This document shows positions 1 to 64,000 of a DNA stretch of 64,000 nt, in pieces. The notes beneath the pieces are model-generated. The model was not told the DNA's origin, did not search any database, and saw only the letters and a program-made list of their open reading frames with translations. The DNA is from Candidatus Nanoarchaeia archaeon (GTDB lineage Archaea > Nanobdellota > Nanobdellia > Woesearchaeales > ARS49), in contig JBGPOY010000003.1 of the NCBI GenBank assembly GCA_041488275.1, positions 78,092 to 142,091 of the forward strand, given 5' to 3'. The position numbers were made by a program, and so were the translations under genes. Each line of letters opens with the position of its first letter. The first letter of the stretch is position 1.

Positions 1-2
1 AG

Positions 3-167
3 CTCATCAAAGCATATGGTGTCTGGGGCAAGAAAGTGTTTATGGGCAACAAGTACATGGGCATCCTGCGCACCACGTTCGTGATTGACGAACAAGGAAA
101 GATACTCAAGGTTTTCCAGAAAGTCAGTCCGAAAGGGCACGACGAGGAGATTCTTGCGTTGCTATGA
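3..167 (+). CDS. bcp: Peroxiredoxin (Bcp / thiol peroxidase family), C-terminal fragment; the 5' end lies outside the window
   Basis: Frame 3 reads [54 protein letters not shown] (stop TGA 165-167), which is typical of a Bcp C-terminus. It is absent from the ORF track because the window edge truncates it. Confidence 0.7.
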
Positions 168-1008
168 ATTTCTGAATCGTGCGCAAGTCCTCGAGCCGTT
201 TTTGTCCTGCGAGCGATGAGCGGAAGAAGGTCCAGAACACGTTCTGCGTCCACGCGACCCATTCGGGGTCGTAGAATTCGTAGAGGATGACGGTGTGCTT
301 GTCGAGCTCGCCTTTGCGGTATTTCGCGGGGTCGAGCTCTTCCTTGAGCCGCACAATTTTGTTGTCAACGACGAACCCGCGCAGCGGCTGTTCGCAATGC
401 CTCACTTCAATCAATTCTTTGCCTTGCTCGTAATTGATTGCAAACACTTTTTGCAGGTTGGTCACGGACGCGAGGTCGACGCGGCTGAGGACTTTGACGC
501 TGACGCCGCGCTGCACCAGTTCTTGGATGATGGACAGCAGGGGAACGCCGTTTTCCACGAGGTTGATGAATGAGCAGTTGCCGGTAAAGACCAGCACTTG
601 TTCTTGGGCGGACGCGAGCAGTGAGGCCGTGTCTTGCTGCTGAATTTCCTGCTTGTCGTTGTACGACGCTTTCCACGCCCGCCTGCGTTGTTCGGGAACG
701 TACGCGTACAGTTCAAAGGGAGAGAAGTCTTCTTTGCGGCGTCCGTGCTCGATTCGTCCGAACAGCCGCTGCTGGAATTCGCTGGAATGAATTTTTTCGG
801 CGTTGAGCCAGAACACGATTTTCAGGGCGCCGCGCGTGCCGCCGCGGAACGTACGCATGCCGAGCGAGCCGGATTCCTTGGCGATTTTTTCGACATACGT
901 GTCGGCCGTGCGCCAGTTGCGGTCGATGTGCTGCGCGATTTCCTGAATGCTGCGCGGCTGTTGGTAGACAAAGGACAGAATCTGCTTTTCGGTGTCTTTT
1001 TCCAGCAT
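124..1008 (-). CDS. Winged-helix DNA-binding protein with a C-terminal PLD-like/TrmB-C-like domain (putative transcriptional regulator)
   Basis: 294-aa ORF. The N-terminus ([33 protein letters not shown]) looks like a wHTH. A TATA-like CTTATTATAGCC (minus strand) lies about 25 nt upstream of the ATG. The function call is weak. Confidence 0.55.
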
Positions 1009-1081
1009 GAGAAAAACGCGGGCAACGGGCTATAATAAGATTTCGGGACTCTACAACACTCGATGACGAATGACTACAACG

Positions 1082-1492
1082 CTACTTCAGTGCTTTGCGG
1101 ATAACGTCGGCGTCGACTTGCAGTTCTTCAGGTGTCGAATCGCGGTGGCGCCAGTGCGTGAAGCCGTCGTTCGCGAAGCGCGGGATAAGGTGTAAGTGCG
1201 CGTGCATCACAACCTGTCCTGCCGCGGGACGGTTGTTCATGCCAAGGTTGACGCCGTCCGCCTTCATTGCTTTTTGAATGGCGACCGCGACGTGCTTCGC
1301 TCCCACGATGAGGTCTTTCAGGTCCTCTTCCGGCGTGTCAAAGATGTCCGCGTGGTGGTGCTTGTGAACCACGAGCGCGTGCCCCCGGTTCACGGGTTGA
1401 ATCGAGAGAAAGCAGTAGACGTTGTCGTTCTCAAACAGTTTTTGCGAGGGAATCTCGCCGGCAATGATTTTGCAGAAAAGGCATGACGCCAT
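1082..1492 (-). CDS. HIT-family (histidine triad) nucleotide hydrolase
   Basis: Starts CLFCKIIAGEIPS and carries the histidine-triad motif HAHLHLIPR. Confidence 0.9.
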   Translation of the reverse strand: MASCLFCKIIAGEIPSQKLFENDNVYCFLSIQPVNRGHALVVHKHHHADIFDTPEEDLKDLIVGAKHVAVAIQKAMKADGVNLGMNNRPAAGQVVMHAHLHLIPRFANDGFTHWRHRDSTPEELQVDADVIRKALK

Positions 1493-1493
1493 A

Positions 1494-2135
1494 TCAGTCG
1501 AGCATGCCTTCGATTTCGGTCAGCGACATGATTTTTTCAGGATACTCGCGCTTGTTCTTGCGGTCGATGAGCACGCCCTTGACGCCCGCGGCTTTCGCGC
1601 CCGCGAGGTCGGTCTCGACGCTGTCGCCCACGATGAGGGCTTCGGTTTTCTTGACCTTGAGTTCCTTGAGCGCGATTTCGTAGAGTTCGCCGTCTTGCTT
1701 GAGCTTGCCGTGCTGGTATGAGAGTACGACCGCGTCGAAGTATTTCGCGAGATCGTGCTTTGCCATGACTTCTTCAACGGCGTCCTTTTGCGTGTTGCTG
1801 ACAATCGCGAGCTTCAGTCCCTTGTCCTTCAAGGCCTGCAGGACTTCTGCGGTTTCAGGGTACGGCTGGGCGAACAGCTTGTTTTTGTTCCACAGGCCGA
1901 TGAGCTTGCTGATGACGATGGGTATCGGTCGGACGCGGAATTCTTCGCACAATGCGTTGAACGCGTCTTCTTGGCTCGGATATGTTTTCGTGAAAAAGAC
2001 GTTCTCGAACTTGACGATGAACTCCGTGTATTCCATCGGGATGCGGAGAATCTTGAGCGTGCCGCGCGTCGGCGAGTACGCGCCGTTCTCGGCCAGCGTG
2101 CCCCAAAAGTCGAACAAAATTGCCTTGATTGCCAT
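1494..2135 (-). CDS. HAD-superfamily hydrolase
   Basis: MAIKAILFDFWGTLAEN (motif I DxD-like) and IVGDSVETDLAGAKAAGVKGVLI (motif IV). I trimmed the 266-aa ORF to Met54 because the upstream part runs into the tRNA gene. Confidence 0.85.
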   Translation of the reverse strand: MAIKAILFDFWGTLAENGAYSPTRGTLKILRIPMEYTEFIVKFENVFFTKTYPSQEDAFNALCEEFRVRPIPIVISKLIGLWNKNKLFAQPYPETAEVLQALKDKGLKLAIVSNTQKDAVEEVMAKHDLAKYFDAVVLSYQHGKLKQDGELYEIALKELKVKKTEALIVGDSVETDLAGAKAAGVKGVLIDRKNKREYPEKIMSLTEIEGMLD

Positions 2136-2261
2136 GGTGTTTGTCTTACTCGTTTGTTTTATAATACTACCGCTCTCGTCCAACGTCCCTGGGCAGCACG
2201 TGCATGAGCATCGCGTTTCTCCCCCGGCAGGTTTGACGTTCGTCGTTACCCCAACTGCGAA

Positions 2262-2335
2262 TGGACTGGCGGGGATTTGAACCCCGAGCCTCACCGCTGC
2301 CAGCGGCGCGTTATACCGGGTTTAACTACCAGCCC
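2262..2335 (-). tRNA. tRNA-Ala (anticodon GGC)
   Basis: Manual cloverleaf: acceptor GGGCTGG/CCAGTCC with G3:U70, D stem GTTA/TAAC, anticodon stem CGCCG/CGGTG with loop CTGGCAG, T arm CGGGG-TTCAAAT-CCCCG, discriminator A. No encoded CCA. Confidence 0.85.
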
Positions 2336-2358
2336 AATAAGCAAGCTTTCGCTCGCGA

Positions 2359-2430
2359 TGGACGCGCCGGGAGTTGAACCCGGAGCCTCATCCTTGCGAA
2401 GGATGCGTCATGCCATTAGACCACGCGCCC
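2359..2430 (-). tRNA. tRNA-Ala (anticodon CGC)
   Basis: Manual cloverleaf: acceptor GGGCGCG/CGCGTCC with G3:U70, anticodon stem CATCC/GGATG with loop TTCGCAA, T arm CCGGG-TTCAACT-CCCGG. A TATA-like CTTTAAATAC (minus strand) lies about 25-30 nt upstream. Confidence 0.9.
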
Positions 2431-2464
2431 GTGAGTGAACGATGCTGAAGAAGGGTATTTAAAG

Positions 2465-2683
2465 CTACTGCTTCGCCGCAACGTGCAAATCCGCGCCCGT
2501 GACGGTCTTTCTGCCGGCGTGTTTTGCGATGGCGGCGGCGTGCGTGCCGAGCTTGTGCGCTTTCTCGGAAAGAAGCTGTTCCATCGCGTCGAGCGCATCC
2601 TGCGCGACGCGACCTGCGCCGGCACGGAGCATGAGCCGCGCGAGCGGCGCTTTCGGAATCGTGGTTTGCCGGATGACTGCCAT
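2465..2683 (-). CDS. Archaeal histone (HMf family, single histone fold)
   Basis: 72 aa: IPKAPLARLMLRAGAGRVAQDALDAMEQLLSEKAHKLGTHAAAIAKHAGRKTVTGADL matches the archaeal histone pattern, including KHAGRKTV. Confidence 0.9.
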   Translation of the reverse strand: MAVIRQTTIPKAPLARLMLRAGAGRVAQDALDAMEQLLSEKAHKLGTHAAAIAKHAGRKTVTGADLHVAAKQ

Positions 2684-2839
2684 GAGAAAAATAAGGCGGG
2701 ACCAAACACAGAAAAGGGCCCCTTTGGTCGATGTTGTGTTAACTGACCGTAACGGGATTCTGTTTATATAGTTTTCGATTGTCGAGTTTTCGGCAGAAAT
2801 TTAAGCGCGCGCTGTTTTACGCAGGCGAGAGGTGACTGT

Positions 2840-3232
2840 ATGCAAATCGTAAACCCGCCGATTCTTCCGGCAATTGTCGCGACCGTCGTGAACATCGCGC
2901 TGTCCGCGCTCCTGCACGGAATGTTATTCAAGCATATTCCTGTCGGACGAGCGAAGAGCGACGGCAAGATGGAGCCGAGCACGATTCTGATAGCGGTCGT
3001 CGCGACGTTCTTGATGATGTACACGCTGTCGCACGTCCTCGCCTACGCTGAAGCTTCCGGCTTCGTCGAAGGAATGCAGGGTGGATTCTGGATGTGGCTC
3101 GGATTCGTCATGCCTATTCAGATAGCGACGAAGTACACCAACGACCAGCAGTGGAAGACATTCTTCACGAACACATTCTGCACGCTCGTCTCGCTGCTCG
3201 TGACGGGCGGCCTGCTCGCTGCGTGGCACTGA
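2840..3232 (+). CDS. Small polytopic membrane protein (DUF1761-like)
   Basis: 130 aa with 4 predicted TM helices. The family call is from memory of the GFWMWLGF-type motif. Confidence 0.6.
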   Translation: MQIVNPPILPAIVATVVNIALSALLHGMLFKHIPVGRAKSDGKMEPSTILIAVVATFLMMYTLSHVLAYAEASGFVEGMQGGFWMWLGFVMPIQIATKYTNDQQWKTFFTNTFCTLVSLLVTGGLLAAWH

Positions 3233-3253
3233 TTTCTTTTATTTTCTTAGAAT

Positions 3254-4249
3254 TTACGCGCCGGTCTTCTTCCAGCCGGTCGGCGCGACGTCCTTGTTGA
3301 CGAGCGCGGGCGGCGTTTCGCCGTTCAGCACCGCAAGAATGTTCTTCGCGGCGAGAATGCTCATTTCGTTGCGCGCTTCTTCGGTCGCGGAGGCGATGTG
3401 CGGCGTGACGACGACGTTCTTGAGCTTCGCCAGTCCGGGCGCGAGCTTTGGTTCAAACTCTAAGACGTCAAGCCCTGCTCCGCGAATCTGTCCTTTTTTG
3501 AGCGCAACGACAAGCGCTTTCTCGTCGATGACCGGTCCTCGAGAGGTGTTGATGAGGAACGCGGTTTTCTTCATGAGCTTCAGCTTGTCCGCGTTAATCA
3601 AATGCCGCGTCGTGGGCAGCAGTGGCACGTGAATAGAAATCACGTCCGACCGTTTCAGCAGCTCGTCAAGGGAAAGATATTGCGCGCCGTACTTTTCTTC
3701 AATTTCCGGCGTGCGGTTGACGTCCGTATAAACGATTTTCATGTTGAGCGCGTTGGCAAACTTGCAGAACACGCTGCCGATGCGTCCGACGCCGACGATT
3801 CCGGCGGTTTTGCCGTCGAATTCCGTTCCCAACAACAGGAACGGGTCCCAGGATTTGTACTTACCCGCTCGAAGAAACGCATCGGCTTCCACAACGCGCT
3901 TGCCGACGGCAAGCATCAATGCGACGGCGTGTTCGGCGACGGATTCCGTCAGCACGCCAGGCGTATTTGTGACGGGAATGCCGCGCTTCGTCGCTTCGGG
4001 AACGGCGATGTTGTCGAACCCGACCGCGTAGTTGGCGATGATTTTGAGATTCGGATTGGCGTCCATCACTTCGGCGTCAATCTTGTTGGTGAGCAAGGAC
4101 AGCAGCGCGTCCGCCCACTTGACTCCTTTGATGAGTTCTTTGCGCGAAATCGGTCCTTTTTGGGGCGCGACGCGGACGTCGCACGTCTTGCGGAGCATGT
4201 CGACTCCGACTCCGGGGATGTTTTGCGTGACAAAGACTTTCGGTTTCAT
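3254..4249 (-). CDS. gyaR: Glyoxylate/hydroxypyruvate reductase (D-isomer-specific 2-hydroxyacid dehydrogenase)
   Basis: MKPKVFVTQNIPGVGVDMLRK..., NAD motif GIVGVGRIGS, and RGPVIDEKAL...GAGLDV. It appears collinear with Pyrococcus-type GyaR. Confidence 0.9.
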   Translation of the reverse strand: MKPKVFVTQNIPGVGVDMLRKTCDVRVAPQKGPISRKELIKGVKWADALLSLLTNKIDAEVMDANPNLKIIANYAVGFDNIAVPEATKRGIPVTNTPGVLTESVAEHAVALMLAVGKRVVEADAFLRAGKYKSWDPFLLLGTEFDGKTAGIVGVGRIGSVFCKFANALNMKIVYTDVNRTPEIEEKYGAQYLSLDELLKRSDVISIHVPLLPTTRHLINADKLKLMKKTAFLINTSRGPVIDEKALVVALKKGQIRGAGLDVLEFEPKLAPGLAKLKNVVVTPHIASATEEARNEMSILAAKNILAVLNGETPPALVNKDVAPTGWKKTGA

Positions 4250-4585
4250 TTATCCACTTCCCGCCCAGTCCCTGAGCGTATCGTAATCGGTTTCGCCGCA
4301 AATCCATTTCTTGGATTTCGTGTTCCAGAAGAACGGCACGCCGCCGCACATTCCGCGGTCGATGCTTTCGAGCAATTCCGCGTTCTTTGCGTTATGCCAG
4401 ACTTCGAGTTTGGTGACTTTGACGTGCAGCTCGCGCTCGGCTTGTTCGACGAGCGGGTCCATGTTGCGGCAGTGCGGACATTCGGTGCCGTGGAACATGA
4501 CGAGATGGTCCGCCTTGTGCGGCGTTACGTGCGCGGGCGCGGGATGGTTGCCGGGTTTGTGTTTTGCCGTGTGCTTGGCGGGCAT
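4250..4585 (-). CDS. Thioredoxin-fold protein (CPHC) with a His-rich N-terminal tail
   Basis: FHGTECPHCRNM active-site motif. The N-terminus is MPAKHTAKHKPGNHPAPAHVTPHKADH. Confidence 0.8.
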   Translation of the reverse strand: MPAKHTAKHKPGNHPAPAHVTPHKADHLVMFHGTECPHCRNMDPLVEQAERELHVKVTKLEVWHNAKNAELLESIDRGMCGGVPFFWNTKSKKWICGETDYDTLRDWAGSG

Positions 4586-4855
4586 TTACTCGCCCTCACG
4601 GCAGTTGCAGTGCATCAGGCGCTTGTCGCAGCCTGCGCAGACTTTGCACATCGGGCATTTCGGCAGGCGCTTGAGAATGACGTGACAGTACCCGCATTCG
4701 GGACATCGGGCGGCGGCGGGTTTGTGGCGCGCGGCGGAAACGTGAACGTGCTTCGCTTTCGCGTGATGCGTCTTCGGGTGATGCGTCTTCGCGTGCGTCT
4801 TGACGTGTTTCTTGGCGTGCTTCTTCGCATGCGAGGATTTTTTGGAGTGTTTCAC
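4586..4855 (-). CDS. Small His/Lys-rich plus Cys-rich protein (putative metal-binding)
   Basis: 89 aa. The N-terminal half is a K/H repeat (HAKKHAKKHVKTHAKTHHPKTHHAKAKH). The C-terminal half has about 10 Cys (CPECGYC...CPMCKVCAGC...HCNC). It abuts the next gene with no gap. Confidence 0.65.
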   Translation of the reverse strand: MKHSKKSSHAKKHAKKHVKTHAKTHHPKTHHAKAKHVHVSAARHKPAAARCPECGYCHVILKRLPKCPMCKVCAGCDKRLMHCNCREGE

Positions 4856-6183
4856 GCGGTCTTCACCTGATGCAGTTGTCCGATGCGCGAGCCGAGGATG
4901 CGCGTCACGGCTGCTTTCGTCATTGCCGCGCGAAGAACGTGCGCGAGCTCTTGGTCTTTCTGGATGTCCTCAATCCATTGCGCAAAGTCGTTGCGCCCGG
5001 AGTTGACGTGATAGCGGAAGGTCTTGTCGTCCATAACGAGAATCGCCCGGTGGAGTTCGGGAATGCTGCGAATGACGACGCCATTGTTGGTGCGGAACGC
5101 GACGTCGGCGGGCACTTGTCCGAGCACGCGGTCGGCGACTTGTTTCGCAGCAGGACCGCGCGGCGGAGTCGTCACTCGCGACGTGACGTGCGTGGCGTGC
5201 GCGAACTTCATGCGCATCGCTTCTTTCGCCGCCTGCACGATGTCGTTGGACTTGAGATGGTAGAGTTTCATTAATTCGTCGGGTTGTCCGGACTGTCCGT
5301 AGAGGGTTTGCACGCCGATGCGGAGCACGGGCACGGGGTATTCCTGCGCAATCGCTTCGCAGACCGCGCTGCCTAATCCGCCGATGACTTGGTGCTCTTC
5401 CGCAGTTACAACGCATCCGCACCTGCGCGCCCATTCGGTGACCGTCTGGGCGTCGAACGGTTTCACGGTGTGGCTGTTGATGACTGCCGCGCTGACGCCT
5501 TCCTTTTCGAGCTCGCGGGCTGCCATCAATGCTTCGTAGACCATCGTGCCCATCGCGACAATGAGGACATCCGCGCCTTCGACATAGACTTCAGCCTTGC
5601 CGATTTTGAACGGCGAAGCGTCCGTCGTAACGACCGGAGTTTTCTCGCGCGCGAAGCGCAGGTAGACCGGACCGTTGAGTTCGGCGGCTGCAACCGTCGC
5701 CTTGCGGGCTTCAATCGCGTCAGCGGGAACGATGATGGTCATGTTGGCGATAGCGCGCAGGATGTTGACGTCCTCGACCGCCTGGTGCGTTGCGCCGTCA
5801 GGTCCGACCGAAATGCCTGCGTGCGCGCCGCCAATCTTGACGGGCTGGTTGTTGTATCCGATGGTCGTGCGAATCTGCTCCCAGTTTCTGCCGGGAGAGA
5901 ACATCGCGTAGGAAGAAATGAACGGAATTTTGCCTGCCGCGGCCATGCCTGACGCGACGGCCGCCATGTTTTGTTCGGCGACGCCCATTTCGACAAAGCG
6001 GTCGGGGAATTTTTGCTGGAACGCGAGCGAGCGCGTGCTGTCGGTGAGGTCTGCGCAGAGCACGACGACGTTCTTGTTCTTGTCGCCCGCGAGAACCAAT
6101 CCTTCGCCATAACCGTTGCGAATGGGCAGCAGCTTGATTTCGCCGTTCAAGTCGGCGAGTCTTTCGTTTGAGTTGATATTCAT
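4852..6183 (-). CDS. tkt: Transketolase, C-terminal (pyrimidine-binding) subunit, with a roughly 110-aa C-terminal extension
   Basis: FVEMGVAEQNM, GPDGATHQAVED and HTVKPFD motifs, followed by an extra domain (VPADVAFRTNNG...RYHVNSGRNDFAQWIEDIQKDQELAHVL). Overlaps the upstream subunit gene by 4 nt. Confidence 0.9.
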   Translation of the reverse strand: MNINSNERLADLNGEIKLLPIRNGYGEGLVLAGDKNKNVVVLCADLTDSTRSLAFQQKFPDRFVEMGVAEQNMAAVASGMAAAGKIPFISSYAMFSPGRNWEQIRTTIGYNNQPVKIGGAHAGISVGPDGATHQAVEDVNILRAIANMTIIVPADAIEARKATVAAAELNGPVYLRFAREKTPVVTTDASPFKIGKAEVYVEGADVLIVAMGTMVYEALMAARELEKEGVSAAVINSHTVKPFDAQTVTEWARRCGCVVTAEEHQVIGGLGSAVCEAIAQEYPVPVLRIGVQTLYGQSGQPDELMKLYHLKSNDIVQAAKEAMRMKFAHATHVTSRVTTPPRGPAAKQVADRVLGQVPADVAFRTNNGVVIRSIPELHRAILVMDDKTFRYHVNSGRNDFAQWIEDIQKDQELAHVLRAAMTKAAVTRILGSRIGQLHQVKTA

Positions 6184-7052
6184 CCGTCAACCCCTTGCTC
6201 GATTTGTTCGCGCCAGTGCTGGAGTTCCGCGAGCGCGACGTCTCCCTGTTCTTTCGTCGGGGGCTTGCCGTGCCACTCGTGGTCGTTTTCCATGTAGCTG
6301 ACGCCCTTGCCCGGAATCACGTGAGCGATAATGCACGTCGGCTTTTCGTAGACCGCCTTTGCCTCGTTAAACGCAGCGATGAGATGCTCGTGATTGTGAC
6401 CGTCCACTTCAATGACGTGCCAGCCGAACGCCTCGTACTTGTCGCGAAGGGATTCGAGCGGCATGATGTCTTCGGTGTGACCGTCGATTTGGATGTTGTT
6501 GCGGTCGATGACGGCCGTGAGATTACGGAGCTTGTATTTTGCCGCGAACAGTACGGCTTCCCAAACGTTGCCCGCGTCCTGCTCGCCGTCGCTCATCATG
6601 CAGTACACGCGCCACTTTTTCTTGTCCATCATCGCGGCGAGCGCCATGCCCGCAGACTGGCTCAATCCCGAGCCCAGCGGTCCGGACGTGGTTTCGATGC
6701 CGGGGAGCGCGCCGCGGTGCGGGTGTCCTTGCAAACGGGTGCCGAGCTTGCGCAGCGTGAGGAGTTCTTCGCGCGGTAAATAGCCCGCGTTTGCCATCGT
6801 CGCATACAATACCGGACAGATGTGCCCGTTGCTCAGCACGAACCGGTCGCGGTCGTCCCAGTCAGGATTTGCCGGATCGTGGTTCATCAAGTTGAAGTAC
6901 AGAACCGTGAAGACGTCCGCCATCCCGAGCGGTCCGCCCGAGTGCCCGGAACCCGCGGAAACGAGCGAACGGATAAGGTCCTGACGGATGGTATTGGAAA
7001 GAAGCTTGAGCTGCTTGATATCAGTAACCTTCTGGATACGTGCCATCATCAC
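6180..7052 (-). CDS. tkt: Transketolase, N-terminal (TPP-binding) subunit
   Basis: GSGHSGGPLGMAD, LSNGH and MSDGEQDAGNVWEA motifs. This is the split-gene arrangement. Confidence 0.95.
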   Translation of the reverse strand: MMMARIQKVTDIKQLKLLSNTIRQDLIRSLVSAGSGHSGGPLGMADVFTVLYFNLMNHDPANPDWDDRDRFVLSNGHICPVLYATMANAGYLPREELLTLRKLGTRLQGHPHRGALPGIETTSGPLGSGLSQSAGMALAAMMDKKKWRVYCMMSDGEQDAGNVWEAVLFAAKYKLRNLTAVIDRNNIQIDGHTEDIMPLESLRDKYEAFGWHVIEVDGHNHEHLIAAFNEAKAVYEKPTCIIAHVIPGKGVSYMENDHEWHGKPPTKEQGDVALAELQHWREQIEQGVDG

Positions 7053-7113
7053 CCTCTTTTATGAAGCGAATGTCAGGGATTTTGTTTATAAATGTTGTGA
7101 TTGAGAAAATCGG

Positions 7114-7761
7114 CTAGCGAACGTCCCTTTTCAGCTCTCGGTACGCCTGTTTGATGTTCTTTGCTTTGAACAGCGCGCGTCCCGCGACAAAGAGGTTGGC
7201 GCCTGCCGTGCGGCACGCGCGGGCGGTTCCGGCATGGATGCCGCCGTCCACTTCGATGTCGATGGTTTTACTCCAACTGCGCAGTTGGCGGATTTTGCGC
7301 GATTGGTCGAGATACTTTTGCCCCATGAATCCGGGGTGTACGGTCATCACAAGAACTTGGTCGATGAGTTTGAGGTACGGCTTCACTTTTGCGGCAGGCG
7401 TTGCGGGATTGAGCGCGATGCCGACCTTCAGCCGATGAAAGCGAGCATGTTCAATCAGCCCGAGCGCGTGCGCTTTCGAGTGGATTGATTCGGCGTGGAA
7501 AATCAGCAGCTTTGCCTGCGCGACGCGCGCGACGTCGTGAAGGTACGCTTCTGGATGCTTGACCATCAAGTGAAACTCGAGCGTGAGAGGAGTTTTCGTG
7601 CCGGCGAGAGCCGAAGGCAAAATTGTTTTGTTTTTCGCGAACATGCCGTCAATGATGTCGATTTGCGCTCGCCGCGCGAAGGTTTGCGCGCGTTTCAGCC
7701 GGAGCAGTGCTTCCTTGCGGGACTTTGCAAGAATGGCGGGAATGACTTCAGCGCGCTTCAC
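7114..7761 (-). CDS. rpe: Ribulose-phosphate 3-epimerase
   Basis: IDIIDGMF, HLMV, MTVHPGFMGQ and EVDGGI motifs. I placed the start at the GTG at 7761 (215 aa); the longest ORF extends to 7842 and would overlap rpiB by 95 nt. Confidence 0.8.
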   Translation of the reverse strand: MKRAEVIPAILAKSRKEALLRLKRAQTFARRAQIDIIDGMFAKNKTILPSALAGTKTPLTLEFHLMVKHPEAYLHDVARVAQAKLLIFHAESIHSKAHALGLIEHARFHRLKVGIALNPATPAAKVKPYLKLIDQVLVMTVHPGFMGQKYLDQSRKIRQLRSWSKTIDIEVDGGIHAGTARACRTAGANLFVAGRALFKAKNIKQAYRELKRDVR

Positions 7762-8230
7762 GTTCGTACCGTTCGATTTTTTTGATGCGTCTGACGTGAC
7801 GGGCTTCTCCCGAGAACGGCGTGGCGAGCCACGTGTCGACAATCCGCTTCGCTTGTGCTAGAGACAGCCCGAGCCCGTGCGTTTTCTCAACCGTTTTCCC
7901 GCCCGCGAGGCAGAGGATGTTTGCGTCGTTGTGTTTGCGGCTCAACGCGGCGTTCTTGAGGCTCCACACCGGCACGGCGCGCGCACCTTTGACTTTGTTG
8001 GCGGCGATGCAGATGCCTTCGGCGCTGCCGCACACGAGAATTCCCTGCCCGCCGGTCTTGACGACCAGTTTCGCGACAGGAATCGCGTAATCAGGATAGT
8101 CGTCGCTCTTGACGTACCGCCACGCGCCCAAGTCCTTGACGATGTAGCCGGATTTTTTGAGGTAGTGCTTGAGATGCTCTTTCATCTCAAAACCGGCGTG
8201 GTCGGCGCCGAGATAAAGGACGTCACTCAC
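7748..8230 (-). CDS. rpiB: Ribose-5-phosphate isomerase B (RpiB/LacAB family)
   Basis: LYLGADHAGFEMKEHL and GILVCGSAEGICIAANK motifs. I placed the start at the GTG at 8230; the longest ORF (to 8335) would overlap the glutaredoxin gene. Confidence 0.8.
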   Translation of the reverse strand: MSDVLYLGADHAGFEMKEHLKHYLKKSGYIVKDLGAWRYVKSDDYPDYAIPVAKLVVKTGGQGILVCGSAEGICIAANKVKGARAVPVWSLKNAALSRKHNDANILCLAGGKTVEKTHGLGLSLAQAKRIVDTWLATPFSGEARHVRRIKKIERYEREAR

Positions 8231-8252
8231 AACCGCACGCTCGCGAGAAACA

Positions 8253-8507
8253 TTATGCCGCGGCCTTCTCGAGGCCGAGCGCCTTTTTGAGCGCGCCCTT
8301 GTCAAAGCCGACAATGATTTGTCCGTCGATGTCAATCACGGGAACGCCCATCTGGCCGGACTTTTCAATCATTTCTTCCGCCTTTTTCTCATCGTTGGCG
8401 ACGTCGACTTCGGTGTATTTGACGTTGTTGAGCTTGAAGAAATCCTTGGCCTGCTTGCAGTACGGGCACGTGGGCGTGCTGTAGATGAGGACCTTGTGTT
8501 CTGACAT
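8253..8507 (-). CDS. Glutaredoxin-like protein (CPYC)
   Basis: 84 aa with VLIYSTPTCPYCKQAK and GVPVIDIDGQIIVGFD. Confidence 0.9.
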   Translation of the reverse strand: MSEHKVLIYSTPTCPYCKQAKDFFKLNNVKYTEVDVANDEKKAEEMIEKSGQMGVPVIDIDGQIIVGFDKGALKKALGLEKAAA

Positions 8508-8552
8508 ATCGCACCTCGTTTTGTGTTTTGAGCGCGCGGGGCTTAATAAATC

Positions 8553-9545
8553 TTACAGTTCTCGGGAACGTTGCCATTGCCGAATCACAATCCACGCGAG
8601 CGTTCCCAGAATGACAAAGCCGAGCAGGAAGCCGAGGAACTGCCCCAGTCCCGAACTCAGAAATCCGCCCGCGGTAAGCGAGTCGTTCGCGATGTAGAAG
8701 AAGTCCATGCTCCACGGAATCAGCCGGGGAACGTAGATTTCGAAGAACGTTGTGCCCTGCCACCAAATCATGATGACGCCGATGAAGATGAGGATGATGG
8801 CGCTTGCGATGTTGTACGTGTGCGTGACGATTTCTTTGCCGAAGAGCTTGAACGTGATGACTTTTCCCTGAATCCATTTCTTGTGGGCGAGGTCGAACTT
8901 GTCGCTCAGCATCGCCACCAGCAGGAGCGGAAGCGAAACGCCGAGGGCGTAAAAGACGAGATACGCGGTGCCCGTCAGAACCGTGCCGGCGTTTGCCGCC
9001 AGCAACAGGATGCCGCCGAGGACCGGTCCGACGCACGGCGTCCAGCCGAGCGCGAAGAAAAATCCGAACAGCGTCATCGTGAACGCGCTCTTGGCTTTGT
9101 GGTGGTCGAGCTTGAACTGGAACCACGTGAAGCCCTTGTTGAGCAATGTCATGATGCCGAACGCGATGAAGATGAATCCGGAAACGACCGCGAACGGTTT
9201 TTTGAACTCGTTGATGAATACGCCGAGAATCGCTGCGCTCAATCCGAGCGTGGTGAACGCGAGTATGAGCCCGGCGCAGAAGAACGCGGTCATCAGCACG
9301 GCGCGCTTGCGTTCTTTGAACAGGAAACTGAAGAAGGTGGGCAGCAGGACAAACCCGCACGGGCTGGTGAAGCTGATGATGCCCGCGATGAACGCGATGA
9401 GGAACGTGATGCTCGCCGCGAGCTGTTCCCGATACTGAAGAATCTTGAGGACGCCGGGCGGAAACTGGGACGGCGCGACGGTCTGCGCTGCAACGATGGG
9501 CAGGGCAAGCAGGAACACCAGGAGCAGAACGCCCGTGAATTTCAT
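8553..9545 (-). CDS. ccdA: CcdA/DsbD-family transmembrane thiol-disulfide electron transporter
   Basis: Two membrane-embedded Cys motifs (FTSPCGFVLLP and GWTPCVGPVLG) in a polytopic protein. The start was trimmed to MKFTGVLLL (signal-like). Confidence 0.85.
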   Translation of the reverse strand: MKFTGVLLLVFLLALPIVAAQTVAPSQFPPGVLKILQYREQLAASITFLIAFIAGIISFTSPCGFVLLPTFFSFLFKERKRAVLMTAFFCAGLILAFTTLGLSAAILGVFINEFKKPFAVVSGFIFIAFGIMTLLNKGFTWFQFKLDHHKAKSAFTMTLFGFFFALGWTPCVGPVLGGILLLAANAGTVLTGTAYLVFYALGVSLPLLLVAMLSDKFDLAHKKWIQGKVITFKLFGKEIVTHTYNIASAIILIFIGVIMIWWQGTTFFEIYVPRLIPWSMDFFYIANDSLTAGGFLSSGLGQFLGFLLGFVILGTLAWIVIRQWQRSREL

Positions 9546-9585
9546 AGCATTACGAATCCTGTAACGGTTTATAAGCTTTATGGAC

Positions 9586-9879
9586 TCACGAAACGAACAA
9601 GAACTTCTTCGCAAGAGAGAGCAATCCCGCAATCGCGTACGCCGTGACCATCGCGGCTTCAACGGGCTGTTCTATCTGGTCCATCAGCGTCGGATAAATG
9701 TTCAGCCATTCCGCCGCAACCATCGCCGCCCAAAAGAATCCTATGACCGAAGCGACGAGAAACACCATCCAGAACAGCGAGAGATCCTTGGTCTTGGCAT
9801 AGTTGCCTCCGGCGACCAATGCAGCAAGCAGGAAGCACGCCGCGCCGATGACGTCCAGCGTCGCAATCAGTCCCGCCAT
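9586..9879 (-). CDS. Hypothetical membrane protein
   Basis: 97 aa with 3 hydrophobic helices. Start/stop is coupled with the upstream gene (shared position 9879). Confidence 0.55.
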   Translation of the reverse strand: MAGLIATLDVIGAACFLLAALVAGGNYAKTKDLSLFWMVFLVASVIGFFWAAMVAAEWLNIYPTLMDQIEQPVEAAMVTAYAIAGLLSLAKKFLFVS

Positions 9880-10250
9880 TATTTGCCGCCCTTCATTGCC
9901 TTGTTTAACTGCGCAAGATGCTCTTCACGCTGATGCTCGGGCACGGCCGCTTCCTGAACGACGGGCTTGCCCAGCGCTTGCAGTTTCAGGAAGTGCATGT
10001 ATGCGCCCAACAGGAACAGCACTCCCGCCAGCGCGACGCCAACAAGGTGCTCCACGAGATTGAATTGGTCGGGATACCAAAAACCTTCCACGACGGTCGC
10101 GATGCCGCCGATGAGCAGTGCAGTGTACGCGAAGAAAAACCAGCGCGTGAATTCCCTGCGGCGCACGGACGCGACTAACGGGACGTATCCGATAAGCAGC
10201 AGCACCAGCACGATGACTTCGTTCGGCTCAAGCGCGCTCATGACATCCAT
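9879..10250 (-). CDS. Hypothetical membrane protein
   Basis: 123 aa with 3-4 TM helices and a charged C-terminal tail. Confidence 0.6.
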   Translation of the reverse strand: MDVMSALEPNEVIVLVLLLIGYVPLVASVRRREFTRWFFFAYTALLIGGIATVVEGFWYPDQFNLVEHLVGVALAGVLFLLGAYMHFLKLQALGKPVVQEAAVPEHQREEHLAQLNKAMKGGK

Positions 10251-10308
10251 TTCCCCTCTGTCGCTTCGCCGTCTTAAATTCTTATATCACTATTAAGAAA
10301 TAGCAACA

Positions 10309-10989
10309 CTACGGCGATTCGAGCCAGTCGAGGATGTCCTGCCCGACGCCGGGCGAGGAATACAGCGCGACGCCGTGCCCGCCGGAAGGATAGACCTTGA
10401 CCGTGACGCGGGGATTCTGTTTCGCGAGCGCGCGGACGCTTTGCGCAGAGTAGACGTCGTCTTCCGCGGCAAGCAACAGCGTCGTGTTCGGCGCGCCGCC
10501 GATGCCTTGCTCGGGCGTGATGCCCCGAAAATCGAGTCCGGGAGAAATCCCGATGAGCGCCGTGACGTTTTTGTCGGTCGCGGCGTAGTTGATGGCTGCG
10601 TTGGCAGTGAAGCTCGCGCCGACGAGCAGAAGGTGCTTGGTGTCCGCCCCTTGAGCCGCGAGAAAGTCTTTTGCGGCGCGGATATCGAGAGGGAGTTTCG
10701 TGAAATCCGCGTCCGTCATGGTTTGCCAGTTGCCGGAGCTCTGTCCGTGCCCGCGCACGTCAATCGCGATGACGCTGTAGCCCGCGTCCTGCAGCTGCGG
10801 CGCGAACGCGTCGTAATCGTGCCGGTCTCGGCGGAACTGGTGCAGAAGTATCGCGCCGGGCGCTCTGCCGGGAGCGGGATAATAGGTGTACGCAATGGAC
10901 GCTCCGTCGGACGCAGTGAGTTTCGGCATGGTCTGAACAGGCGCGCACGCGGCAAGCACAATGAGCAACGCAAGCGCGTACGCACGCAT
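10309..10989 (-). CDS. Alpha/beta-hydrolase lipoprotein candidate
   Basis: MRAYALALLIVLAAC (lipobox-like LAAC), an HGQSSG-region nucleophile-elbow-like GASFTA, and a C-terminal GGHG. The 459-aa ORF was trimmed; Met at 11022 is an alternative start. Confidence 0.75.
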   Translation of the reverse strand: MRAYALALLIVLAACAPVQTMPKLTASDGASIAYTYYPAPGRAPGAILLHQFRRDRHDYDAFAPQLQDAGYSVIAIDVRGHGQSSGNWQTMTDADFTKLPLDIRAAKDFLAAQGADTKHLLLVGASFTANAAINYAATDKNVTALIGISPGLDFRGITPEQGIGGAPNTTLLLAAEDDVYSAQSVRALAKQNPRVTVKVYPSGGHGVALYSSPGVGQDILDWLESP

Positions 10990-11076
10990 ACGCTCGACAA
11001 GCGGGCGCGGGCTTTTAATCATTTCGCGTGCGAAGCTATAAATACGGGGCGGAGCTTCAACCCTCGAGAGGTACTG

Positions 11077-12027
11077 ATGGCATTTGCTCCCGAATTTCAA
11101 GGCGTTGTTGCTTGGCTGAACACCAAGCCGCTCACGCTCAAGCAGCTGGAAGGCAAGGTTGTCGTCGTTGATTTCTGGACGTATTCCTGCGTGAACTGTG
11201 TCCGCACGCTGCCCCATCTTATCGCGACGTACGAGAAGTACGCGAAGTACGGTCTCGTGATTGTCGGCGTGCACACGCCCGAATTCGATTTCGAGAAACA
11301 GATCGAGAACGTCACGGCCGCCGTCAAAAAGTTCAAGATTCCGTATCCCGTCGCGGTCGACAGCAACTGGACCGTGTGGAGCGCGTACGGAAACTCCTAC
11401 TGGCCGCGGCAGTATCTGCTGAACGGCAACGGCGAAATCGTGTGGGACCACATCGGCGAGGGCGGGTACGACGAGATTGAACAGCACATCCGCAAGGAAT
11501 TGGAAAAGCTCGGCGCGAAACTTCCTCCGGTAAACGTGGGCAAGCCCGAACACCGCGCGGGATTCCTCGCGCAGCTGCGCACCACGCGCGAAACGTATCT
11601 GGGCAGCGAGCGCAACGAGGGTTTTGGCTCCGGACGCGTCTGCGTCAAGGAAGGATGCGACCGCCACGTTGACCAAGTGCAGAACCACGACCCGGACGTG
11701 CTGTATCTCGGCGGCGACTGGAAGCAGACCGGCGAATCAGTCGAGCACGACGGCGCGAACGAAGGCCACATTCTCCAGAAATACACCGCAAAGGAAGTCA
11801 ATCTCGTGATGGACTGCGCCAAGAAACCGTGTACTGTCAAGGTGCTGCTGGACGGCAAACCGATTCCGAAGGACATGAAGGGCGATGACGTCGACGCGAA
11901 AGGCATGGTCACGATTGACGGTCCGTGGATGTACCGCCTCGTCAGCGGAAAAGCAACAGAACAGCACGAGCTCAAGCTCGTGACAAAGTCTCCCGGACTG
12001 AAGGCGTTCGCGTTTACGTACGGGTAA
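11077..12027 (+). CDS. Thioredoxin-like (TlpA/redoxin) protein with a C-terminal beta-rich domain (DipZ C-terminal-like)
   Basis: VVVDFWTYSCVNCVRTLPHL (CxxC) and GVHTPEFDFEK, followed by a roughly 150-aa second domain. The start was trimmed to MAFAPEF. A TATA (CTATAAATA) lies about 40 nt upstream. Confidence 0.85.
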   Translation: MAFAPEFQGVVAWLNTKPLTLKQLEGKVVVVDFWTYSCVNCVRTLPHLIATYEKYAKYGLVIVGVHTPEFDFEKQIENVTAAVKKFKIPYPVAVDSNWTVWSAYGNSYWPRQYLLNGNGEIVWDHIGEGGYDEIEQHIRKELEKLGAKLPPVNVGKPEHRAGFLAQLRTTRETYLGSERNEGFGSGRVCVKEGCDRHVDQVQNHDPDVLYLGGDWKQTGESVEHDGANEGHILQKYTAKEVNLVMDCAKKPCTVKVLLDGKPIPKDMKGDDVDAKGMVTIDGPWMYRLVSGKATEQHELKLVTKSPGLKAFAFTYG

Positions 12028-12050
12028 TTCTGAGAAGCATCAGTACAGTT

Positions 12051-12968
12051 CTACGCCTTTCCTTTACTTCCGAACAATTCCATCCTGTGTTCGACGACTT
12101 TCTGCATTTGGTCGCGCGCCGCTCCGAGCAGATGGCGGGGATCGAACTCTTCGGGATGCGCCGCGATGAATTCGCGCAGCCCTGCCGTGAACGCGAGCCG
12201 CAAGTCCGTGTCCGTGTTGATTTTGCACACGCCGTGCTTGATGGCGCGCACGACCTGCTCCTCGGGAACGCCCTCGGGAGCGCCGAACTTTGCGCCGAAT
12301 TTCTGCGCTTTCTGGACCAACCAATGAGGAACGGCTGACGCGCCGTGCAGTACGAGAGGAATGCCGACGGTTTCGCGGATGACCTGCAGACGCCCGATGT
12401 CGAGCGACGCTGTGCCGGAGAACTTGTACGCGCCGTGCGACGTTCCAATCGCAACAGCGAGTGAATCACAGCAGGTTTTCTTGACAAACTCAGCGGCAGC
12501 GGAAGGGTCGGTGTAAATGATGTGGCGCGCGCTCACCAAATCCTCGGCGCCGCCGATGGTGCCGAGTTCTGCCTCGACGGAAATGCCTTTCTTGTGCGCC
12601 CACTCCACGACTTGCTTCGTATTTTTGATGTTCTCCTCAAAAGGCAGGTGGCTGCCGTCGTACATAATCGACGTGTAACCGACATCAATGCATTTCTTGA
12701 CGAGCGTGAGGTCGCGTCCGTGGTCAAGGTGGAGCGCAAACGGCATCTTGGACTCGGTCGCGGCTTCGCGGACGAGCAGAAAGAGGCTGTGCAGCCCCGC
12801 ATACTGAATCGCGCCTTCGGACGTCTGGAGTATCGCGGGCGATTTCTGTTGTTCGGCGGCGCGCACGATGGCTTGGAGAATTTCGAGGTTGTTGACGTTG
12901 AAAGCCCCGACCGCGTAACCGCGCTTCTGCGCGTCCGCAAGGAGCGTCGCTCCCGTCACGAGCGTCAT
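12051..12968 (-). CDS. fba: Class II fructose-bisphosphate aldolase family
   Basis: GYAVGAFNVNNLE, LHLDHG and VLHGAS motifs. Confidence 0.9.
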   Translation of the reverse strand: MTLVTGATLLADAQKRGYAVGAFNVNNLEILQAIVRAAEQQKSPAILQTSEGAIQYAGLHSLFLLVREAATESKMPFALHLDHGRDLTLVKKCIDVGYTSIMYDGSHLPFEENIKNTKQVVEWAHKKGISVEAELGTIGGAEDLVSARHIIYTDPSAAAEFVKKTCCDSLAVAIGTSHGAYKFSGTASLDIGRLQVIRETVGIPLVLHGASAVPHWLVQKAQKFGAKFGAPEGVPEEQVVRAIKHGVCKINTDTDLRLAFTAGLREFIAAHPEEFDPRHLLGAARDQMQKVVEHRMELFGSKGKA

Positions 12969-13939
12969 GGGAGTTCCGAAACCTTGACCGCGTGCGGGCG
13001 CCGGAGCTGCGCGAACGCTTCCTTGCGCGTCGCGAGGTCGTTTTTCGCGCCCACTGCGCGGAGCGTGCTTTCCGCCTGAATCTGCCCCAAACGCAGCGAG
13101 GTCGGAATGTCTTTCTTCATCATCTGCCCCGCGACGAATCCCGAAGCGAACGCGTCGCCCGCGCCGGTCGTTTCCACGACGCGGATGGTGCGCGGCATAA
13201 TCATGTACACTTTTTTGCCGTCGGTAGCGTACGCGCCGCGGTGGCCGTCCGTGATGACGGGAATCTTGACGTAGAGCGCGAGGTCGCAGAGCATTTCGGC
13301 AATGGATTTCTCGGTCGTGCCGAGCAATGCCTGCGCTTCTTCCTTGTTGAACACGAGCACATCAAGTCCTCGGAGAACGGGCATCAGTTCCGCAAGCCCG
13401 CGGCTGGCGAGATAGAGGCTTGGGTTGAACGCGATTTTGGTTCCGTGTTTGCGCGCCTGCTTGACGATGCCGAGGAACGTGTTCCAGCTTTTGCCGAGCA
13501 TTGAACTGCAGTACAGCCATTTCGCGTGCAGTTTCGGAACGTCGCGCGGCAGGAGCTGGTCATTGACGCCTTTGAACGTGAGAATGGTGCGGTCATGTTC
13601 CAATCCGACAAGAATCACCGAATAACCGGTGCGTCCGGGCTTGTGCGCGCCGAGGAACGCTACTTTGTCCTTTTTGACGGCGTCAAGCACCGTGCGCGCG
13701 TTCGGGTCGCTGCCGACCACGCCGAGCCAGCCGGTCCTGAAACCGAGCCGCGAGAACGAAACCGCGGCATTCGTGCCGCCGCCGCCCGTGTCGAACACCA
13801 AGTCATCAATCAAGACTTTTGCGCCGAGATGGAGGCAGACGTCGTGGTGGTGCGCGTGCCGGAGAATTTCGCGCGAGGACGCTTTCGTAGTCACGAACAC
13901 GTCAACGGTTGCGCTTCCTATCGTGATAATGTCAAACAC
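12965..13939 (-). CDS. PfkB-family carbohydrate kinase (ribokinase-like)
   Basis: GGGGTNAAVSFSRLG and TGAGDAFASGF motifs. GTG start with the SD-like AAGAGGTGA upstream. Overlaps fba by 4 nt. Confidence 0.9.
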   Translation of the reverse strand: MFDIITIGSATVDVFVTTKASSREILRHAHHHDVCLHLGAKVLIDDLVFDTGGGGTNAAVSFSRLGFRTGWLGVVGSDPNARTVLDAVKKDKVAFLGAHKPGRTGYSVILVGLEHDRTILTFKGVNDQLLPRDVPKLHAKWLYCSSMLGKSWNTFLGIVKQARKHGTKIAFNPSLYLASRGLAELMPVLRGLDVLVFNKEEAQALLGTTEKSIAEMLCDLALYVKIPVITDGHRGAYATDGKKVYMIMPRTIRVVETTGAGDAFASGFVAGQMMKKDIPTSLRLGQIQAESTLRAVGAKNDLATRKEAFAQLRRPHAVKVSELP

Positions 13940-14078
13940 GCGGTCACCTCTTTAGTCATGAGGGGTTGCGGTGCTTTTTAAAGCTTGCCCAGCCGAAGGG
14001 AAAAACGTGCTGCCCAGGAGCGTTGGCAACGTCGTCTCGAACGAACCAAACTGCTGGAGAGTCTGCCACGACGTGCCG

Positions 14079-14852
14079 TTACTTGAACAGCTTGTTCCAC
14101 AAAGGCACAGACGCATTTGCAATTGCGAGCGCCACGTTGAAGTCGCCGAAATGCACTACTGCCGAAAACAGCGCCACGAGAACTCCTGCCAAAAGACCGT
14201 ACGCCAGCTGGGGAATTCTGCGCAACGGACTGGTTTTGGGCTCGATGACCATGATGGTTGCGAAGAAGAACAGTGCCGAGCTGTTGAGGAATTCCGCCAG
14301 CACGTCTCCGGGGCTGAGCGCGGCGCGGATTCCGAAATACGCGAGCAGGAAAGGAATGACAATCCACCCGCGCCGCATTCTCGTCACGACAAATATGCCG
14401 CCCAGAATAATGACGAGCAAGCCGATGGGGCCGAGCGCGCCGCCGGACACTCCCCACCACGTGGCGTGCGTGCCAAGCAAATACGTTCCAAGAAGGATGC
14501 CGAAGTTCGCGGGGTTGAAGTAATGCTTGCCGTGCCACGCGATGACGACCTTGGACAGAATCGCGATGAGCGCGACAGCGGCGACGAGCCAGAGCGCGGT
14601 TTGATAACTGAGCACCAGTCCGACGATGCTGCCCGTCACGAGCCCGGAACTCGGGAACGCCCAGCCGCCTTTCTGGAAGCGGATAATCAGCAGGTCAACG
14701 ACGCCTGCGACAAGGATGGCGGTAAAGAAAGGAATGAGTGTCGCGGCATAGCCGTACTGCGCGCCTGCAACGAGCGCGTAGACGAGGAACAGCAGTCCCA
14801 TCGGATGGCGGGTGTCGTTCCACCACCACGCAAACAACTCTTTCGGGCTCAT
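14079..14852 (-). CDS. Polytopic membrane protein (RnfD/NqrB-like, tentative)
   Basis: 257 aa with about 8 TM helices. The GKHYFNPANFG motif is reminiscent of the NqrB/RnfD family; this is a weak family call. Confidence 0.7.
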   Translation of the reverse strand: MSPKELFAWWWNDTRHPMGLLFLVYALVAGAQYGYAATLIPFFTAILVAGVVDLLIIRFQKGGWAFPSSGLVTGSIVGLVLSYQTALWLVAAVALIAILSKVVIAWHGKHYFNPANFGILLGTYLLGTHATWWGVSGGALGPIGLLVIILGGIFVVTRMRRGWIVIPFLLAYFGIRAALSPGDVLAEFLNSSALFFFATIMVIEPKTSPLRRIPQLAYGLLAGVLVALFSAVVHFGDFNVALAIANASVPLWNKLFK

Positions 14853-15298
14853 GCCGAGGCGTTGGGAGTTTGTGCTATTTGAACGTTGCTATCGCTCGCG
14901 TTCTCAGCCGGAAGGACCGTGATGTTGCCTTCCATGTCCTGCTGGTACTGGTCGCGGTACTTGTAGAATCCCGGCTTGGTGAAGATGACGCTCCACGTCG
15001 TGCCCGGCTTGAACGCAGGCGAGGGCGCCTCACCCCACATCCAGATGGATTTGATGAACGGCATCTTGTTGTCCCAGCGCACGCGGTCGCCGACGTGAAC
15101 GGTGATGTTTGCAGGCAGGAACATCCAGTCTTTGATGACGATGTCAACGATGCCGCCGTTCACGATGCCTGTTTCGACGGACGTGTCGGGGTTTTCCTGT
15201 GCAGGAGGCGTCGTCTGCGGCGGCTGCGCAGCGGGAGACGTGCACGCTGCGAGCAGCAGCAGCAGCAGACAGGCGAGCAATGCTGTGATCGTTTTCAT
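14849..15298 (-). CDS. Cupredoxin-like lipoprotein candidate (copper ligands not evident)
   Basis: MKTITALLACLLLLLLAACTSP (lipobox). It has the cupredoxin-like pattern ITVHVGDRVRWDN...GFYKYRDQYQQDMEGNITV, but the Cys/His ligand positions are substituted. Confidence 0.75.
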   Translation of the reverse strand: MKTITALLACLLLLLLAACTSPAAQPPQTTPPAQENPDTSVETGIVNGGIVDIVIKDWMFLPANITVHVGDRVRWDNKMPFIKSIWMWGEAPSPAFKPGTTWSVIFTKPGFYKYRDQYQQDMEGNITVLPAENASDSNVQIAQTPNASA

Positions 15299-15933
15299 GG
15301 TGCAACTCCGGACATCGCCGTCTGCGCGAATTTGCGCTCGCGCCGGGCAATGACGTACCCGACTGCGGTGAGGACGATGCCCACGCCGAGGATGATGGCG
15401 TAATAAAAGGTGAATGTGCTGAAGACGGTGTTCAGCAGGGGTGTAACAAAGGGGACGCTGTCCGGAGGCAGTCCGTTCATGATGGCGGTCTGCGTGACGG
15501 GCTTGAGCGCGATGTTCAGCCCCGAGATAATCGCAGGAACGCCGACCGCCCGAAGTCTGCTGCCCCACGTTTCTGCGGCGAGCAGGATGGCCACGATTGC
15601 GAGCAGCGCGACGACAATGGTATAGCCGGTCATCTGCGCGAAAAAGTCGTGCCCCGTCTTGCTGACCAAGACGACGCCAAGCCCTTCCTTGGGCGGGCTC
15701 CTGACGCAGCCGAGGATGCCGCCGCACGGATACTGCGCGAGGTAAATGCGGTCGAACTCGGCGTTCGCCGTTTCTTGGCTCGCGCCCTGACTGGCGGCGA
15801 TGGTGCCGACAAACGGGCGCAGCGTTTCCTCTGAAGTGAGCTTGCTGAATGCCAGCGAAAGCACGCTGAATCCGAGCGCGAAGGTCAGGATAAGCGTGGC
15901 GACGCTGAGCAGGAGTGTTCTCCACCAGGCCAT
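15295..15933 (-). CDS. Hypothetical membrane protein
   Basis: The start was trimmed to MAWWRTLLL. A TATA (minus strand CTTTAAATAC) lies about 24 nt upstream, so the transcript is probably leaderless. 4-5 TM helices. Confidence 0.65.
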   Translation of the reverse strand: MAWWRTLLLSVATLILTFALGFSVLSLAFSKLTSEETLRPFVGTIAASQGASQETANAEFDRIYLAQYPCGGILGCVRSPPKEGLGVVLVSKTGHDFFAQMTGYTIVVALLAIVAILLAAETWGSRLRAVGVPAIISGLNIALKPVTQTAIMNGLPPDSVPFVTPLLNTVFSTFTFYYAIILGVGIVLTAVGYVIARRERKFAQTAMSGVAP

Positions 15934-16027
15934 AGTCGCATCTGCCGAAGCGGGGTATTTAAAGATTGTGAAGCACGGTTTCGACGGAAATTCATATATA
16001 CCTCCGCCGTGCGCACGGAAACGGGGT

Positions 16028-17308
16028 ATGGCATACATTCACGATACGCTCAAGGAAGAACAGACCGCAGGCGCGAGCCCGGCGGACGTGCGCGCGCACG
16101 CCGAGCGCTGGATTCAGCACGCGGCAAACCCGATGACGTACCAGCTGCCGCACGGCTATTGGTCGCCGGGAACCTGGTGGCCGTCCTCCCAAGAAGTGCT
16201 CAGCAATCTCAACGAGATGAAGAAATTTTATGACGCGTTCCGGCCGTTTCTCGGCGAGGCGCCTTCCCTGATTCTGCAGGAAGCCGAAGCTCGTCTGCAC
16301 ACCGAAGCAGGCGCGATGTTTCGGCTCGCGGACATGGATGAACAGGCGCGCATGAAGCTGCCCGCCCACGAGTTTCCTCCGTACTGTTTCGATTTCAACA
16401 ACGCGGTGCACGAGAGCGACGATTGGGAGTCGCTCAAGCTCGTCACGTTTTTGCCGCAGCGCGTGGGCGGCGGCGGGTTCGCGGACATCTACAAAGCGAC
16501 GGGAAAAGACGGAGCGTCACTCGCGCTCAAGCTGTTCCATCTCGACCACCAGCGCTCGCGGGCGGAACGCGCCGACCGCTCGTGGTATCACGAAGTGCAG
16601 TTCATCATCCGCAATGTTTGGGAGCACCGCGAGGTCGTCCAGCAGGAACCGTTCGCAAAGTACCGGTTCGGCAGCAGCAAAGGAGGCTGGTATCTGCGCG
16701 AATTCGCCGAGGGCAAGCCCGTCGAGAGCATGCTCGAAGCGGGCTGCTCGGTGCGCGACAAGGAACTCGCGGGAAAGATTTTGCTGACGTACGCGGGGAT
16801 GCTCAAGTCACTCCACAGCAAGGGGCTTGCGTTCGCGGACAACGGGTGGAGCAACGTCGTCTTCAGCCCCGAACGCGTCACGGTCGTGGATTATGACCTT
16901 GTGTTCCCGTTCGCGCGCATCAACGAAGTGGAGAAGGACGGCGACCGCGTCTATGCGACTCACGTCCCCCGCCGCGCGGCGCACCGGATGTACGCTTCGC
17001 GCGAACAGTTCATCATGGAGGAACCGCTCACGCCGCACAGCGAGCTCGAAAGTTTCGCGCGGATGCTGGACGTGTTCTGCGTCGGCGGCCCGCTGAAGCC
17101 GTTCAAGTGGGATGAGAGCGACGCGCGCCACTCGACGGAGCTGAAAGAACGCGCCCACGCCAACAAGTCTCGATATCCGCCGAACCGCAAAGGACTTCTG
17201 CCCCGACATCTTCGCGACGTCGTGCCGCGGCTCATCACGTATCCGCGCGATGACTCCATCACGATTGATAACATCATCGACGCAATCAAGGCGGATTACA
17301 AAGTCTGA
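16028..17308 (+). CDS. Protein-kinase-like fold protein (divergent catalytic motifs)
   Basis: Gly-rich loop GGGGFADIYKA plus LALKLF (VAIK-like Lys). The catalytic-loop region is LAFADNGWSNVVF and DYD replaces DFG. The start was trimmed to MAYIHD, with the TATA CATATATAC about 30 nt upstream. Confidence 0.7.
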   Translation: MAYIHDTLKEEQTAGASPADVRAHAERWIQHAANPMTYQLPHGYWSPGTWWPSSQEVLSNLNEMKKFYDAFRPFLGEAPSLILQEAEARLHTEAGAMFRLADMDEQARMKLPAHEFPPYCFDFNNAVHESDDWESLKLVTFLPQRVGGGGFADIYKATGKDGASLALKLFHLDHQRSRAERADRSWYHEVQFIIRNVWEHREVVQQEPFAKYRFGSSKGGWYLREFAEGKPVESMLEAGCSVRDKELAGKILLTYAGMLKSLHSKGLAFADNGWSNVVFSPERVTVVDYDLVFPFARINEVEKDGDRVYATHVPRRAAHRMYASREQFIMEEPLTPHSELESFARMLDVFCVGGPLKPFKWDESDARHSTELKERAHANKSRYPPNRKGLLPRHLRDVVPRLITYPRDDSITIDNIIDAIKADYKV

Positions 17309-18069
17309 GCAGGCTGCGCGCGGCGCAGATAGAACCACAACCCTGTGCCGATGGCAATCTGCAGCAGGCTCAGCCATTGCCCGAGTTCCAGCCCCGCGAG
17401 CAGGACTTCCGGCACCTTGAAGAATTCTGAGACGAACCGGAACGCGCCGTAGAGCATCAGGAACAGCGCGAATATGCTTCCCGTGGGGAGCTGCTTCTTG
17501 CGCTGCGAGTACAGTATCGCGAAGAGCAGGATGTTGTAGAAAATTTCGTACAGCTGCACGGGATGGCGCGGCACTTCGTCGACGTGCGCGTAGATGACCG
17601 CCCACGGTCCGTTCCAGGGCGTACCGACGAGTTCTGAATTGAAAAAGTTGCCCAGTCTTCCGAACGCCTGCGCGAGCGTCGCCGGCACGATGAGTACGTC
17701 GCAAAAATGCAGGAACTCGACCTGATGCCGTTTGCACCAGAACCACACCGCGAGGATGACCCCGATGAGCCCGCCGTAAAAGCTCAGTCCTCCCTCCCAA
17801 ATCGCGATGATTTTGAGCGGATTGGCAAAATAATAGGCGGGCTCGTAGAACAGGACTTCGAACAGGCGCGCGCCGAGCACCATGGAGATGACAATCCAGA
17901 CGAACGCCGTGTCAAAGTGGTCAAGTGTGGTCTTGAACCGCCCCGCCTTGATTTCGCGCCGGCAATACCCATACGCAAACAGCACGCCGAGCGCGTAGAG
18001 AATTCCGTACCACCGAATCGTCAGGAGCCCGACCGAAAGCGCAATAGGATTGAGGTTGTTAACGAACAC
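17296..18069 (-). CDS. lgt: Prolipoprotein diacylglyceryl transferase homologue
   Basis: Lgt signatures: IRWYGILYALG, GRLGNFFNSELVGTPW and HPVQLYE. I placed the start at the GTG at 18069; the longest ORF reaches 18138. Confidence 0.85.
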   Translation of the reverse strand: MFVNNLNPIALSVGLLTIRWYGILYALGVLFAYGYCRREIKAGRFKTTLDHFDTAFVWIVISMVLGARLFEVLFYEPAYYFANPLKIIAIWEGGLSFYGGLIGVILAVWFWCKRHQVEFLHFCDVLIVPATLAQAFGRLGNFFNSELVGTPWNGPWAVIYAHVDEVPRHPVQLYEIFYNILLFAILYSQRKKQLPTGSIFALFLMLYGAFRFVSEFFKVPEVLLAGLELGQWLSLLQIAIGTGLWFYLRRAQPAQTL

Positions 18070-18922
18070 GGTCGTCACCCTGCAGCGAGCGCGAGACAAA
18101 CACGCGGCACGCGAACGCGAGCGGGCCGAGGACGACAATGGTAAGGATAAGTCCCAGCGCTTCGTTCGCAGCGACGAGAGGATTCAGGATAAATCGCGCA
18201 ATCGCGTACACTGCTACAAACGCCACTGCCAGCACGGCAGCGGAGGGAATAAACGCAAGAATCCGCTCAACGCCGAATGCCCGCTTAAAGGCGTTCACGC
18301 CGCGATGCCCCGACAACAGAGCGTACGACAAGAGAACGAAAAAAGCAAAGATGCAGAGGAAAGCAAAGCGCGCCCACGCAGGAACAACCCATCCGGCGAC
18401 ACGCGTGATGGACTGCACAAGTGCCGAGCGCAGGTCGAGGACGTCAACCGCGGATTTCGCGACAACAAAAATCAGTCCCCACCACGCGTTCAGCACGCCG
18501 AATTCCCAGAGATACGTTCCGGCGCCGCGTTTCTCGCCCGCGGTTCCTGCCGCGATGCGCCAGACGCCTCCTTGCACAAGCGCCCACAAGACGTACGCAA
18601 TAAGACCCCACACGACCATCCAGAACACCGTGCCCCAGAAATACGGGCTCGCGTCCGGGGCGAAGAGGAGACTGAATATGCTGGGCGTTTCGTAGCGCTG
18701 GCCCGCCTGCTGCAGCGCCTGCCCGAGAACGCTCGCGAGGTTCGTGAAGTCGATGGTGAGCACGTCGCGTATCGGCTGCGTCAGGAAACCATAGACGAAG
18801 AGAAACGCGACGTCGAGCAGCGTCGAGAGCAGCACGAGCCAAGGCTGTCGGACAATGGCGCGAACAGACGCAAACGCGTTGCGGAGAGCAGTATTCCAGC
18901 GGTTCATTCCATCCTCTTTCAC
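18059..18922 (-). CDS. Hypothetical polytopic membrane protein
   Basis: 287 aa with about 6 TM helices, located immediately upstream of lgt with an overlapping junction. Confidence 0.7.
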   Translation of the reverse strand: MKEDGMNRWNTALRNAFASVRAIVRQPWLVLLSTLLDVAFLFVYGFLTQPIRDVLTIDFTNLASVLGQALQQAGQRYETPSIFSLLFAPDASPYFWGTVFWMVVWGLIAYVLWALVQGGVWRIAAGTAGEKRGAGTYLWEFGVLNAWWGLIFVVAKSAVDVLDLRSALVQSITRVAGWVVPAWARFAFLCIFAFFVLLSYALLSGHRGVNAFKRAFGVERILAFIPSAAVLAVAFVAVYAIARFILNPLVAANEALGLILTIVVLGPLAFACRVFVSRSLQGDDRVR

Positions 18923-18955
18923 GCTCGAGAAAAGCGCTCGCGTGCTATATAATGG

Positions 18956-19450
18956 TTATGACTTGTACTCGATGATGAGCGTGCCTGCCTTGCTGCCGTC
19001 GCGCTCGGTCCACGTGAATTCGCCCTGCGTGAGCGGCGTGAAGTCAATCGTGACGGTGTTGCCTGCGCTGATGACGGTGTTGAGGCTCAGTTCGGAAATG
19101 ATGAACGAGTGGTCTTTGGTGTCGTCGTTGGAAATCGTGAACTTTTCGCGGTCGCCGGGCGTGATGGTCAGAATCGAGGGGTTGTAACCGCTGCGGTCGA
19201 CGCTGAAAACGTAATTGCGCGTGACGCCGGTGGGCTGGATGCCCGGCTGTGAGGCAGGTCCGCCGATGCGTCCGGAAATGCCTTGCGATTCGGGAGCAGG
19301 CGCGGGCGTTTCGGGAGCGGGAGCTCCAACGATAACCTGCTGCTGTCCGGCAGCGGACGACGCAGGAGCGGAAGACGCGGCAGGCGAGGACGGTGACGTG
19401 CACGCGGCAAGCAAAAGCACGGCAAGGATTGCGACAAAGACTCGTTTCAT
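18956..19450 (-). CDS. Lipoprotein candidate with a cupredoxin-like domain (no obvious Cu ligands)
   Basis: MKRVFVAILAVLLLAACTSP (lipobox), a Pro/Ala/Ser linker, then ILTITPGDREKFTISNDD...GEFTWTERDGSKAGTLIIE. Confidence 0.75.
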   Translation of the reverse strand: MKRVFVAILAVLLLAACTSPSSPAASSAPASSAAGQQQVIVGAPAPETPAPAPESQGISGRIGGPASQPGIQPTGVTRNYVFSVDRSGYNPSILTITPGDREKFTISNDDTKDHSFIISELSLNTVISAGNTVTIDFTPLTQGEFTWTERDGSKAGTLIIEYKS

Positions 19451-19824
19451 GGGGTTACCTCTTTGACTTGAACGGCGCCAATCATATCTGAGTGTCCGTC
19501 GCCGCAGAAGACGCTGCAGCGGAACTGGAACAGTCCGACCTTGGTCGCGTCGAACTCGACAATGGATGTGTGCCCGAGCTGCAGCGGGGCGTTGACGTGG
19601 AATTCGGGAATGCTGATGCCGTGCATCACGTCCGCGCTGGTGATGTGCAGTTTGACGTGATCGCCTTTGTTGACCGTGATGAGCGCGGGCTCGAACGCGA
19701 ACTGCTTCGCAGTCATGTCAAATTCCTTCAGCGGACCCTGCACGAACGGCTCGCTCGGAGCGGCGGAAGACGCGCAGCCGGTCAGGAACAGCGCAAGAAC
19801 CGCCACCGGAATCACCCATCGCAT
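19447..19824 (-). CDS. Cupredoxin-domain lipoprotein candidate with a CuA/type-1-like ligand set
   Basis: MRWVIPVAVLALFLTGCASS (lipobox), VMHGISIPEF and FRCSVFCGDGHSDM (C-x3-C-x3-H-x2-M, as in CoxB-type sites). The start was trimmed to Met15, with a TATA about 25 nt upstream. Confidence 0.8.
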   Translation of the reverse strand: MRWVIPVAVLALFLTGCASSAAPSEPFVQGPLKEFDMTAKQFAFEPALITVNKGDHVKLHITSADVMHGISIPEFHVNAPLQLGHTSIVEFDATKVGLFQFRCSVFCGDGHSDMIGAVQVKEVTP

Positions 19825-19911
19825 ACGTGCACTGCTGAGGTCGCGGTATAAAAAACTTGTGAACACAAAAATTTTTATATCACCTGCGCTCTTAAGGAAA
19901 CGGTGACTTCA

Positions 19912-20079
19912 ATGACTGACGGTAAAATCAAGTTCTGGTGTTCGAGCTGCAAGTACAAGTTTCAGCGCAAGGCAAAGCCGAATATGTGCCCGTATTGCAG
20001 CAAGCCGACCGTTGAAGATGACCGTTCGCGCGGCGCAGAAGATTTGCTCCGTGAAGTGAGCGAGATTGGGCGCGAGTAG
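19912..20079 (+). CDS. Small zinc-ribbon protein (55 aa)
   Basis: MTDGKIKFWCSSCKYKF...CPYCSKPT (CxxC-x13-CxxC). TATA ATTTTTATAT lies about 35 nt upstream. It is below the ORF-track length cut-off. Confidence 0.6.
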   Translation: MTDGKIKFWCSSCKYKFQRKAKPNMCPYCSKPTVEDDRSRGAEDLLREVSEIGRE

Positions 20080-20082
20080 CGC

Positions 20083-20466
20083 CTAAATCGCGTCAATAAC
20101 TTTTCTCAGGCGTTTTTCAACGCTTGCGGTGATTGCGTCGAGCTCGTCGTTGCTCAGCAATCCGGCGATTTTGGTGGGTTCCTGCACGGCGACGATGATG
20201 TTCTTTTCCTCTCGGTAAACGGCGAGGTTGAACGGCTGGAACAGCCCTGCGGTTCGGTCGAGGTGCAGCATTTCGTGCGTGACGCGCGGGTCGCACACGC
20301 CCAAGAGCAGGTACTCGGGATGGTCCTGATGGATTTTCTGCTTCAGCAGTTTTGAGAGGTCGGTTTCGGTGATGATGGCGAAGCCGCCCGCGGACAGCTC
20401 CTCGCGGACTTTCTTGACCGCATCAACAAAGGAAAGTTTGACCGAGCGCCGGATGCCATAGACCAT
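20083..20466 (-). CDS. DUF302-domain protein
   Basis: 127 aa: SFVDAVKKVREELSAGGFAIITETDLSKLLK...LLGVCDP fits the DUF302 pattern. The 283-aa ORF was trimmed. Confidence 0.8.
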   Translation of the reverse strand: MVYGIRRSVKLSFVDAVKKVREELSAGGFAIITETDLSKLLKQKIHQDHPEYLLLGVCDPRVTHEMLHLDRTAGLFQPFNLAVYREEKNIIVAVQEPTKIAGLLSNDELDAITASVEKRLRKVIDAI

Positions 20467-20471
20467 GGTGC

Positions 20472-21689
20472 TCACGCCGTCCCGCTTGCGGGCGCGGCGG
20501 TGGAAAGGATTTTGCCGTTGGTCAGGTTCTTGTAGTTCACGCCTTGCAGCAGGTTGACCTTGCGGAAGACGTACGCGCCGTCCTTCTCGACCGTGCCGAC
20601 GCTCGGCCACACGGCGACGAGCGCGGGATACGTCGCGGGGTCGCCGGTCACGATAATCGTCGGAACGAGCGAGAGGTTGTACTGCGCGAGCAGGTTCTTG
20701 CCTTCGGGCGAGCTGACATCGACTACTCGGTCGGTGGAGAACTGCGCTCCGAAATTGGACAGGAAGATTTCTTTGTGAATGCTCGCGTTGTAGCACGTCG
20801 TGCACGAGGCGTCCGTGAGTTCGAGCAGATTGAGCAGTCCGCGGACCTTGCCTGACGTGAGGTCGTAGTATGGCGGCTCGACTTGGCGCAGGACATAGCT
20901 TCCGTCGGGCGCGACGTCGCCGACTTGGTCCCATTGCCCCGCGATGAAGTCGTAGTCTTTCGCTGCAGGGCTCAGCACGACCGCGGGAAGTTTGGTGATG
21001 GAGTACGCGTTAATCAGGCGTTTGCCCTCTTCGCTGGATGCGGAAAACGATTTTTCAGACGTCAGCGCGACGCCTGACTGTTTCAGCTGGTCACCGAGCG
21101 TGCTGAGGTTGCTGCACTGCGGGCAGAGGGCGGGATCTGCGGTGACTTCCTCCAGCGAGAGGAGTCCGCCGACGCTGCCGGACTTGACGTCATAGAACGG
21201 CGCGGGCGATTCAAGCGAGAGCGCGTCGCCGATTTTGAAGAATCCCTGGAGCTGGACTTTGTCGACATCACCCTGCACGATGATGACGGGCAGGCGCGAG
21301 ACGTTGTAATCGTTCATCAATTTCTTGGAGTGCGGGTCGCTCATCGCGAGCGTGAGCGAATCAACGGCGTACTCTTTGCTGGCTGCAAGTTGTTTTGCGA
21401 CGGCCGCGAGGTCGTAGCATTCCTTGCAGTCGGCGGTGATGAGCGTCATCTTGATGCTGGGCTTTACGGGAGTCGCGGAGGCGGGTCCGGCAAGCAATTT
21501 CTGGACGCCGAGGATTTGGACGGCGTTGACAATCAGCACGACGCCGATGAGCACGGCGAGAATCAGGTGGATGGGCGCAAAGGTTTTCTTGGGCGCGTGG
21601 TGAACGGCGTGATGCACCGGATGGGCGGGGTGCAGCGCGTGGTGAGGTTCCTGGTGTTCTGCAGCATGTTCCGGTTTTTTGTCTTCCAC
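20472..21689 (-). CDS. Membrane-anchored protein with three tandem thioredoxin-like CxxC repeats and a His-rich cytoplasmic tail
   Basis: N-terminus EHAAEHQEPHHALHPAHPVHHAVHHAPKK, one TM helix, then three roughly 105-aa repeats with CKEC, CPQC and CTTC. Confidence 0.85.
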   Translation of the reverse strand: MEDKKPEHAAEHQEPHHALHPAHPVHHAVHHAPKKTFAPIHLILAVLIGVVLIVNAVQILGVQKLLAGPASATPVKPSIKMTLITADCKECYDLAAVAKQLAASKEYAVDSLTLAMSDPHSKKLMNDYNVSRLPVIIVQGDVDKVQLQGFFKIGDALSLESPAPFYDVKSGSVGGLLSLEEVTADPALCPQCSNLSTLGDQLKQSGVALTSEKSFSASSEEGKRLINAYSITKLPAVVLSPAAKDYDFIAGQWDQVGDVAPDGSYVLRQVEPPYYDLTSGKVRGLLNLLELTDASCTTCYNASIHKEIFLSNFGAQFSTDRVVDVSSPEGKNLLAQYNLSLVPTIIVTGDPATYPALVAVWPSVGTVEKDGAYVFRKVNLLQGVNYKNLTNGKILSTAAPASGTA

Positions 21690-21702
21690 GGGGTTCCCTC
21701 AG

Positions 21703-22134
21703 TTATAATGAGCAGCCGGTCAATGCGGACAGGCGCTCAAGCGATTGGACGTCCTCATACATCTCCCCGTCAATCACCCACGTCGGGGTTTTCTTGATGG
21801 GCTCGGGCGAGTCGCGATAGTCGCGGTAATCAAGATATTTGAATGACTTGCCGAACATGCCCGCCTGTTCCTGCGTGAAGTGGCACCACTCGATGGCGCC
21901 GTACATGATGGCGTTGTGGTCGTGCAGGCATTGGGCGAACGCGTCGTACTTGCCGGGAAGCGCGAACGCGACGCCGACAATGAGCAAGACGAGCAGAAGA
22001 GCTCCGCCGACGGAGAAATAAACGAACCGCTTGCGCTTCGACTGCGACTGCTGCTTTTCCTGAAGCGCAACATCACGTTCCTGATTGCGCTGCTCCTGCT
22101 TCAGCCGGAGCTTTTCGTGCCGGTCAACGTTCAT
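21703..22134 (-). CDS. Membrane-anchored thioredoxin-like domain protein (VKOR-associated Trx type) with a degenerate CxxC (CHFT)
   Basis: One TM helix, then FAQCL..MYGAIEWCHFTQEQAGMFG...TPTWVIDG...LTGC. Confidence 0.75.
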   Translation of the reverse strand: MNVDRHEKLRLKQEQRNQERDVALQEKQQSQSKRKRFVYFSVGGALLLVLLIVGVAFALPGKYDAFAQCLHDHNAIMYGAIEWCHFTQEQAGMFGKSFKYLDYRDYRDSPEPIKKTPTWVIDGEMYEDVQSLERLSALTGCSL

Positions 22135-22150
22135 AGTTCATCACGCTGGC

Positions 22151-22345
22151 TTAGAGTCCGGTCGTGACGGGCGTTGCCGCGTCCGAGCACGGGTCTTCGA
22201 TGGCGTGCGCGGGAGCGCCGACGCCGCAGCCGCCGCCGACGGGTCCTGACGGAGGCGTGTACGATGCCTGACCGGTCGCGCAGCCGGCAACAAAGAGCAG
22301 ACCGATGATGGTCAGCGCGAGAATCGCGATGGTTGTTGCTTTCAT
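22151..22345 (-). CDS. Small lipoprotein candidate
   Basis: MKATTIAILALTIIGLLFVAGCATG (lipobox VAGC). 64 aa, Gly/Pro-rich, with 2 further Cys. Confidence 0.55.
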   Translation of the reverse strand: MKATTIAILALTIIGLLFVAGCATGQASYTPPSGPVGGGCGVGAPAHAIEDPCSDAATPVTTGL

Positions 22346-22366
22346 TTCATTTCCCCCATTTAGCGC

Positions 22367-22570
22367 TTAACAGCCGCCCACCATATTGGGCAGGTTCTGC
22401 AGGCTTGCCGGCACGCTGCCGCCGCCTGCGCTCGGAGCCGCTCCGCCCGCTGCAACGGCAACGCCGCCCGTGGCGAGCTTCTCCTTAATCGTGTTGACTT
22501 GGAACGCCTGCACCACGCTCAGGAGGAGCAGGATGCCCAGCACGATCGCGATAATCAGGTTCTTGTTCAT
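22367..22570 (-). CDS. Small type-II membrane protein ending in LPNMVGGC
   Basis: MNKNLIIAIVLGILLLLSVVQAFQV...LQNLPNMVGGC*. It is paralogous to the N- and C-termini of the upstream gene product. The 90-aa ORF was trimmed. Confidence 0.6.
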   Translation of the reverse strand: MNKNLIIAIVLGILLLLSVVQAFQVNTIKEKLATGGVAVAAGGAAPSAGGGSVPASLQNLPNMVGGC

Positions 22571-22571
22571 G

Positions 22572-23435
22572 TTAGCATCCTCCGACCATATCGGGCAGGC
22601 TTCCGATGTCCGCCGTCTTGCCCGACTGCAGTTTTGCAAGCAGTTGGGCGTCGTTCAGTTTCGCAGGGTCGAGGTCGAGCCCGTTTTGCACGAGCGCGAC
22701 GCCCTTTTGAACCATGTTCTTGGGATAAAAGAGCGACTTCCAGCGCGTGAGGTCCCAGTAAATCTGGTCGTCAGTCCACGTGGTGGGGTGCGTCTTGATA
22801 ATGTACTTGGTGAGCCCGCGGAACGCCGCGGAGTGGGCGCAACCGCACAAGTCGCGGCCTTGGTTGTCCGTGACGGCAGGTGCGCTGCAGCAGAACTCGC
22901 AGGAAATTTTGGTCGTGATGCCGACGTAGCGCTTAAACTCGTCGGGGGTAAGCGTCTTGGTTGGGATGGCTTGGTCGAGTCGCGCAAGCGTTTGGAGACC
23001 GGGGACGGGGTTGTCGAACGAGACGCCGAGCTCCTTGCCATAATCCTTCGGTGTTCCGGTCGGAATGAGCGCCTTGATGACGCTGTTGACGACGTCGCCC
23101 GATGCATCGAGCTTGATGGTACCCGAGGTTTGGCCTGCGGTCGGTCCCGAAGGCGCGAGCGCGCTGCCGCCCGAGACGAGCAGCCCCGAGACTTGCGTAA
23201 TCTGGAATTGGTTGAAGAGAATCATCAAAGAAACGAGCGCGATAAGCAGGAACGAGAGTTTTTCGCCGGCGCTTACGGGTGTGTGCGCGTCGTGAGGCGC
23301 GTGCACTTCGTGAGATGCAGGGTGCGCAACCGGAACCGCGAGAGGTTTTGATTCGACCTTGGGTTCCGCTTTGACTGCCTTTTCTTTTTTTGGTTCTGCC
23401 ACAGGATGCTCCTGCGCTCCCCCGATTTTCACCAT
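22572..23435 (-). CDS. Membrane-anchored Cys-motif protein (CxxCC...CGCxH) with a His-rich tail, ending in LPDMVGGC
   Basis: His-rich N-terminus (HPASHEVHAPHDAHTP), one TM helix, the motif KISCEFCCSAPAVTDNQGRDLCGCAHS, and the C-terminus GSLPDMVGGC*. A TATA lies about 25 nt upstream of the ATG. Confidence 0.8.
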   Translation of the reverse strand: MVKIGGAQEHPVAEPKKEKAVKAEPKVESKPLAVPVAHPASHEVHAPHDAHTPVSAGEKLSFLLIALVSLMILFNQFQITQVSGLLVSGGSALAPSGPTAGQTSGTIKLDASGDVVNSVIKALIPTGTPKDYGKELGVSFDNPVPGLQTLARLDQAIPTKTLTPDEFKRYVGITTKISCEFCCSAPAVTDNQGRDLCGCAHSAAFRGLTKYIIKTHPTTWTDDQIYWDLTRWKSLFYPKNMVQKGVALVQNGLDLDPAKLNDAQLLAKLQSGKTADIGSLPDMVGGC

Positions 23436-23492
23436 GGGTTTGCGCCTTGTTGGAATCTATATAAAGATTGTGATTCACGAAACGCCACAACC

Positions 23493-23509
23493 GTTACATC
23501 TAGCGTAAC
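23493..23509. promoter_or_regulatory. Inverted repeat GTTAC-N7-GTAAC (candidate BlaI-family operator)
   Basis: Read directly from the sequence. It lies in the divergent promoter region between 23435 (-) and 23586 (+). Confidence 0.45.
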
Positions 23510-23537
23510 ATAACTGCTATTTAAGCGTTGTGAATGA

Positions 23538-23554
23538 TTTACAAGATGCGTAAA
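23538..23554. promoter_or_regulatory. Inverted repeat TTTAC-N7-GTAAA (candidate BlaI-family operator) abutting the TATA box CTATTTATAG (23555-23564)
   Basis: It has the same TTAC-N7-GTAA architecture as 23493-23509. The TATA lies about 25 nt upstream of the blaI-like ATG. Confidence 0.45.
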
Positions 23555-23585
23555 CTATTTATAGACGCTCGTCTCGTGCAACCGC

Positions 23586-23942
23586 ATGAAAGAAGTGATG
23601 GGGCGGTTTGATGAACTGCTGAGCCCGCTCGAAGCCGACGTTCTTCGCGTCCTCTGGCCCGACAAAAAAATGAAAGTGCGCCAGATGTACGACCTGCTGA
23701 AGCACAAGCGCAAGGTCGCGCTCAGCTCCGTGGCCGTGATTCTCGACCGATTGCACGCGCGCGGAATTGTCAACCGCACCGTCGAGACCGCGCGAGGAGG
23801 AATGCGCTACACGTACTTCCCGCGGCAGGACAAAAAACAGTTCGAACAAAACGTTGTCGAAACCGCCGTCAACAAACTGATTGACGCGTTCGGTCCGACC
23901 GCGGTCAGTTATTTCAACGAGCGCTTTGGGAGGAAGAAGTGA
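23586..23942 (+). CDS. BlaI/MecI/CopY-family winged-helix repressor
   Basis: LSPLEADVLRVLW...VALSSVAVILDRLHARGIVNR...YTYFP. There is no C-terminal CopY-type Cys motif. Confidence 0.9.
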   Translation: MKEVMGRFDELLSPLEADVLRVLWPDKKMKVRQMYDLLKHKRKVALSSVAVILDRLHARGIVNRTVETARGGMRYTYFPRQDKKQFEQNVVETAVNKLIDAFGPTAVSYFNERFGRKK

Positions 23943-24691
23943 GCATTCTCCAAGTGATGCTGCTGACCCTCCTCAATCCGACGTATCTGACGATTTCCGC
24001 CGGCGCGGTGTTGCTTGCGCTGCTCGTGCTTGCCGCCTCGAGAAACGCGCAACTCACGGTTGCCGCCCGCGTGTTTCTGATTTACGTCCACATCGCATTG
24101 CTGCTCGTGCCGATTGCCGCGTTATCGTACACGAGCGGATGCGCGTTGCCCGGCGTGCAGTGTACGACGCGCACGTTATTGTTTGCGCTGCCGCTCATCC
24201 TCGCGGGCATCATCACGACGACGGGCGTTGCGGGTTATTATTTACTCCCGCGTCTCTACCGCAGAAAGCTCGGCGCCCGACCGATGCACGACGCGCGCAT
24301 GCAGACGATGGTTGACCGCGTTGCGAAGAAATTCGGCATTCTCCCTCCTGCGATGTTCGCGCTCGACACCGCGGCGCCGATGGCGTTCAGCTTCTCATCG
24401 TTCAAGCCCGCGATTTTCGTCTCGATTGGCATGCTGGACATTCTCTCGCGCAAGGAACTCGAAGCGGTTGTTTTGCACGAACTCGGACATCTCTGCCAGC
24501 GTTCTTCACTGTTGAAGTTCACGAGCCAGTTGGTGCGCTTTGTCAGCCCCGTCGCGGCGTTCGCGACACGCCCGCACGACATCGACGCGGAAGAACGCGC
24601 GGCTGACGCGTTCGCGATACGCCTGCAGAAAACGTCCTTGCACGTGGGCCGTGCGCGCAGGAACGTCGAAGCATTCTTTCAATCAGCATGA
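23939..24691 (+). CDS. BlaR1-like M56-family membrane metalloprotease (no extracellular sensor domain)
   Basis: About 4 TM helices and the HExxH motif VLHELGHL. Overlaps the repressor gene by 4 nt. Confidence 0.85.
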   Translation: MSILQVMLLTLLNPTYLTISAGAVLLALLVLAASRNAQLTVAARVFLIYVHIALLLVPIAALSYTSGCALPGVQCTTRTLLFALPLILAGIITTTGVAGYYLLPRLYRRKLGARPMHDARMQTMVDRVAKKFGILPPAMFALDTAAPMAFSFSSFKPAIFVSIGMLDILSRKELEAVVLHELGHLCQRSSLLKFTSQLVRFVSPVAAFATRPHDIDAEERAADAFAIRLQKTSLHVGRARRNVEAFFQSA

Positions 24692-25077
24692 AAAGGGACG
24701 CGATTCTCGGGAGCGTCGGCGGAGTTTCCGGCGCGGCAAGCATTATCAGTTCTGCGCAGACGTGCAACACGATTTGTGTCAGCGGGTTTAGCACGCTCTC
24801 GGTCGCGGGAACAGCGATGGCGGGGCTTCCGCTTGTGTTCAGTTATCTCGCGCTGCCCGCGTGGTGGCTCGGTGTTGGACTGTTCGCGCTTCTTGCCGGA
24901 CTGTTCGTCTTCGAGAAAGGTGTTAAACCCGCATTCCTGCTGTTGAACGGCGGCATTTTGCTGGCGGGAACGCCGTTTCTCGCTGTGCACGGCAATCTCG
25001 TATTCTTTTGGATTGCAGGCGGACTGCTCGCAGTCGCGGGAGCGGGCATGCTGCTCTGGGCGCGGTTCGCGCGCTAG
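24688..25077 (+). CDS. Hypothetical membrane protein (CxxxC near the N-terminus)
   Basis: 129 aa with SAQTCNTICVSG followed by 3 TM helices. Has an ATGA overlap with the M56 gene. Confidence 0.65.
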   Translation: MKRDAILGSVGGVSGAASIISSAQTCNTICVSGFSTLSVAGTAMAGLPLVFSYLALPAWWLGVGLFALLAGLFVFEKGVKPAFLLLNGGILLAGTPFLAVHGNLVFFWIAGGLLAVAGAGMLLWARFAR

Positions 25078-25112
25078 CAACGTTTATATAGCATCTTCTT
25101 TCGGATTCCCGT

Positions 25113-26807
25113 ATGGATTTGAAGTTCGAAATTCGCAAGCAGGCCCTGCACAACGCCGTGAAGTACGGCGGCAAGGCAAATCCGGGCGCGCTTATCGGCA
25201 AACTCATCGCCGCAGACCCTGCACTGAAGGACAAGATGAAAGAGGTGTCGAAAGACATCGCCGCGATTGTCAAGGAAGTCAACGCAATGAAGCCTGCAGC
25301 GCAGCTTGCCGAATTGCAGAAAATCGCTCCTGAATTGCTCGAAGAAAAGAAAGTTGAGGAAAAGCCTCGCGAGCTTCCGGAACTTCCGAACGCCGTGCAG
25401 GGCAAAGTCGTCACTCGTATGCCTCCTGAGCCGAGTAAGTTCATGCATCTGGGTCACGCCATCGCGTTCCTGGTGAGTACTCTTTTTGCGAAGAAGTACG
25501 CGGGCAAGTGCATTTTGCGTTTTGAAGACACCAATCCCGAGAAAAGCACGCAGGAATTCCTCGACGCGATGCGCGAAGACTTGAGTTGGCTCGGGTTGAA
25601 GGGCGACGAAGAATACGTGATGTCGCAGCACATGGACAAGTTCTACGAAGCAGGCGAACGATTGATTCGCGCGGGGCACGCGTACGCGTGCACGTGCGTG
25701 CAGGACGTGATGCGCGACCTGCGCTTCAAAGGAGTTGCGTGCGCGCACCGCGACATCAATCCTCCGGATAATCTTGCGTCGTGGAAGCAGATGCTCGCCC
25801 GAAAATTTAAGGAAGGCGAGATTTCGATTCGCGTCAAGGGAGACATGGCGTCGAAGAACGGCGTCCTGCGCGACCCGGTCTTGTTCCGCATGGACTATCA
25901 CAAGCATTTCCTGCAGGGAGAAAAATACTGCGTGTGGCCGCTCTACGACTTAGCGAGCGTCGTTGCCGAGCAGGAAAATAACGTCACGCACGTGATGCGC
26001 TCCGCCGAATTTGTCCTGCGCGCGGAACTTCACGACATGCTCCGCAGGATGCTCGCGTTCCGCACCTTGACGATTTTTGAGTTCGGACGCTTCAACGTCA
26101 TTGGCTCAACGACGCAAGGCCGCGAAATCCGCCAGCTGATTGAGTCAGGGAAAATGTTGGGCTGGGACGACCCTCGCTTAGTGACAATCAAAGCGCTTCG
26201 ACGGCGCGGGATTTTGCCGCAAGCGATTCACGAAATCGTGCACGAAGTGGGACTGAAGCGCGACCAGGCAAACATTGACTGGACGATGATTGCGAGCATC
26301 AACCGTAAATTGATTGACCCGGTCGCGAACCGGTATTTCTTTGTCGAGCATCCTGTTGAGCTTTCGATTCCGGACGCGCCTGAACGCGTCGTAAAACTGA
26401 ACTCGCACCCCGACCATCCGGAGCGCGGCACGCGCACGCTCGTCGCGCGGCAGAAATACTTTGTCGCGAAGAAGGATTTCGAGGAATTGCAGATGCAGAA
26501 GCTCTACCGCCTGATGGATTGTTTGAATTTCACGAAAGCGCCGAAAGGATATTCCTTCCATTCGCAGGACGTCGAAACGTACCGCGAGAAAGGCGAGCGC
26601 ACGATGCACTGGCTTCCCGCCGAGCATCCCGCCGAATTGATTGACGTCACGGTGCTGATGCCCGACGCAACCACGGTGAAAGGATTCGGCGAGCCGTCGC
26701 TGAAGAACGTCAAGGTCGATGAAGTCATCCAGTTCGAGCGCTTCGGATTCTGCCGCCTGGACAAGAAAGACGGCAACAAGATGTCGTTCTGGTACACGCA
26801 TAAGTAA
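25113..26807 (+). CDS. gltX: Glutamyl-tRNA synthetase, archaeal type
   Basis: N-terminal YqeY/GatB-like helix bundle (ALHNAVKYGGKANPGALIGK) and a HIGH-type motif (PSKFMHLGHA). 564 aa, as in archaeal GluRS. Confidence 0.95.
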   Translation: MDLKFEIRKQALHNAVKYGGKANPGALIGKLIAADPALKDKMKEVSKDIAAIVKEVNAMKPAAQLAELQKIAPELLEEKKVEEKPRELPELPNAVQGKVVTRMPPEPSKFMHLGHAIAFLVSTLFAKKYAGKCILRFEDTNPEKSTQEFLDAMREDLSWLGLKGDEEYVMSQHMDKFYEAGERLIRAGHAYACTCVQDVMRDLRFKGVACAHRDINPPDNLASWKQMLARKFKEGEISIRVKGDMASKNGVLRDPVLFRMDYHKHFLQGEKYCVWPLYDLASVVAEQENNVTHVMRSAEFVLRAELHDMLRRMLAFRTLTIFEFGRFNVIGSTTQGREIRQLIESGKMLGWDDPRLVTIKALRRRGILPQAIHEIVHEVGLKRDQANIDWTMIASINRKLIDPVANRYFFVEHPVELSIPDAPERVVKLNSHPDHPERGTRTLVARQKYFVAKKDFEELQMQKLYRLMDCLNFTKAPKGYSFHSQDVETYREKGERTMHWLPAEHPAELIDVTVLMPDATTVKGFGEPSLKNVKVDEVIQFERFGFCRLDKKDGNKMSFWYTHK

Positions 26808-26857
26808 GCAAAGACTTTTAATCTCACAACGCTTTAAACGACGGAGAGGTGAATCGC

Positions 26858-27019
26858 ATGTTGATTGTCAAGTCAAAGGTCAAGGAACTGTGCGGAGAGA
26901 TTAATGTCGGCGGCGATTTCATCGACGCGCTGGACAAGCACACCGAACACGTCGTCAAGGAAGCCATTCGCAGGGCGAAAGAGAACAACCGGCGCACGGT
27001 TCTGGCGAGAGACGTTTAG
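26858..27019 (+). CDS. Small histone-fold-like protein (DUF1931-like)
   Basis: 53 aa: MLIVKSKVKELCGEINVGGDFIDALDKHTEHVVKEAIRRAKENNRRTVLARDV*. The SD-like GGAGAGGTGA lies 7 nt upstream. Below the ORF-track cut-off. Confidence 0.6.
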   Translation: MLIVKSKVKELCGEINVGGDFIDALDKHTEHVVKEAIRRAKENNRRTVLARDV

Positions 27020-27543
27020 GAAGAAGCGTTCAATTCCTTTAATTTTTCTTTCATCGCGTGCAACCGCTCATCGAGATGCTGCAGTTTTGTCTTGAACTTG
27101 CCGACTTTTTCGAGTTCAGAATGCATCTTCTCGAGTTTTTGGATGTCGTCGCGCACCATCGTGAGCTTCTGCGTCTTGGTGGAGAGGCGGCTGATAATCT
27201 TGCTTTCAAGTTCCTGAATGCGCGTCGCGCGCGCCTGACGTGAGGCGAGGAACGCGCCGAGCCGTCCTTCGAGCGCGTCAATCTTGTCGCGCAGCTTGCG
27301 GTGGAAGATGTCCTCGTCCGACTGGTGTCCGGCGATGCGCTGCTCCATCGCGACTGCCGCGGAAATCCTGCGTTCGAGTTCCGCGATTTGTCCTTGGAAG
27401 TCCTTGCTGCCGATTTTGCGCAGCTTGACGATTTGTTCTTCCAGCGCCTTGCGGACGTAGTCGCGCTCAATGAGTCTGCGCGTCGCGCGCCCGCAGTAAT
27501 GGTACAGCGTCTGCGCCTTCATCGAGTCGACGCTGGGAAACAT
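27016..27543 (-). CDS. Coiled-coil protein, function unknown
   Basis: 175 aa with heptad-rich sequence (LEEQIVKLRK...ELERRI...IQELESKI...LHAMKEKLKEL). Confidence 0.7.
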   Translation of the reverse strand: MFPSVDSMKAQTLYHYCGRATRRLIERDYVRKALEEQIVKLRKIGSKDFQGQIAELERRISAAVAMEQRIAGHQSDEDIFHRKLRDKIDALEGRLGAFLASRQARATRIQELESKIISRLSTKTQKLTMVRDDIQKLEKMHSELEKVGKFKTKLQHLDERLHAMKEKLKELNASS

Positions 27544-27546
27544 GGT

Positions 27547-28068
27547 TTAGAAGAATCCCCCCTTGCGCTTCGGCGGAGGCAGCGGCGCTCCGGGACCGCC
27601 CATCGGAGGCGCCATCATTCGCGGAGGAGGCATGAACGGTCGCATTCCCGGCTCGGGCGTCATATGCTCGCCGCCGGGCATCGACTCTTCCTTCTTCACG
27701 ACAAAACCTTCATCGAGGCGCGACTTCAGTTCGTTGATGAGGTCGGCGACCGCGACGATGCCTTTCGCGATTTCGGAGTTCTGCTCGAGCACCTTGTTCA
27801 TCTTTTCGAACAGGGGCTTCATCTTTTCCTGGAACGTAAGCCCGCCTTCTTCGGTCTTGATTTCGTGGCCTGCTTCCTCGAAAATCGCGGTCATGCGGTC
27901 AATCTTGGAAGCGAGGTCGTCCATCGAGACCTGCAGTTTCTTAGAAGACGGAATCGGGACGTCCTTGAGCTTCTTCAGTTCCTCTTTCAGGTCCTGAATT
28001 TCCTTGTAGGGAACCAGCTCGTACTCGTCGCCTTCAGTATGATTAGGAGTCGCGTCGTCTGCCATCAC
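27547..28068 (-). CDS. Coiled-coil protein with a Pro/Met/Gly-rich C-terminal tail, function unknown
   Basis: 173 aa. Tail: PEPGMRPFMPPPRMMAPPMGGPGAPLPPPKRKGGFF. A TATA (minus strand CCTTTATAAAC) lies about 45 nt upstream. Confidence 0.7.
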   Translation of the reverse strand: MMADDATPNHTEGDEYELVPYKEIQDLKEELKKLKDVPIPSSKKLQVSMDDLASKIDRMTAIFEEAGHEIKTEEGGLTFQEKMKPLFEKMNKVLEQNSEIAKGIVAVADLINELKSRLDEGFVVKKEESMPGGEHMTPEPGMRPFMPPPRMMAPPMGGPGAPLPPPKRKGGFF

Positions 28069-28158
28069 ATCACCCTTTTTGTATCTACTCCCGACTATGC
28101 GTTAGAGAGTTTATAAAGGTTTCGTGACGGGCGAATTCACAAACTTCTCGTGAGCTCC

Positions 28159-29790
28159 TCAGTACTCCCCATTCATGCCGTTCATTCCGGGCGGCGGTCC
28201 TTGTGAGGACGACTTGCCGCTCGCGATGACGTCGTCGATGCGGAGAATCATCTGCGCGACTTCGGATGCGGAACTGATGGCTTGCGTCTTAATCTTCAAC
28301 GGTTCGATGACGCCTGCTTTCCACGCGTCCATGACTTTGCCCGCGTTGACGTCGACGCCTGCCCAGCGCTGTTTCTTGTCGTGGGCGGCTTTCAACTCAG
28401 TGATAATATCAATCGGGTCCATGCCCGCGTTTTCCGCGAGGGTGCGAGGAATCACTTCAAGCGATTCCGCGAACGCAAGCACCGCAAGCTGTTCGCGTCC
28501 CGAAAGACTGTCGGCGAACTTGCGCAGTTCGCGCGCGACTTCGACTTCAGGGGCGCCCGCGCCGGCAACGACTTTGCCGACCTTGATGGCGGCGGCGACG
28601 TCGCCGATGGCGTCGGTCATCGCGCGCCGGACTTCGTCAACGATGTGCGTGGTTCCGCCGCGCACCAAGACCGTAACGCTCTTAGGGTTTTTGCAGCCCG
28701 TGACGTACGTGAGTTCTTCGTTGCCGATTTTTTGTTCTTCGACTTTGCCCGCGTGACCCAGGTCTTTCGCAGTCAAATCGTCGAGGTTTGTGATAATGCT
28801 CGCTCCCGTCGCGCGCGAAAGCGCTTCCATGTCGGATTTCTTGACGCGTCGGGCGGCGTAGACTCCTTTCTTTGCGAGGAAGTGCTGCGCTGAATCATCA
28901 ATGCCTTTCTGGCAGAAGACGACGTTTGCGCCGGCGTTGACAATCTTGTCGACCATCGTGCGGAGCATCCTCTCCTCTTGGTCGAGGAACGCCTGCATCT
29001 GGGACGGGTCGGTGATTTCGATTTTGGCGTCGATTTCGGTGTCCTTGATTTCAATCGCGCTGTCAATCAGCGCAATCTTTGCCGCCTGAATCAGTTTCGG
29101 CATCTGCGGGTGCACGGCTTCCTTTTCGAGCACGACGCCGTCAATCAGTTCCGTGTCTTCGACAGAGCCGCCGACTTTCTTTTCGAGCTTGATGTGCTCT
29201 TTATCAAAATGAACGATTCCTGCAGCGTCGCGGCTGAGGACTCTTTTGACTGCCTTGACGCCGATGTCGCTCAGCTTTTCTTTTGCGGTCTCGGCGCCCT
29301 TGCCGGTCAATGCGGTCATGGCGATTTTCTTGAGCAGCGAGTCGTCTTTTTCGGTGACGGGTTCTGCGATGGAGTTGAGAATCTCGAGCGCTTTCTCGTG
29401 CGCGATGCGGTAGCCGCGCGCGATAACCGTCGGATGGACCTCTTGGTCGAGCAGTTCTTCCGCGCGTCTCAAAAGCTCGCCCGCGATGACGACTGCCGTT
29501 GTGGTTCCGTCGCCGACTTCTTCTTCCTGCGTCTTGGCGACCTCGACAATCATCTTCGCCGCCGGGTGCTCAATCTGCATTTCTTGGAGAATCGTGACGC
29601 CGTCGTTCGTGACGGTGATGTCGCCGAGCGCGTCGACCAGCATTTTGTCCATGCCTTTCGGACCGAGCGTCGTGCGCACCGTTTCGGCGACGAGCTTGGC
29701 CGCCATGATGTTGTTGCGCTGGGCATTCTTGCCCGTCGTGCGTTGCGTGCCTTCAGGCAGGATGAAGATAGGTTGTACGTTGTTTGACAT
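28159..29790 (-). CDS. ths: Thermosome subunit (group II chaperonin)
   Basis: [22 protein letters not shown] and [10 protein letters not shown] motifs, with a C-terminal GMNGMNGEY-type tail. Confidence 0.97.
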
Positions 29791-29867
29791 TGGAACCCCC
29801 GATATGATGCGTATCGCGTGTCGTGCTGATTTTGCTCCCGAATCACTATATAAAGGTTATGAAGAAG

Positions 29868-30668
29868 TTATGCGTTCTTGGTCGCGCCGAGCGCTTCCAT
29901 GACTTTTGCCGTTTCGACGAACGCGATTGTCGCTTCCACCGTGTACAACGCGAACCCTTCGCGGGAAATGACCGCTTTCGGTGTGTACCAGACGGCTCCG
30001 CGGCGTTCCACGGGCCGGACATCCCTGCAGTTGGTCTCGATGAGGATGCTATCGCCGTCGCGCAGCGGCGGATGCTCCGTGCGGCTCACGGTCTGGCGCA
30101 TATAGACGGGCTGGCGGTCCCGCGCGCGCTGTTCGTCGACGGCTTTGGCACCGTCCTTGTAAAACGCAGACGAGACCAATCCGACCGCAAGGGCGTCCCA
30201 CGCGGGAACGTCGGCGGAGATGCCCTTGCCCGCTTGACGGGCGACGGCTTCGGAAAGTGTATAGGAGTGCAACACTCCGTCGTGCCGCGGCACGAACGTG
30301 GTGGGTTGCGACAGCGAACGGTAGGAGAATTTCGACGTGACGGCGGGCTTGTCCAAGCCGGGCAGGTACATACGCGCCTCGACGCCTTCGGGAATGGAGC
30401 GCGAGGTGCACCAAGCGTTGACGCCGATAGGCACGGCGTTGCTGAAGGTGGTCTCCTGCGTGGCGGGAACGGCAGGTTTGCACTTCATAGAAACGAGATA
30501 GGCGAGCACGAACTTGCTTTGGAATCCGAGCGTGGCGCCTTTTTCGTGCCCGTGAATCTCGTTCGGGTCCTGCGTGGCAAAACGGAAGGCATCTACCTTC
30601 TCGCGCGTCATCGGAACTTCTCCCAGGATGCGCTCTTCCAATCGTGTCGTATCGTTACCCATCTCCAC
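29868..30668 (-). CDS. Hypothetical protein, possibly hot-dog (MaoC-like) fold
   Basis: 266 aa. [22 protein letters not shown] resembles the MaoC dehydratase motif. Weak call. Confidence 0.6.
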
Positions 30669-30733
30669 TCTCCTCGTGAGAACAGAGGTGGATTTTTAAA
30701 GCTTGCCGTCTCCTGAAGGGGAAAAGAGGCGCA

Positions 30734-31315
30734 ATGATTATCACCATCGGCGGGGACGCCGGCTCGGGCAAAAGCACAGTCGGGAGGCTTGTGGCTGACA
30801 AGATTGGGTTCAAATTCTACTCCGTGGGCGGCATTATGCGCCAGCTCGCGGTCGCGGCAGGCATGAAAGTGGAGGAGTTCGAGCATCAGGCGGAGACGCA
30901 TCCTCAAACGGACCGCCAATTGGACGTCGCGCAGCAGCGTATCGGGCGCCTGCAGGACAATGTGGTCATGGAAGGCCGCCTTTCGTGGAAGTTCGTCCCT
31001 CATTCGTTCAAAGTGTTCCTGAAAGTGTCCGACGATGTCGCCGCAAAACGCATTTTTGCCGACCATCAGGCGGGCAAGCGCGGCTCGGAAAACGCGTTCA
31101 AGACGGTAAAAGACGCGCTCGCCGACGTGCGTTCGCGGAGAATGAGCGACCTCGCGCGGTACAAGAAGTTATACAACGTCGACCCTTTTGACCCGAAGCA
31201 TTACGACCTCATCGTTGACACGTCCAACAAGTCGCTCACGAACGTCGTGGACACCATTCTCGCGGAATTCCGCCGTCGCCAGCTGGACGCGCTGCCCCAC
31301 TCGCGCAAATCTTAA
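30734..31315 (+). CDS. cmk: Cytidylate kinase, archaeal type
   Basis: MIITIGGDAGSGKSTVGRLVADKIG (P-loop). It appears collinear with archaeal Cmk. Confidence 0.85.
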   Translation: MIITIGGDAGSGKSTVGRLVADKIGFKFYSVGGIMRQLAVAAGMKVEEFEHQAETHPQTDRQLDVAQQRIGRLQDNVVMEGRLSWKFVPHSFKVFLKVSDDVAAKRIFADHQAGKRGSENAFKTVKDALADVRSRRMSDLARYKKLYNVDPFDPKHYDLIVDTSNKSLTNVVDTILAEFRRRQLDALPHSRKS

Positions 31316-31340
31316 ATACGGAGCGCCTTCGCTCACGCGT

Positions 31341-31973
31341 ATGCCACTGCACGAGAACGAGTTTATCGAACTGGACTACACCGGCAGGGTGAAGGACGAC
31401 AACTCCATCTTCGACACGACGGAAGAAAAAATCGCGAAAGAAAACGCGCTGCGCGGCGACTTCAAACCGGTCACGATTTGCCTCGGCAAGGGACACCTTC
31501 TGCACGGTCTTGAAAAGAAACTCGTCGGCAAGGAGCTGGGCGCGCACCGCATCGAGCTGAAAGCAGAGGAAGCGTTCGGCAAGAAGGACGCGAAATTGAT
31601 GGTGCTGGTTCCGACGCAGAACTTCATCCGCGAGGGCATCCAGCCGCAGGCCGGACTTCCCGTCAACATCGACGGGCGCACCGGAACGATTCGCGCCGTG
31701 ACCGGCGGACGCACCATCGTTGACTTCAACCACCCTCTCGCGGGCAAGGAAGTCATCTACGACGTGAACGTGCGAAGAATCGTCACCGACCCGTCGCACA
31801 AGGTCGCCGCGCTGGTCAAAGTCATCCTCAATGTCGATTCTCAAGTAACTGTTGCGAAAGACGACGCGACCGTGACGCTCAAGGAAGAACTGCCGAAGCC
31901 AATTGCCGACGGCATGGTCAAGGAAATCACGCAATTGACCGGTTTGAAGCACGTCACGTTCCTGAAAGCGTAA
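31341..31973 (+). CDS. FKBP-type peptidyl-prolyl cis-trans isomerase (SlyD-like, with IF insert)
   Basis: IELDYTGRVKDDNSIFDTT and FNHPLAGKEVIYDVNV motifs. The start was trimmed to MPLHENE. Confidence 0.85.
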   Translation: MPLHENEFIELDYTGRVKDDNSIFDTTEEKIAKENALRGDFKPVTICLGKGHLLHGLEKKLVGKELGAHRIELKAEEAFGKKDAKLMVLVPTQNFIREGIQPQAGLPVNIDGRTGTIRAVTGGRTIVDFNHPLAGKEVIYDVNVRRIVTDPSHKVAALVKVILNVDSQVTVAKDDATVTLKEELPKPIADGMVKEITQLTGLKHVTFLKA

Positions 31974-32059
31974 TCACGCTAGTCCGTCACCTAAAACCTT
32001 ATAAATTCTTGAAATCCGACACTATTCTAGAAAAGTAACAAAGGGGGCGATGGGAAATC

Positions 32060-33259
32060 GTGGACTATCAACAGCCAAATGCCGCACAGCAAAGTTATCC
32101 GCAACCCTATCCTCAGCCTACGTTTGTTCCGGCGCAACCCGCTCCTTCCTACGCTCCTGCTCAACCGCAATTCTCGAACGAACCGAAAGTGACGAACGCA
32201 AGAAAACCCGCGAGCGCCGTCGACACGGAACTCGAGGAACTGCTCTCGCGCCAGCGCGCGACCATCAAGGTCGTCGGGTGCGGCGGCGGCGGCAACAACA
32301 CGATTAACCGCATCACCGAAGTCGGCGTGCAGGGCGCGGAAACCATCGCGGTCAACACCGACGCGCAGGACTTGCTCTACACGTCCGCTGACAAAAAAAT
32401 TCTGATTGGACGCGAAGTCACGCGCGGACTCGGCGCGGGCTCAGACCCGAAGCAAGGCGAAGCCGCCGCCCGCGAACAGGAACACGACCTCAAGAACTCC
32501 CTGTCCGGTGCGGACATGGTCTTTATCACGTGCGGTCTCGGCGGAGGCACGGGCACCGGCTCGGCTCCGGTCATTGCCGATCTCGCAAAGAAAATGGGCG
32601 CGCTCACCGTCGCAGTGGTCACGATGCCGTTCACGATGGAAGGCAACCGCCGCTACGAAAACGCGCTCGTCGGGCTGGAACGCCTCGAACAGCTCGTTGA
32701 CACACTCATCGTCATCCCGAACGACAAGCTCTTGGAACTCGCTCCCGACTTGCCGCTGCACACCGCATTCAAAGTTGCGGACGAAATTCTCACCAACGCG
32801 GTCAAGGGCATCGCGGAACTCGTCACCAAGGCGGGACTTGTCAACCTCGACTTCGCGGACATACGCGCCGTGATGTCGAACGGCGGTGTCGCATTGATTG
32901 GCGTCGGCGAATCCGACTCCGAGAACCGCGCCAACGAAGCCGTCGAGAAAGCCATTCACAACCCGCTGCTGGACGTCGACATCGAAGGTGCGACAGGCGC
33001 GCTCATCAACGTCGCGGGCAGCAAAGACCTTACGTTGAACGAAGCGCGCAAGGTCGTCGAATCCGTTTCTTCAAAACTCTCGCCCGAAGCCAAAATCATC
33101 TGGGGCGCCCAAATCTACGAGGACTTGGGCAACACGCTCCGCGTGATGCTCATCGTGACGGGCGTGAAGTCGCCGCAGATTTTCGGCAAGACCCACCGCG
33201 CAACCGACATCGCGAAGAAAGAAATCGAGAACGAACTGGGCATTGAATTCGTTGATTGA
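32060..33259 (+). CDS. ftsZ: Cell division protein FtsZ
   Basis: GCGGGGNN and [13 protein letters not shown] tubulin signature. GTG start with the SD-like AAGGGGG 13 nt upstream. Confidence 0.95.
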
Positions 33260-33275
33260 TTCTGACGTAAGCCGA

Positions 33276-33321
33276 GCCCAGGCAGTATTGTCATAGGTAG
33301 TCATTTCTGAACTGCGCAACC
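33276..33321 (-). repeat. Copy A of a conserved roughly 46-nt intergenic element (inverted relative to copies B and C)
   Basis: The reverse complement GGTTGCGCAGTTCAGAAATGACTACCTATGACAATACTGCCTGGGC matches 37958-38003 at all but about 3 positions. It lies 40 nt 3' of the Yip1 gene in sense orientation. Confidence 0.8.
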
Positions 33322-33360
33322 TTCGTCCAATTCCTCTGAGCAGAAATTCTGAGAGTCTTT

Positions 33361-33960
33361 TTACTGAGTAAGGGCAGGCATCACGACTTTCGACGCAATT
33401 AATGCTGCCGCGATGATGCTGATGAGCAGCGCCGCTAGAAATGCGATGATGATGCCGGGAATCAGGTAAAGCAGCGCCGCTTTCAGACGAGACATCTTGT
33501 GGATTTCCGCCGTGCCGATGACGAGCAGGGCAAAGCTCCAGATGCCGGTGACGACGCTGACGAGCGGAATCCAGCCGAGCAGGAACGTGGGCGTGTACGC
33601 GTACACGGCAAGCTGGTACGTCTGAGAGTAGCTTGCCTTGCCGCCGAAGATGAGCAGATAGAGATAGAGGATTCCCGCGCCGACAAAGCTCAGGAGCAGC
33701 GAAAACGGATACCCGATGAGCGCGAACAGCAGGCGAAGCCCCATTGACGGGCTGGCCATCATGCTCGAGCCGAAGTACGACTGCATGACGCCCATCAATA
33801 CCGAAGTGGTGTAGACTGAAATCAAGACCGTGAGCGCGAGGAAGACGAGGTAGAACAGCGCAAGATACCGGAACGCGTCGCCGACGCCTTTCTCGTTGAG
33901 CTTGCGGAAGAACGTCGTCGGCTTGGTCAGAATCGCGGAAACTTTGTCGCTGAGCGTCAT
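33361..33960 (-). CDS. Yip1-domain membrane protein
   Basis: 199 aa. The N-terminus ILTKPTTFFRKL is followed by 5 TM helices, as is typical of the Yip1 family. Confidence 0.75.
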   Translation of the reverse strand: MTLSDKVSAILTKPTTFFRKLNEKGVGDAFRYLALFYLVFLALTVLISVYTTSVLMGVMQSYFGSSMMASPSMGLRLLFALIGYPFSLLLSFVGAGILYLYLLIFGGKASYSQTYQLAVYAYTPTFLLGWIPLVSVVTGIWSFALLVIGTAEIHKMSRLKAALLYLIPGIIIAFLAALLISIIAAALIASKVVMPALTQ

Positions 33961-34039
33961 GCCATTTTCTGAAGCAGGTTGCCTAATTAAAGGTTGCGAT
34001 TCCGCAACGCTTAAAAGTAACCGTCAAGCACCGAGGAGT

Positions 34040-34651
34040 ATGGACGAAATACCGCAGCAGGAACAGGCGCCGCAGATTGCGGCACAGGAACCCGCGCCGC
34101 AAATCACGCAGGAACCGCACGCGCAGATGGCCGCCGCGCCGCATCCTGCCAAGCACCACCGCACGCGCCGGCACATCGGCCTGACGCTGTTCGTCGTTGC
34201 CGCAGCCTTCCTCATCTATTTTGTCTACCGCATGACCTCGACCGGCCGCTATGACGCGTGGTCGGTGGCCATCATCGCGTTCACGTTCATCATCTGCGCG
34301 TACGCGGGCGGCTACGCCATCAGTCAGCACCGCAAAATGCTGCGCGTTTCGAACCTCGCGAAGACGGTCGAACGCATCGGCACGGACCTGGCGCAGGAAG
34401 TGCAGTCCGTTCAGAGAGTCGCGAAAGCTGCAGTCGCCGACGCCACCAATCAGGGCAAATGGTCGCGGCGCTGGTCGCAGTTGAAGGAATTCATCCGCGA
34501 GTGCAAGCGTGTCTTTTCAATTACCAAGAAACCGAACCGCGAGGAATTCAAGACCATCGTCAAAATCGCAGGTATTGGAATTGGACTGATCGGTCTGATT
34601 GGGTTCCTCGTGCAGCTGCTCCGCGAAGGGCTGCGCGGTCTCGGCTTCTAA
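34040..34651 (+). CDS. secE: Preprotein translocase SecE (Sec61-gamma) with a roughly 140-aa N-terminal extension
   Basis: The C-terminus WSQLKEFIRECKRVFSITKKPNREEFKTIVKIAGIGIGLIGLIGFLVQL matches archaeal SecE. The N-terminus adds a Gln/Pro/His-rich tail and 2 TM helices. Confidence 0.7.
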   Translation: MDEIPQQEQAPQIAAQEPAPQITQEPHAQMAAAPHPAKHHRTRRHIGLTLFVVAAAFLIYFVYRMTSTGRYDAWSVAIIAFTFIICAYAGGYAISQHRKMLRVSNLAKTVERIGTDLAQEVQSVQRVAKAAVADATNQGKWSRRWSQLKEFIRECKRVFSITKKPNREEFKTIVKIAGIGIGLIGLIGFLVQLLREGLRGLGF

Positions 34652-34670
34652 ACTTCAGCGGGGGATACAT

Positions 34671-35618
34671 ATGGGGAAGATTGTCGTTACGGGCGGAGCG
34701 GGCTTTATCGGCAGGCACTTGATTGAACACCTTGCCTTGGCGCACAACGTCATTGTTCTCGATGACGCCAAGAAAGACCGCATGCTTTCGGTGCCCGTCC
34801 GCAGGGAAAATCTGAAGCAGTACAACATTCTTGACACATCAGCGCTGTCCTATCATTTCACGGGCGCAGATACCGTCTATCACCTTGCTGCGTTCACGTC
34901 CGTGCCGCGCTCGGTCGAAGAGCCGCTCGAATGTTACCGCCAAAATCTGGTGGGCACGCACAACGTCTTGGACGCGGCAGTCAAGGCGAGAGTCAAACGC
35001 GTCATTTTCGCGAGCTCGGCGGCAGTCTACGGCGACGCGTCCTCCCCGAACCGCGAAGGACGTGAGGGAAAAATCACGGCGCCGTACGCCATTTCAAAAA
35101 AGGCAGCGGAAGAGTTGATGCGCGGATATTCCTCGCGGCTCGAAACTATCTCGCTGCGGTTCTTCAACGTGTACGGTCCGCGCCAGCGCGAGGACGACGC
35201 GTACGCGGCGGTCATTCCGAAGTTCCGCGCAAAAATCCTTGAGGGAAAACCCGTCACGATTTACGGTGACGGCGAGCAGACGCGCGACTTCATCCACGTT
35301 TCCGATGTCGTGCGCGCATTGACGCTCGCGAACGACACGCTGAACGTCAGCCCCAACCATGATGACCCGCTGAGCGGCAAGGTGTTCAACATCGCGAGCG
35401 GGAAAACAATCACTGTCAACCGGCTCGCCCTGCTCATGCACGAGATTGCGGGCAGGGAACCGAACATCGAGAACAAACCGGAGCGCGCGGGCGACCTTCG
35501 GCACAGTTATGCTGACGTGGAACAGGCGCGCGTAAGGCTGGGATTCAAGGCAGGAATCACGCTGGAGCAAGGGCTGGAAACACTGCTCGGCCCGCCCCGG
35601 CAGCAGCAACTCGCCTAA
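34671..35618 (+). CDS. NAD-dependent sugar-nucleotide epimerase/dehydratase (GalE-like)
   Basis: VVTGGAGFIGRHL and the YAISK catalytic YxxxK. The start was trimmed to MGKIVV. Confidence 0.9.
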   Translation: MGKIVVTGGAGFIGRHLIEHLALAHNVIVLDDAKKDRMLSVPVRRENLKQYNILDTSALSYHFTGADTVYHLAAFTSVPRSVEEPLECYRQNLVGTHNVLDAAVKARVKRVIFASSAAVYGDASSPNREGREGKITAPYAISKKAAEELMRGYSSRLETISLRFFNVYGPRQREDDAYAAVIPKFRAKILEGKPVTIYGDGEQTRDFIHVSDVVRALTLANDTLNVSPNHDDPLSGKVFNIASGKTITVNRLALLMHEIAGREPNIENKPERAGDLRHSYADVEQARVRLGFKAGITLEQGLETLLGPPRQQQLA

Positions 35619-36397
35619 CGCGCGTCGTCGTCGAACGCGTGGTAGACCGCAATCGTGCCCGCCGCGCCGAGAAGTATCCAGAATAGGAATTCTTCAACAG
35701 GAAAACTCACGCCGAGAATGGTGATAAACCCGATGACTTGTCCGAGCGCAGGCCAACGCCAGTGTCCGAGGGTCACTGCCGTCAGTTCGTAGAGCAGCGT
35801 GAACCCGAAGAAGTACACGGTCGCGAGCAGCATCCTGCGCGTCAGGCGCGGCCACTTCACCACGACGAAGGATACAGGAATCACGGAAATGAGCAGGCCT
35901 ATCTTGAGGAAAAAGTAATTGATAAGCAGGATTTTGGGTGCGGTGAAGTACAGCGTGACAAAGAGCGTGAGCGACGCCGCGCCCAGCAGGCACAAATATT
36001 TCAGGTGCGGGTCAACAATCCGCAGGCGTTTGTGCGCGTCAAGGAACGTCTCGTAGAAAATTACGACGAAAAAGAAGTACAGGAACGTCCAAATGATTTG
36101 GTCAATGACGACCACGCCAAACAGCCGGTACGCGCCAAAAATGGAGTTCGGAAACACCCACCCGCCGGTGGATTCCATGACGTAATCAATCACGACCGCG
36201 AATGGCGCGCACGTGACCGCGGCAAACAATGCGGTCTTGGGCACGGCGCGCGGGTTCCGCAGCGCGAGGAATAGCGAAGGAACCGCCAAGAAGAGCAGCA
36301 TTCCGACAAAGAAATTGACGTGGAATGCGAAAGAAACGACGGCTGCCGCAATCGGCCACGCAAACAGGAAAGCAAGGTCACCCTTTTTCGCGAGCAT
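35615..36397 (-). CDS. Lycopene-cyclase-domain-like polytopic membrane protein
   Basis: 260 aa with about 7 TM helices, a SFPVEEFLFW (PxEE-type) motif and an internal duplication. The 589-aa ORF was trimmed. A TATA lies about 25 nt upstream. Confidence 0.65.
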   Translation of the reverse strand: MLAKKGDLAFLFAWPIAAAVVSFAFHVNFFVGMLLFLAVPSLFLALRNPRAVPKTALFAAVTCAPFAVVIDYVMESTGGWVFPNSIFGAYRLFGVVVIDQIIWTFLYFFFVVIFYETFLDAHKRLRIVDPHLKYLCLLGAASLTLFVTLYFTAPKILLINYFFLKIGLLISVIPVSFVVVKWPRLTRRMLLATVYFFGFTLLYELTAVTLGHWRWPALGQVIGFITILGVSFPVEEFLFWILLGAAGTIAVYHAFDDDAR

Positions 36398-36520
36398 GCC
36401 TGAACAGGCCGGCCGTGCTATATAAAGCCTGCGTGCCACCGCAACCTTTATAAACAACCCTGTGGGTTCATAGTTATTCTTCTGCATCTCAAAACACGAG
36501 CACAGAGGGGTTTCAAGACT

Positions 36521-37045
36521 ATGGCTGATGAAAAAGCTGCACCGCCGGGCATTACCACTCACATCTTTGCAGTCCGCACAACCGCGAACCGCGAAGACCA
36601 GGTGATGGACTTCCTCAGCAGCAACATCAAGAAAAAGAAGCTTGGCGTCTTCGCAATCGTCCGCCCGCACGGCATGCGCGGCTACATCTTTATCGAAGCA
36701 GTGGACCACCAAGCAGCCGAACAAGCGATTTTCGGAGTTCCCTACGCTCGCGGCATCCTTCCGAAGGAAGTCGAGTACCGCGAAATCGAGCACATGCTCG
36801 AACAGGTGAAGCACGAAGTCGACATCCGCAAGAACGACATCGTCGAAATCATCGGCGGCGCGTTCAAGCGCGAACAGGCGAAGGTCACCCGCGTCGACAA
36901 GGCGAAGGAGGAAGTCGTCGTCGAACTCCTCGAAGCCGCGGTGCCCATCCCCATCACCCTCAAGATTGACATGGTCAAGGTCATCCGCCGCGAGACTGCC
37001 GGCGAAGACGGCATCGGCCGTTCGGATGACGAGGATTCGGAGTAA
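36521..37045 (+). CDS. spt5: Transcription elongation factor Spt5 (NusG homologue)
   Basis: An NGN domain (IFAVRTTANREDQV...GYIFIEA) plus a KOW domain (DIVEIIGGAFKREQAKVTRVD). Confidence 0.9.
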   Translation: MADEKAAPPGITTHIFAVRTTANREDQVMDFLSSNIKKKKLGVFAIVRPHGMRGYIFIEAVDHQAAEQAIFGVPYARGILPKEVEYREIEHMLEQVKHEVDIRKNDIVEIIGGAFKREQAKVTRVDKAKEEVVVELLEAAVPIPITLKIDMVKVIRRETAGEDGIGRSDDEDSE

Positions 37046-37081
37046 CGTTTTTAAAGGGTTCACGTTCCCGCACAAATACAC

Positions 37082-37864
37082 ATGGCAAAGCAGACAATTG
37101 AAGCGTTGGTGGAAGGCGGCAAGGCGACGGCAGCTCCGCCGCTCGGTCCGGCTCTCGGTCCTGCCGGTGTCAACATCGGGATGGTCATTGCGGAAATCAA
37201 CAAGAAGACCGCCGACTTCAAAGGAATGCAAGTTCCCATCAAAATCAACGTCGCCGACGACAAGAGCTTCACGGTCACCGTCGGCACGCCTCCTGTTTCT
37301 GCGCTCGTCAAGAAGGAAGCCGGCATCGAGAAGGGCTCCGGCAACCCCTTGATGGACAAGGTCGCCGACATCAAGATTGAGCAAATCATCAAAATCGCGA
37401 AGATGAAGTCCGACAGCCTCTTGGGCAAGGACATGTTCAAGCGCGTCAAGGAAGTCATCGGTTCCTGCAACTCTATGGGCGTCATGGTCGAGGGCAAGCC
37501 CGCCAAGGACGTCATCAAGGACATCGACGCCGGCGCGTTCGCCGCGGAAATCAAGGCCGAGAAGACCGAGCTGTCCGCAGAGGAGCTCAAGCAGCTCGAC
37601 GAGGAGCGCAAGCGCCTCCAGGCAGAGATCGAGAAGCGCCGCACCGAATTCACGACGCTCGCGAAGAGCATCATCGAATCGATGGCAGGCAAAGCTCGAG
37701 GTCTCATCAAGGCAAAGCTCGTCGAAGCCAAGATCCCCGCCCTCATTATCGAGGAATTGCTGCCGGTCGAAGGCGCAGCGGGCGGAGCAGCAGGCGAGAA
37801 GGGCGCCGCGCCGGGCGCAGCCCCTGCCGCAGGCGCTGCTCCCAAGGCAGAAGCGAAGAAGTAA
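37082..37864 (+). CDS. rpl11: Ribosomal protein uL11 with a roughly 100-aa C-terminal extension
   Basis: GGKATAAPPLGPALGPAGVNI and TPPVSALVKKEAGIEKGSG motifs, then a coiled-coil segment and an Ala/Gly/Pro-rich tail ending KAEAKK. Confidence 0.9.
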   Translation: MAKQTIEALVEGGKATAAPPLGPALGPAGVNIGMVIAEINKKTADFKGMQVPIKINVADDKSFTVTVGTPPVSALVKKEAGIEKGSGNPLMDKVADIKIEQIIKIAKMKSDSLLGKDMFKRVKEVIGSCNSMGVMVEGKPAKDVIKDIDAGAFAAEIKAEKTELSAEELKQLDEERKRLQAEIEKRRTEFTTLAKSIIESMAGKARGLIKAKLVEAKIPALIIEELLPVEGAAGGAAGEKGAAPGAAPAAGAAPKAEAKK

Positions 37865-37870
37865 TTTTTT
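37865..37870 (+). terminator. Oligo-T tract directly after the uL11 stop codon
   Basis: TAATTTTTTG. Archaeal terminators are typically oligo-T. Confidence 0.4.
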
Positions 37871-37957
37871 GTTGCAACTTTATTCTCAGATTTTACGCAC
37901 GCCAACGACTGCTTGAGTTCAGTTTCGTAACCATGAGGCACCGGCCGTTGGGAAGTT

Positions 37958-38003
37958 GGTTGTGCAATTCAGAAATGACTACCTACGACAATACTGCCTG
38001 GGC
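37958..38003 (+). repeat. Copy B of the conserved roughly 46-nt intergenic element
   Basis: GGTTGTGCAATTCAGAAATGACTACCTACGACAATACTGCCTGGGC, located 94 nt 3' of rpl11 in sense orientation. Confidence 0.8.
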
Positions 38004-38071
38004 GCGGCGAGCCTAACTGCTGGGAAAGAAGTGTGGAGAGCCTGTTACTCACTAGGAGAACTGCTTACGAA

Positions 38072-38533
38072 CTAACTGTCGGGCTCAATCTTCGTGATGA
38101 GTTCGCCGCTGCGGATGCGCGGAACGTTCTCTTCATCGGTGTACGAAACTTGAATCGTGCCCTTGAATTTCTTCCCGACCGTGCCGGTGCTGCAGGACGT
38201 GAGCGTGAAAGTGTTCTTGTCGCCGTTGATGAGCTCGCCGGCGCCGCCGCTGTAGTCCGCGGAGCAAATGGATGAACCGCTGGGCGTGAGCAGGTCAATC
38301 TTGGTAACGGAGATGTCCTGCCCGAGGTTGTTCTGGATGACAAACACCGCGGACGTCGCGGTGGCCTTGCTGCTCAGGCACGAAAGTCCGGTCGGCAGCG
38401 CGCACCGGTCCGGGAGGAACCGGTCTGCGTTGAGGATGCCGAAATAGACGAGCGCGGAGATGGCGACGAGAATGATGAGCAAAGCCCATCCGTAGGTCAT
38501 CAGGAATTCGAGCGCGGCTTGTCCTTTCTTCAT
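38072..38533 (-). CDS. Archaeal type IV pilin-like protein (class III signal peptide)
   Basis: MKKGQAALEFLMTYGWALLIILVAISALV (a KG|Q cleavage-type motif plus a hydrophobic helix). Confidence 0.8.
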   Translation of the reverse strand: MKKGQAALEFLMTYGWALLIILVAISALVYFGILNADRFLPDRCALPTGLSCLSSKATATSAVFVIQNNLGQDISVTKIDLLTPSGSSICSADYSGGAGELINGDKNTFTLTSCSTGTVGKKFKGTIQVSYTDEENVPRIRSGELITKIEPDS

Positions 38534-38579
38534 AGCTCCTCTTTGTACGTCTCCGTTGCGGTTGCTTCCTATTTAAATC

Positions 38580-38978
38580 TTACCCTGCGAGTTCGACGAC
38601 GCCCGAGTCAAGCGCGGTTGCCTTAATGCGGTACGTTCCGCGCGAGGACTGCAGGCTGCCGGTCAGGTTCGCGAGCGAACGTCCGGGAAAATCCGTGACC
38701 TTGCCGTTCAGGTGCAGGCGCAGGTTGACGGAGCGCCCCTGAACCGTGAGCGTTGGAGACCCGCCCGGAATCGTGACGGTGGCGTACTGCACCGAGCCCG
38801 GCCCGAGAGTGTACGCGGCGTCCGCCGCCGCGACAATCCCCCGCACGGCGTCGTCCGCCTGATGGTACGCGATGTCCTGCGAGGACACGTGCGAGGCGTA
38901 CACGAGCACCACGCCGAGCGCGAGCAGGAACAATCCAGAGAACACCAGCACTTCTAACGCGACTTGACCTCGTTTCAT
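38580..38978 (-). CDS. Archaeal type IV pilin-like protein (class III signal peptide)
   Basis: MKRGQVALEVLVFSGLFLLALGVVLV. The start was trimmed to Met6. Confidence 0.75.
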   Translation of the reverse strand: MKRGQVALEVLVFSGLFLLALGVVLVYASHVSSQDIAYHQADDAVRGIVAAADAAYTLGPGSVQYATVTIPGGSPTLTVQGRSVNLRLHLNGKVTDFPGRSLANLTGSLQSSRGTYRIKATALDSGVVELAG

Positions 38979-38997
38979 GAGACAAAGATGCAATCAG

Positions 38998-39711
38998 CTA
39001 AAACTTCGTGGGCTTGAGAACTTCCATGCCCTTATCGGTCACTTTGAGCGGCACCGGTCCTTTCTCGTGCTTGGTGCGGCGCATCTTGAGCACGCGGATC
39101 GCGCGATCGCTTTCGCCGCCGATGCCGGCGTTGTGCATCGTGATGACGCTGTCGGCGATGAATTCGACGATGCCGTCCCGTGAAAGCTTGCCGCCGCCGG
39201 AGATGTCGAGCGGCGCCTCGCCCTCGATTTCCGCCGTGAACAGCGTGGTGACGCCGAGTTTCTTGAGCGTGTCGGCGAGAATGTACAATTCCTTGCGCAT
39301 CTTGAAGTAGTTGTACTCGTACATCATCGCAAGTACTGAGATAGAGTCGACGACGAGCACGTCAATCTGTTTTTCCTGAATGAGGTGGACGAACTCCGCC
39401 TGCAAGCCGGGTCCGGTGATGGGTTGGAACGTGATGAACCAGCACTTGCCGTCCTTCTGAAGCTTGCCGAAGTCCCAGCCGAATTCCATGGCGTCGCCGA
39501 CAAGCGCGTCGAGGTTTTCCTCGAATGAGACATAGAGCCCTTTTTTGCCGCGCGCGATGGCGCTGTGCATGAACTGCAGGCAATAAATCGTCTTTCCCGT
39601 TCCGGTGCCTCCCGTGACGAGGTTGACGCTGCCTTCGACAAACCCGCCGTTGCACAGGGCGTCAAAGCCGGGAATGCCGGTCGGGAACCTGTCGTGCTTC
39701 GGTTTGGGCAT
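38998..39711 (-). CDS. Single-domain KaiC-like (RecA-superfamily) ATPase, intact Walker A
   Basis: FPTGIPGFDALCNGGFVEGSVNLVTGGTGTGKT and LVVDSIS (Walker B-like). The start was trimmed to MPKPKHD. Confidence 0.85.
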   Translation of the reverse strand: MPKPKHDRFPTGIPGFDALCNGGFVEGSVNLVTGGTGTGKTIYCLQFMHSAIARGKKGLYVSFEENLDALVGDAMEFGWDFGKLQKDGKCWFITFQPITGPGLQAEFVHLIQEKQIDVLVVDSISVLAMMYEYNYFKMRKELYILADTLKKLGVTTLFTAEIEGEAPLDISGGGKLSRDGIVEFIADSVITMHNAGIGGESDRAIRVLKMRRTKHEKGPVPLKVTDKGMEVLKPTKF

Positions 39712-39773
39712 ACCTCGCTCTCGTTTTGTTTCGTATTTAAGTATGCGTAACTCCTCAATCGTGGAGAACACGT

Positions 39774-39911
39774 GAGCGAAGGTCACCGCTCGCTCGGCCC
39801 GTCGCCCAGAAACGCAAGCTGCCCAAGCCGTTTGGTTCGTCGCAGCGACGGAGAAGCGCCGAGTTCTTGGCCGTCACTGCTGCCTCGCTCGCAGATTGGT
39901 GACCTTCGCTC
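39774..39911. repeat. Perfect 14-nt inverted repeat (GAGCGAAGGTCACC ... GGTGACCTTCGCTC) enclosing 110 nt
   Basis: Arms at 39774-39787 and 39898-39911, in the 268-nt divergent intergenic region. Confidence 0.7.
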
Positions 39912-39931
39912 TCTTGGCTTTGTTCGCAACA

Positions 39932-39940
39932 TTTATATAA
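39932..39940 (+). promoter_or_regulatory. TATA box (TTTATATAA) for the V4R-FIST-KaiC operon
   Basis: It lies about 40-48 nt upstream of the ATG at 39980. Confidence 0.5.
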
Positions 39941-39979
39941 GTCGCAAACGAAAACCTGCCTTGTGCAAAAAGAGGTTGT

Positions 39980-40465
39980 ATGCTCTCGGCGTTCCTGAAG
40001 AAACTCTTGTTCGCGCGCCAATTGTTCATGACGGACGGCACCATCGAGATTCTGGGAAAAAAGCAGATTATGCTTCCTTCTGACATCATCGTCGCGCTCC
40101 AGAGCCTTGACGAGAAACGCTACTACACGCTCATCAAAGAAGGTGTGAAGACCAGTCTCGGCGATTACGCCCACAAAATCGGCTCCACGAATGAGGGCAT
40201 GATGCGCATCACCGAAGACATTTTCGAGACGTTCGGGATGGGCAAGCCCGAAATCGCGGTGCTCGACCAAAAAAAGCGTTCGGCCGTTGTCCGGTTCCAT
40301 AACCCTCCGGTCGCCGAAGCGTGCGCGGACAACAAGTTCAAGGACTGCGTCCTGCTTCCCGCCGCGCTCGCGGGCATGTTTTCATTCCTGTTTGCAAAAG
40401 ACGTGAACTGCGACCTGACTCAGTGCAACATCAAAGGCGCGGTTTGCGAGTACGTGGTGAAATGA
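39980..40465 (+). CDS. V4R-domain (4-vinyl reductase-type) small-ligand-binding protein
   Basis: LFARQLFMTDGTIEILGKKQIMLPSDIIVAL, with the C-terminal Cys pattern C...CNIKGAVCEYVV typical of V4R. Confidence 0.75.
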   Translation: MLSAFLKKLLFARQLFMTDGTIEILGKKQIMLPSDIIVALQSLDEKRYYTLIKEGVKTSLGDYAHKIGSTNEGMMRITEDIFETFGMGKPEIAVLDQKKRSAVVRFHNPPVAEACADNKFKDCVLLPAALAGMFSFLFAKDVNCDLTQCNIKGAVCEYVVK

Positions 40466-41764
40466 ATGGCAAAAAACATCAATGTGAGCGTCGGCGTGAG
40501 CACCAAAACGGATCCGTACGCCGCGGGCGTCGAAGCCGCGACAGCGTCCTTGAAAGGGCTGCCGAAAACGCCCACGATTTCATACGTCTTTTACGCGGGC
40601 GAGTATGACCCGTATCAATTGAGCAAAGGGCTCTCCGCGGTCCTGCCGAAATCGGAATACGTCGGCGGCAGCGCGGACAGCGTGTTCTTCAACGACCAAA
40701 TCTACAGCACCGGCGTCGTCGTTGTCAGCGTGCAGTCGGATTACCTGCACGTCGGCGTCGCGTCGGCGGACAACGTCAGCAAAGCGCCTCGCAAGCTCGC
40801 GAAGGAAGTCATCAAGCAGGCGCTCCAGAAAGTTCCCATCGACAAATACGTCGACCCGTACCTGATGTTCACGCGCATGAAGGAATCGCCCGTGCACTGG
40901 ATGGTCAAGCTGCCGAGTTTCTTCATCGTCCTGTTCACGCGCGGCATCAAGCTGCCCGTGATGGGCGACGAAAAAGAAATCATCAAGGGCATCAGCGACG
41001 TCACCGGACTGCAAGTTCCGATTTGGGGCGGCAGTTTCGGCACCGACGGCATGAAAGTGCTCCGCGGCGAGAAGTACAACATCACGATGCTGCACTCCGG
41101 CAAGGTCATGCAGGACGGGCTCATCACGCTGTTCAACTCGAGCGCGCTGCTGTACAGCCAAAGCATGGAGAACGGCTGCGTTCCCACCGCGAAAACGGGC
41201 TTCGTCAGCAAAGTCTCCAGCGGCGGTTTTGTCGTCGAGGAAATCTCGAACCAGAACGTCATCGACTGGTACGCGCAGCAGCTGAACCTGCCGCGCGACA
41301 AGTTCCTCAAGGACGTTCGTTTTCTTTCGCAGCTGAACCCGCTCGGAGTTCCCGACCTGTTCGGCGGATTCATCATCCGCGGCGGCGGCATTCCCGCGGG
41401 CAACGGGCTCGCGTACGTCGCTCCTCTGACCGAAGGCTGGCCCGTGTACGTGATGCAGGGCGACGCGAAACACCTGATGAACGCGTCCGACCAAATCAAG
41501 GACGACATCCAGAACTACGTGCAGACCAAGGAAGGGCCGGAGCTCGCGCTCACCACGCTGTGCGTCACGCGCAAGCTCGTCTACCAAAAGGACACCATCA
41601 AGGAAATCAAGAAGCTGCGCAAGAATCTGGGCGCGAAAAACGTGGCGGGATTTGTCTGCTTCGGGGAAACCGGCTCGCGTCCGGGACAGCAGGCGATGTT
41701 CGAGCACGTCACCCTGAACGTGCTGACGCTGTATGACAAACTGATGACCAAGATGAACCAATGA
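40466..41764 (+). CDS. FIST-domain sensor protein (FIST_N + FIST_C)
   Basis: SVGVSTKTDPYAAGVEAA...ISYVFYAGEYDPYQLSKGLSAVLPKSEYVGGSA matches the FIST N-domain pattern. 432 aa. Confidence 0.8.
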   Translation: MAKNINVSVGVSTKTDPYAAGVEAATASLKGLPKTPTISYVFYAGEYDPYQLSKGLSAVLPKSEYVGGSADSVFFNDQIYSTGVVVVSVQSDYLHVGVASADNVSKAPRKLAKEVIKQALQKVPIDKYVDPYLMFTRMKESPVHWMVKLPSFFIVLFTRGIKLPVMGDEKEIIKGISDVTGLQVPIWGGSFGTDGMKVLRGEKYNITMLHSGKVMQDGLITLFNSSALLYSQSMENGCVPTAKTGFVSKVSSGGFVVEEISNQNVIDWYAQQLNLPRDKFLKDVRFLSQLNPLGVPDLFGGFIIRGGGIPAGNGLAYVAPLTEGWPVYVMQGDAKHLMNASDQIKDDIQNYVQTKEGPELALTTLCVTRKLVYQKDTIKEIKKLRKNLGAKNVAGFVCFGETGSRPGQQAMFEHVTLNVLTLYDKLMTKMNQ

Positions 41765-42990
41765 GCACCCTCATCGAGAAAAGGCGCTTTGCGTCGGACT
41801 TCGAGAAGTTCGTGTACGATTGCGAGAGCAAATTCTACCTCAAAGCGGTTGACGTGCCATCGGCGGTTTTCAGTCTTCCCGACTGGAACAACCTGACGCG
41901 CGCCGAAGGCGAACAGTTGATGCTGCCGTACATCCGCAAGAATATCGACCGCGCGATGCGCACGATGCCGGACGTCTACGCCTCGTACGCCCGTCTGGGC
42001 ATCACCGGCGACTCCATCAAAACAATCGAAGATTTTTGGAACCTTCCCGTACTTCCGAAGGACCCGAGCTCCGGCACCAACCTCTCCTTGCGCAACAAGT
42101 TTGAAAAAAACCCGCGCGTCCTGCTGCCGTCCGACCTTTCCGGAGCCGTGGACGCGTATTTTTCCGGCGGCACCAAGGGCAAGCCCGCGCCGACGTGGGT
42201 GACTGAGCACGACCTCGACGTGGAAAGCACGGCGTTCTCGCGCGCGATGGTGACCGGCGGCATCAAACCCTCCAGCACCATCATCAATTGCTACAACCCG
42301 TCGCACAAAGGCGGCGAAGAAGTCCACCGCGCGCTCAAGAGACTGGGCTGCACGTACATCAATGTCAAAACGACCGACAAAGCGCCGGAAATTTTGGGCT
42401 ACATTCAGGATTACAAGGACAAAAACCCGGAACGCGAACTCGTCTTCATCGGCGCGCAGCCGCCCATCAACGACGGCGACAAGCTCCACAAAGGCGGCGG
42501 CCGCACGCTGCTGGACATCGTCAACACCGACGCGGCGACGTTCGAAGACAACGTCGATGTCGTCCTGCTGGGAGGATTCCGCATCATTCCCGAAGTCGAG
42601 CGCTGGGCGCAGGCGTCCGGCAAGCCCGTGTTCACGATTTACGGCGCGACCGAAATCCTGCCCGCGTTTCTCGGCACGGCGCGCGGTCCCGAGAATCGGC
42701 TGTGCACGTACAACAACCTGCACGTGATGCACGGTCCCCACTACGCCGAACTCCTCAAGAACAATGGCGGGCGCTGGATTCCCGCAGAACCCGGCGAGCA
42801 GGGTATTGTCGCGTTCACGAGCGTCTTCCGAGAGGGAACGCTCTACCACCGGTATATCATCGGCGACCAAGCCGTGCTCAAGCACCCTGAAGGCGCGTGC
42901 CCGTGCGGTGTGAAGAGCGAAATTTGGAGCGACATCAAACGCATCGACAACCTCGCAGACCTCATCAAGAGCGGCTGCTGCGCAGACTGA
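41761..42990 (+). CDS. Adenylate-forming enzyme (PaaK / F390-synthetase / LuxE-like)
   Basis: P-loop-like FSGGTKGKP (compare SSGTTGKP). Size and layout are as in PaaK-like ligases. ATGA overlap with the FIST gene. Confidence 0.8.
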   Translation: MSTLIEKRRFASDFEKFVYDCESKFYLKAVDVPSAVFSLPDWNNLTRAEGEQLMLPYIRKNIDRAMRTMPDVYASYARLGITGDSIKTIEDFWNLPVLPKDPSSGTNLSLRNKFEKNPRVLLPSDLSGAVDAYFSGGTKGKPAPTWVTEHDLDVESTAFSRAMVTGGIKPSSTIINCYNPSHKGGEEVHRALKRLGCTYINVKTTDKAPEILGYIQDYKDKNPERELVFIGAQPPINDGDKLHKGGGRTLLDIVNTDAATFEDNVDVVLLGGFRIIPEVERWAQASGKPVFTIYGATEILPAFLGTARGPENRLCTYNNLHVMHGPHYAELLKNNGGRWIPAEPGEQGIVAFTSVFREGTLYHRYIIGDQAVLKHPEGACPCGVKSEIWSDIKRIDNLADLIKSGCCAD

Positions 42991-42991
42991 C

Positions 42992-44518
42992 ATGACCATC
43001 GCAACCCTTCCCGCATTCCAGAACCTCATTCGAGGCAAGTCCGTCTCGATGAGCGGCAGGCAGTTTGAAGCGCGCAGCGCGTTCTTCCCTGACTACGCCG
43101 TGCTTGCGACGGATTCGGATGAGCGCGACCTCGAGCGCGCAATCTCCATGACCAAGCGGGGACAGCAGGAACTCGCAAAGCTCACGTTCGAGGACCGCGA
43201 GCGCATCCTGAAGGACGCAAGTACGCGCCTGAAGTTCGACGACGCGGACATCGCGCACTGCGTGCAGATGATGGGCATGCCGTGGAATTCCGTCAAGGAC
43301 TACATCAAGATGATTCCCTTCCTGATGGACGGGATGCCCGGCACCGTGCGCACCATGATGGATATTATCGACGGCGTTCCCGGGTACACGCACCCCGCCA
43401 TTCCGGGCGTTGAGCTGAAAGTGCCGCACGACGGATTCGTGTACGGCGTGATTCCGAGCAACGACCCGCGCGCGACGCTGTTCGTTTTCTCTTTCCTCGC
43501 CGTTGCGGGCGTTCCCGCGGTTCTCAAGGTCAGCAAAAATGAGCTGCCGGTCGCGTACAAGGTCGTGCAAGCCGCCCTCGACGCGGGCTACCCGAAGGAA
43601 GCCGTCAGCGTTCTCACGTGGGATACACGCGATACCGACCGAGCAACCGCATTGCACTTCAAACTCGCCAAAGAAGCCGCTCGCACGGTCGCGTTCGGTT
43701 CCGACGACACGATTGACAACCTGCTCCGCTATGAGCGAAAAAACGTCATCGACCCTACGAGACTCGCGCAGTACCAAGGACAGCAGGTGAACCAAACGCT
43801 GATTGATTCGCTGACGGAAAACATCGTCGTTACCGACCTCGAAGGGCGGCTGATGCGGCACACGTCCGGCAACTGCGCGATGATTGTCACCGAAAGTGCC
43901 GACCCTCTCAAGGCGGCAGAACTCATCATGCAGTCTGCGTATCATTATCCCATCAGCTGCAAGTCGCTGAAAGCGCTCTACGCTGTCGGCGCGGCGCACG
44001 ACGTCCTGCTGAAAGTGCTTCCTGACCGCGTGAAGGGTTTGCTCGTCGGCAATCCGATGACGCCCGGCGTTGAAGTCGGCTACGTCGACAAGGAACTCCT
44101 CGACCAGACGCTGCCGCGCATGCAGGAACTCAAAGGGCTCGGACACGCGGACATCCTCGCGGGCGGCGACCGCGCGGGACCGTATCTGGCAAGCCCGCTC
44201 CTCGTCGCGGCGCACAACCCGACGTCCGACGGACTGCTCAACGAGCACTCAATGTACTTGTGCACGATGCGCCGCTGCGATTCGCTTGCGCAGGCAGTCG
44301 ACGAATGCAATCTCGCGGCGACAAAACAGCCGCGCCTGTCCGTCAGCGTCGTGACCGGCGACTCGCCCCAAGCGCGCGCCGAAGCGCGGCAGTACGAAAC
44401 GCGCATCAAGGCGGACCTCGTCCACGTCAACCAAGTCACGAATTTCCTGCACGGCGCCATTCATCAGGGCTATAACTACGTGCACGCTCTGTGCCGGACG
44501 CGGAGCGTACGGCGATGA
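42992..44518 (+). CDS. Aldehyde-dehydrogenase-superfamily protein (LuxC-like acyl-CoA/acyl-enzyme reductase candidate)
   Basis: 508 aa with ALDH-like segments (AGVPAVLKVS; candidate catalytic Cys in HTSGNCAMIV). It is paired with the adenylate-forming enzyme. Confidence 0.7.
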   Translation: MTIATLPAFQNLIRGKSVSMSGRQFEARSAFFPDYAVLATDSDERDLERAISMTKRGQQELAKLTFEDRERILKDASTRLKFDDADIAHCVQMMGMPWNSVKDYIKMIPFLMDGMPGTVRTMMDIIDGVPGYTHPAIPGVELKVPHDGFVYGVIPSNDPRATLFVFSFLAVAGVPAVLKVSKNELPVAYKVVQAALDAGYPKEAVSVLTWDTRDTDRATALHFKLAKEAARTVAFGSDDTIDNLLRYERKNVIDPTRLAQYQGQQVNQTLIDSLTENIVVTDLEGRLMRHTSGNCAMIVTESADPLKAAELIMQSAYHYPISCKSLKALYAVGAAHDVLLKVLPDRVKGLLVGNPMTPGVEVGYVDKELLDQTLPRMQELKGLGHADILAGGDRAGPYLASPLLVAAHNPTSDGLLNEHSMYLCTMRRCDSLAQAVDECNLAATKQPRLSVSVVTGDSPQARAEARQYETRIKADLVHVNQVTNFLHGAIHQGYNYVHALCRTRSVRR

Positions 44519-44979
44519 AGACCAAGCACCTCTTCGTCCCGCTGCTGGACGTCGGCGAAGTGCTGCCGTTCGCGGTGCGCAAGACCGAAACGCTGCAGGA
44601 AAGTTTCACCGAACAGGACCGCGCCAAACAGGCGCTCGTCAAGTTCGTGGACCAGCTGGAGCGCAAGCTCAAACAAAAAGTGTATTATATGGGTCTCGAC
44701 GTTATCGGTGAAAAAGCCTATGAACGGTTCATTTTTGACAAAGGAGGGTTCCTCGAAGTGATGGTGGAGAGTCCGGTCGCGCTGAACGCGCATTTCGTGC
44801 ATGAACTGCAGGCAAAAGCGTTTGCCAAGGCGCTGAAACTCGCGCTCACGGGCGCGCTGCCGAAGAGTCCGACCTCACAGCTGCTCATCGACAGCGTCGA
44901 AGTCCAGAACCAGGACGACACGAGTCTCACGGTCGAGAAATGGCACAAGCTCAAGGACATCCGCGAGGGAACCGCATGA
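44515..44979 (+). CDS. Hypothetical protein (154 aa)
   Basis: ATGA overlaps at both ends (44515 and 44976). No recognisable motif. Confidence 0.7.
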   Translation: MKTKHLFVPLLDVGEVLPFAVRKTETLQESFTEQDRAKQALVKFVDQLERKLKQKVYYMGLDVIGEKAYERFIFDKGGFLEVMVESPVALNAHFVHELQAKAFAKALKLALTGALPKSPTSQLLIDSVEVQNQDDTSLTVEKWHKLKDIREGTA

Positions 44980-45773
44980 ACATCACCCGCGTCAAGTCAG
45001 GCATCAGGGGTTTCGACGAGCTTGTCCAAGGCGGCATCCCGCAGGGCAGCAGCGTCGTCGTGTGCGGCACGCCCGGCACGGGTAAGACCATCTTCGCGCT
45101 CGAATTCCTGTTCCGCGGCGCCACCGAGTTCAACGACAAGTGCCTCTACGTCACGTTCGAGCAGACCGTCGACGCGCTCAAACAGCAGGCGTCGATGTTC
45201 GGCTGGAACCTCGAGCCGCTGCTGAAGAGCAAGAAGCTCGAAATCTGGAGCATCCCGATTGACGACCTCGACCACACGGTCGGCGACACGATTCTCGGCT
45301 ACGTCAAGACGAAGAACATCAAGCGCCTCGTCGTCGACTCGCTTTCGACGCTGGCCATCAACGCGCCGATTTACCAGCCGGTCAAGGACATCGCGCTGGT
45401 CGACATCATGAAGCAGAAGTCGTTCTTCTCGCCGCCGATTCTCGGCGACATCATCGTCCGCAGGTACATTTATTCGCTCGTCAACGAACTGCAGCACGTG
45501 AAACACTGCACGACCCTGCTCATCTCGGAGGGGACGAACGGCGGCGAATACCTGACCCGCGATACGGTCTCGGAATTCGCGAGCGACGGCATCGTCCACC
45601 TCGCGTTCGAGAGCGTCGCGTCAGGATACGCGAGAAGCATCACCGTGCGCAAACTGCGCGAAACGAAAAACGATCCCAACACGCACCCGCTGGAAATCGC
45701 AAAGACGGGAGTCGTGGTGCACAGCATCGTGCGCCAATACGGCGAACCCGACCGTGACGGCGTGTACCGCTAG
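44976..45773 (+). CDS. Single-domain KaiC-like ATPase, intact Walker A
   Basis: VKSGIRGFDELVQGGIPQGSSVVVCGTPGTGKT and LVVDSLS motifs. Confidence 0.9.
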   Translation: MNITRVKSGIRGFDELVQGGIPQGSSVVVCGTPGTGKTIFALEFLFRGATEFNDKCLYVTFEQTVDALKQQASMFGWNLEPLLKSKKLEIWSIPIDDLDHTVGDTILGYVKTKNIKRLVVDSLSTLAINAPIYQPVKDIALVDIMKQKSFFSPPILGDIIVRRYIYSLVNELQHVKHCTTLLISEGTNGGEYLTRDTVSEFASDGIVHLAFESVASGYARSITVRKLRETKNDPNTHPLEIAKTGVVVHSIVRQYGEPDRDGVYR

Positions 45774-45782
45774 GAGGAAACA

Positions 45783-46220
45783 ATGGCAACATTTACCGAA
45801 TTTTTCCGTGACCTGCACCAAGAAATGCAGTACCAACCCAGTAACGCAGTGTTCCTGTACGTCGTGGGCAAGAATCTCGCAAAGCGCAACAAAAACACCC
45901 TGCTGCAGGGCATCCGCCAAGTGGAGACGAACCGCGACATCGCGAAATTCATCTCGCACTTCAAGAAAAGCGGCATCGGCACGCTGAAACTCGTCTCTGC
46001 GGACCCGCGCAAGAAGGAATTCTACTTCGAGCTCAAGAACTCCGTGTTCAAGACCGGACTGAAGCGCCCGAGCTGCAGCGTCGTCGGGGGAATGCTCGCC
46101 AGTCTCGTCGAAGAAACGTACGGGTTCTACGCCGGCGCTCTCGAGACGGCGTGCGTCAGTCAAGGCGACCGGCAGTGCGAATTCAAGGTCAAGATTGTCG
46201 GCAAGGAGCCGCTGAGGTGA
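45783..46220 (+). CDS. V4R-domain protein (second copy)
   Basis: The C-terminus SCSVVGGMLASLVEETYG...ETACVSQGDRQCEFKV is a V4R hallmark. Confidence 0.75.
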   Translation: MATFTEFFRDLHQEMQYQPSNAVFLYVVGKNLAKRNKNTLLQGIRQVETNRDIAKFISHFKKSGIGTLKLVSADPRKKEFYFELKNSVFKTGLKRPSCSVVGGMLASLVEETYGFYAGALETACVSQGDRQCEFKVKIVGKEPLR

Positions 46221-46224
46221 ACCG

Positions 46225-46890
46225 ATGACCATCAAGACCGGCTGCGCGGCCGTCGACCGCATTCTCAACGGCAAACTGCCCGACAAGACCGTCGTGCTCA
46301 TCGAGCGCGACACCGGCATGAAGGACAGCCTCGAGCGTTTGTTCCTCCACAACAGCGTGAAGGCGAAAAACGGCGTCGGGTATTACGCGTTCTTCAACCA
46401 AACGAACAAGGATATCGAGAGCGCGTTCAAGGACCAGGGGCTGGACGTCACGCGCGAGATGAACGAGAAGCGCCTGTACTGGATTGACGAGAGCAACCAT
46501 TCCGAGGGCGAGAACGCCATCAACTGCAAGATTGACGAGCTGTTCACGGTCGAACTGGCGATGCTCCAGCTGCTCGAGAGCAACAAGGACAAGAAAATCC
46601 GCGGCGTCGTGCACCTGCTGACGCCGGCGCTCATCGCGAACGAGCCCGTATTGATTTACCAGTTCTTCTCGTACTTAGTCTCGACGCTGAAGAAGTACAA
46701 CACGCTGACCATCTTTCTCATCGAGCAGAATTTGCACGATGCAACCACCCTCAAGGCGATTGAGGGGCTGTGCGACGTCGTGCTGGAGACCAAGCTCGCG
46801 CAGGAAGACTTTGTCGTCAAGACGCTCGTGCGCGTCAAGAAGATGAAAGGCAACTCCGACACCAAGTTCCACGCGCTCCACGTTGCGTGA
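46225..46890 (+). CDS. KaiC-fold paralogue lacking the P-loop (predicted inactive)
   Basis: IKTGCAAVDRILNGKLPDKTVVLIERDTGMKDS aligns with the KaiC N-terminus, but GxxGxGKT is replaced by ERDTGMKD. Confidence 0.7.
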   Translation: MTIKTGCAAVDRILNGKLPDKTVVLIERDTGMKDSLERLFLHNSVKAKNGVGYYAFFNQTNKDIESAFKDQGLDVTREMNEKRLYWIDESNHSEGENAINCKIDELFTVELAMLQLLESNKDKKIRGVVHLLTPALIANEPVLIYQFFSYLVSTLKKYNTLTIFLIEQNLHDATTLKAIEGLCDVVLETKLAQEDFVVKTLVRVKKMKGNSDTKFHALHVA

Positions 46891-46893
46891 GCC

Positions 46894-47475
46894 ATGGCCG
46901 TAAGTCTCCGCGCCGAACTGAGAAGTCTTCCCGAGAACTACATGGTTCTGCTGATTCTCAATGTCAAGCAGTACTTTGAAGGCGTCATTGAAGTGCTCCG
47001 AATGCTGTGCAACGAGGAAAACCTTCCGGGAATCTACATCACGGTGAACAAGCCGTACGGCACGATGAAGGAACTGCTGCGCGACCGGGGCGTCAACACC
47101 TCCCGCATCTTTTTCATCGACGCCATCAGCCAGACCGTGACGCAGCCGAAGCTCACGAACCATCAGGTCATTTATCTCCCGAACCCGCAATCGCTCACGG
47201 ACCTATCGCTCGCGCTCAATGCCGCCGCGACCGCGCTCGAAGGCAGCAAGAAATTCCTGTTCATGGACTCGCTGTCGACGCTGCTGATTTACAACGAGAC
47301 CGAAAGCGTCGCCAAGTTCGCGCACTTTCTCACCATCAAGATGCGCTCGCTGAACATCAAGGGAGTGCTCATCGCGCTCCGCCAGATGCTGGACGAAGAG
47401 CTGATTTTTGAGGTTGCGCAATACTGCGACCGCGTCATCGACCTTTCTTCCGAAGTTATTGAGCTTGACCGCTAG
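46894..47475 (+). CDS. P-loop-less RecA/KaiC-like paralogue (family shared with 53951 and 54547)
   Basis: GIYITVNKPY...RIFFIDAIS...LTDLSLAL...FLFMDSLSTLLIYN are shared with the two downstream paralogues. Confidence 0.7.
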   Translation: MAVSLRAELRSLPENYMVLLILNVKQYFEGVIEVLRMLCNEENLPGIYITVNKPYGTMKELLRDRGVNTSRIFFIDAISQTVTQPKLTNHQVIYLPNPQSLTDLSLALNAAATALEGSKKFLFMDSLSTLLIYNETESVAKFAHFLTIKMRSLNIKGVLIALRQMLDEELIFEVAQYCDRVIDLSSEVIELDR

Positions 47476-47513
47476 ACGGCAAGGTTTATGAACGCCGGCG
47501 CTTCCCTACGGCT

Positions 47514-47888
47514 ATGAAAAAAGGAGGGCAGGTCTCGGTCGAAGCGCTGTTCTCTCTCGGATTTATCGCGCTGATGTTCGGCACGATGCTGCTGTACTCG
47601 TACGAACGCCAGCAAGACCTTCGCACGGCGCGCACGGCAGCCGTGCGGCTGAACGACTGCCTCTCGGTCACGACCGCAATCATCGGACTGCTCGTAAATA
47701 GAGGCGGCACGGCGAACGTCACCGTGACGAACCGCATCGCCGTCAAGTCCGCTGCGCAGGTCGTCGAAGCGGGCGACGATGTTCCGTGCCGGCTTGCTAC
47801 GTCCGCAGTCACGAGCGGCGTCTTTGAGCCGGGCAGGCTTGTCTTCACGTCGCTTCCGAACGGCACCGTCGAGGTGTCGCATGCGTAA
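47514..47888 (+). CDS. Prepilin-like protein (class III signal peptide)
   Basis: MKKGGQVSVEALFSLGFIALMFGTMLLY. Confidence 0.7.
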   Translation: MKKGGQVSVEALFSLGFIALMFGTMLLYSYERQQDLRTARTAAVRLNDCLSVTTAIIGLLVNRGGTANVTVTNRIAVKSAAQVVEAGDDVPCRLATSAVTSGVFEPGRLVFTSLPNGTVEVSHA

Positions 47889-48357
47889 AGGGCAGATATT
47901 CAGCACCGACTTGCTGGTCGCGCTCGCAATCACTGCGCTGCTTTGGGGCTCGCTCGTCTTGGAGTTCCACTCATTCGAGCGCAGAAGTCAGGACGCGGAA
48001 ACCACGCACGCGCTCGAACTGCAGGCGATGCAAATTGTGGACCAGCTTACGCTCTCTCCCGGCGTTCCGTCGGCATGGGAAACGACCGGCGGCGCGCAGG
48101 CGCTCGGACTTGCGCAGACGCCGAACGTGCTTTCCAACGAAAAACTTGCCGCGTTCTTCGCGCTTGCTCCCGACGAGATTCGAAACCAGCTCAATATTCC
48201 TCCGCACCGCTTCCGATTCCGGATTCTTGCTTCCGACGGAACGCCGCTCGCGTCCGTCGGAGACCTTGATTCAACGAGAAAGACTCCCGTCATCGCGCTG
48301 CGGCGCCCGGCAGTAACCAATGCAACAACGACTATCGTGGAATTTACCCTGCAATAG
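47881..48357 (+). CDS. Prepilin-like protein (class III signal peptide)
   Basis: MRKGQIFSTDLLVALAITALLWGSLVL. Overlaps the upstream gene by 8 nt. Confidence 0.75.
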   Translation: MRKGQIFSTDLLVALAITALLWGSLVLEFHSFERRSQDAETTHALELQAMQIVDQLTLSPGVPSAWETTGGAQALGLAQTPNVLSNEKLAAFFALAPDEIRNQLNIPPHRFRFRILASDGTPLASVGDLDSTRKTPVIALRRPAVTNATTTIVEFTLQ

Positions 48358-48373
48358 AAACCGGCGCGGCGTG

Positions 48374-48760
48374 ATGCTGAGCCTCGACGCCACGCTCGGC
48401 GTCATTCTGGTTATCACCCTGCTCATCGCAGCAGACGTACAGATGCGCCACGCGAGCGAGGACTCATTGAGCTCCCTAAGCGTCGCGCAGTTCGGCGGCG
48501 CGGCAACCGCGACGCTCGACAAAACAGGCGTCCTCGCAACTCGGGACGCAGGAAGTATTGAAGCCGCGTTAACTCCTCTTCTCCAAGCAAATGTCGCGAT
48601 GCGGATTGCAGTGATGTGCGACGGCGGAACTAATCTCGCGACGAGCGCAACGATTCCTTCCAAACAATTCATCGCATCAGGAAAACGATACTTCGTGGTG
48701 ACCTCGGGAAATTCCATCGATGACCGGTGTGCCGCGACGTGGTGGGCGTGGACGCGATGA
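48374..48760 (+). CDS. Pilin-like accessory protein with an N-terminal hydrophobic helix (atypical signal)
   Basis: MLSLDATLGVILVITLLIAA. It lacks a basic-Gly cleavage motif if the ATG at 48374 is used. Confidence 0.55.
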   Translation: MLSLDATLGVILVITLLIAADVQMRHASEDSLSSLSVAQFGGAATATLDKTGVLATRDAGSIEAALTPLLQANVAMRIAVMCDGGTNLATSATIPSKQFIASGKRYFVVTSGNSIDDRCAATWWAWTR

Positions 48761-49554
48761 AACGCGGCGTGCTGCTTGCGTTGGGAAGTTTCTTTGTCGT
48801 TACTGCACTTTTCGCGTTTGCACTATTCATCGCGTCCCAGCAGAATGCGCACGACAAGCACGCAGTCCAGCTCGCCGCGCTCGAGCGCACTGCCGCGGTT
48901 GAGGATTCCGTGCTGAGTTCGCTTGGCGCGGTCTGGAACGCGACCGCGGGAATGAGCGTCGATGGCGGCGCAGACGACGTGACCGTGCACGATTCGCTTC
49001 CCGCCTCCGGAGTTTTGTCGTCGGAAATCAGCAATCTCAACACCTTCATCACGGCGCAGGATACCAACGTGCACATCGACATGAATGGAAACGCCGGCAC
49101 GCTCGCCCTGCCCGACGGCGTCACGTACGCGCGCACCGCCGACCGCCAAGTGACGGTCAACGCCGCGCCTCTGCCCGGCAATCGCTATGCGGTCACCGTC
49201 ACGGTCGGCGCGAACATCACGTCCTGCGCCGAAAGCGTGACCGCGGGAGCGTTCGAGCTCGCCGTGCGCGTGGACGGCGCGGGCGGAAGCGACTGCGTGA
49301 AAGAGCTCGGCGTCGACTCCGCCGCAAACAACCGCGTCGCCATTGGCACGGACGCGGGAACGATTGATGTGGACTTGAATGCAACCACGCTCATCATCAG
49401 CAGCGCGCCGGACATCGAACTCGCGACCCAGCTGCGGTACAACCGCACCTCTGGCCAGCGAGGCGAGGCGCGGCTCATGAACGTGCAAGCGACTGTCGCG
49501 ATTCCGAATCTGAAATTGGTGCGAACGGATACGCCAATTGTGGCAGTGTGGTGA
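48757..49554 (+). CDS. Prepilin-like protein (class III signal peptide), larger subunit
   Basis: MKRGVLLALGSFFVVTALFAFALFI. ATGA overlap with the upstream gene. Confidence 0.7.
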   Translation: MKRGVLLALGSFFVVTALFAFALFIASQQNAHDKHAVQLAALERTAAVEDSVLSSLGAVWNATAGMSVDGGADDVTVHDSLPASGVLSSEISNLNTFITAQDTNVHIDMNGNAGTLALPDGVTYARTADRQVTVNAAPLPGNRYAVTVTVGANITSCAESVTAGAFELAVRVDGAGGSDCVKELGVDSAANNRVAIGTDAGTIDVDLNATTLIISSAPDIELATQLRYNRTSGQRGEARLMNVQATVAIPNLKLVRTDTPIVAVW

Positions 49555-49582
49555 CGTGAACAGCTGAAGCCGTTTGGTCGTT

Positions 49583-49627
49583 CGTTGTGCAGTTCAGAAT
49601 TACGACGTACGACAATACTGCCTGGGC
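49583..49627 (+). repeat. Copy C of the conserved roughly 46-nt intergenic element
   Basis: CGTTGTGCAGTTCAGAATTACGACGTACGACAATACTGCCTGGGC, located 29 nt 3' of the pilin operon. It carries a 1-nt deletion relative to copies A and B. Confidence 0.8.
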
Positions 49628-49653
49628 AGAGCGATAAGAGCGCGCGTTTCCTC

Positions 49654-49660
49654 TTTTTTT
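49654..49660 (+). terminator. Oligo-T tract (T7) after the pilin operon and repeat copy C
   Basis: CCTCTTTTTTTGCG. Confidence 0.45.
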
Positions 49661-49722
49661 GCGTAACTACCATTCTTGAATGGTGACGAATGCTTTTAAG
49701 TATTCTTAGGGAAGGTCTGACT

Positions 49723-50277
49723 ATGTTAGACAAACGGCTCATGAGGGACGTCAGCGACCTTCTTGAGCTGAACGTAGGGGATGAGAAGATTGTCCGCATC
49801 ATGATGGTGCGGGGCTTCACGACCGAGCAGGTGAAGCGGGTCATCAAGGACATCCGCTCCAAGTCCGGCACCAAACACGAGCCGGTGGCGCATCACAAGA
49901 GCGCGCCGGTCACGGAAACCATCGAGAACAGCCCGAGCAAGCGGTTCGGCATTCTGGGCAAATTGTTCGGCAAGCAATCTGATGAAGAAATGATTGCGGA
50001 AGAGACCGCCAAGCTCGTGAAGCAGGAACAGCACTTGAAGAACGAGGAGGCGAGAGTCCACGCCGAAGTCCAGCAGCTGGTGCAAAAGGCAAAGTCGTTG
50101 GAAGGCCAAGAGCCGAAACACGCGCGCTCGCCCGCGGGCATTCCTGACGACGTCAAGGACGTCCTGCATATTGTCGACGGTTTGTTGGAAAAACTTCCCG
50201 ATACTGAAATCGAACGGTTCACGCAGTCACCGCAGTTCGAACGCTACAAAGCGGTGATGAAGAAATACCTCGGCTGA
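49723..50277 (+). CDS. Hypothetical coiled-coil protein
   Basis: The start was set at MLDKRLM, about 25 nt downstream of the TATA-like CTTTTAAGTATT. The longest ORF starts at 49690. Confidence 0.6.
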   Translation: MLDKRLMRDVSDLLELNVGDEKIVRIMMVRGFTTEQVKRVIKDIRSKSGTKHEPVAHHKSAPVTETIENSPSKRFGILGKLFGKQSDEEMIAEETAKLVKQEQHLKNEEARVHAEVQQLVQKAKSLEGQEPKHARSPAGIPDDVKDVLHIVDGLLEKLPDTEIERFTQSPQFERYKAVMKKYLG

Positions 50278-50296
50278 CGCGGCCGCGGGGGGAAAT

Positions 50297-50560
50297 ATGG
50301 GTCTGCTGAAGAAAGCTGAACTGCAAAGTACGAAGGGTGCGGGAGTACGAGACGACCGCGTTGAGACCGACATCGACCGGCTGTACGCGCTCGTGCTCGA
50401 GAAAGCGCCGCTGAAGCTCGGAGCCGCCGCCGTGTTGCTCGGCAAGCGCCGCGAACTCGTCGAGGACTGGGCGCGCACGCTCGAAGCCGCGTCGCTCATC
50501 AAAATCCACTACCCCGCCGTCGGGGAGCCTGAGCTGGAGCATCCGAATGGACGTCGTTGA
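50297..50560 (+). CDS. Small hypothetical protein (possible wHTH), N-terminal GLLKKAE motif
   Basis: 87 aa. Overlaps the ATPase gene by 14 nt. Confidence 0.55.
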   Translation: MGLLKKAELQSTKGAGVRDDRVETDIDRLYALVLEKAPLKLGAAAVLLGKRRELVEDWARTLEAASLIKIHYPAVGEPELEHPNGRR

Positions 50561-52043
50561 GGAATATCTCGTTTCCGCCGAGGGCGCGACCGCGAACGTC
50601 ACGATTCGCGGAGAAGGAACCACCGCGCGCACGTACGACGTCTCCATTCCGCGCATCGCCGCGGGAACGCAGGCATTGCTGGAGGACATCAAGCGCCAGC
50701 TCGCCGCGACGCTGAGCGTCAGTCCGGCGGAACTGCTCGACAACAACGCGGTCGCCTCGCTCAAACAGAAAGTCGCGATGGACGCGCGCACCATGCTCAC
50801 GGCGCGATTGCCCGAAACGCAGGAGCAGCTGCGCGATTTGCTCGTTACTTCAATTCTCAACAGCACGCTCGGCTTGGGCGACATCGAATACCTGCTCAAC
50901 GACCCCGTGCTGGAAGAAATCGTCATCCCCTCGGCAAACGCCCGCGTGCGCGTCTACCACAAAAAGCACGGCTGGCTGGAAACCAATGTTGTCGTCTCGA
51001 GCGAGCAGCAGGTGCAGAACTACGCGAGCATCATCGCCCGAAGAGTAGGCAAGCAAGTCACGACGCTCACGCCGCTGCTTGACGCTGCGCTCACGACCGG
51101 AGACCGCGCGAACGCCGTGCTCTATCCCATCTCGAGCAAGGGCAACACCATTACCATCAGAAAGTTCGCGCGCGAGCCGTGGACGATTGTCGACCTCGTC
51201 ACCAACGGCACGATTTCGTCCGGCGTCGCCGCCCTCCTGTGGACCGCGATTCAGTACGAAATGAACATTCTTGTCTCGGGCGGCACGGCGTCGGGAAAAA
51301 CGTCGCTGCTCAACGTCATGCTCGCGTTCATGCCGCCCAACCACCGTATCCTGAGCATCGAGGACACGCGCGAACTGCAGCTGCCCGACCATCTGTTCTG
51401 GGCGCCGCTCACGACACGCGCGCCCGGTCCGGAAGGCGAGGGCGAAGTCACGATGCTCGACCTGCTCGTCAACGCGCTGCGTATGCGCCCCGACCGCATT
51501 GTCCTCGGAGAAGTGCGCCGCCAGCGCGACGCGGAAGTGATGTTCGAGGCGATGCATACCGGCCACTCGGTATACGCGACCGTCCACGCGGACTCGGCGC
51601 AGGAGACCATTCGCCGGCTCGTGTTCCCGCCCATCAGCGTGCCGCCGAACCTCCTGCAGGCGGTGAACCTCAACGTCGTGATGTTCCGCGACCGCCGCAG
51701 GGGAATCCGCCGCGTCTCGCAGGTCGCCGAATTCGTGACGGCGGAAGAAGGCGAACGCGTCACGGTCAAGCCGAACGTCATTTACCGCTGGCTTCCGGAC
51801 GAGGACACCATCGTTCCGTTCAACAACAGCCTCCGCTTCTTCGAAGACCTGTCGCGGCACACCGGACTCACGCAGGACGACATCACCGCCAACGTGATGG
51901 ACCGCAAGGCGGTGCTTGACTGGCTCGTGCAGACGAAACAGCGCGACCTCGCGTCCGTCGGGAGAATCATGCAGGAATTCGCGCTCGACCCCGCCAAGGT
52001 CATCAGGCAGGCGCGCACCGCGCTGAAGCGTTCCGAGGGATAA
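50547..52043 (+). CDS. Type IV pilus/archaellum-type assembly ATPase (FlaI/ArlI/PilB, GspE-VirB11 superfamily)
   Basis: Walker A VSGGTASGKTS, SIEDTRELQL, RPDRIVLGEVR and HTGHSVYATVHA motifs. Confidence 0.95.
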   Translation: MDVVEEYLVSAEGATANVTIRGEGTTARTYDVSIPRIAAGTQALLEDIKRQLAATLSVSPAELLDNNAVASLKQKVAMDARTMLTARLPETQEQLRDLLVTSILNSTLGLGDIEYLLNDPVLEEIVIPSANARVRVYHKKHGWLETNVVVSSEQQVQNYASIIARRVGKQVTTLTPLLDAALTTGDRANAVLYPISSKGNTITIRKFAREPWTIVDLVTNGTISSGVAALLWTAIQYEMNILVSGGTASGKTSLLNVMLAFMPPNHRILSIEDTRELQLPDHLFWAPLTTRAPGPEGEGEVTMLDLLVNALRMRPDRIVLGEVRRQRDAEVMFEAMHTGHSVYATVHADSAQETIRRLVFPPISVPPNLLQAVNLNVVMFRDRRRGIRRVSQVAEFVTAEEGERVTVKPNVIYRWLPDEDTIVPFNNSLRFFEDLSRHTGLTQDDITANVMDRKAVLDWLVQTKQRDLASVGRIMQEFALDPAKVIRQARTALKRSEG

Positions 52044-52925
52044 ATGCGGCTTCCCGTGACGCTGCTCCCGGGGCTGGCGCTCCACCGCATTACCACCCCG
52101 CTCACGGGCGTCGCGAGCGGTCTTGAAATCGCGTTTCCTTTTCTGAAGCTGCATTTGCGGCACGCGGACATCAAAATGAGTTCCGCGGAATATCTCGCGG
52201 CAAACATCGTGTCCAGCGCGGTTTTCGGCGCTGCGGTATTCGCAATCGCGCTGTTCGTCACCTTGACTGCAGGTCTCACTCCGCCCCTGCTCATTTCCCT
52301 CGGCGCGGGGTTGATTATCGCGGTGCTGGTCTGGTTCCAGAATCTGCTCGTTCCGAAAGCGCTCATCGCGAAGAAAGTTTCGAGCCTCGAACGCAACCTG
52401 ATTCCCGCGCTGAGCGACATGCTCGTGCAGCTGCACTCCGGCATTCCGCTGTTCGACATTCTCGTCAACATCGCGAACGGCGATTACGGCGCGGTGTCCA
52501 CGGAGTTCAAGCGCGCCGTGCGCCGCATCTCGTCGGGAGAAAGCCAGGTGTCCGTGCTTGAAGAACTCGCTACGGGAAACCCGAGCGTGTTTTTCCGACG
52601 CCTCCTTTCCCAAGTCGTCAACGCGCTGAAAACAGGAGCAAGCATCAGTTCCGTCCTGACGGACGGCATCACGCGGCTGAGCGATGAACAGGTCATTCAA
52701 ATCCAGAAGTACGGCGGCTACCTCAACAGTCTGACGATGTTTTACCTGATGACCGCGGTCATCGCGCCCGCGCTGCTGATGACCGGCGCGGTTGTCCTGT
52801 CGTTCTTCTTTTCCGTGACGCCGTTCTGGACCGCCATCGGATTTGTCGTCATTTACTTCATGGTCGTCTTCATCCAGGTCGCGTTCCTCGGCATGCTGCG
52901 CACGCGGAGGCCGAACCTGCTGTGA
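52044..52925 (+). CDS. T2SS-F-domain platform protein, first half (TadB/FlaJ-like)
   Basis: 293 aa with 3-4 TM helices flanking a cytoplasmic helical domain (LIPALSDMLVQLHSGIPLFDIL). Confidence 0.85.
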   Translation: MRLPVTLLPGLALHRITTPLTGVASGLEIAFPFLKLHLRHADIKMSSAEYLAANIVSSAVFGAAVFAIALFVTLTAGLTPPLLISLGAGLIIAVLVWFQNLLVPKALIAKKVSSLERNLIPALSDMLVQLHSGIPLFDILVNIANGDYGAVSTEFKRAVRRISSGESQVSVLEELATGNPSVFFRRLLSQVVNALKTGASISSVLTDGITRLSDEQVIQIQKYGGYLNSLTMFYLMTAVIAPALLMTGAVVLSFFFSVTPFWTAIGFVVIYFMVVFIQVAFLGMLRTRRPNLL

Positions 52926-53863
52926 GACCGCACGGACTCCGCGCACGGTTTGCGATGGCGTTAGATCACGCAGGGTTGCGCGTGCGCGTCGGAAGGTTCC
53001 TCGGCACCACCGCGATGCTGTCGCTGGTCGCGGGAATTATCGTCGGGATGGTTGCAGCGCTGCTCGGGCAGAGCGGCTGGCTGTTTGGGGTGGGCGCGTT
53101 TGTGCTCGGGGAAATCGGCTGGGCGTTCTGGCTCGTGCTCCGCGCGGACGCGAAATCCCAGTTCATTGAAAGCGTGCTTCCCGACGCGATGGACCTGATG
53201 GCCGCGAATTTGCGCGCCGGACTGACGACCGACCGCGCGTTGCTGCTCGCCTCCCGGCCGGAATTCGGACCGCTACAGGAAGAGCTCGACCGCGCCGGGC
53301 GCGAAATCGCGCTGGGGAGAAGCGTTCCGGACGCGCTCGCCGCCCTCGGCGCGCGCATTTCCTCGGAGCGCGTGCGCAAGACGCTCGCCCTCATCATTTC
53401 CGGGCTGCGCTCGGGCGGCAGGCTCGCGGAACTGCTGTCGCAGGCGTCGCTCGCGCTCAAACAGCAGACGGTCGTGGAGCGCAAAGTCGCGAGTACCGTG
53501 ACCGTCTACGTGATTTTCATTTTCACCGCGGTCGTGCTGGGCGCGCCGTTTTTGTTTGCCGTGAGCGCGTTCCTGACCGAAACGCTTTCGGGAATTATCG
53601 GGAACATTGACATCAGCGACGTGCCTACGGGATTTCTTCCCGGAGTGACGCCCGGCGCGGGGCTTCCGCTCGAAGCGGTCACGATTCTTGCGGTCGCGCT
53701 GCTGCTCACCATCGGACTGGTCTCCTGCTTGGTCGCCGGACAAATCGGGACGGGCAGAATGCGATCCGGTGTCAAATACGCGCCGTTGGTGCTGCTCAAT
53801 GTCGCGCTGTTCTTCCTCATTCGCTGGGGGCTGAAGGCGGGATTGGGCGTCCTTTTCGGGTAA
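52922..53863 (+). CDS. T2SS-F-domain platform protein, second half (TadC/FlaJ-like)
   Basis: 313 aa with LPDAMDLMAANLRAGLTTDRAL. GTG start overlapping the upstream stop. Confidence 0.85.
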   Translation: MRPHGLRARFAMALDHAGLRVRVGRFLGTTAMLSLVAGIIVGMVAALLGQSGWLFGVGAFVLGEIGWAFWLVLRADAKSQFIESVLPDAMDLMAANLRAGLTTDRALLLASRPEFGPLQEELDRAGREIALGRSVPDALAALGARISSERVRKTLALIISGLRSGGRLAELLSQASLALKQQTVVERKVASTVTVYVIFIFTAVVLGAPFLFAVSAFLTETLSGIIGNIDISDVPTGFLPGVTPGAGLPLEAVTILAVALLLTIGLVSCLVAGQIGTGRMRSGVKYAPLVLLNVALFFLIRWGLKAGLGVLFG

Positions 53864-53950
53864 GCAAGATTTATAAAGCGCCCGTGCATTAAGCACGGTA
53901 AAAAGGGTGTAGTATGAACGTCACGAACCAAGTGCGTTCCTGGGGGAGTT

Positions 53951-54520
53951 ATGGCTGAGAACATCCTAAAGACCCTGCAGGACAACAAGATTGTGTTGTT
54001 TATTTCTTCGCAGAACTCTCACGCGGATACGCTGGCCGAAGTCGCCCGTCAGGCACAGCGCGTGTATGCCGCTCTGGCCATCATCAGTTACCGCACGACA
54101 TCAGGGGCGCTTGAAGCCGCGCTTTCCAAAGCGGGCGTCAAGACCAAGAACTGTTTCTTTCTTGACCCGCTGACGGGCAACGCAAAAAAAGCGTCGGCAA
54201 ACACCCTGCTCACGTCATCACCCGCAGACTTCACTGAAATGGGACTGAGCATCAGCGAACTGCTCAAGACGGGAAACTTTCCCTTTGTATTGTTTGACAG
54301 CCCCGCGGCAATGCTGCTGTACCAAGACCACGAAACCGTGCTGCAATTTATGCACAGCATCATCACCAAATGCCGCGTCGCGGGCATCCAGCTCGCGTTC
54401 GTTGCCGTCGAATCCGCCGCAAGCCAGGAATTAATCAAGGACCTGCACTTGTTCGTCGACGACGTGCTGAACCTTGAGGAAGGAACGACCGGCGCCCGCC
54501 TTGTCGAGGCGTTCAAATGA
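53951..54520 (+). CDS. P-loop-less RecA/KaiC-like paralogue
   Basis: ALAIISYRTT...CFFLDPLT...FTEMGLSI...FVLFDSPAAMLLYQ. Same family as 46894 and 54547. Confidence 0.7.
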   Translation: MAENILKTLQDNKIVLFISSQNSHADTLAEVARQAQRVYAALAIISYRTTSGALEAALSKAGVKTKNCFFLDPLTGNAKKASANTLLTSSPADFTEMGLSISELLKTGNFPFVLFDSPAAMLLYQDHETVLQFMHSIITKCRVAGIQLAFVAVESAASQELIKDLHLFVDDVLNLEEGTTGARLVEAFK

Positions 54521-54546
54521 GCCTGCTGCAGGTCAGGTGAGCGAGC

Positions 54547-55092
54547 GTGGCGGGGATGGAGCTCAGCAAGGAACTGCAAGGACTCGCGTCCGCGTTCAGC
54601 ATGCTCGTTATCACGTCCACCCGTAAACTGGGCGACGCCACGACGGAAGTAATCGACTATTTCACGCGCCAAGGAACGCCCGGCGTGCTGGTGACGTTCA
54701 GCAAGCCCCATCAGGCGCTGGTGGAACAGCTGCACCGCCAGCATATCGAAACGTCCCGTCTTTTTTTTGTCGATACCATTCCCGGAACAGGCCGCGAGCG
54801 CGAGGACAACGCGCTGCACGTGCAGAGTCCGAGCGCGCTGACCGACATCAGCATCGCAATCTCGCAGTTCGCCCACAGCGTCCCGGGCGATCGCTTTGTG
54901 TTCGTGGACGCCATCAACGCGCTGCGCGCGTACAACGATGACGCGGACATTGAGCGGTTCGTCGGAGCCATCGCGGCAAAAAGCGCAACGCTCGGATTGA
55001 AAGTCGTTCTCATGTATATCCGAGACCCCGCGCTCGAGAGTTTGGAGCGCACCGTCTATCAATTTTTTGAGAAGGTGGTCGAACTTGGCTAA
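54547..55092 (+). CDS. P-loop-less RecA/KaiC-like paralogue
   Basis: GVLVTFSKPH...LFFVDTIP...LTDISIAI...FVFVDAINALRAYN. GTG at 54547, with the ATG at 54556 as an alternative. Confidence 0.7.
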   Translation: MAGMELSKELQGLASAFSMLVITSTRKLGDATTEVIDYFTRQGTPGVLVTFSKPHQALVEQLHRQHIETSRLFFVDTIPGTGREREDNALHVQSPSALTDISIAISQFAHSVPGDRFVFVDAINALRAYNDDADIERFVGAIAAKSATLGLKVVLMYIRDPALESLERTVYQFFEKVVELG

Positions 55093-55381
55093 CACGCTCA
55101 CCGCCGCCGTGCTGATTGCGGTCCTGCTGCTGCAGGCCGCGACCGTGCTCTTTGCGTACCGCGCGTGGCGCAGGACCGCGGGCGGACTGCGCACGTTCGT
55201 CGTGCTGCTGCTCATCGCGGGATTCCTGCTGATGCTCCGCACCGTCGTGCATTCCGCACGTTATTTGCTGGGGCTGAACTACATCGCGCACGTGTTGGAG
55301 CACATCATCATTTTCGCCGCATTCGTCGTGATGACCGCGGGCGCGCTGCTCATGCACCGGCTCGCAAAGGGGATGACCTGA
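55067..55381 (+). CDS. Small membrane protein (3 TM helices)
   Basis: Uses a TTG start (55067 or 55085). It overlaps the preceding gene. Confidence 0.5.
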   Translation: MRRWSNLANTLTAAVLIAVLLLQAATVLFAYRAWRRTAGGLRTFVVLLLIAGFLLMLRTVVHSARYLLGLNYIAHVLEHIIIFAAFVVMTAGALLMHRLAKGMT

Positions 55382-55932
55382 TGATTGACGCAGCGCTTGC
55401 CGGAACGTTGATTTTCAATTTGACGTACGCGACTATCGCGCTCATCATTGTCATTCTCGCAGGAAAAACAATGCTGTACTTCCGCGTCAGGAAGTCGCGG
55501 TTCGGCACGATTCTCCTGCTGTTAATGCTGATGATGTTCTTGTTCCTGATCGCGGAACTGTTCCATTTGGCCGACATGCGGGGCGCGCTTGCGCAATCAG
55601 AACTGTATTACAGCATCACGTCCGTCGCGGGGTTCATTGTATTTGCGCTGCTGATGCAGCGCATCCAGGCATTCAGCCAGAGCGTCGGCTTTGCGCAAAG
55701 CGATTTTGCGATGGCGCTGAAAGTGCAGAACCAGCTGTGCACGGTTTGCCGCCGAGTCTCGCTCAAGGTTCCCGTGTCGACGCTGCTGAAAGAAAACATC
55801 ATCACGCCCGACGGCACGCTGAAAGAGGGCGTGACGGTCGAGCAGCTCGTTGACCGCGGCATGGCGGTGCATCCTCCGCACACCGCTCCGGCAAAAACCG
55901 CTTCCGCCAGAAAAAAGAGGCGCAGCAAGTGA
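55381..55932 (+). CDS. Membrane protein (4 TM helices) with a basic C-terminal tail
   Basis: The start was trimmed to MIDAALAG (TGATG junction). Contains the CTVC pair. Confidence 0.65.
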   Translation: MIDAALAGTLIFNLTYATIALIIVILAGKTMLYFRVRKSRFGTILLLLMLMMFLFLIAELFHLADMRGALAQSELYYSITSVAGFIVFALLMQRIQAFSQSVGFAQSDFAMALKVQNQLCTVCRRVSLKVPVSTLLKENIITPDGTLKEGVTVEQLVDRGMAVHPPHTAPAKTASARKKRRSK

Positions 55933-56957
55933 CCGACAGCGAGGAAGCGGTCCAAGGCGTTGAAGTTCCTTCCTTTGACAAGCCGCGCAAGAAAGGGCTG
56001 CTGAAAAAAGCGGAGGGCGTCAAGAAAGGTCAGGACGCCGCGGCGGATGACATCGTGAAAGCGCGCGCCGCGGAACTGACCATCGAAACTCCGCAAGAGG
56101 CGCGCGAAGAACGTTCTGAAGTTCCCGCCGCGTTTGACATGGCCGCAATCAAGGAAGCGATTGAGTCACGGCTGAAACGCAGGGAAGGACCTTCCGAAAT
56201 CTCGCTGGAGACCGGCAACGTCATCCCGGGAACCGAAACCGGCGAAGCTCGGCGCAAGGATTCAGTAATCGAACGCGTTCCCTCGGGCATTCCCGGTCTT
56301 GATAGTCAAACCGAGGGCGGCTTCGTGAAGCGGAGCATCAATCTCGTGACGGGAAGCCCGGGCGCGGGCAAAACCATCTTCGCCGCGCAGTTTATTATTT
56401 CGGGCATCGAACAGCATCAGGAGCCGGGTCTCTACATTTCTTTTGAGGAGAAAAAAGAGAATTTTCTCAAGTACATGAAACAGTTCGGCTGGGATTTTGA
56501 GAAGCACGAAAAAACAAACAAGTTCGCGTTTCTCCGCTACAGCCCCGAGCAAGTGCACAAGCTGCTCACCGAAGGCGGAGGCCTGGTCGACACGCTCGTG
56601 CGCAAGCTGGGCGTGAAGCGCATCTGCATCGACAGCATCAGCGCGTTCACCCTGCTCTTCAAAGACGAGCTTTCGGCGCGCGAATCTCTGCTGGGACTGT
56701 TCGAGATGATCGAGGGATGGGGCGCAACGACGCTCCTGACCGCGGAGCAGGAAGCGGAGCCCGAACGCCACGAACCCAGCGTCGTTGAGTTCGAGGTCGA
56801 TTCCGTCATTTCCCTGTACAACTTCCGCAAGAAGAACATCCGCCAGCGCGTCGCCGAAATTATCAAGATGCGCGGCACCCGCTTTGCGCAGAAGGTCTTT
56901 CCCATCAAGATCGGGGACGACGGGATGGTCTTCTATCCGGAAGAAGCGGCGTTTTAA
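55929..56957 (+). CDS. KaiC-like ATPase, intact Walker A, with a roughly 110-aa charged N-terminal extension
   Basis: VPSGIPGLDSQTEGGFVKRSINLVTGSPGAGKT and ICIDSIS motifs. The extension contains KKGLLKKAEG. GTG start (GTGA overlap). Confidence 0.9.
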   Translation: MTDSEEAVQGVEVPSFDKPRKKGLLKKAEGVKKGQDAAADDIVKARAAELTIETPQEAREERSEVPAAFDMAAIKEAIESRLKRREGPSEISLETGNVIPGTETGEARRKDSVIERVPSGIPGLDSQTEGGFVKRSINLVTGSPGAGKTIFAAQFIISGIEQHQEPGLYISFEEKKENFLKYMKQFGWDFEKHEKTNKFAFLRYSPEQVHKLLTEGGGLVDTLVRKLGVKRICIDSISAFTLLFKDELSARESLLGLFEMIEGWGATTLLTAEQEAEPERHEPSVVEFEVDSVISLYNFRKKNIRQRVAEIIKMRGTRFAQKVFPIKIGDDGMVFYPEEAAF

Positions 56958-57059
56958 CTCATAAGACATTCATACTCACATAGTAAGTAAATAGAATCAA
57001 GGGGTGGAGGATGTAGCTTCTCAAGAAGCCAGTTCTCGCTCCTAGAAAAGAAAGTAGGA

Positions 57060-57080
57060 AATACTTACAAGATAAGTATT
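57060..57080. promoter_or_regulatory. Inverted repeat AATACTTA-CAAGA-TAAGTATT
   Basis: Perfect 8-nt arms, read directly from the sequence. Confidence 0.6.
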
Positions 57081-57112
57081 CTCAACTCATTCAATATCAA
57101 AGTAAGAAAATA

Positions 57113-57131
57113 ATACTTACAAAGTAAGTAT
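57113..57131. promoter_or_regulatory. Inverted repeat ATACTTAC-AAA-GTAAGTAT
   Basis: Perfect 8-nt arms with a 3-nt spacer. Confidence 0.6.
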
Positions 57132-57207
57132 CATCTCCCTACAACTCCGTTCTCAGACCTGCTGAAAACTTACATAATGTGTATACTGGTTCACTAAAAT
57201 GAAAATC

Positions 57208-57239
57208 TTTATATAAGGGAATACTTACAGAGTAGGTAA
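57208..57239 (+). promoter_or_regulatory. TATA box TTTATATAA (57208-57216) followed by the imperfect inverted repeat ATACTTAC-AGA-GTAGGTAA (57221-57239)
   Basis: The repeat sits between the TATA box and the expected transcription start, which is a classical repressor position in archaea. Confidence 0.5.
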
Positions 57240-57270
57240 TTCGTTCGGCCGAAGAGAGTAGTGAGTAACG

Positions 57271-57852
57271 TTGAATAAAAAAGAGGGAGCTGCTAAGGTA
57301 CACCCTGCTCTGTCCAAAGAGCACGCTGACTTCTTACACAAGTATTACGCCAACGCCAGCAAGGAGGAACTCCTCGAAGCGTTCATCGCTCACCTCCAGA
57401 AAGAACACGCTCTCTCGAACGAAGAAGTCGACCACCTGCTGACCGAGGCAAAGCAGCACCAGGAAACCCTCCTCCCGGTGAATATCTTCCAGACCGAAGC
57501 TCTTTCTTCCCTTGAAGCCATCGTCAAGTACCTGAAGGAAAACAAGCACCTGTCCTTCCACGAGATCGCGGTCCTGCTGGCGCGCGACGACCGCACCATC
57601 TGGACGACGTACTCCAAGTCGCGCACCAAGATGATCGCGCCCTTCCATCTTCTGCCGAGCAAGCATGTCGTGCCTGCCGTGCTCTTCGCCGAACGAAGAC
57701 TGTCGGTTCTTGAGACGTTAGCTCACTACCTCAAGGACACGCTGCATCTGAGCCTGCACGACATCGCCACGCTGCTGAACCGGGATGACAGGACCATCTG
57801 GACCGTGTGCAGCCGCGCGCAGAAGAAACTCGCGAAGGGAGGTGCGCCATGA
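57271..57852 (+). CDS. Duplicated helix-turn-helix protein (two LuxR/sigma70-region-4-like HTH repeats), putative regulator
   Basis: LSSLEAIVKYLKENKHLSFHEIAVLLARDDRTIWTTYSKSRTKM and LSVLETLAHYLKDTLHLSLHDIATLLNRDDRTIWTVCSRAQKKL. TTG is the only start available after the in-frame stop at 57262. Confidence 0.65.
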   Translation: MNKKEGAAKVHPALSKEHADFLHKYYANASKEELLEAFIAHLQKEHALSNEEVDHLLTEAKQHQETLLPVNIFQTEALSSLEAIVKYLKENKHLSFHEIAVLLARDDRTIWTTYSKSRTKMIAPFHLLPSKHVVPAVLFAERRLSVLETLAHYLKDTLHLSLHDIATLLNRDDRTIWTVCSRAQKKLAKGGAP

Positions 57853-60800
57853 GACGCACCTTCCTCGTCGGGCTCTGTCTCCTGATTGCCCTGGCGGCCG
57901 CCTCGGCGGTCGCGGGACAGTCGTGGATCACGAGCGAGAGCGTGTCGGCGGGCATGCTCGTGTACGGCAGCAACAACACGAACGACACGGCCAAGTTCCG
58001 CCAGTGGAACGGAACCTCAGTTGCGGCCGTGACCAACGGAACCTTCGACCTCGAACAAAACGGAGCGGCATATGCGGGCGCGCCCATCTGGAGCATCGTG
58101 CGGGCATCGCCGACGCGCAACCAGAGGATATCGCTGATCGACTACAAGAACTCAACCAACGGCCTGGGAGTCATTTCCGCGGCAGTGTGGAACGGCTCGG
58201 TGTGGCGCGACAACATCAACCTGTCGCTGAACATCTCGACAAACAACACGGAGCTGCGCGGGTTCGACTTGCAGTACTTCTCGTCGCAGTACAACGGAAG
58301 CACCGGCAACTACAGCGCGATGGCGGTGTACAGCGTCAACACATCGAACGCGAACTTCACCATCTGGAACGGCACGAACTGGACCATGACGGGCACGATG
58401 CCGATTGACAACTGTACGAACGTCACGCGTTGGATTGAAATGTCCGCGGGACCGAACGGCACGATGTACGAGGCGGACATCGACGCGTCGGGCGACATCT
58501 GCGCCAATGTCTGGAATGGAACGCACTGGAACGCGACCGCGACCCTGTCCACCGCGACGACGGATTCCAGCAGGAAGTTCTTCACGGTCAACACGGAATC
58601 GCAGTCGGGCGACGGCGTGGTCGTGTTTGAAAGCTCGACCGCGGGCATCCTGCAAGTGTGCCAGTTCGACACCGGCAACACGACATTCCAGAACGGCTGG
58701 TGCAACGCGCTGCGCAGCACCGCGGGCGTCGGAAGCCAGAACACCTGGGTGACGTCAGGCGCCGACCCGAGCAACGACACGATTTTCATCGCCACGTTCG
58801 AAGCGACGCAGAACGACATTGACGCCATTGCCTGGAACGGCACGGCGCTCGGCAACGCGGGCACGCCTACCGCGGTTGACGCGACTGCGGGAACGGGCAG
58901 AGGACCGGTTGCAATCTCGGTCATCGGAGAAACACACACCGCGTTGCTCGTCTACGGCGACACCGGAGTGAACAACCCGAGCTTCTCGATTTGCACCACC
59001 CCTGCGAACTGCCAGGCAGGAACGTGGGCTGCGGGCGCGACGACCGGCATGACCAACTGCGGCGAAGCCTCAGCGGTTGACTTCCTCAGTCTCACCTCCG
59101 ACTCCTTCAGCAACGCTTCGATGATGGTTGAACAAAGCCAGGCAAACCACATCACCTGCACTCAGCCGTGGAACGGAACCGCGACAACCGTCGCGGGCTT
59201 CCAGAACGGCTCCGTGACGCTCGGCAACGGCACGATACTCAGCACCGCGTTCAGTGCGGATTTCGCCTTTGACCGCTACAAGGACCTGCTTGCTCCGACG
59301 GTCAACCTCATCGGACTGCCGAACAACAGCGTCACGACCAGCACGAACCTCAGCCTGTCGTACAACGTTTCCTCCTCGGCGCCGATTGTGGAATGCAACC
59401 TGACCATCAACGGAGTGGTCAATGAGACGCGCGGCGAAACGCCTTCCAACGTCACGGCAAACTTCAGTTCGAAGAACTTCACCGGAGGCCAATACTTGTG
59501 GAACGTCACGTGCCGCGACTTCTACAACTTGACCAACACGAGCGAGACGCGCAATTTCACGGTTGAAACGGCGGGCACCATCAACGCGACGATGCTCACG
59601 CCGACGCCGAATGCCGTGACCGAGCTCGTATCAAACTCCACGTTCCTGATGAGCACCAATGTGTCGTGCTCCGGCGCGGCGGGCGCGTACTGCGGCAACG
59701 TCACCGCTTACGCGCGTTACAACTTGACTTCAAACATGTCGAACATCAGCGGCGTCTTCGCAACGCCGTTCTGGACAAACTCGACGCAGCCGCAGTCCTG
59801 CATCCTGTACGCGAACCAGTCCTGCCAGTTCAACTGGACCATTAACGCGACGGGCACGTTCAACCAGACGTTCCTTGTCCAGACGAACACGTCCACAAAC
59901 CGCACGGGAGTGACGACCGTCATCAGCTCAAACGCGACCATCAAGGTCATCGCTCCACTCGGCGCTCCGAACATCTCCGTGAACGTGAGCCGCCCCGTCA
60001 CCGGCGGCACCATCACGAACGTTTCCGAGAACCAGACCTTCACGTTCAACGCGACGCTCACCTGCGTCGGTCTTCCGGGAACGTCGTGCGGGAATGTCAC
60101 GGCGACGGCGCGCTATAACTACAGCGCGGCCGGAATCCAAAACGTTCCCCACGGCGGCTCGACCATCGGCGGAGGAACGACGAACATTAACCTGCCGTCG
60201 ACGCTGGTCAACAACGCGTCCGCCGTGCTGTTCTTCAGCGGGCGGCAGAGCTCGAACTCACCGACGGAAGAGAGTGTCGGCGGGTTCATCATCAACAGCA
60301 CCACCATGCGGTTCGTCCACCAACCGGCTACAACGTCCCAGCTGAACTTCAGCTGGTATGTCCTGAACTTCAAGGACGGGGTCCGCGTCTTCAGCGAGAA
60401 CAGCCCCGCTCCCGGCGCGGGCGTGGAAAGCGCCGCGGCAATCGGAAGCCCGATTGACACGAACAAGTCGTTCGTGGTTCCGCTCACGTTCAACAACCAG
60501 GGAGCAATCACCGGCGTCGACGACTTCGCGCGTGTCAGGATTAATGACAGCAAGACGGTCGCCCTCCAACGCTTCGGCGTTGCCGACCCCGGCGACAACG
60601 TGAGCTGGCAGGTCGTGGAAATGCCGGGAGCATTTGTGCAGCGCGGCGTCATCACCAGCCCCATAGGCGAGAACTTCACGGTCATCAACCTGACCACTGC
60701 CGTGGACCTGACGCGCACGTTCGTGACGTCGTCCTTCACGTACCAAGCGGACAACCACAACGCGAGCAGCTACGGCTTCCGCGTGCAACTGCTCAACAGC

Positions 60801-63800
60801 ACCACGCTCATCTTCGCGCGCAACACGTCCGTCGGGGCGGCGAACCTGTCGTGGGAAGTGGTCCAGCTGCCGCTCGGCGAGAAGGTCTCGCAATTCGTGA
60901 CGCACTTCGCCAACGGCGAACTCGACAAGAACGTCTCCATCAACATCACCAGCGTCGATAACGTTGTCGCGTTCTCGGGCGTGGCCGGAATGGCGGGACT
61001 GTCGCTGGGCAGCACCGACTATAACTTTGACGACATCACCGGCGAATCGATGTTCTCATTCAACATCACCACGACGGCGAACGTGAACGTGCAGCGTGAA
61101 ATCGCCAACAGCACGTCGGACGTCGGCTGGTATCTCATCGAGTTCAACCCCGCGGGCATCGGCGACGGCTTCTCGGCCATCAACACGACGCCGGGCGCGC
61201 AGCCGGTCTGGAGCCAGACGCCGGTGACGCAGTCGTGCATCCTGCTCGCGGGCCAGAGCTGCATCGTGAACTGGACGCTCAACGGCACGGGGCTGCTGCA
61301 GACGTTCATGGTCGGCGTCAACTCCTCGGGCGGCGAAGTGAACATGAGTTCCTCTACGGACGGCAACGCGACCGTTTACGTCGCCGACAACACGACGCCG
61401 GTGGTCAAGAACATGAGCCCTGTTGCGGGCAGCCTGTTCTCCCCCGGAACGCTGATACAGATTTCCGCAAACGTCACGGATAACGTCGCAGTTGATGGCG
61501 TGTACGCCAACATCACGTTCCCGAACGGCACCATCCAGCCGCTCGTCCTCCTGATTGACGGAGGCGTTCGGTATAACGCGAGCTTCACCGCTCCCACGCT
61601 CGACGGCGTCTACAACGTCACGTTCGGCGCAAACGACACATCGCAGAACATGAATACCACCGAGCGAACGAATTTCACCATTGATGGTTTCGCGCCGGGC
61701 ATCACGCTCAATTTCCCGGGCAACGGCACGAACACCACGAGCGCGACCGTCACGTTCAACTGGAGCGCGATTGACAATCGCGCAGCGTCATTCAACTGCA
61801 CACTGACGGTCAACAACACGGAAACCAATGTCTCCGTGACGACCGCCAACAACACCAACACATCGGTAAACGTGGTCTTCACGTCCAACGGCACGCAATT
61901 CTGGAACGTCACGTGCACGGACAACGCAGGCAACCTCAACACGAGCGGCACGCGCAACTTCACGATTGACCAGATACCGCCGGCGTTCGCGAACAACATC
62001 AGCTTCCCAAGCTCGCCGGTGATTTACAGCGCGAGCGCGAGCTACCAGTTCAATGTGACGTGGAACGACAACGTCACCGCAGTCTCCTCCGTATCAATCA
62101 CGACGAACTTCACGGGCGCGAACACCTCAACGTTGCTGCCGGGAGTCAACAGCACCTATAACTACACCTTCGGACCGCTCGCCGTCGGCAACTACACCTG
62201 GAGCCAAAACGCGACCGACGCTGCGGGCAACACCAACAGAACGTTTACCTATAACTACGTGGTGCAGCAGGCAACGACGGGCTTGAACATCACGAGCCTG
62301 CCCAGCGACACAGTCAATTACGGAACGACCACCAACGTCACGTGCACGGCAAACACCAGCCAAGTGAACGTGTCGCTGTTCCGCAACGGAACACTGGTCA
62401 GCGTCTCGGACAAGCAAACGCTCGGCGCGGGACTCTATAACTACACGTGCCTGAGCAACGCCACGCAAAACTTCACGTCAGCAATCACCACCATCAACGT
62501 GACGGTCAACCCGATTGCCGCAATCATCAACCTCACCCTGAATGGAACTGCCGGAAACATCACCATCCCTGCGGGCCAGAGCATCAACCTCACCACGCAA
62601 ATCCAGAACGGCACCGGAAACCTCGACCTGTTCAGAAACGGAACACTACTCGTGTCCGGCGCATCTCCGCTGAGCACGAACAGCTCCTTCCTCTCGCCAG
62701 GACTCTATAATATCACCACGCGGCTGAACGCGACGCAGAATTTCACACTGCAGAACCTCACGTACTTCATCAACGTGCTTGACGTCGTGCCGCCCGGAGT
62801 CATCCTCGTGAGCCCCGCAGACAGTCTCAGCACGTCCAGCTTCACCCTCACGTTCAACTGGACAGTCATTGATGACTTCACGAACTCGAGCAACTGCACG
62901 GTCCGCGTCAACAACACGGAAACGAACGTTTCCGTGACGTCGCTCAACAACACGAACACGAGCGTCAACGTGCTCTTTGTCGGCACGGGAACCCGCTTCT
63001 GGAACGTCACGTGCACGGACAGCGCGGGCAACGTCAACACCAGCGCGACGCGCAGCTTTGTCATCCAGACGGCCAACACGATTCCCAACCTGACCCGCGC
63101 GGTGCTGAACTCGACCAATAATGCGCTGAACACGACGAATGAGAACTTGACGCTATTCCCCGTGAACGCGACGGATGTCGAGGGCGATGCGGTCATCAAC
63201 ATCAGCGACTGGCGCAGGAACGGCTCGTCCATCGCCCTCCTGAACCTGCCGTTCGTGACCAACACGACCGATGCAAGCATTGGAGCAATCCGCGACTACA
63301 GCCAGCTTCAGGCGAACGCGACGCTCGGCAACGGCTCGCTCGGTTCCGTGCCGACGTGGAACGCGTCGGGTCCGCTGAAGAGCTCCTATGAATTCGACGG
63401 CGTCAACGACTCCATCCAGACCGACAGCCAGACGCTGAAGGACTCGGGCAACTTCACCATCACGATGTGGTTTAAGACCAACACCACCATCTTCTCGACC
63501 ATGCTGCTCTGGGAGGGCGGAGCCGCCTCGAACGGATTCGGCAACGCGCTCCCCGCGAGCGACCCCGAAATGCACATCATGACGGGCTACATTCAGGGAG
63601 CGCCGCTGCCTGCGTTGAACGACACCATCGGCTTCTACCTCGGAGACACCGACCCGGCGTTCTCGAACGACACGCTGTTGCTCCTCACCAACTTCACGGA
63701 CAACCAGAACTGGACGTTCCTGACCATCACGGTCGGCGACATGAACGTGTCCCCGCACGCCGAGATGTACCTCAATGGGCGGTTCATCACGGCAGACAAC

Positions 63801-64000
63801 GGCAGCGTATTGCGCACCAACCGAACGGCGTGGAACACCAAGCTCCGCCTCGGCAGGCCGGGCGCAGTAACGCGCTTCTTCAACGGAAGCATGGGTGAAA
63901 CCATCATCTACAACCGCACGCTCACGCCGCAGCAAATCAGAATGGTGTACGAGGCGAACCTTGCGGGCAAGCACACGCCTGACTTGTTCGGCGGCGAGAC
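57849..64000 (+). CDS. Giant secreted surface protein of more than 2050 aa; the 3' end lies outside the window. It has a signal peptide, a WNG-repeat region, Ig-like repeats and a LamG/ConA-like domain, and is extremely rich in N-x-S/T sequons
   Basis: Manual translation starts MRRTFLVGLCLLIALAAASAVAGQSW. I checked the frame by hand at the N-terminus, across about 59.58-60.42 kb and at the window end. It is absent from the ORF track because it has no stop in the window. ATGA overlap with the HTH gene. The end region reads FNGSMGETIIYNRTLTPQQIRMVYEAN (LamG-type). Confidence 0.85.
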   Translation, partial: MRRTFLVGLCLLIALAAASAVAGQSWITSESVSAGMLVYGSNNTNDTAKFRQWNGTSVAAVTNGTFDLEQNGAAYAGAPIWSIVRASPTRNQRISLIDYKNSTNGLGVISAAVWNGSVWRDNINLSLNISTNNTELRGFDLQYFSSQYNGSTGNYSAMAVYSVNTSNANFTIWNGTNWTMTGTMPIDNCTNVTRWIEMSAGPNGTMYEADIDASGDICANVWNGTHWNATATLSTATTDSSRKFFTVNTESQSGDGVVVFESSTAGILQVCQFDTGNTTFQNGWCNALRSTAGVGSQNTWVTSGADPSNDTIFIATFEATQNDIDAIAWNGTALGNAGTPTAVDATAGTGRGPVAISVIGETHTALLVYGDTGVNNPSFSICTTPANCQAGTWAAGATTGMTNCGEASAVDFLSLTSDSFSNASMMVEQSQANHITCTQPWNGTATTVAGFQNGSVTLGNGTILSTAFSADFAFDRYKDLLAPTVNLIGLPNNSVTTSTNLSLSYNVSSSAPIVECNLTINGVVNETRGETPSNVTANFSSKNFTGGQYLWNVTCRDFYNLTNTSETRNFTVETAGTINATMLTPTPNAVTELVSNSTFLMSTNVSCSGAAGAYCGNVTAYARYNLTSNMSNISGVFATPFWTNSTQPQSCILYANQSCQFNWTINATGTFNQTFLVQTNTSTNRTGVTTVISSNATIKVIAPLGAPNISVNVSRPVTGGTITNVSENQTFTFNATLTCVGLPGTSCGNVTATARYNYSAAGIQNVPHGGSTIGGGTTNINLPSTLVNNASAVLFFSGRQSSNSPTEESVGGFIINSTTMRFVHQPATTSQLNFSWYVLNFKDGVRVFSENSPAPGAGVESAAAIGSPIDTNKSFVVPLTFNNQGAITGVDDFARVRINDSKTVALQRFGVADPGDNVSWQVVEMPGAFVQRGVITSPIGENFTVINLTTAVDLTRTFVTSSFTYQADNHNASSYGFRVQLLNSTTLIFARNTSVGAANLSWEVVQLPLGEKVSQFVTHFANGELDKNVSINITSVDNVVAFSGVAGMAGLSLGSTDYNFDDITGESMFSFNITTTANVNVQREIANSTSDVGWYLIEFNPAGIGDGFSAINTTPGAQPVWSQTPVTQSCILLAGQSCIVNWTLNGTGLLQTFMVGVNSSGGEVNMSSSTDGNATVYVADNTTPVVKNMSPVAGSLFSPGTLIQISANVTDNVAVDGVYANITFPNGTIQPLVLLIDGGVRYNASFTAPTLDGVYNVTFGANDTSQNMNTTERTNFTIDGFAPGITLNFPGNGTNTTSATVTFNWSAIDNRAASFNCTLTVNNTETNVSVTTANNTNTSVNVVFTSNGTQFWNVTCTDNAGNLNTSGTRNFTIDQIPPAFANNISFPSSPVIYSASASYQFNVTWNDNVTAVSSVSITTNFTGANTSTLLPGVNSTYNYTFGPLAVGNYTWSQNATDAAGNTNRTFTYNYVVQQATTGLNITSLPSDTVNYGTTTNVTCTANTSQVNVSLFRNGTLVSVSDKQTLGAGLYNYTCLSNATQNFTSAITTINVTVNPIAAIINLTLNGTAGNITIPAGQSINLTTQIQNGTGNLDLFRNGTLLVSGASPLSTNSSFLSPGLYNITTRLNATQNFTLQNLTYFINVLDVVPPGVILVSPADSLSTSSFTLTFNWTVIDDFTNSSNCTVRVNNTETNVSVTSLNNTNTSVNVLFVGTGTRFWNVTCTDSAGNVNTSATRSFVIQTANTIPNLTRAVLNSTNNALNTTNENLTLFPVNATDVEGDAVINISDWRRNGSSIALLNLPFVTNTTDASIGAIRDYSQLQANATLGNGSLGSVPTWNASGPLKSSYEFDGVNDSIQTDSQTLKDSGNFTITMWFKTNTTIFSTMLLWEGGAASNGFGNALPASDPEMHIMTGYIQGAPLPALNDTIGFYLGDTDPAFSNDTLLLLTNFTDNQNWTFLTITVGDMNVSPHAEMYLNGRFITADNGSVLRTNRTAWNTKLRLGRPGAVTRFFNGSMGETIIYNRTLTPQQIRMVYEANLAGKHTPDLFGGE
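61749..61970 (+). repeat. Internal 222-nt (74-aa) repeat unit I of the giant gene
   Basis: VTFNWSAIDNRAASFNCTLTVNNTETNVSVTTANNTNTSVNVVFTSNGTQFWNVTCTDNAGNLNTSGTRNFTID. Confidence 0.85.
62847..63068 (+). repeat. Internal 222-nt (74-aa) repeat unit II of the giant gene
   Basis: LTFNWTVIDDFTNSSNCTVRVNNTETNVSVTSLNNTNTSVNVLFVGTGTRFWNVTCTDSAGNVNTSATRSFVIQ. It shares long identical DNA runs with unit I (for example TTCTGGAACGTCACGTGCACGGAC). Confidence 0.85.

Follow-up and report, generated by a model that had tools for sequence, protein, structure and literature searches.

Two tadC genes were described by Makarova 2016 in clades 1 and 2 of type IV pili (T4P), together with KaiC arCOGs linked to T4P, and clade 2, the euryarchaeal Halo pilus (PilB3/PilB4) type, is stated to include some Nanoarchaea (PMC4858521). 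Platform fission, with a FlaH-like second ATPase adjoining, was reported for Epd-like/Tad systems by Denise 2019 (PMC6668835), and Tad clusters that include a pair of kaiC genes are known from the DPANN groups Nanohaloarchaeota/Undinarchaeota (PMC9563170). A split platform and a link to KaiC, which the sequence-only reading of the locus studied here had offered as unusual, were thus both already established. Within the window (the whole analysed stretch of 64,000 nucleotides), positions 49723-56957 would represent the core of a Tad/Epd-like type IV pilus biogenesis operon of DPANN archaea, from a Woesearchaeota/Nanoarchaeota-type source, a reading of the sequence to which we assign a probability of about 0.55.

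The earlier description of this block as a non-archaellum type IV filament motor with a split TadB/TadC-like platform and a KaiC/pseudo-KaiC tail held with respect to domain content and order. All of the genes that it listed were recovered on the + strand with unchanged boundaries, and the public gene calls on the contig match those made here. Its limits were too tight: the co-directional block starts at least as far upstream as 47514, with pilin-like genes, and extends beyond 56957, and its start probably lies further upstream, at 44940 or 39980. The four pilin-like genes and a second KaiC/V4R/pseudo-KaiC module, both immediately upstream, had been omitted, and a double-HTH gene followed by a giant adhesin-like gene is added to the unit downstream. 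The features are as follows.

44940-45773, + strand: intact single-domain KaiC-like ATPase (PF06745, 8.4e-52; Walker A GTPGTGKT; syntenic in relative L081)
45783-46220, + strand: V4R-domain protein of small-molecule-binding type (PF02830, 1.3e-7, 32.0 bits against a cut-off of 31; syntenic in L081)
46225-46890, + strand: KaiC paralogue with degenerate P-loop (PF06745, 7.6e-12 across the full length; lacks Walker A)
46894-47475, + strand: P-loop-less KaiC-like protein, DUF7504 (PF24336, 1e-8; PF06745, 5e-5; lacks Walker A)
47514-47888, + strand: pilin-like protein 1, MKKGG/QVSVEAL..., with a hydrophobic N-terminal helix (sequence inspection; one N-terminal TM-like segment)
47881-48357, + strand: pilin-like protein 2, RKG/QIFSTDLL... 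(homologues upstream of the ATPase in 21 loci)
48374-48760, + strand: pilin-like protein 3, RRG/VMLSLD... (homologues in 7 loci)
48727-49554, + strand: pilin-like protein 4, MKRG/VLLALG..., 265-275 aa (homologues in 6 loci)
49690-50277, likely true start 49723, + strand: helical/coiled-coil protein (orthologues in L081, L083, L009 and L024)
50297-50560, + strand: 87-aa protein with a disordered N-terminal MGLLKKAE and then a predicted winged-helix (wHTH) domain (AF2, Foldseek)
50300-50320, + strand: GLLKKAE copy 1, at the N-terminus of the wHTH protein (MGLL[KR][KR][ATV]E in 5 orthologues)
50547-52043, + strand: PilB/TadA/GspE2-type secretion ATPase, the motor (T2SSE, 1.3e-35)
52044-52925, + strand: platform protein 1, one T2SSF domain equivalent to the N-terminal half of two-domain platforms (PF00482, 4.6e-13, 49.7 bits)
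52922-53863, + strand: platform protein 2, one T2SSF domain equivalent to the C-terminal half (PF00482, 1.4e-15, 57.8 bits)
53951-54520, + strand: P-loop-less KaiC-like protein a (lacks Walker A; orthologues in L081 and L083)
54547-55092, + strand: P-loop-less KaiC-like protein b, cassette gene 1 (lacks Walker A; weak KaiC Pfam match)
about 55085-55381, + strand: small 3-TM membrane protein, cassette gene 2 (two copies in L083)
55381-55932, + strand: 3-TM membrane protein with a cytoplasmic CxxC...HxPH tail, cassette gene 3 (TM-segment scan)
55929-56957, + strand: single-domain KaiC-like ATPase with a 112-aa charged extension (PF06745, 1e-58, 198.9 bits, from residue 117)
55995-56015, + strand: GLLKKAE copy 2, in the KaiC extension (GLLVKAE in L081, SLLDKAE in L083, flanks divergent)
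57271-57852, + strand: protein with two HTH repeats, between the KaiC and giant genes (weak HTH_11, HTH_38 and Sigma70_r4_2 matches; orthologues in L081 and L083)
57849-64000 and continuing beyond the window, + strand: start of a giant secreted adhesin-like protein (signal peptide; frame of more than 2050 aa)

The motor ATPase matches PF00437 with 123 bits (cut-off 24.9), and it carries the T2SSE domain and Walker A of the PilB/GspE/TadA-family ATPases of type IV filament machinery. Its best PDB match is afGspE 2OAP (231 bits), ahead of FlaI (202) and CpaF (173), placing it nearest to the archaeal non-archaellum GspE2 among PDB matches. It is not an ArlI equivalog, as its score of 281 bits for NF058587 is far under the cut-off of 550, and it also remains under the cut-off of the TadA-type equivalog TIGR03819 (189 against 373 bits). 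Homologues of the ATPase occur across DPANN at 52-60% identity, where two accessory genes accompany the motor, namely a wHTH gene 5' of the ATPase and an intact single-domain KaiC-like ATPase gene after the platform.

Both platform proteins exceed the PF00482 cut-off of 25.2 bits and contain 4-5 TM-like segments; platform protein 1, named TadC by JGI, aligns to positions 48-250 of the 484 in UpsF, and platform protein 2 aligns to UpsF 264-438 and ArlJ 267-432. Such separate one-domain T2SSF genes are what defines platform fission in the Epd-like/Tad clade (PMC6668835). The two genes overlap by 4 nt (GTGA, 52922-52925), which could be taken as the trace of a frameshift or assembly error in one two-domain gene, but the probability of this is practically negligible. 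Two separate one-domain genes are present in 77 of 78 related DPANN loci, independent of one another and with identical junction types (mostly a 4-nt overlap or a 2-nt gap), a 74%-identical relative shows the identical split in two independent assemblies, and each of the two proteins forms a whole, collinear unit of one domain, with 24% identity between them. The relatives thus refute the artefact, and the platform is truly split, as the sequence-only reading had proposed.

The product of 55929-56957 has the PF06745 RecA-type core of a single-domain archaeal KaiC-like ATPase, with the Walker A motif GSPGAGKT and an FEE catalytic pair, preceded by an extension in which 39% of the residues are charged. 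Walker A, Walker B and the EE pair of this class are likewise present in the products of 44940-45773 (start placed at 44976 in the public call) and 38998-39786. The 55929-56957 protein is not an ArlH equivalog (NF052589, 47.8 bits against a cut-off of 215), and it scores 138-161 bits with KaiC models. Unlike the circadian KaiC oscillator, each KaiC here consists of one domain of ~230 aa, and no KaiB-like gene was found among the ORFs scanned. A KaiC gene of any kind is present in 29 of 34 fully flanked loci, and in 25 of the 34 it lies co-directionally within 6 kb downstream of the ATPase, indicating a conserved KaiC-ATPase neighbourhood in which KaiC is not obligatory, as five of these loci have none nearby. 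Given this conservation and the split platform in 77 of 78 loci, neither of the two failures that the sequence-only reading had allowed for, a frameshifted platform gene or KaiC genes not conserved with the ATPase, is borne out.

The P-loop-less proteins are more divergent. The product of 46894-47475 clears the gathering threshold of PF24336 (DUF7504; 36.3 against 27 bits), whereas proteins a (25.9 bits, with a weak NCBIfam FlaH match) and b (21.4 bits) stay below it, and the three align at 24% identity. Comparison of the P-loop-less proteins with KaiC by hhalign gave an E-value of 1e-4 and a probability of 58%, with a degenerate P-loop position, and the best fold match of a predicted pseudo-KaiC structure by TM-score is the KaiC-like PH0284 (low-confidence model, pLDDT 64). 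P-loop-less KaiC-like genes are present in 16 of 82 loci, and the cassette formed by a pseudo-KaiC gene and two membrane-protein genes occurs in 0, 1 or 2 copies among close relatives; L081 retains only the tail of cassette gene 3, as a 66-aa ORF. Seven KaiC-superfamily genes lie within 18 kb at this locus, together with V4R and FIST sensor domains.

The four ORFs upstream of the coiled-coil gene each encode a K/R-G cleavage-like motif (slash in the feature lines) and, after it, a single hydrophobic segment. Their synteny extends to relatives, with homologues of the first lying upstream of the ATPase in 9 loci with the order kept. The putative pilin assignment derives from N-terminal patterns only, since Pfam gave no match for these four proteins, and the fourth is probably a minor pilin or an adhesin. 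Elsewhere, at 38072-38993, are genes for candidate major pilins whose N-terminus is the classic GQAALEFL. The window ORFs that were scanned with Pfam included no prepilin peptidase (Peptidase_A24: PibD/EppA/TadV); by analogy with the DPANN clusters of PMC9563170, its gene may be located elsewhere in the genome. Downstream, a gap of 313 nt after the KaiC gene suggests that the HTH and adhesin genes have their own promoter. The giant protein contains Big_13, Big_7 and Laminin_G_3 domains, and its orthologue in L081 is 7947 aa long.

Epd-like/Tad (Flp) systems (PMC6668835) share with this locus a PilB/TadA-family ATPase (judged by profile and PDB scores), two contiguous one-domain T2SSF genes and an adjoining second ATPase of the RecA/KaiC superfamily or ParA type (FlaH-like in Epd); their short pilins with class III-type signal peptides may have counterparts in the putative pilins here. 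However, the gene order is ATPase, platform, platform, KaiC here and platform, platform, ATPase, second ATPase in Epd/Tad, and the second ATPase here is much nearer to KaiC than to ArlH/FlaH, unlike in Epd. In addition, no TadZ, secretin or Flp was found here, and a wHTH-domain gene precedes the ATPase. Clade 2 T4P are similarly non-archaellum systems, often with two tadC-like genes, KaiC-family ATPases (arCOG01171/01174/01175) in or beside the operon and variable pilin sets, but PMC4858521 describes for them no wHTH gene by the ATPase (the term HTH is absent from the paper), no P-loop-less KaiC/DUF7504 genes and no cassette of pseudo-KaiC and membrane proteins. The DPANN clusters of PMC9563170 also combine TadA, TadB, TadC and kaiC in one cluster, and in those containing kaiC the prepilin peptidase was likewise not found and pilins were hard to annotate; that paper gives gene names only, leaving the wHTH partner, the pseudo-KaiC genes and the conserved peptide unmentioned. 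The archaellum motor ArlI-ArlH-ArlJ, which has an ArlX/ArlCDE scaffold, resembles the locus in combining a hexameric ATPase with a KaiC-like protein of one domain and with a T2SSF platform. Its membrane-anchored coiled-coil scaffold protein ArlX recalls, as an architectural analogy only, those proteins of relatives in which TM segments, coiled coil and wHTH are combined. However, the equivalog models of ArlI, ArlH and ArlJ all score far under their cut-offs (16 bits against 400 for ArlJ), the platform is split rather than a single two-domain ArlJ, and no archaellin domain (ArlB/ArlF/ArlG) was found in neighbouring ORFs.

The sequence-only reading had treated the coiled-coil and 87-aa proteins as incidental. 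This does not apply to the latter, whose wHTH domain, encoded directly 5' of the ATPase in 76 of 80 loci, is the most constant ATPase accessory; the coiled-coil protein was picked up by tblastn in only 2 of 80. A crude heptad scan of the coiled-coil protein peaks at residues ~105-140, and its sequence includes the amphipathic stretch KRFGILGKLFG and, at the C-terminus, the conserved motif LLEKLPxxEIxxF...F..Y, with TM segments in the L024 copy. The gene of the 87-aa protein overlaps the ATPase start by 14 nt. Its AF2 model (pLDDT >90 for residues 21-80, topology H-H-H-E-E) predicts the winged-helix fold of MarR/ArsR-type factors, with Foldseek matches to MarR, ArsR, SmtB, CadC and Rpc34 winged helices at TM 0.6. 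The family comprises 2466 representatives and has no Pfam family. The protein is soluble here, whereas most relatives have TM segments and a K/E-rich linker as a tether, and no wHTH-ATPase fusion was found among longer ATPase homologues, in which K-rich tails account for the added length.

The six-frame translation of the window contains two copies of GLLKKAE and no more, at 50300 and 55995. A shared 7-mer among the 20 proteins of the block arises in 5.6% of shuffles, so the match alone is only mildly unusual. Both copies are retained in orthologues though neighbouring residues diverge, and the N-terminal MGLLxKxE form is also present in distant wHTH family members (P0186, P0209, P0253 and P0271), and the peptide that was earlier suggested as a shared docking peptide is thus truly conserved, with docking as a putative role; the copy in the KaiC extension was seen in three related genomes only.

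All steps of a mechanism beyond gene content are ones that we infer from sequence. A hexamer of the ATPase would drive pilin insertion via a TadC/TadB-like heterodimer, with KaiC, by analogy with ArlH for ArlI, gating the assembly or activity of the motor as a partner whose action depends on nucleotide or phosphorylation. The P-loop-less KaiC paralogues and their membrane partners may be inactive subunits or input adaptors signalling into KaiC. The wHTH protein, soluble here and paired with the coiled-coil protein, could be an adaptor that binds protein instead of DNA and positions the ATPase and/or KaiC at the membrane. MGLLxKxE, of which the KaiC tail would have gained a copy in this lineage, may act as a short linear motif that links both proteins to one partner.

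Members of the 87-aa family might alternatively be DNA-binding, MarR-like regulators that autoregulate the pilus operon, mostly membrane-tethered like ArnR, their adjacency to the ATPase merely reflecting the position of the first gene in the operon. The winged-helix fold has its top matches in MarR/ArsR, Pfam MarR is matched by 8 of 60 homologues of the domain, one homologue carries a MarR regulator annotation, and archaeal filament loci are known to encode membrane-bound wHTH transcription factors (ArnR, arCOG00381). ArnR/ArnR1 of the Sulfolobus archaellum is, like the relatives here, a membrane-tethered wHTH protein encoded in a type IV filament locus, and it is a DNA-binding activator in which the wHTH is N-terminal and the TM segments are C-terminal. 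However, the domain here is usually C-terminal, has an acidic surface and is soluble in this lineage, and neither the wHTH protein nor the domain homologues searched matched the ArnR Pfam family. The usual DNA-contact positions in helix 3 and the wing are mostly acidic (50-87% D/E at columns 34, 37, 38, 44, 45, 58 and 60), the mean net charge of the domain is -1.5 and is negative even in K-rich proteomes, and the conserved wing tip YPxFGEPEL contains no basic residue. The domain therefore does not have the basic DNA-contacting helix 3 and wing of MarR/ArsR-type factors, and the 87-aa protein itself does not belong to them by sequence, as no Pfam HTH family matched it at E<0.1. Frequent translational coupling of the gene to the ATPase also argues against such regulators, and we regard them as unlikely.

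A regulatory role is somewhat easier to envisage for the KaiC and pseudo-KaiC proteins, which may form a separate signalling hub rather than motor parts, taking V4R and FIST sensors and membrane proteins as inputs and controlling the pilus and the giant adhesin transcriptionally via the wHTH and double-HTH proteins. The density of KaiC-superfamily and sensor genes noted above fits such a hub, Makarova 2016 regards KaiC genes in T4P loci as expression regulators (PMC4858521), a double-HTH protein is encoded between KaiC and the adhesin in three genomes, and the 313-nt gap would allow a separate promoter. However, in most DPANN loci one single-domain KaiC gene lies tight behind the platform, co-directional and without sensor genes, a pattern resembling ArlH with ArlI, and the block showed neither a KaiB-like nor a histidine-kinase output partner, leaving the hub doubtful. 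Very unlikely, in our view, is a machine that builds a short pseudopilus or acts as a secretion/uptake device rather than an adhesive pilus, such as one that exports or displays the giant surface protein or that takes up host DNA or nutrients. It would suit the giant secreted LamG/Big-domain gene directly downstream in three genomes, the import of DNA or nutrients proposed for DPANN pili (PMC9563170) and the location of the GQAALEFL pilin candidates elsewhere, but the HTH gene and the 313-nt gap separate KaiC from the adhesin gene, and sequence cannot tell a pilus from a pseudopilus.

Collectively, the operon, read as a Tad/Epd-like type IV pilus system, is of an ordinary kind and a fresh member of that kind. 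The wHTH protein, the recurring N-terminal MGLLxKxE and the variable cassette of pseudo-KaiC and two membrane proteins are undescribed in the searchable literature, and the small winged-helix protein that nearly always precedes the motor ATPase is the sole piece that may be new. The pilus would most likely serve attachment to host cells, jointly with the giant adhesin encoded downstream.

The genes at 49723-56957 belong to a DPANN type IV pilus operon of the Tad/Epd-like kind, which also encodes accessory ATPases of the KaiC family. The sequence-only reading had described a non-archaellum filament machine with a split platform and a KaiC/pseudo-KaiC tail, and this structural interpretation is correct; every gene it named was recovered on the + strand at the same coordinates by ORF listing and by Pfam and NCBIfam scans, and the public gene calls for the contig match those of the block. 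Its boundaries were too narrow, as further co-directional genes lie directly upstream and the syntenic set continues downstream. The features of the extended locus are as follows.

44940-47475, +, intact KaiC, V4R protein, P-loop-degenerate KaiC and bona fide DUF7504 protein, ahead of the pilin-like genes
47514-49554, +, four pilin-like ORFs
49690/49723-50277, +, helical (coiled-coil) protein
50297-50560, +, 87-aa winged-helix (wHTH) protein, overlapping the ATPase start by 14 nt
50547-52043, +, T2SSE ATPase (1.3e-35)
52044-52925 and 52922-53863, +, one-domain T2SSF platform proteins F1 and F2, overlapping by 4 nt
directly after the two P-loop-less KaiC-like (pseudo-KaiC) genes, +, two proteins with three transmembrane segments (3-TM)
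55929-56957, +, KaiC (PF06745, 1e-58) with a 112-aa extension, 39% charged
after a 313-nt gap downstream of KaiC, +, double-HTH protein
57849-64000, +, giant secreted protein (>2050 aa) running off the window, with a signal peptide, Big_13/Big_7/Laminin_G_3 domains and many N-glycosylation sequons

The four ORFs at 47514-49554 look like pilins because each has a K/R-G motif resembling a cleavage site and one hydrophobic segment at its N-terminus. The start of the giant-protein gene overlaps the stop codon of the double-HTH gene, and its orthologue in L081, a locus fetched around an ATPase homologue, reaches 7947 aa. The whole arrangement is syntenic in this relative (L081/L082, ATPase 74% identical), and Rfam and tRNA scans returned nothing relevant to the block. 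Ahead of the upstream KaiC module, 39980-44979 (+) encodes V4R-like, FIST sensor, 409-aa (weak AMP-binding match), LuxC/aldehyde-dehydrogenase-like and 162-aa unknown proteins, which could feed sensory or metabolic signals into the KaiC set; from the FIST gene onward, synteny is kept in L081. A divergently oriented cluster at 38072-39786 (-) holds two more pilin-like genes, candidate major pilins with the N-termini KKGQAALEFL and KRGQVALEVL, adjoined by a third intact KaiC (38998-39786). Elsewhere in the window, the product of 17296-18138 (-) strongly matches Lgt, the bacterial-type prolipoprotein diacylglyceryl transferase (PF01790, 5e-74), an enzyme unusual in an archaeon, while two neighbouring tRNA-Ala genes (anticodons GGC and CGC; 2261-2430, -) and an FtsZ gene (32060-33259, +) represent ordinary chromosomal context.

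Homologues of the ATPase are 52-74% identical, and most named ones are labelled as Woesearchaeota, Nanoarchaeota, Pacearchaeota or other DPANN archaea. The window proteins were mapped onto 80 DPANN loci around these homologues, of which 75-77 have a pair of T2SSF genes after the ATPase. The two platform proteins are encoded by distinct ORFs in 77 of 78 loci, mostly joined by a 4-nt overlap or a 2-nt gap, which rules out a frameshift at about 52922 as the origin of the split. F1 and F2 are collinear paralogues with 24% identity, F1 aligning to the N-terminal half and F2 to the C-terminal half of UpsF/ArlJ. Given this conservation, paralogy and half-by-half alignment, the split is both real and ancient. 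By model score the ATPase is not an archaellum ATPase, since it scores 281 bits against the ArlI model, whose cut-off is 550; among solved structures the best match is A. fulgidus GspE (2OAP) at 231 bits, with FlaI (202) and CpaF (173) behind it.

These features had been presented as notable, but the headline novelty was overstated, because both the split platform and the KaiC association are already established. Makarova et al. 2016 (PMC4858521) described archaeal T4P loci of clades 1 and 2 as having two tadC-like genes, and Denise et al. 2019 (PMC6668835) described two one-domain platform genes arising from a fission in common to Epd-like pili and Tad, with an adjoining FlaH-like second ATPase. 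PMC6393860 includes a figure of a DPANN T4P island that has TadB and TadC, and Nanohaloarchaeota Tad clusters carry two kaiC copies (PMC9563170). The picture of Tad/Epd-type archaeal pili, with a split platform and KaiC-family partners, is therefore unchanged by this locus. No description of the wHTH adaptor family, its N-terminal peptide or the variable pseudo-KaiC cassette was found in searchable papers, and these elements are modestly interesting.

Linkage of KaiC to the ATPase is conserved, with 29 of the 34 fully flanked loci holding a KaiC gene; it is co-directional and no more than 6 kb downstream of the ATPase in 25 of these loci, and within 3.2 kb, directly behind the platform genes, in 20. 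The downstream KaiC is single-domain, not a CI+CII clock protein, and is KaiC-like rather than ArlH, because KaiC models score 138-161 bits and the ArlH model 47.8 against a cut-off of 215. The two pseudo-KaiC proteins (189 and 181 aa) lack Walker A and show weak DUF7504, KaiC and FlaH matches; in hhalign they align with KaiC at E 1e-4, with the P-loop position degenerate. A model built from three paralogues (pLDDT 64) retrieved mainly SRP GTPases by E-value in Foldseek, with the KaiC-like PH0284 giving the best TM-score, so that this low-confidence model weakly suggests a KaiC-like fold. P-loop-less KaiC-like genes occur in 16 of 82 loci, often just after the platform genes and beside a tandem KaiC pair. 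The cassette of a pseudo-KaiC and two 3-TM genes, the second with a CxxC...HxPH tail, is present in zero, one or two copies among three close relatives: once in the window (54547-55932, +), twice in L083 (5252-7947), and in L081 reduced to a 66-aa remnant of the CxxC...HxPH tail (13910-14110). In six loci (L013, L017, L051, L074, L004 and L022), near or upstream of the platform genes, two tandem KaiC genes come after a DUF7504-like gene that often lies on the opposite strand; this recurrent triad agrees with the two kaiC copies of the Nanohaloarchaeota Tad clusters.

The wHTH domain directly precedes the ATPase in 76 of 80 loci. There it mostly forms the C-terminal part of a longer protein that also has TM segments and a K/E-rich linker; the window lineage has it as a small soluble protein with a separate coiled-coil protein encoded ahead of it, an arrangement also seen in L081 and in L083, where a fragment of the coiled-coil gene is visible. 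In the more distant L024, a TM-bearing coiled-coil protein comes before a 179-aa MGLL...wHTH protein. AF2 prediction on seven homologues of the 87-aa protein placed residues 21-80 above pLDDT 90 and left the N-terminus disordered, and Foldseek matched MarR, ArsR, SmtB and Rpc34 winged helices. No fusion of the domain to the ATPase was found among eight ATPase homologues of 570-696 aa, which show only K-rich N-terminal tails. Word-indexed searches were too weak for this family, the 87-aa query retrieving 5 proteins and a 60-sequence domain alignment 7, whereas scanning 1.84 billion representatives in full with HMMER yielded 2466 proteins at E≤1e-3, 792 of them at E≤1e-10, with the domain mostly C-terminal; two top matches, P0128 and P0130, were set aside as generic multi-HTH proteins. 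No Pfam family covers the domain, and MarR matched only 8 of 60 domains. It is an unannotated protein family worth naming. A DNA-binding regulator at this position has precedent in ArnR (arCOG00381) but is the less likely reading: the presumed DNA-contact positions are mainly acidic, the wing tip reads YPxFGEPEL and net charge averages -1.5, and a protein-binding adaptor is therefore favoured.

The sequence-only reading had also suggested that GLLKKAE, shared by the wHTH protein and the KaiC extension, may be a docking peptide. It occurs exactly twice in the six-frame translation of the window (50300 and 55995), but this exact identity alone is weak evidence, as a shared 7-mer among 20 block proteins arises in 5.6% of shuffles. 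The motif itself is real and conserved. An MGLL[KR][KR][ATV]E N-terminus is kept in five wHTH orthologues while the linker after it diverges, this N-terminus recurs in distant family members (P0186, P0209, P0253, P0271 and L024), including TM-containing ones, and PKK-[GS]LL[KVD]KAE is retained within divergent flanks of the KaiC extension in L081 and L083. Its retention across these three settings makes it a conserved short linear motif, which may dock onto one partner common to the wHTH protein and KaiC. A role as amphipathic membrane anchor is argued against by its low hydrophobic moment (0.12-0.15, versus 0.27 for the membrane-targeting sequence of E. coli MinD) and by its presence in family members already bearing TM segments, which likewise speaks against a replacement for TM segments. 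The KRFGILGKLFG segment of the coiled-coil protein has a moment of 0.36, above that of GLLKKAE. Residues 84-98 of this protein (49939-49983, +) read KRFGILGKLFGK, and KRFGGLAKIFGR in L081; the segment is conserved, its helical hydrophobic moment exceeds that of the MinD sequence, and the corresponding protein in some relatives has TM segments in its place.

We tentatively propose, with a probability of roughly 0.15, that DPANN type IV pili contain an unrecognised cytoplasmic module. The wHTH adaptor family, which has about 2,500 cluster representatives and is not covered by Pfam, would be a dedicated part of it, and together with the single-domain KaiC and catalytically dead KaiC paralogues could assemble on the motor ATPase as a ring or switch resembling ArlX/ArlH, with the short N-terminal MGLLxKxE peptide as docking element. 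As both the adaptor and KaiC bear this type of peptide in the window lineage, they would compete for one binding site, which might yield a switch of pilus assembly timed or gated by KaiC.

DPANN archaea are tiny episymbionts that probably depend on pili and giant surface proteins to attach to their hosts, and almost no work is known on their pilus machinery. The comparative data give good support to two genes that travel with the DPANN pilus motor, a wHTH domain protein upstream and a KaiC-like ATPase downstream, which, by analogy with ArlH/ArlI, are concrete candidates for regulating a non-archaellum archaeal pilus.
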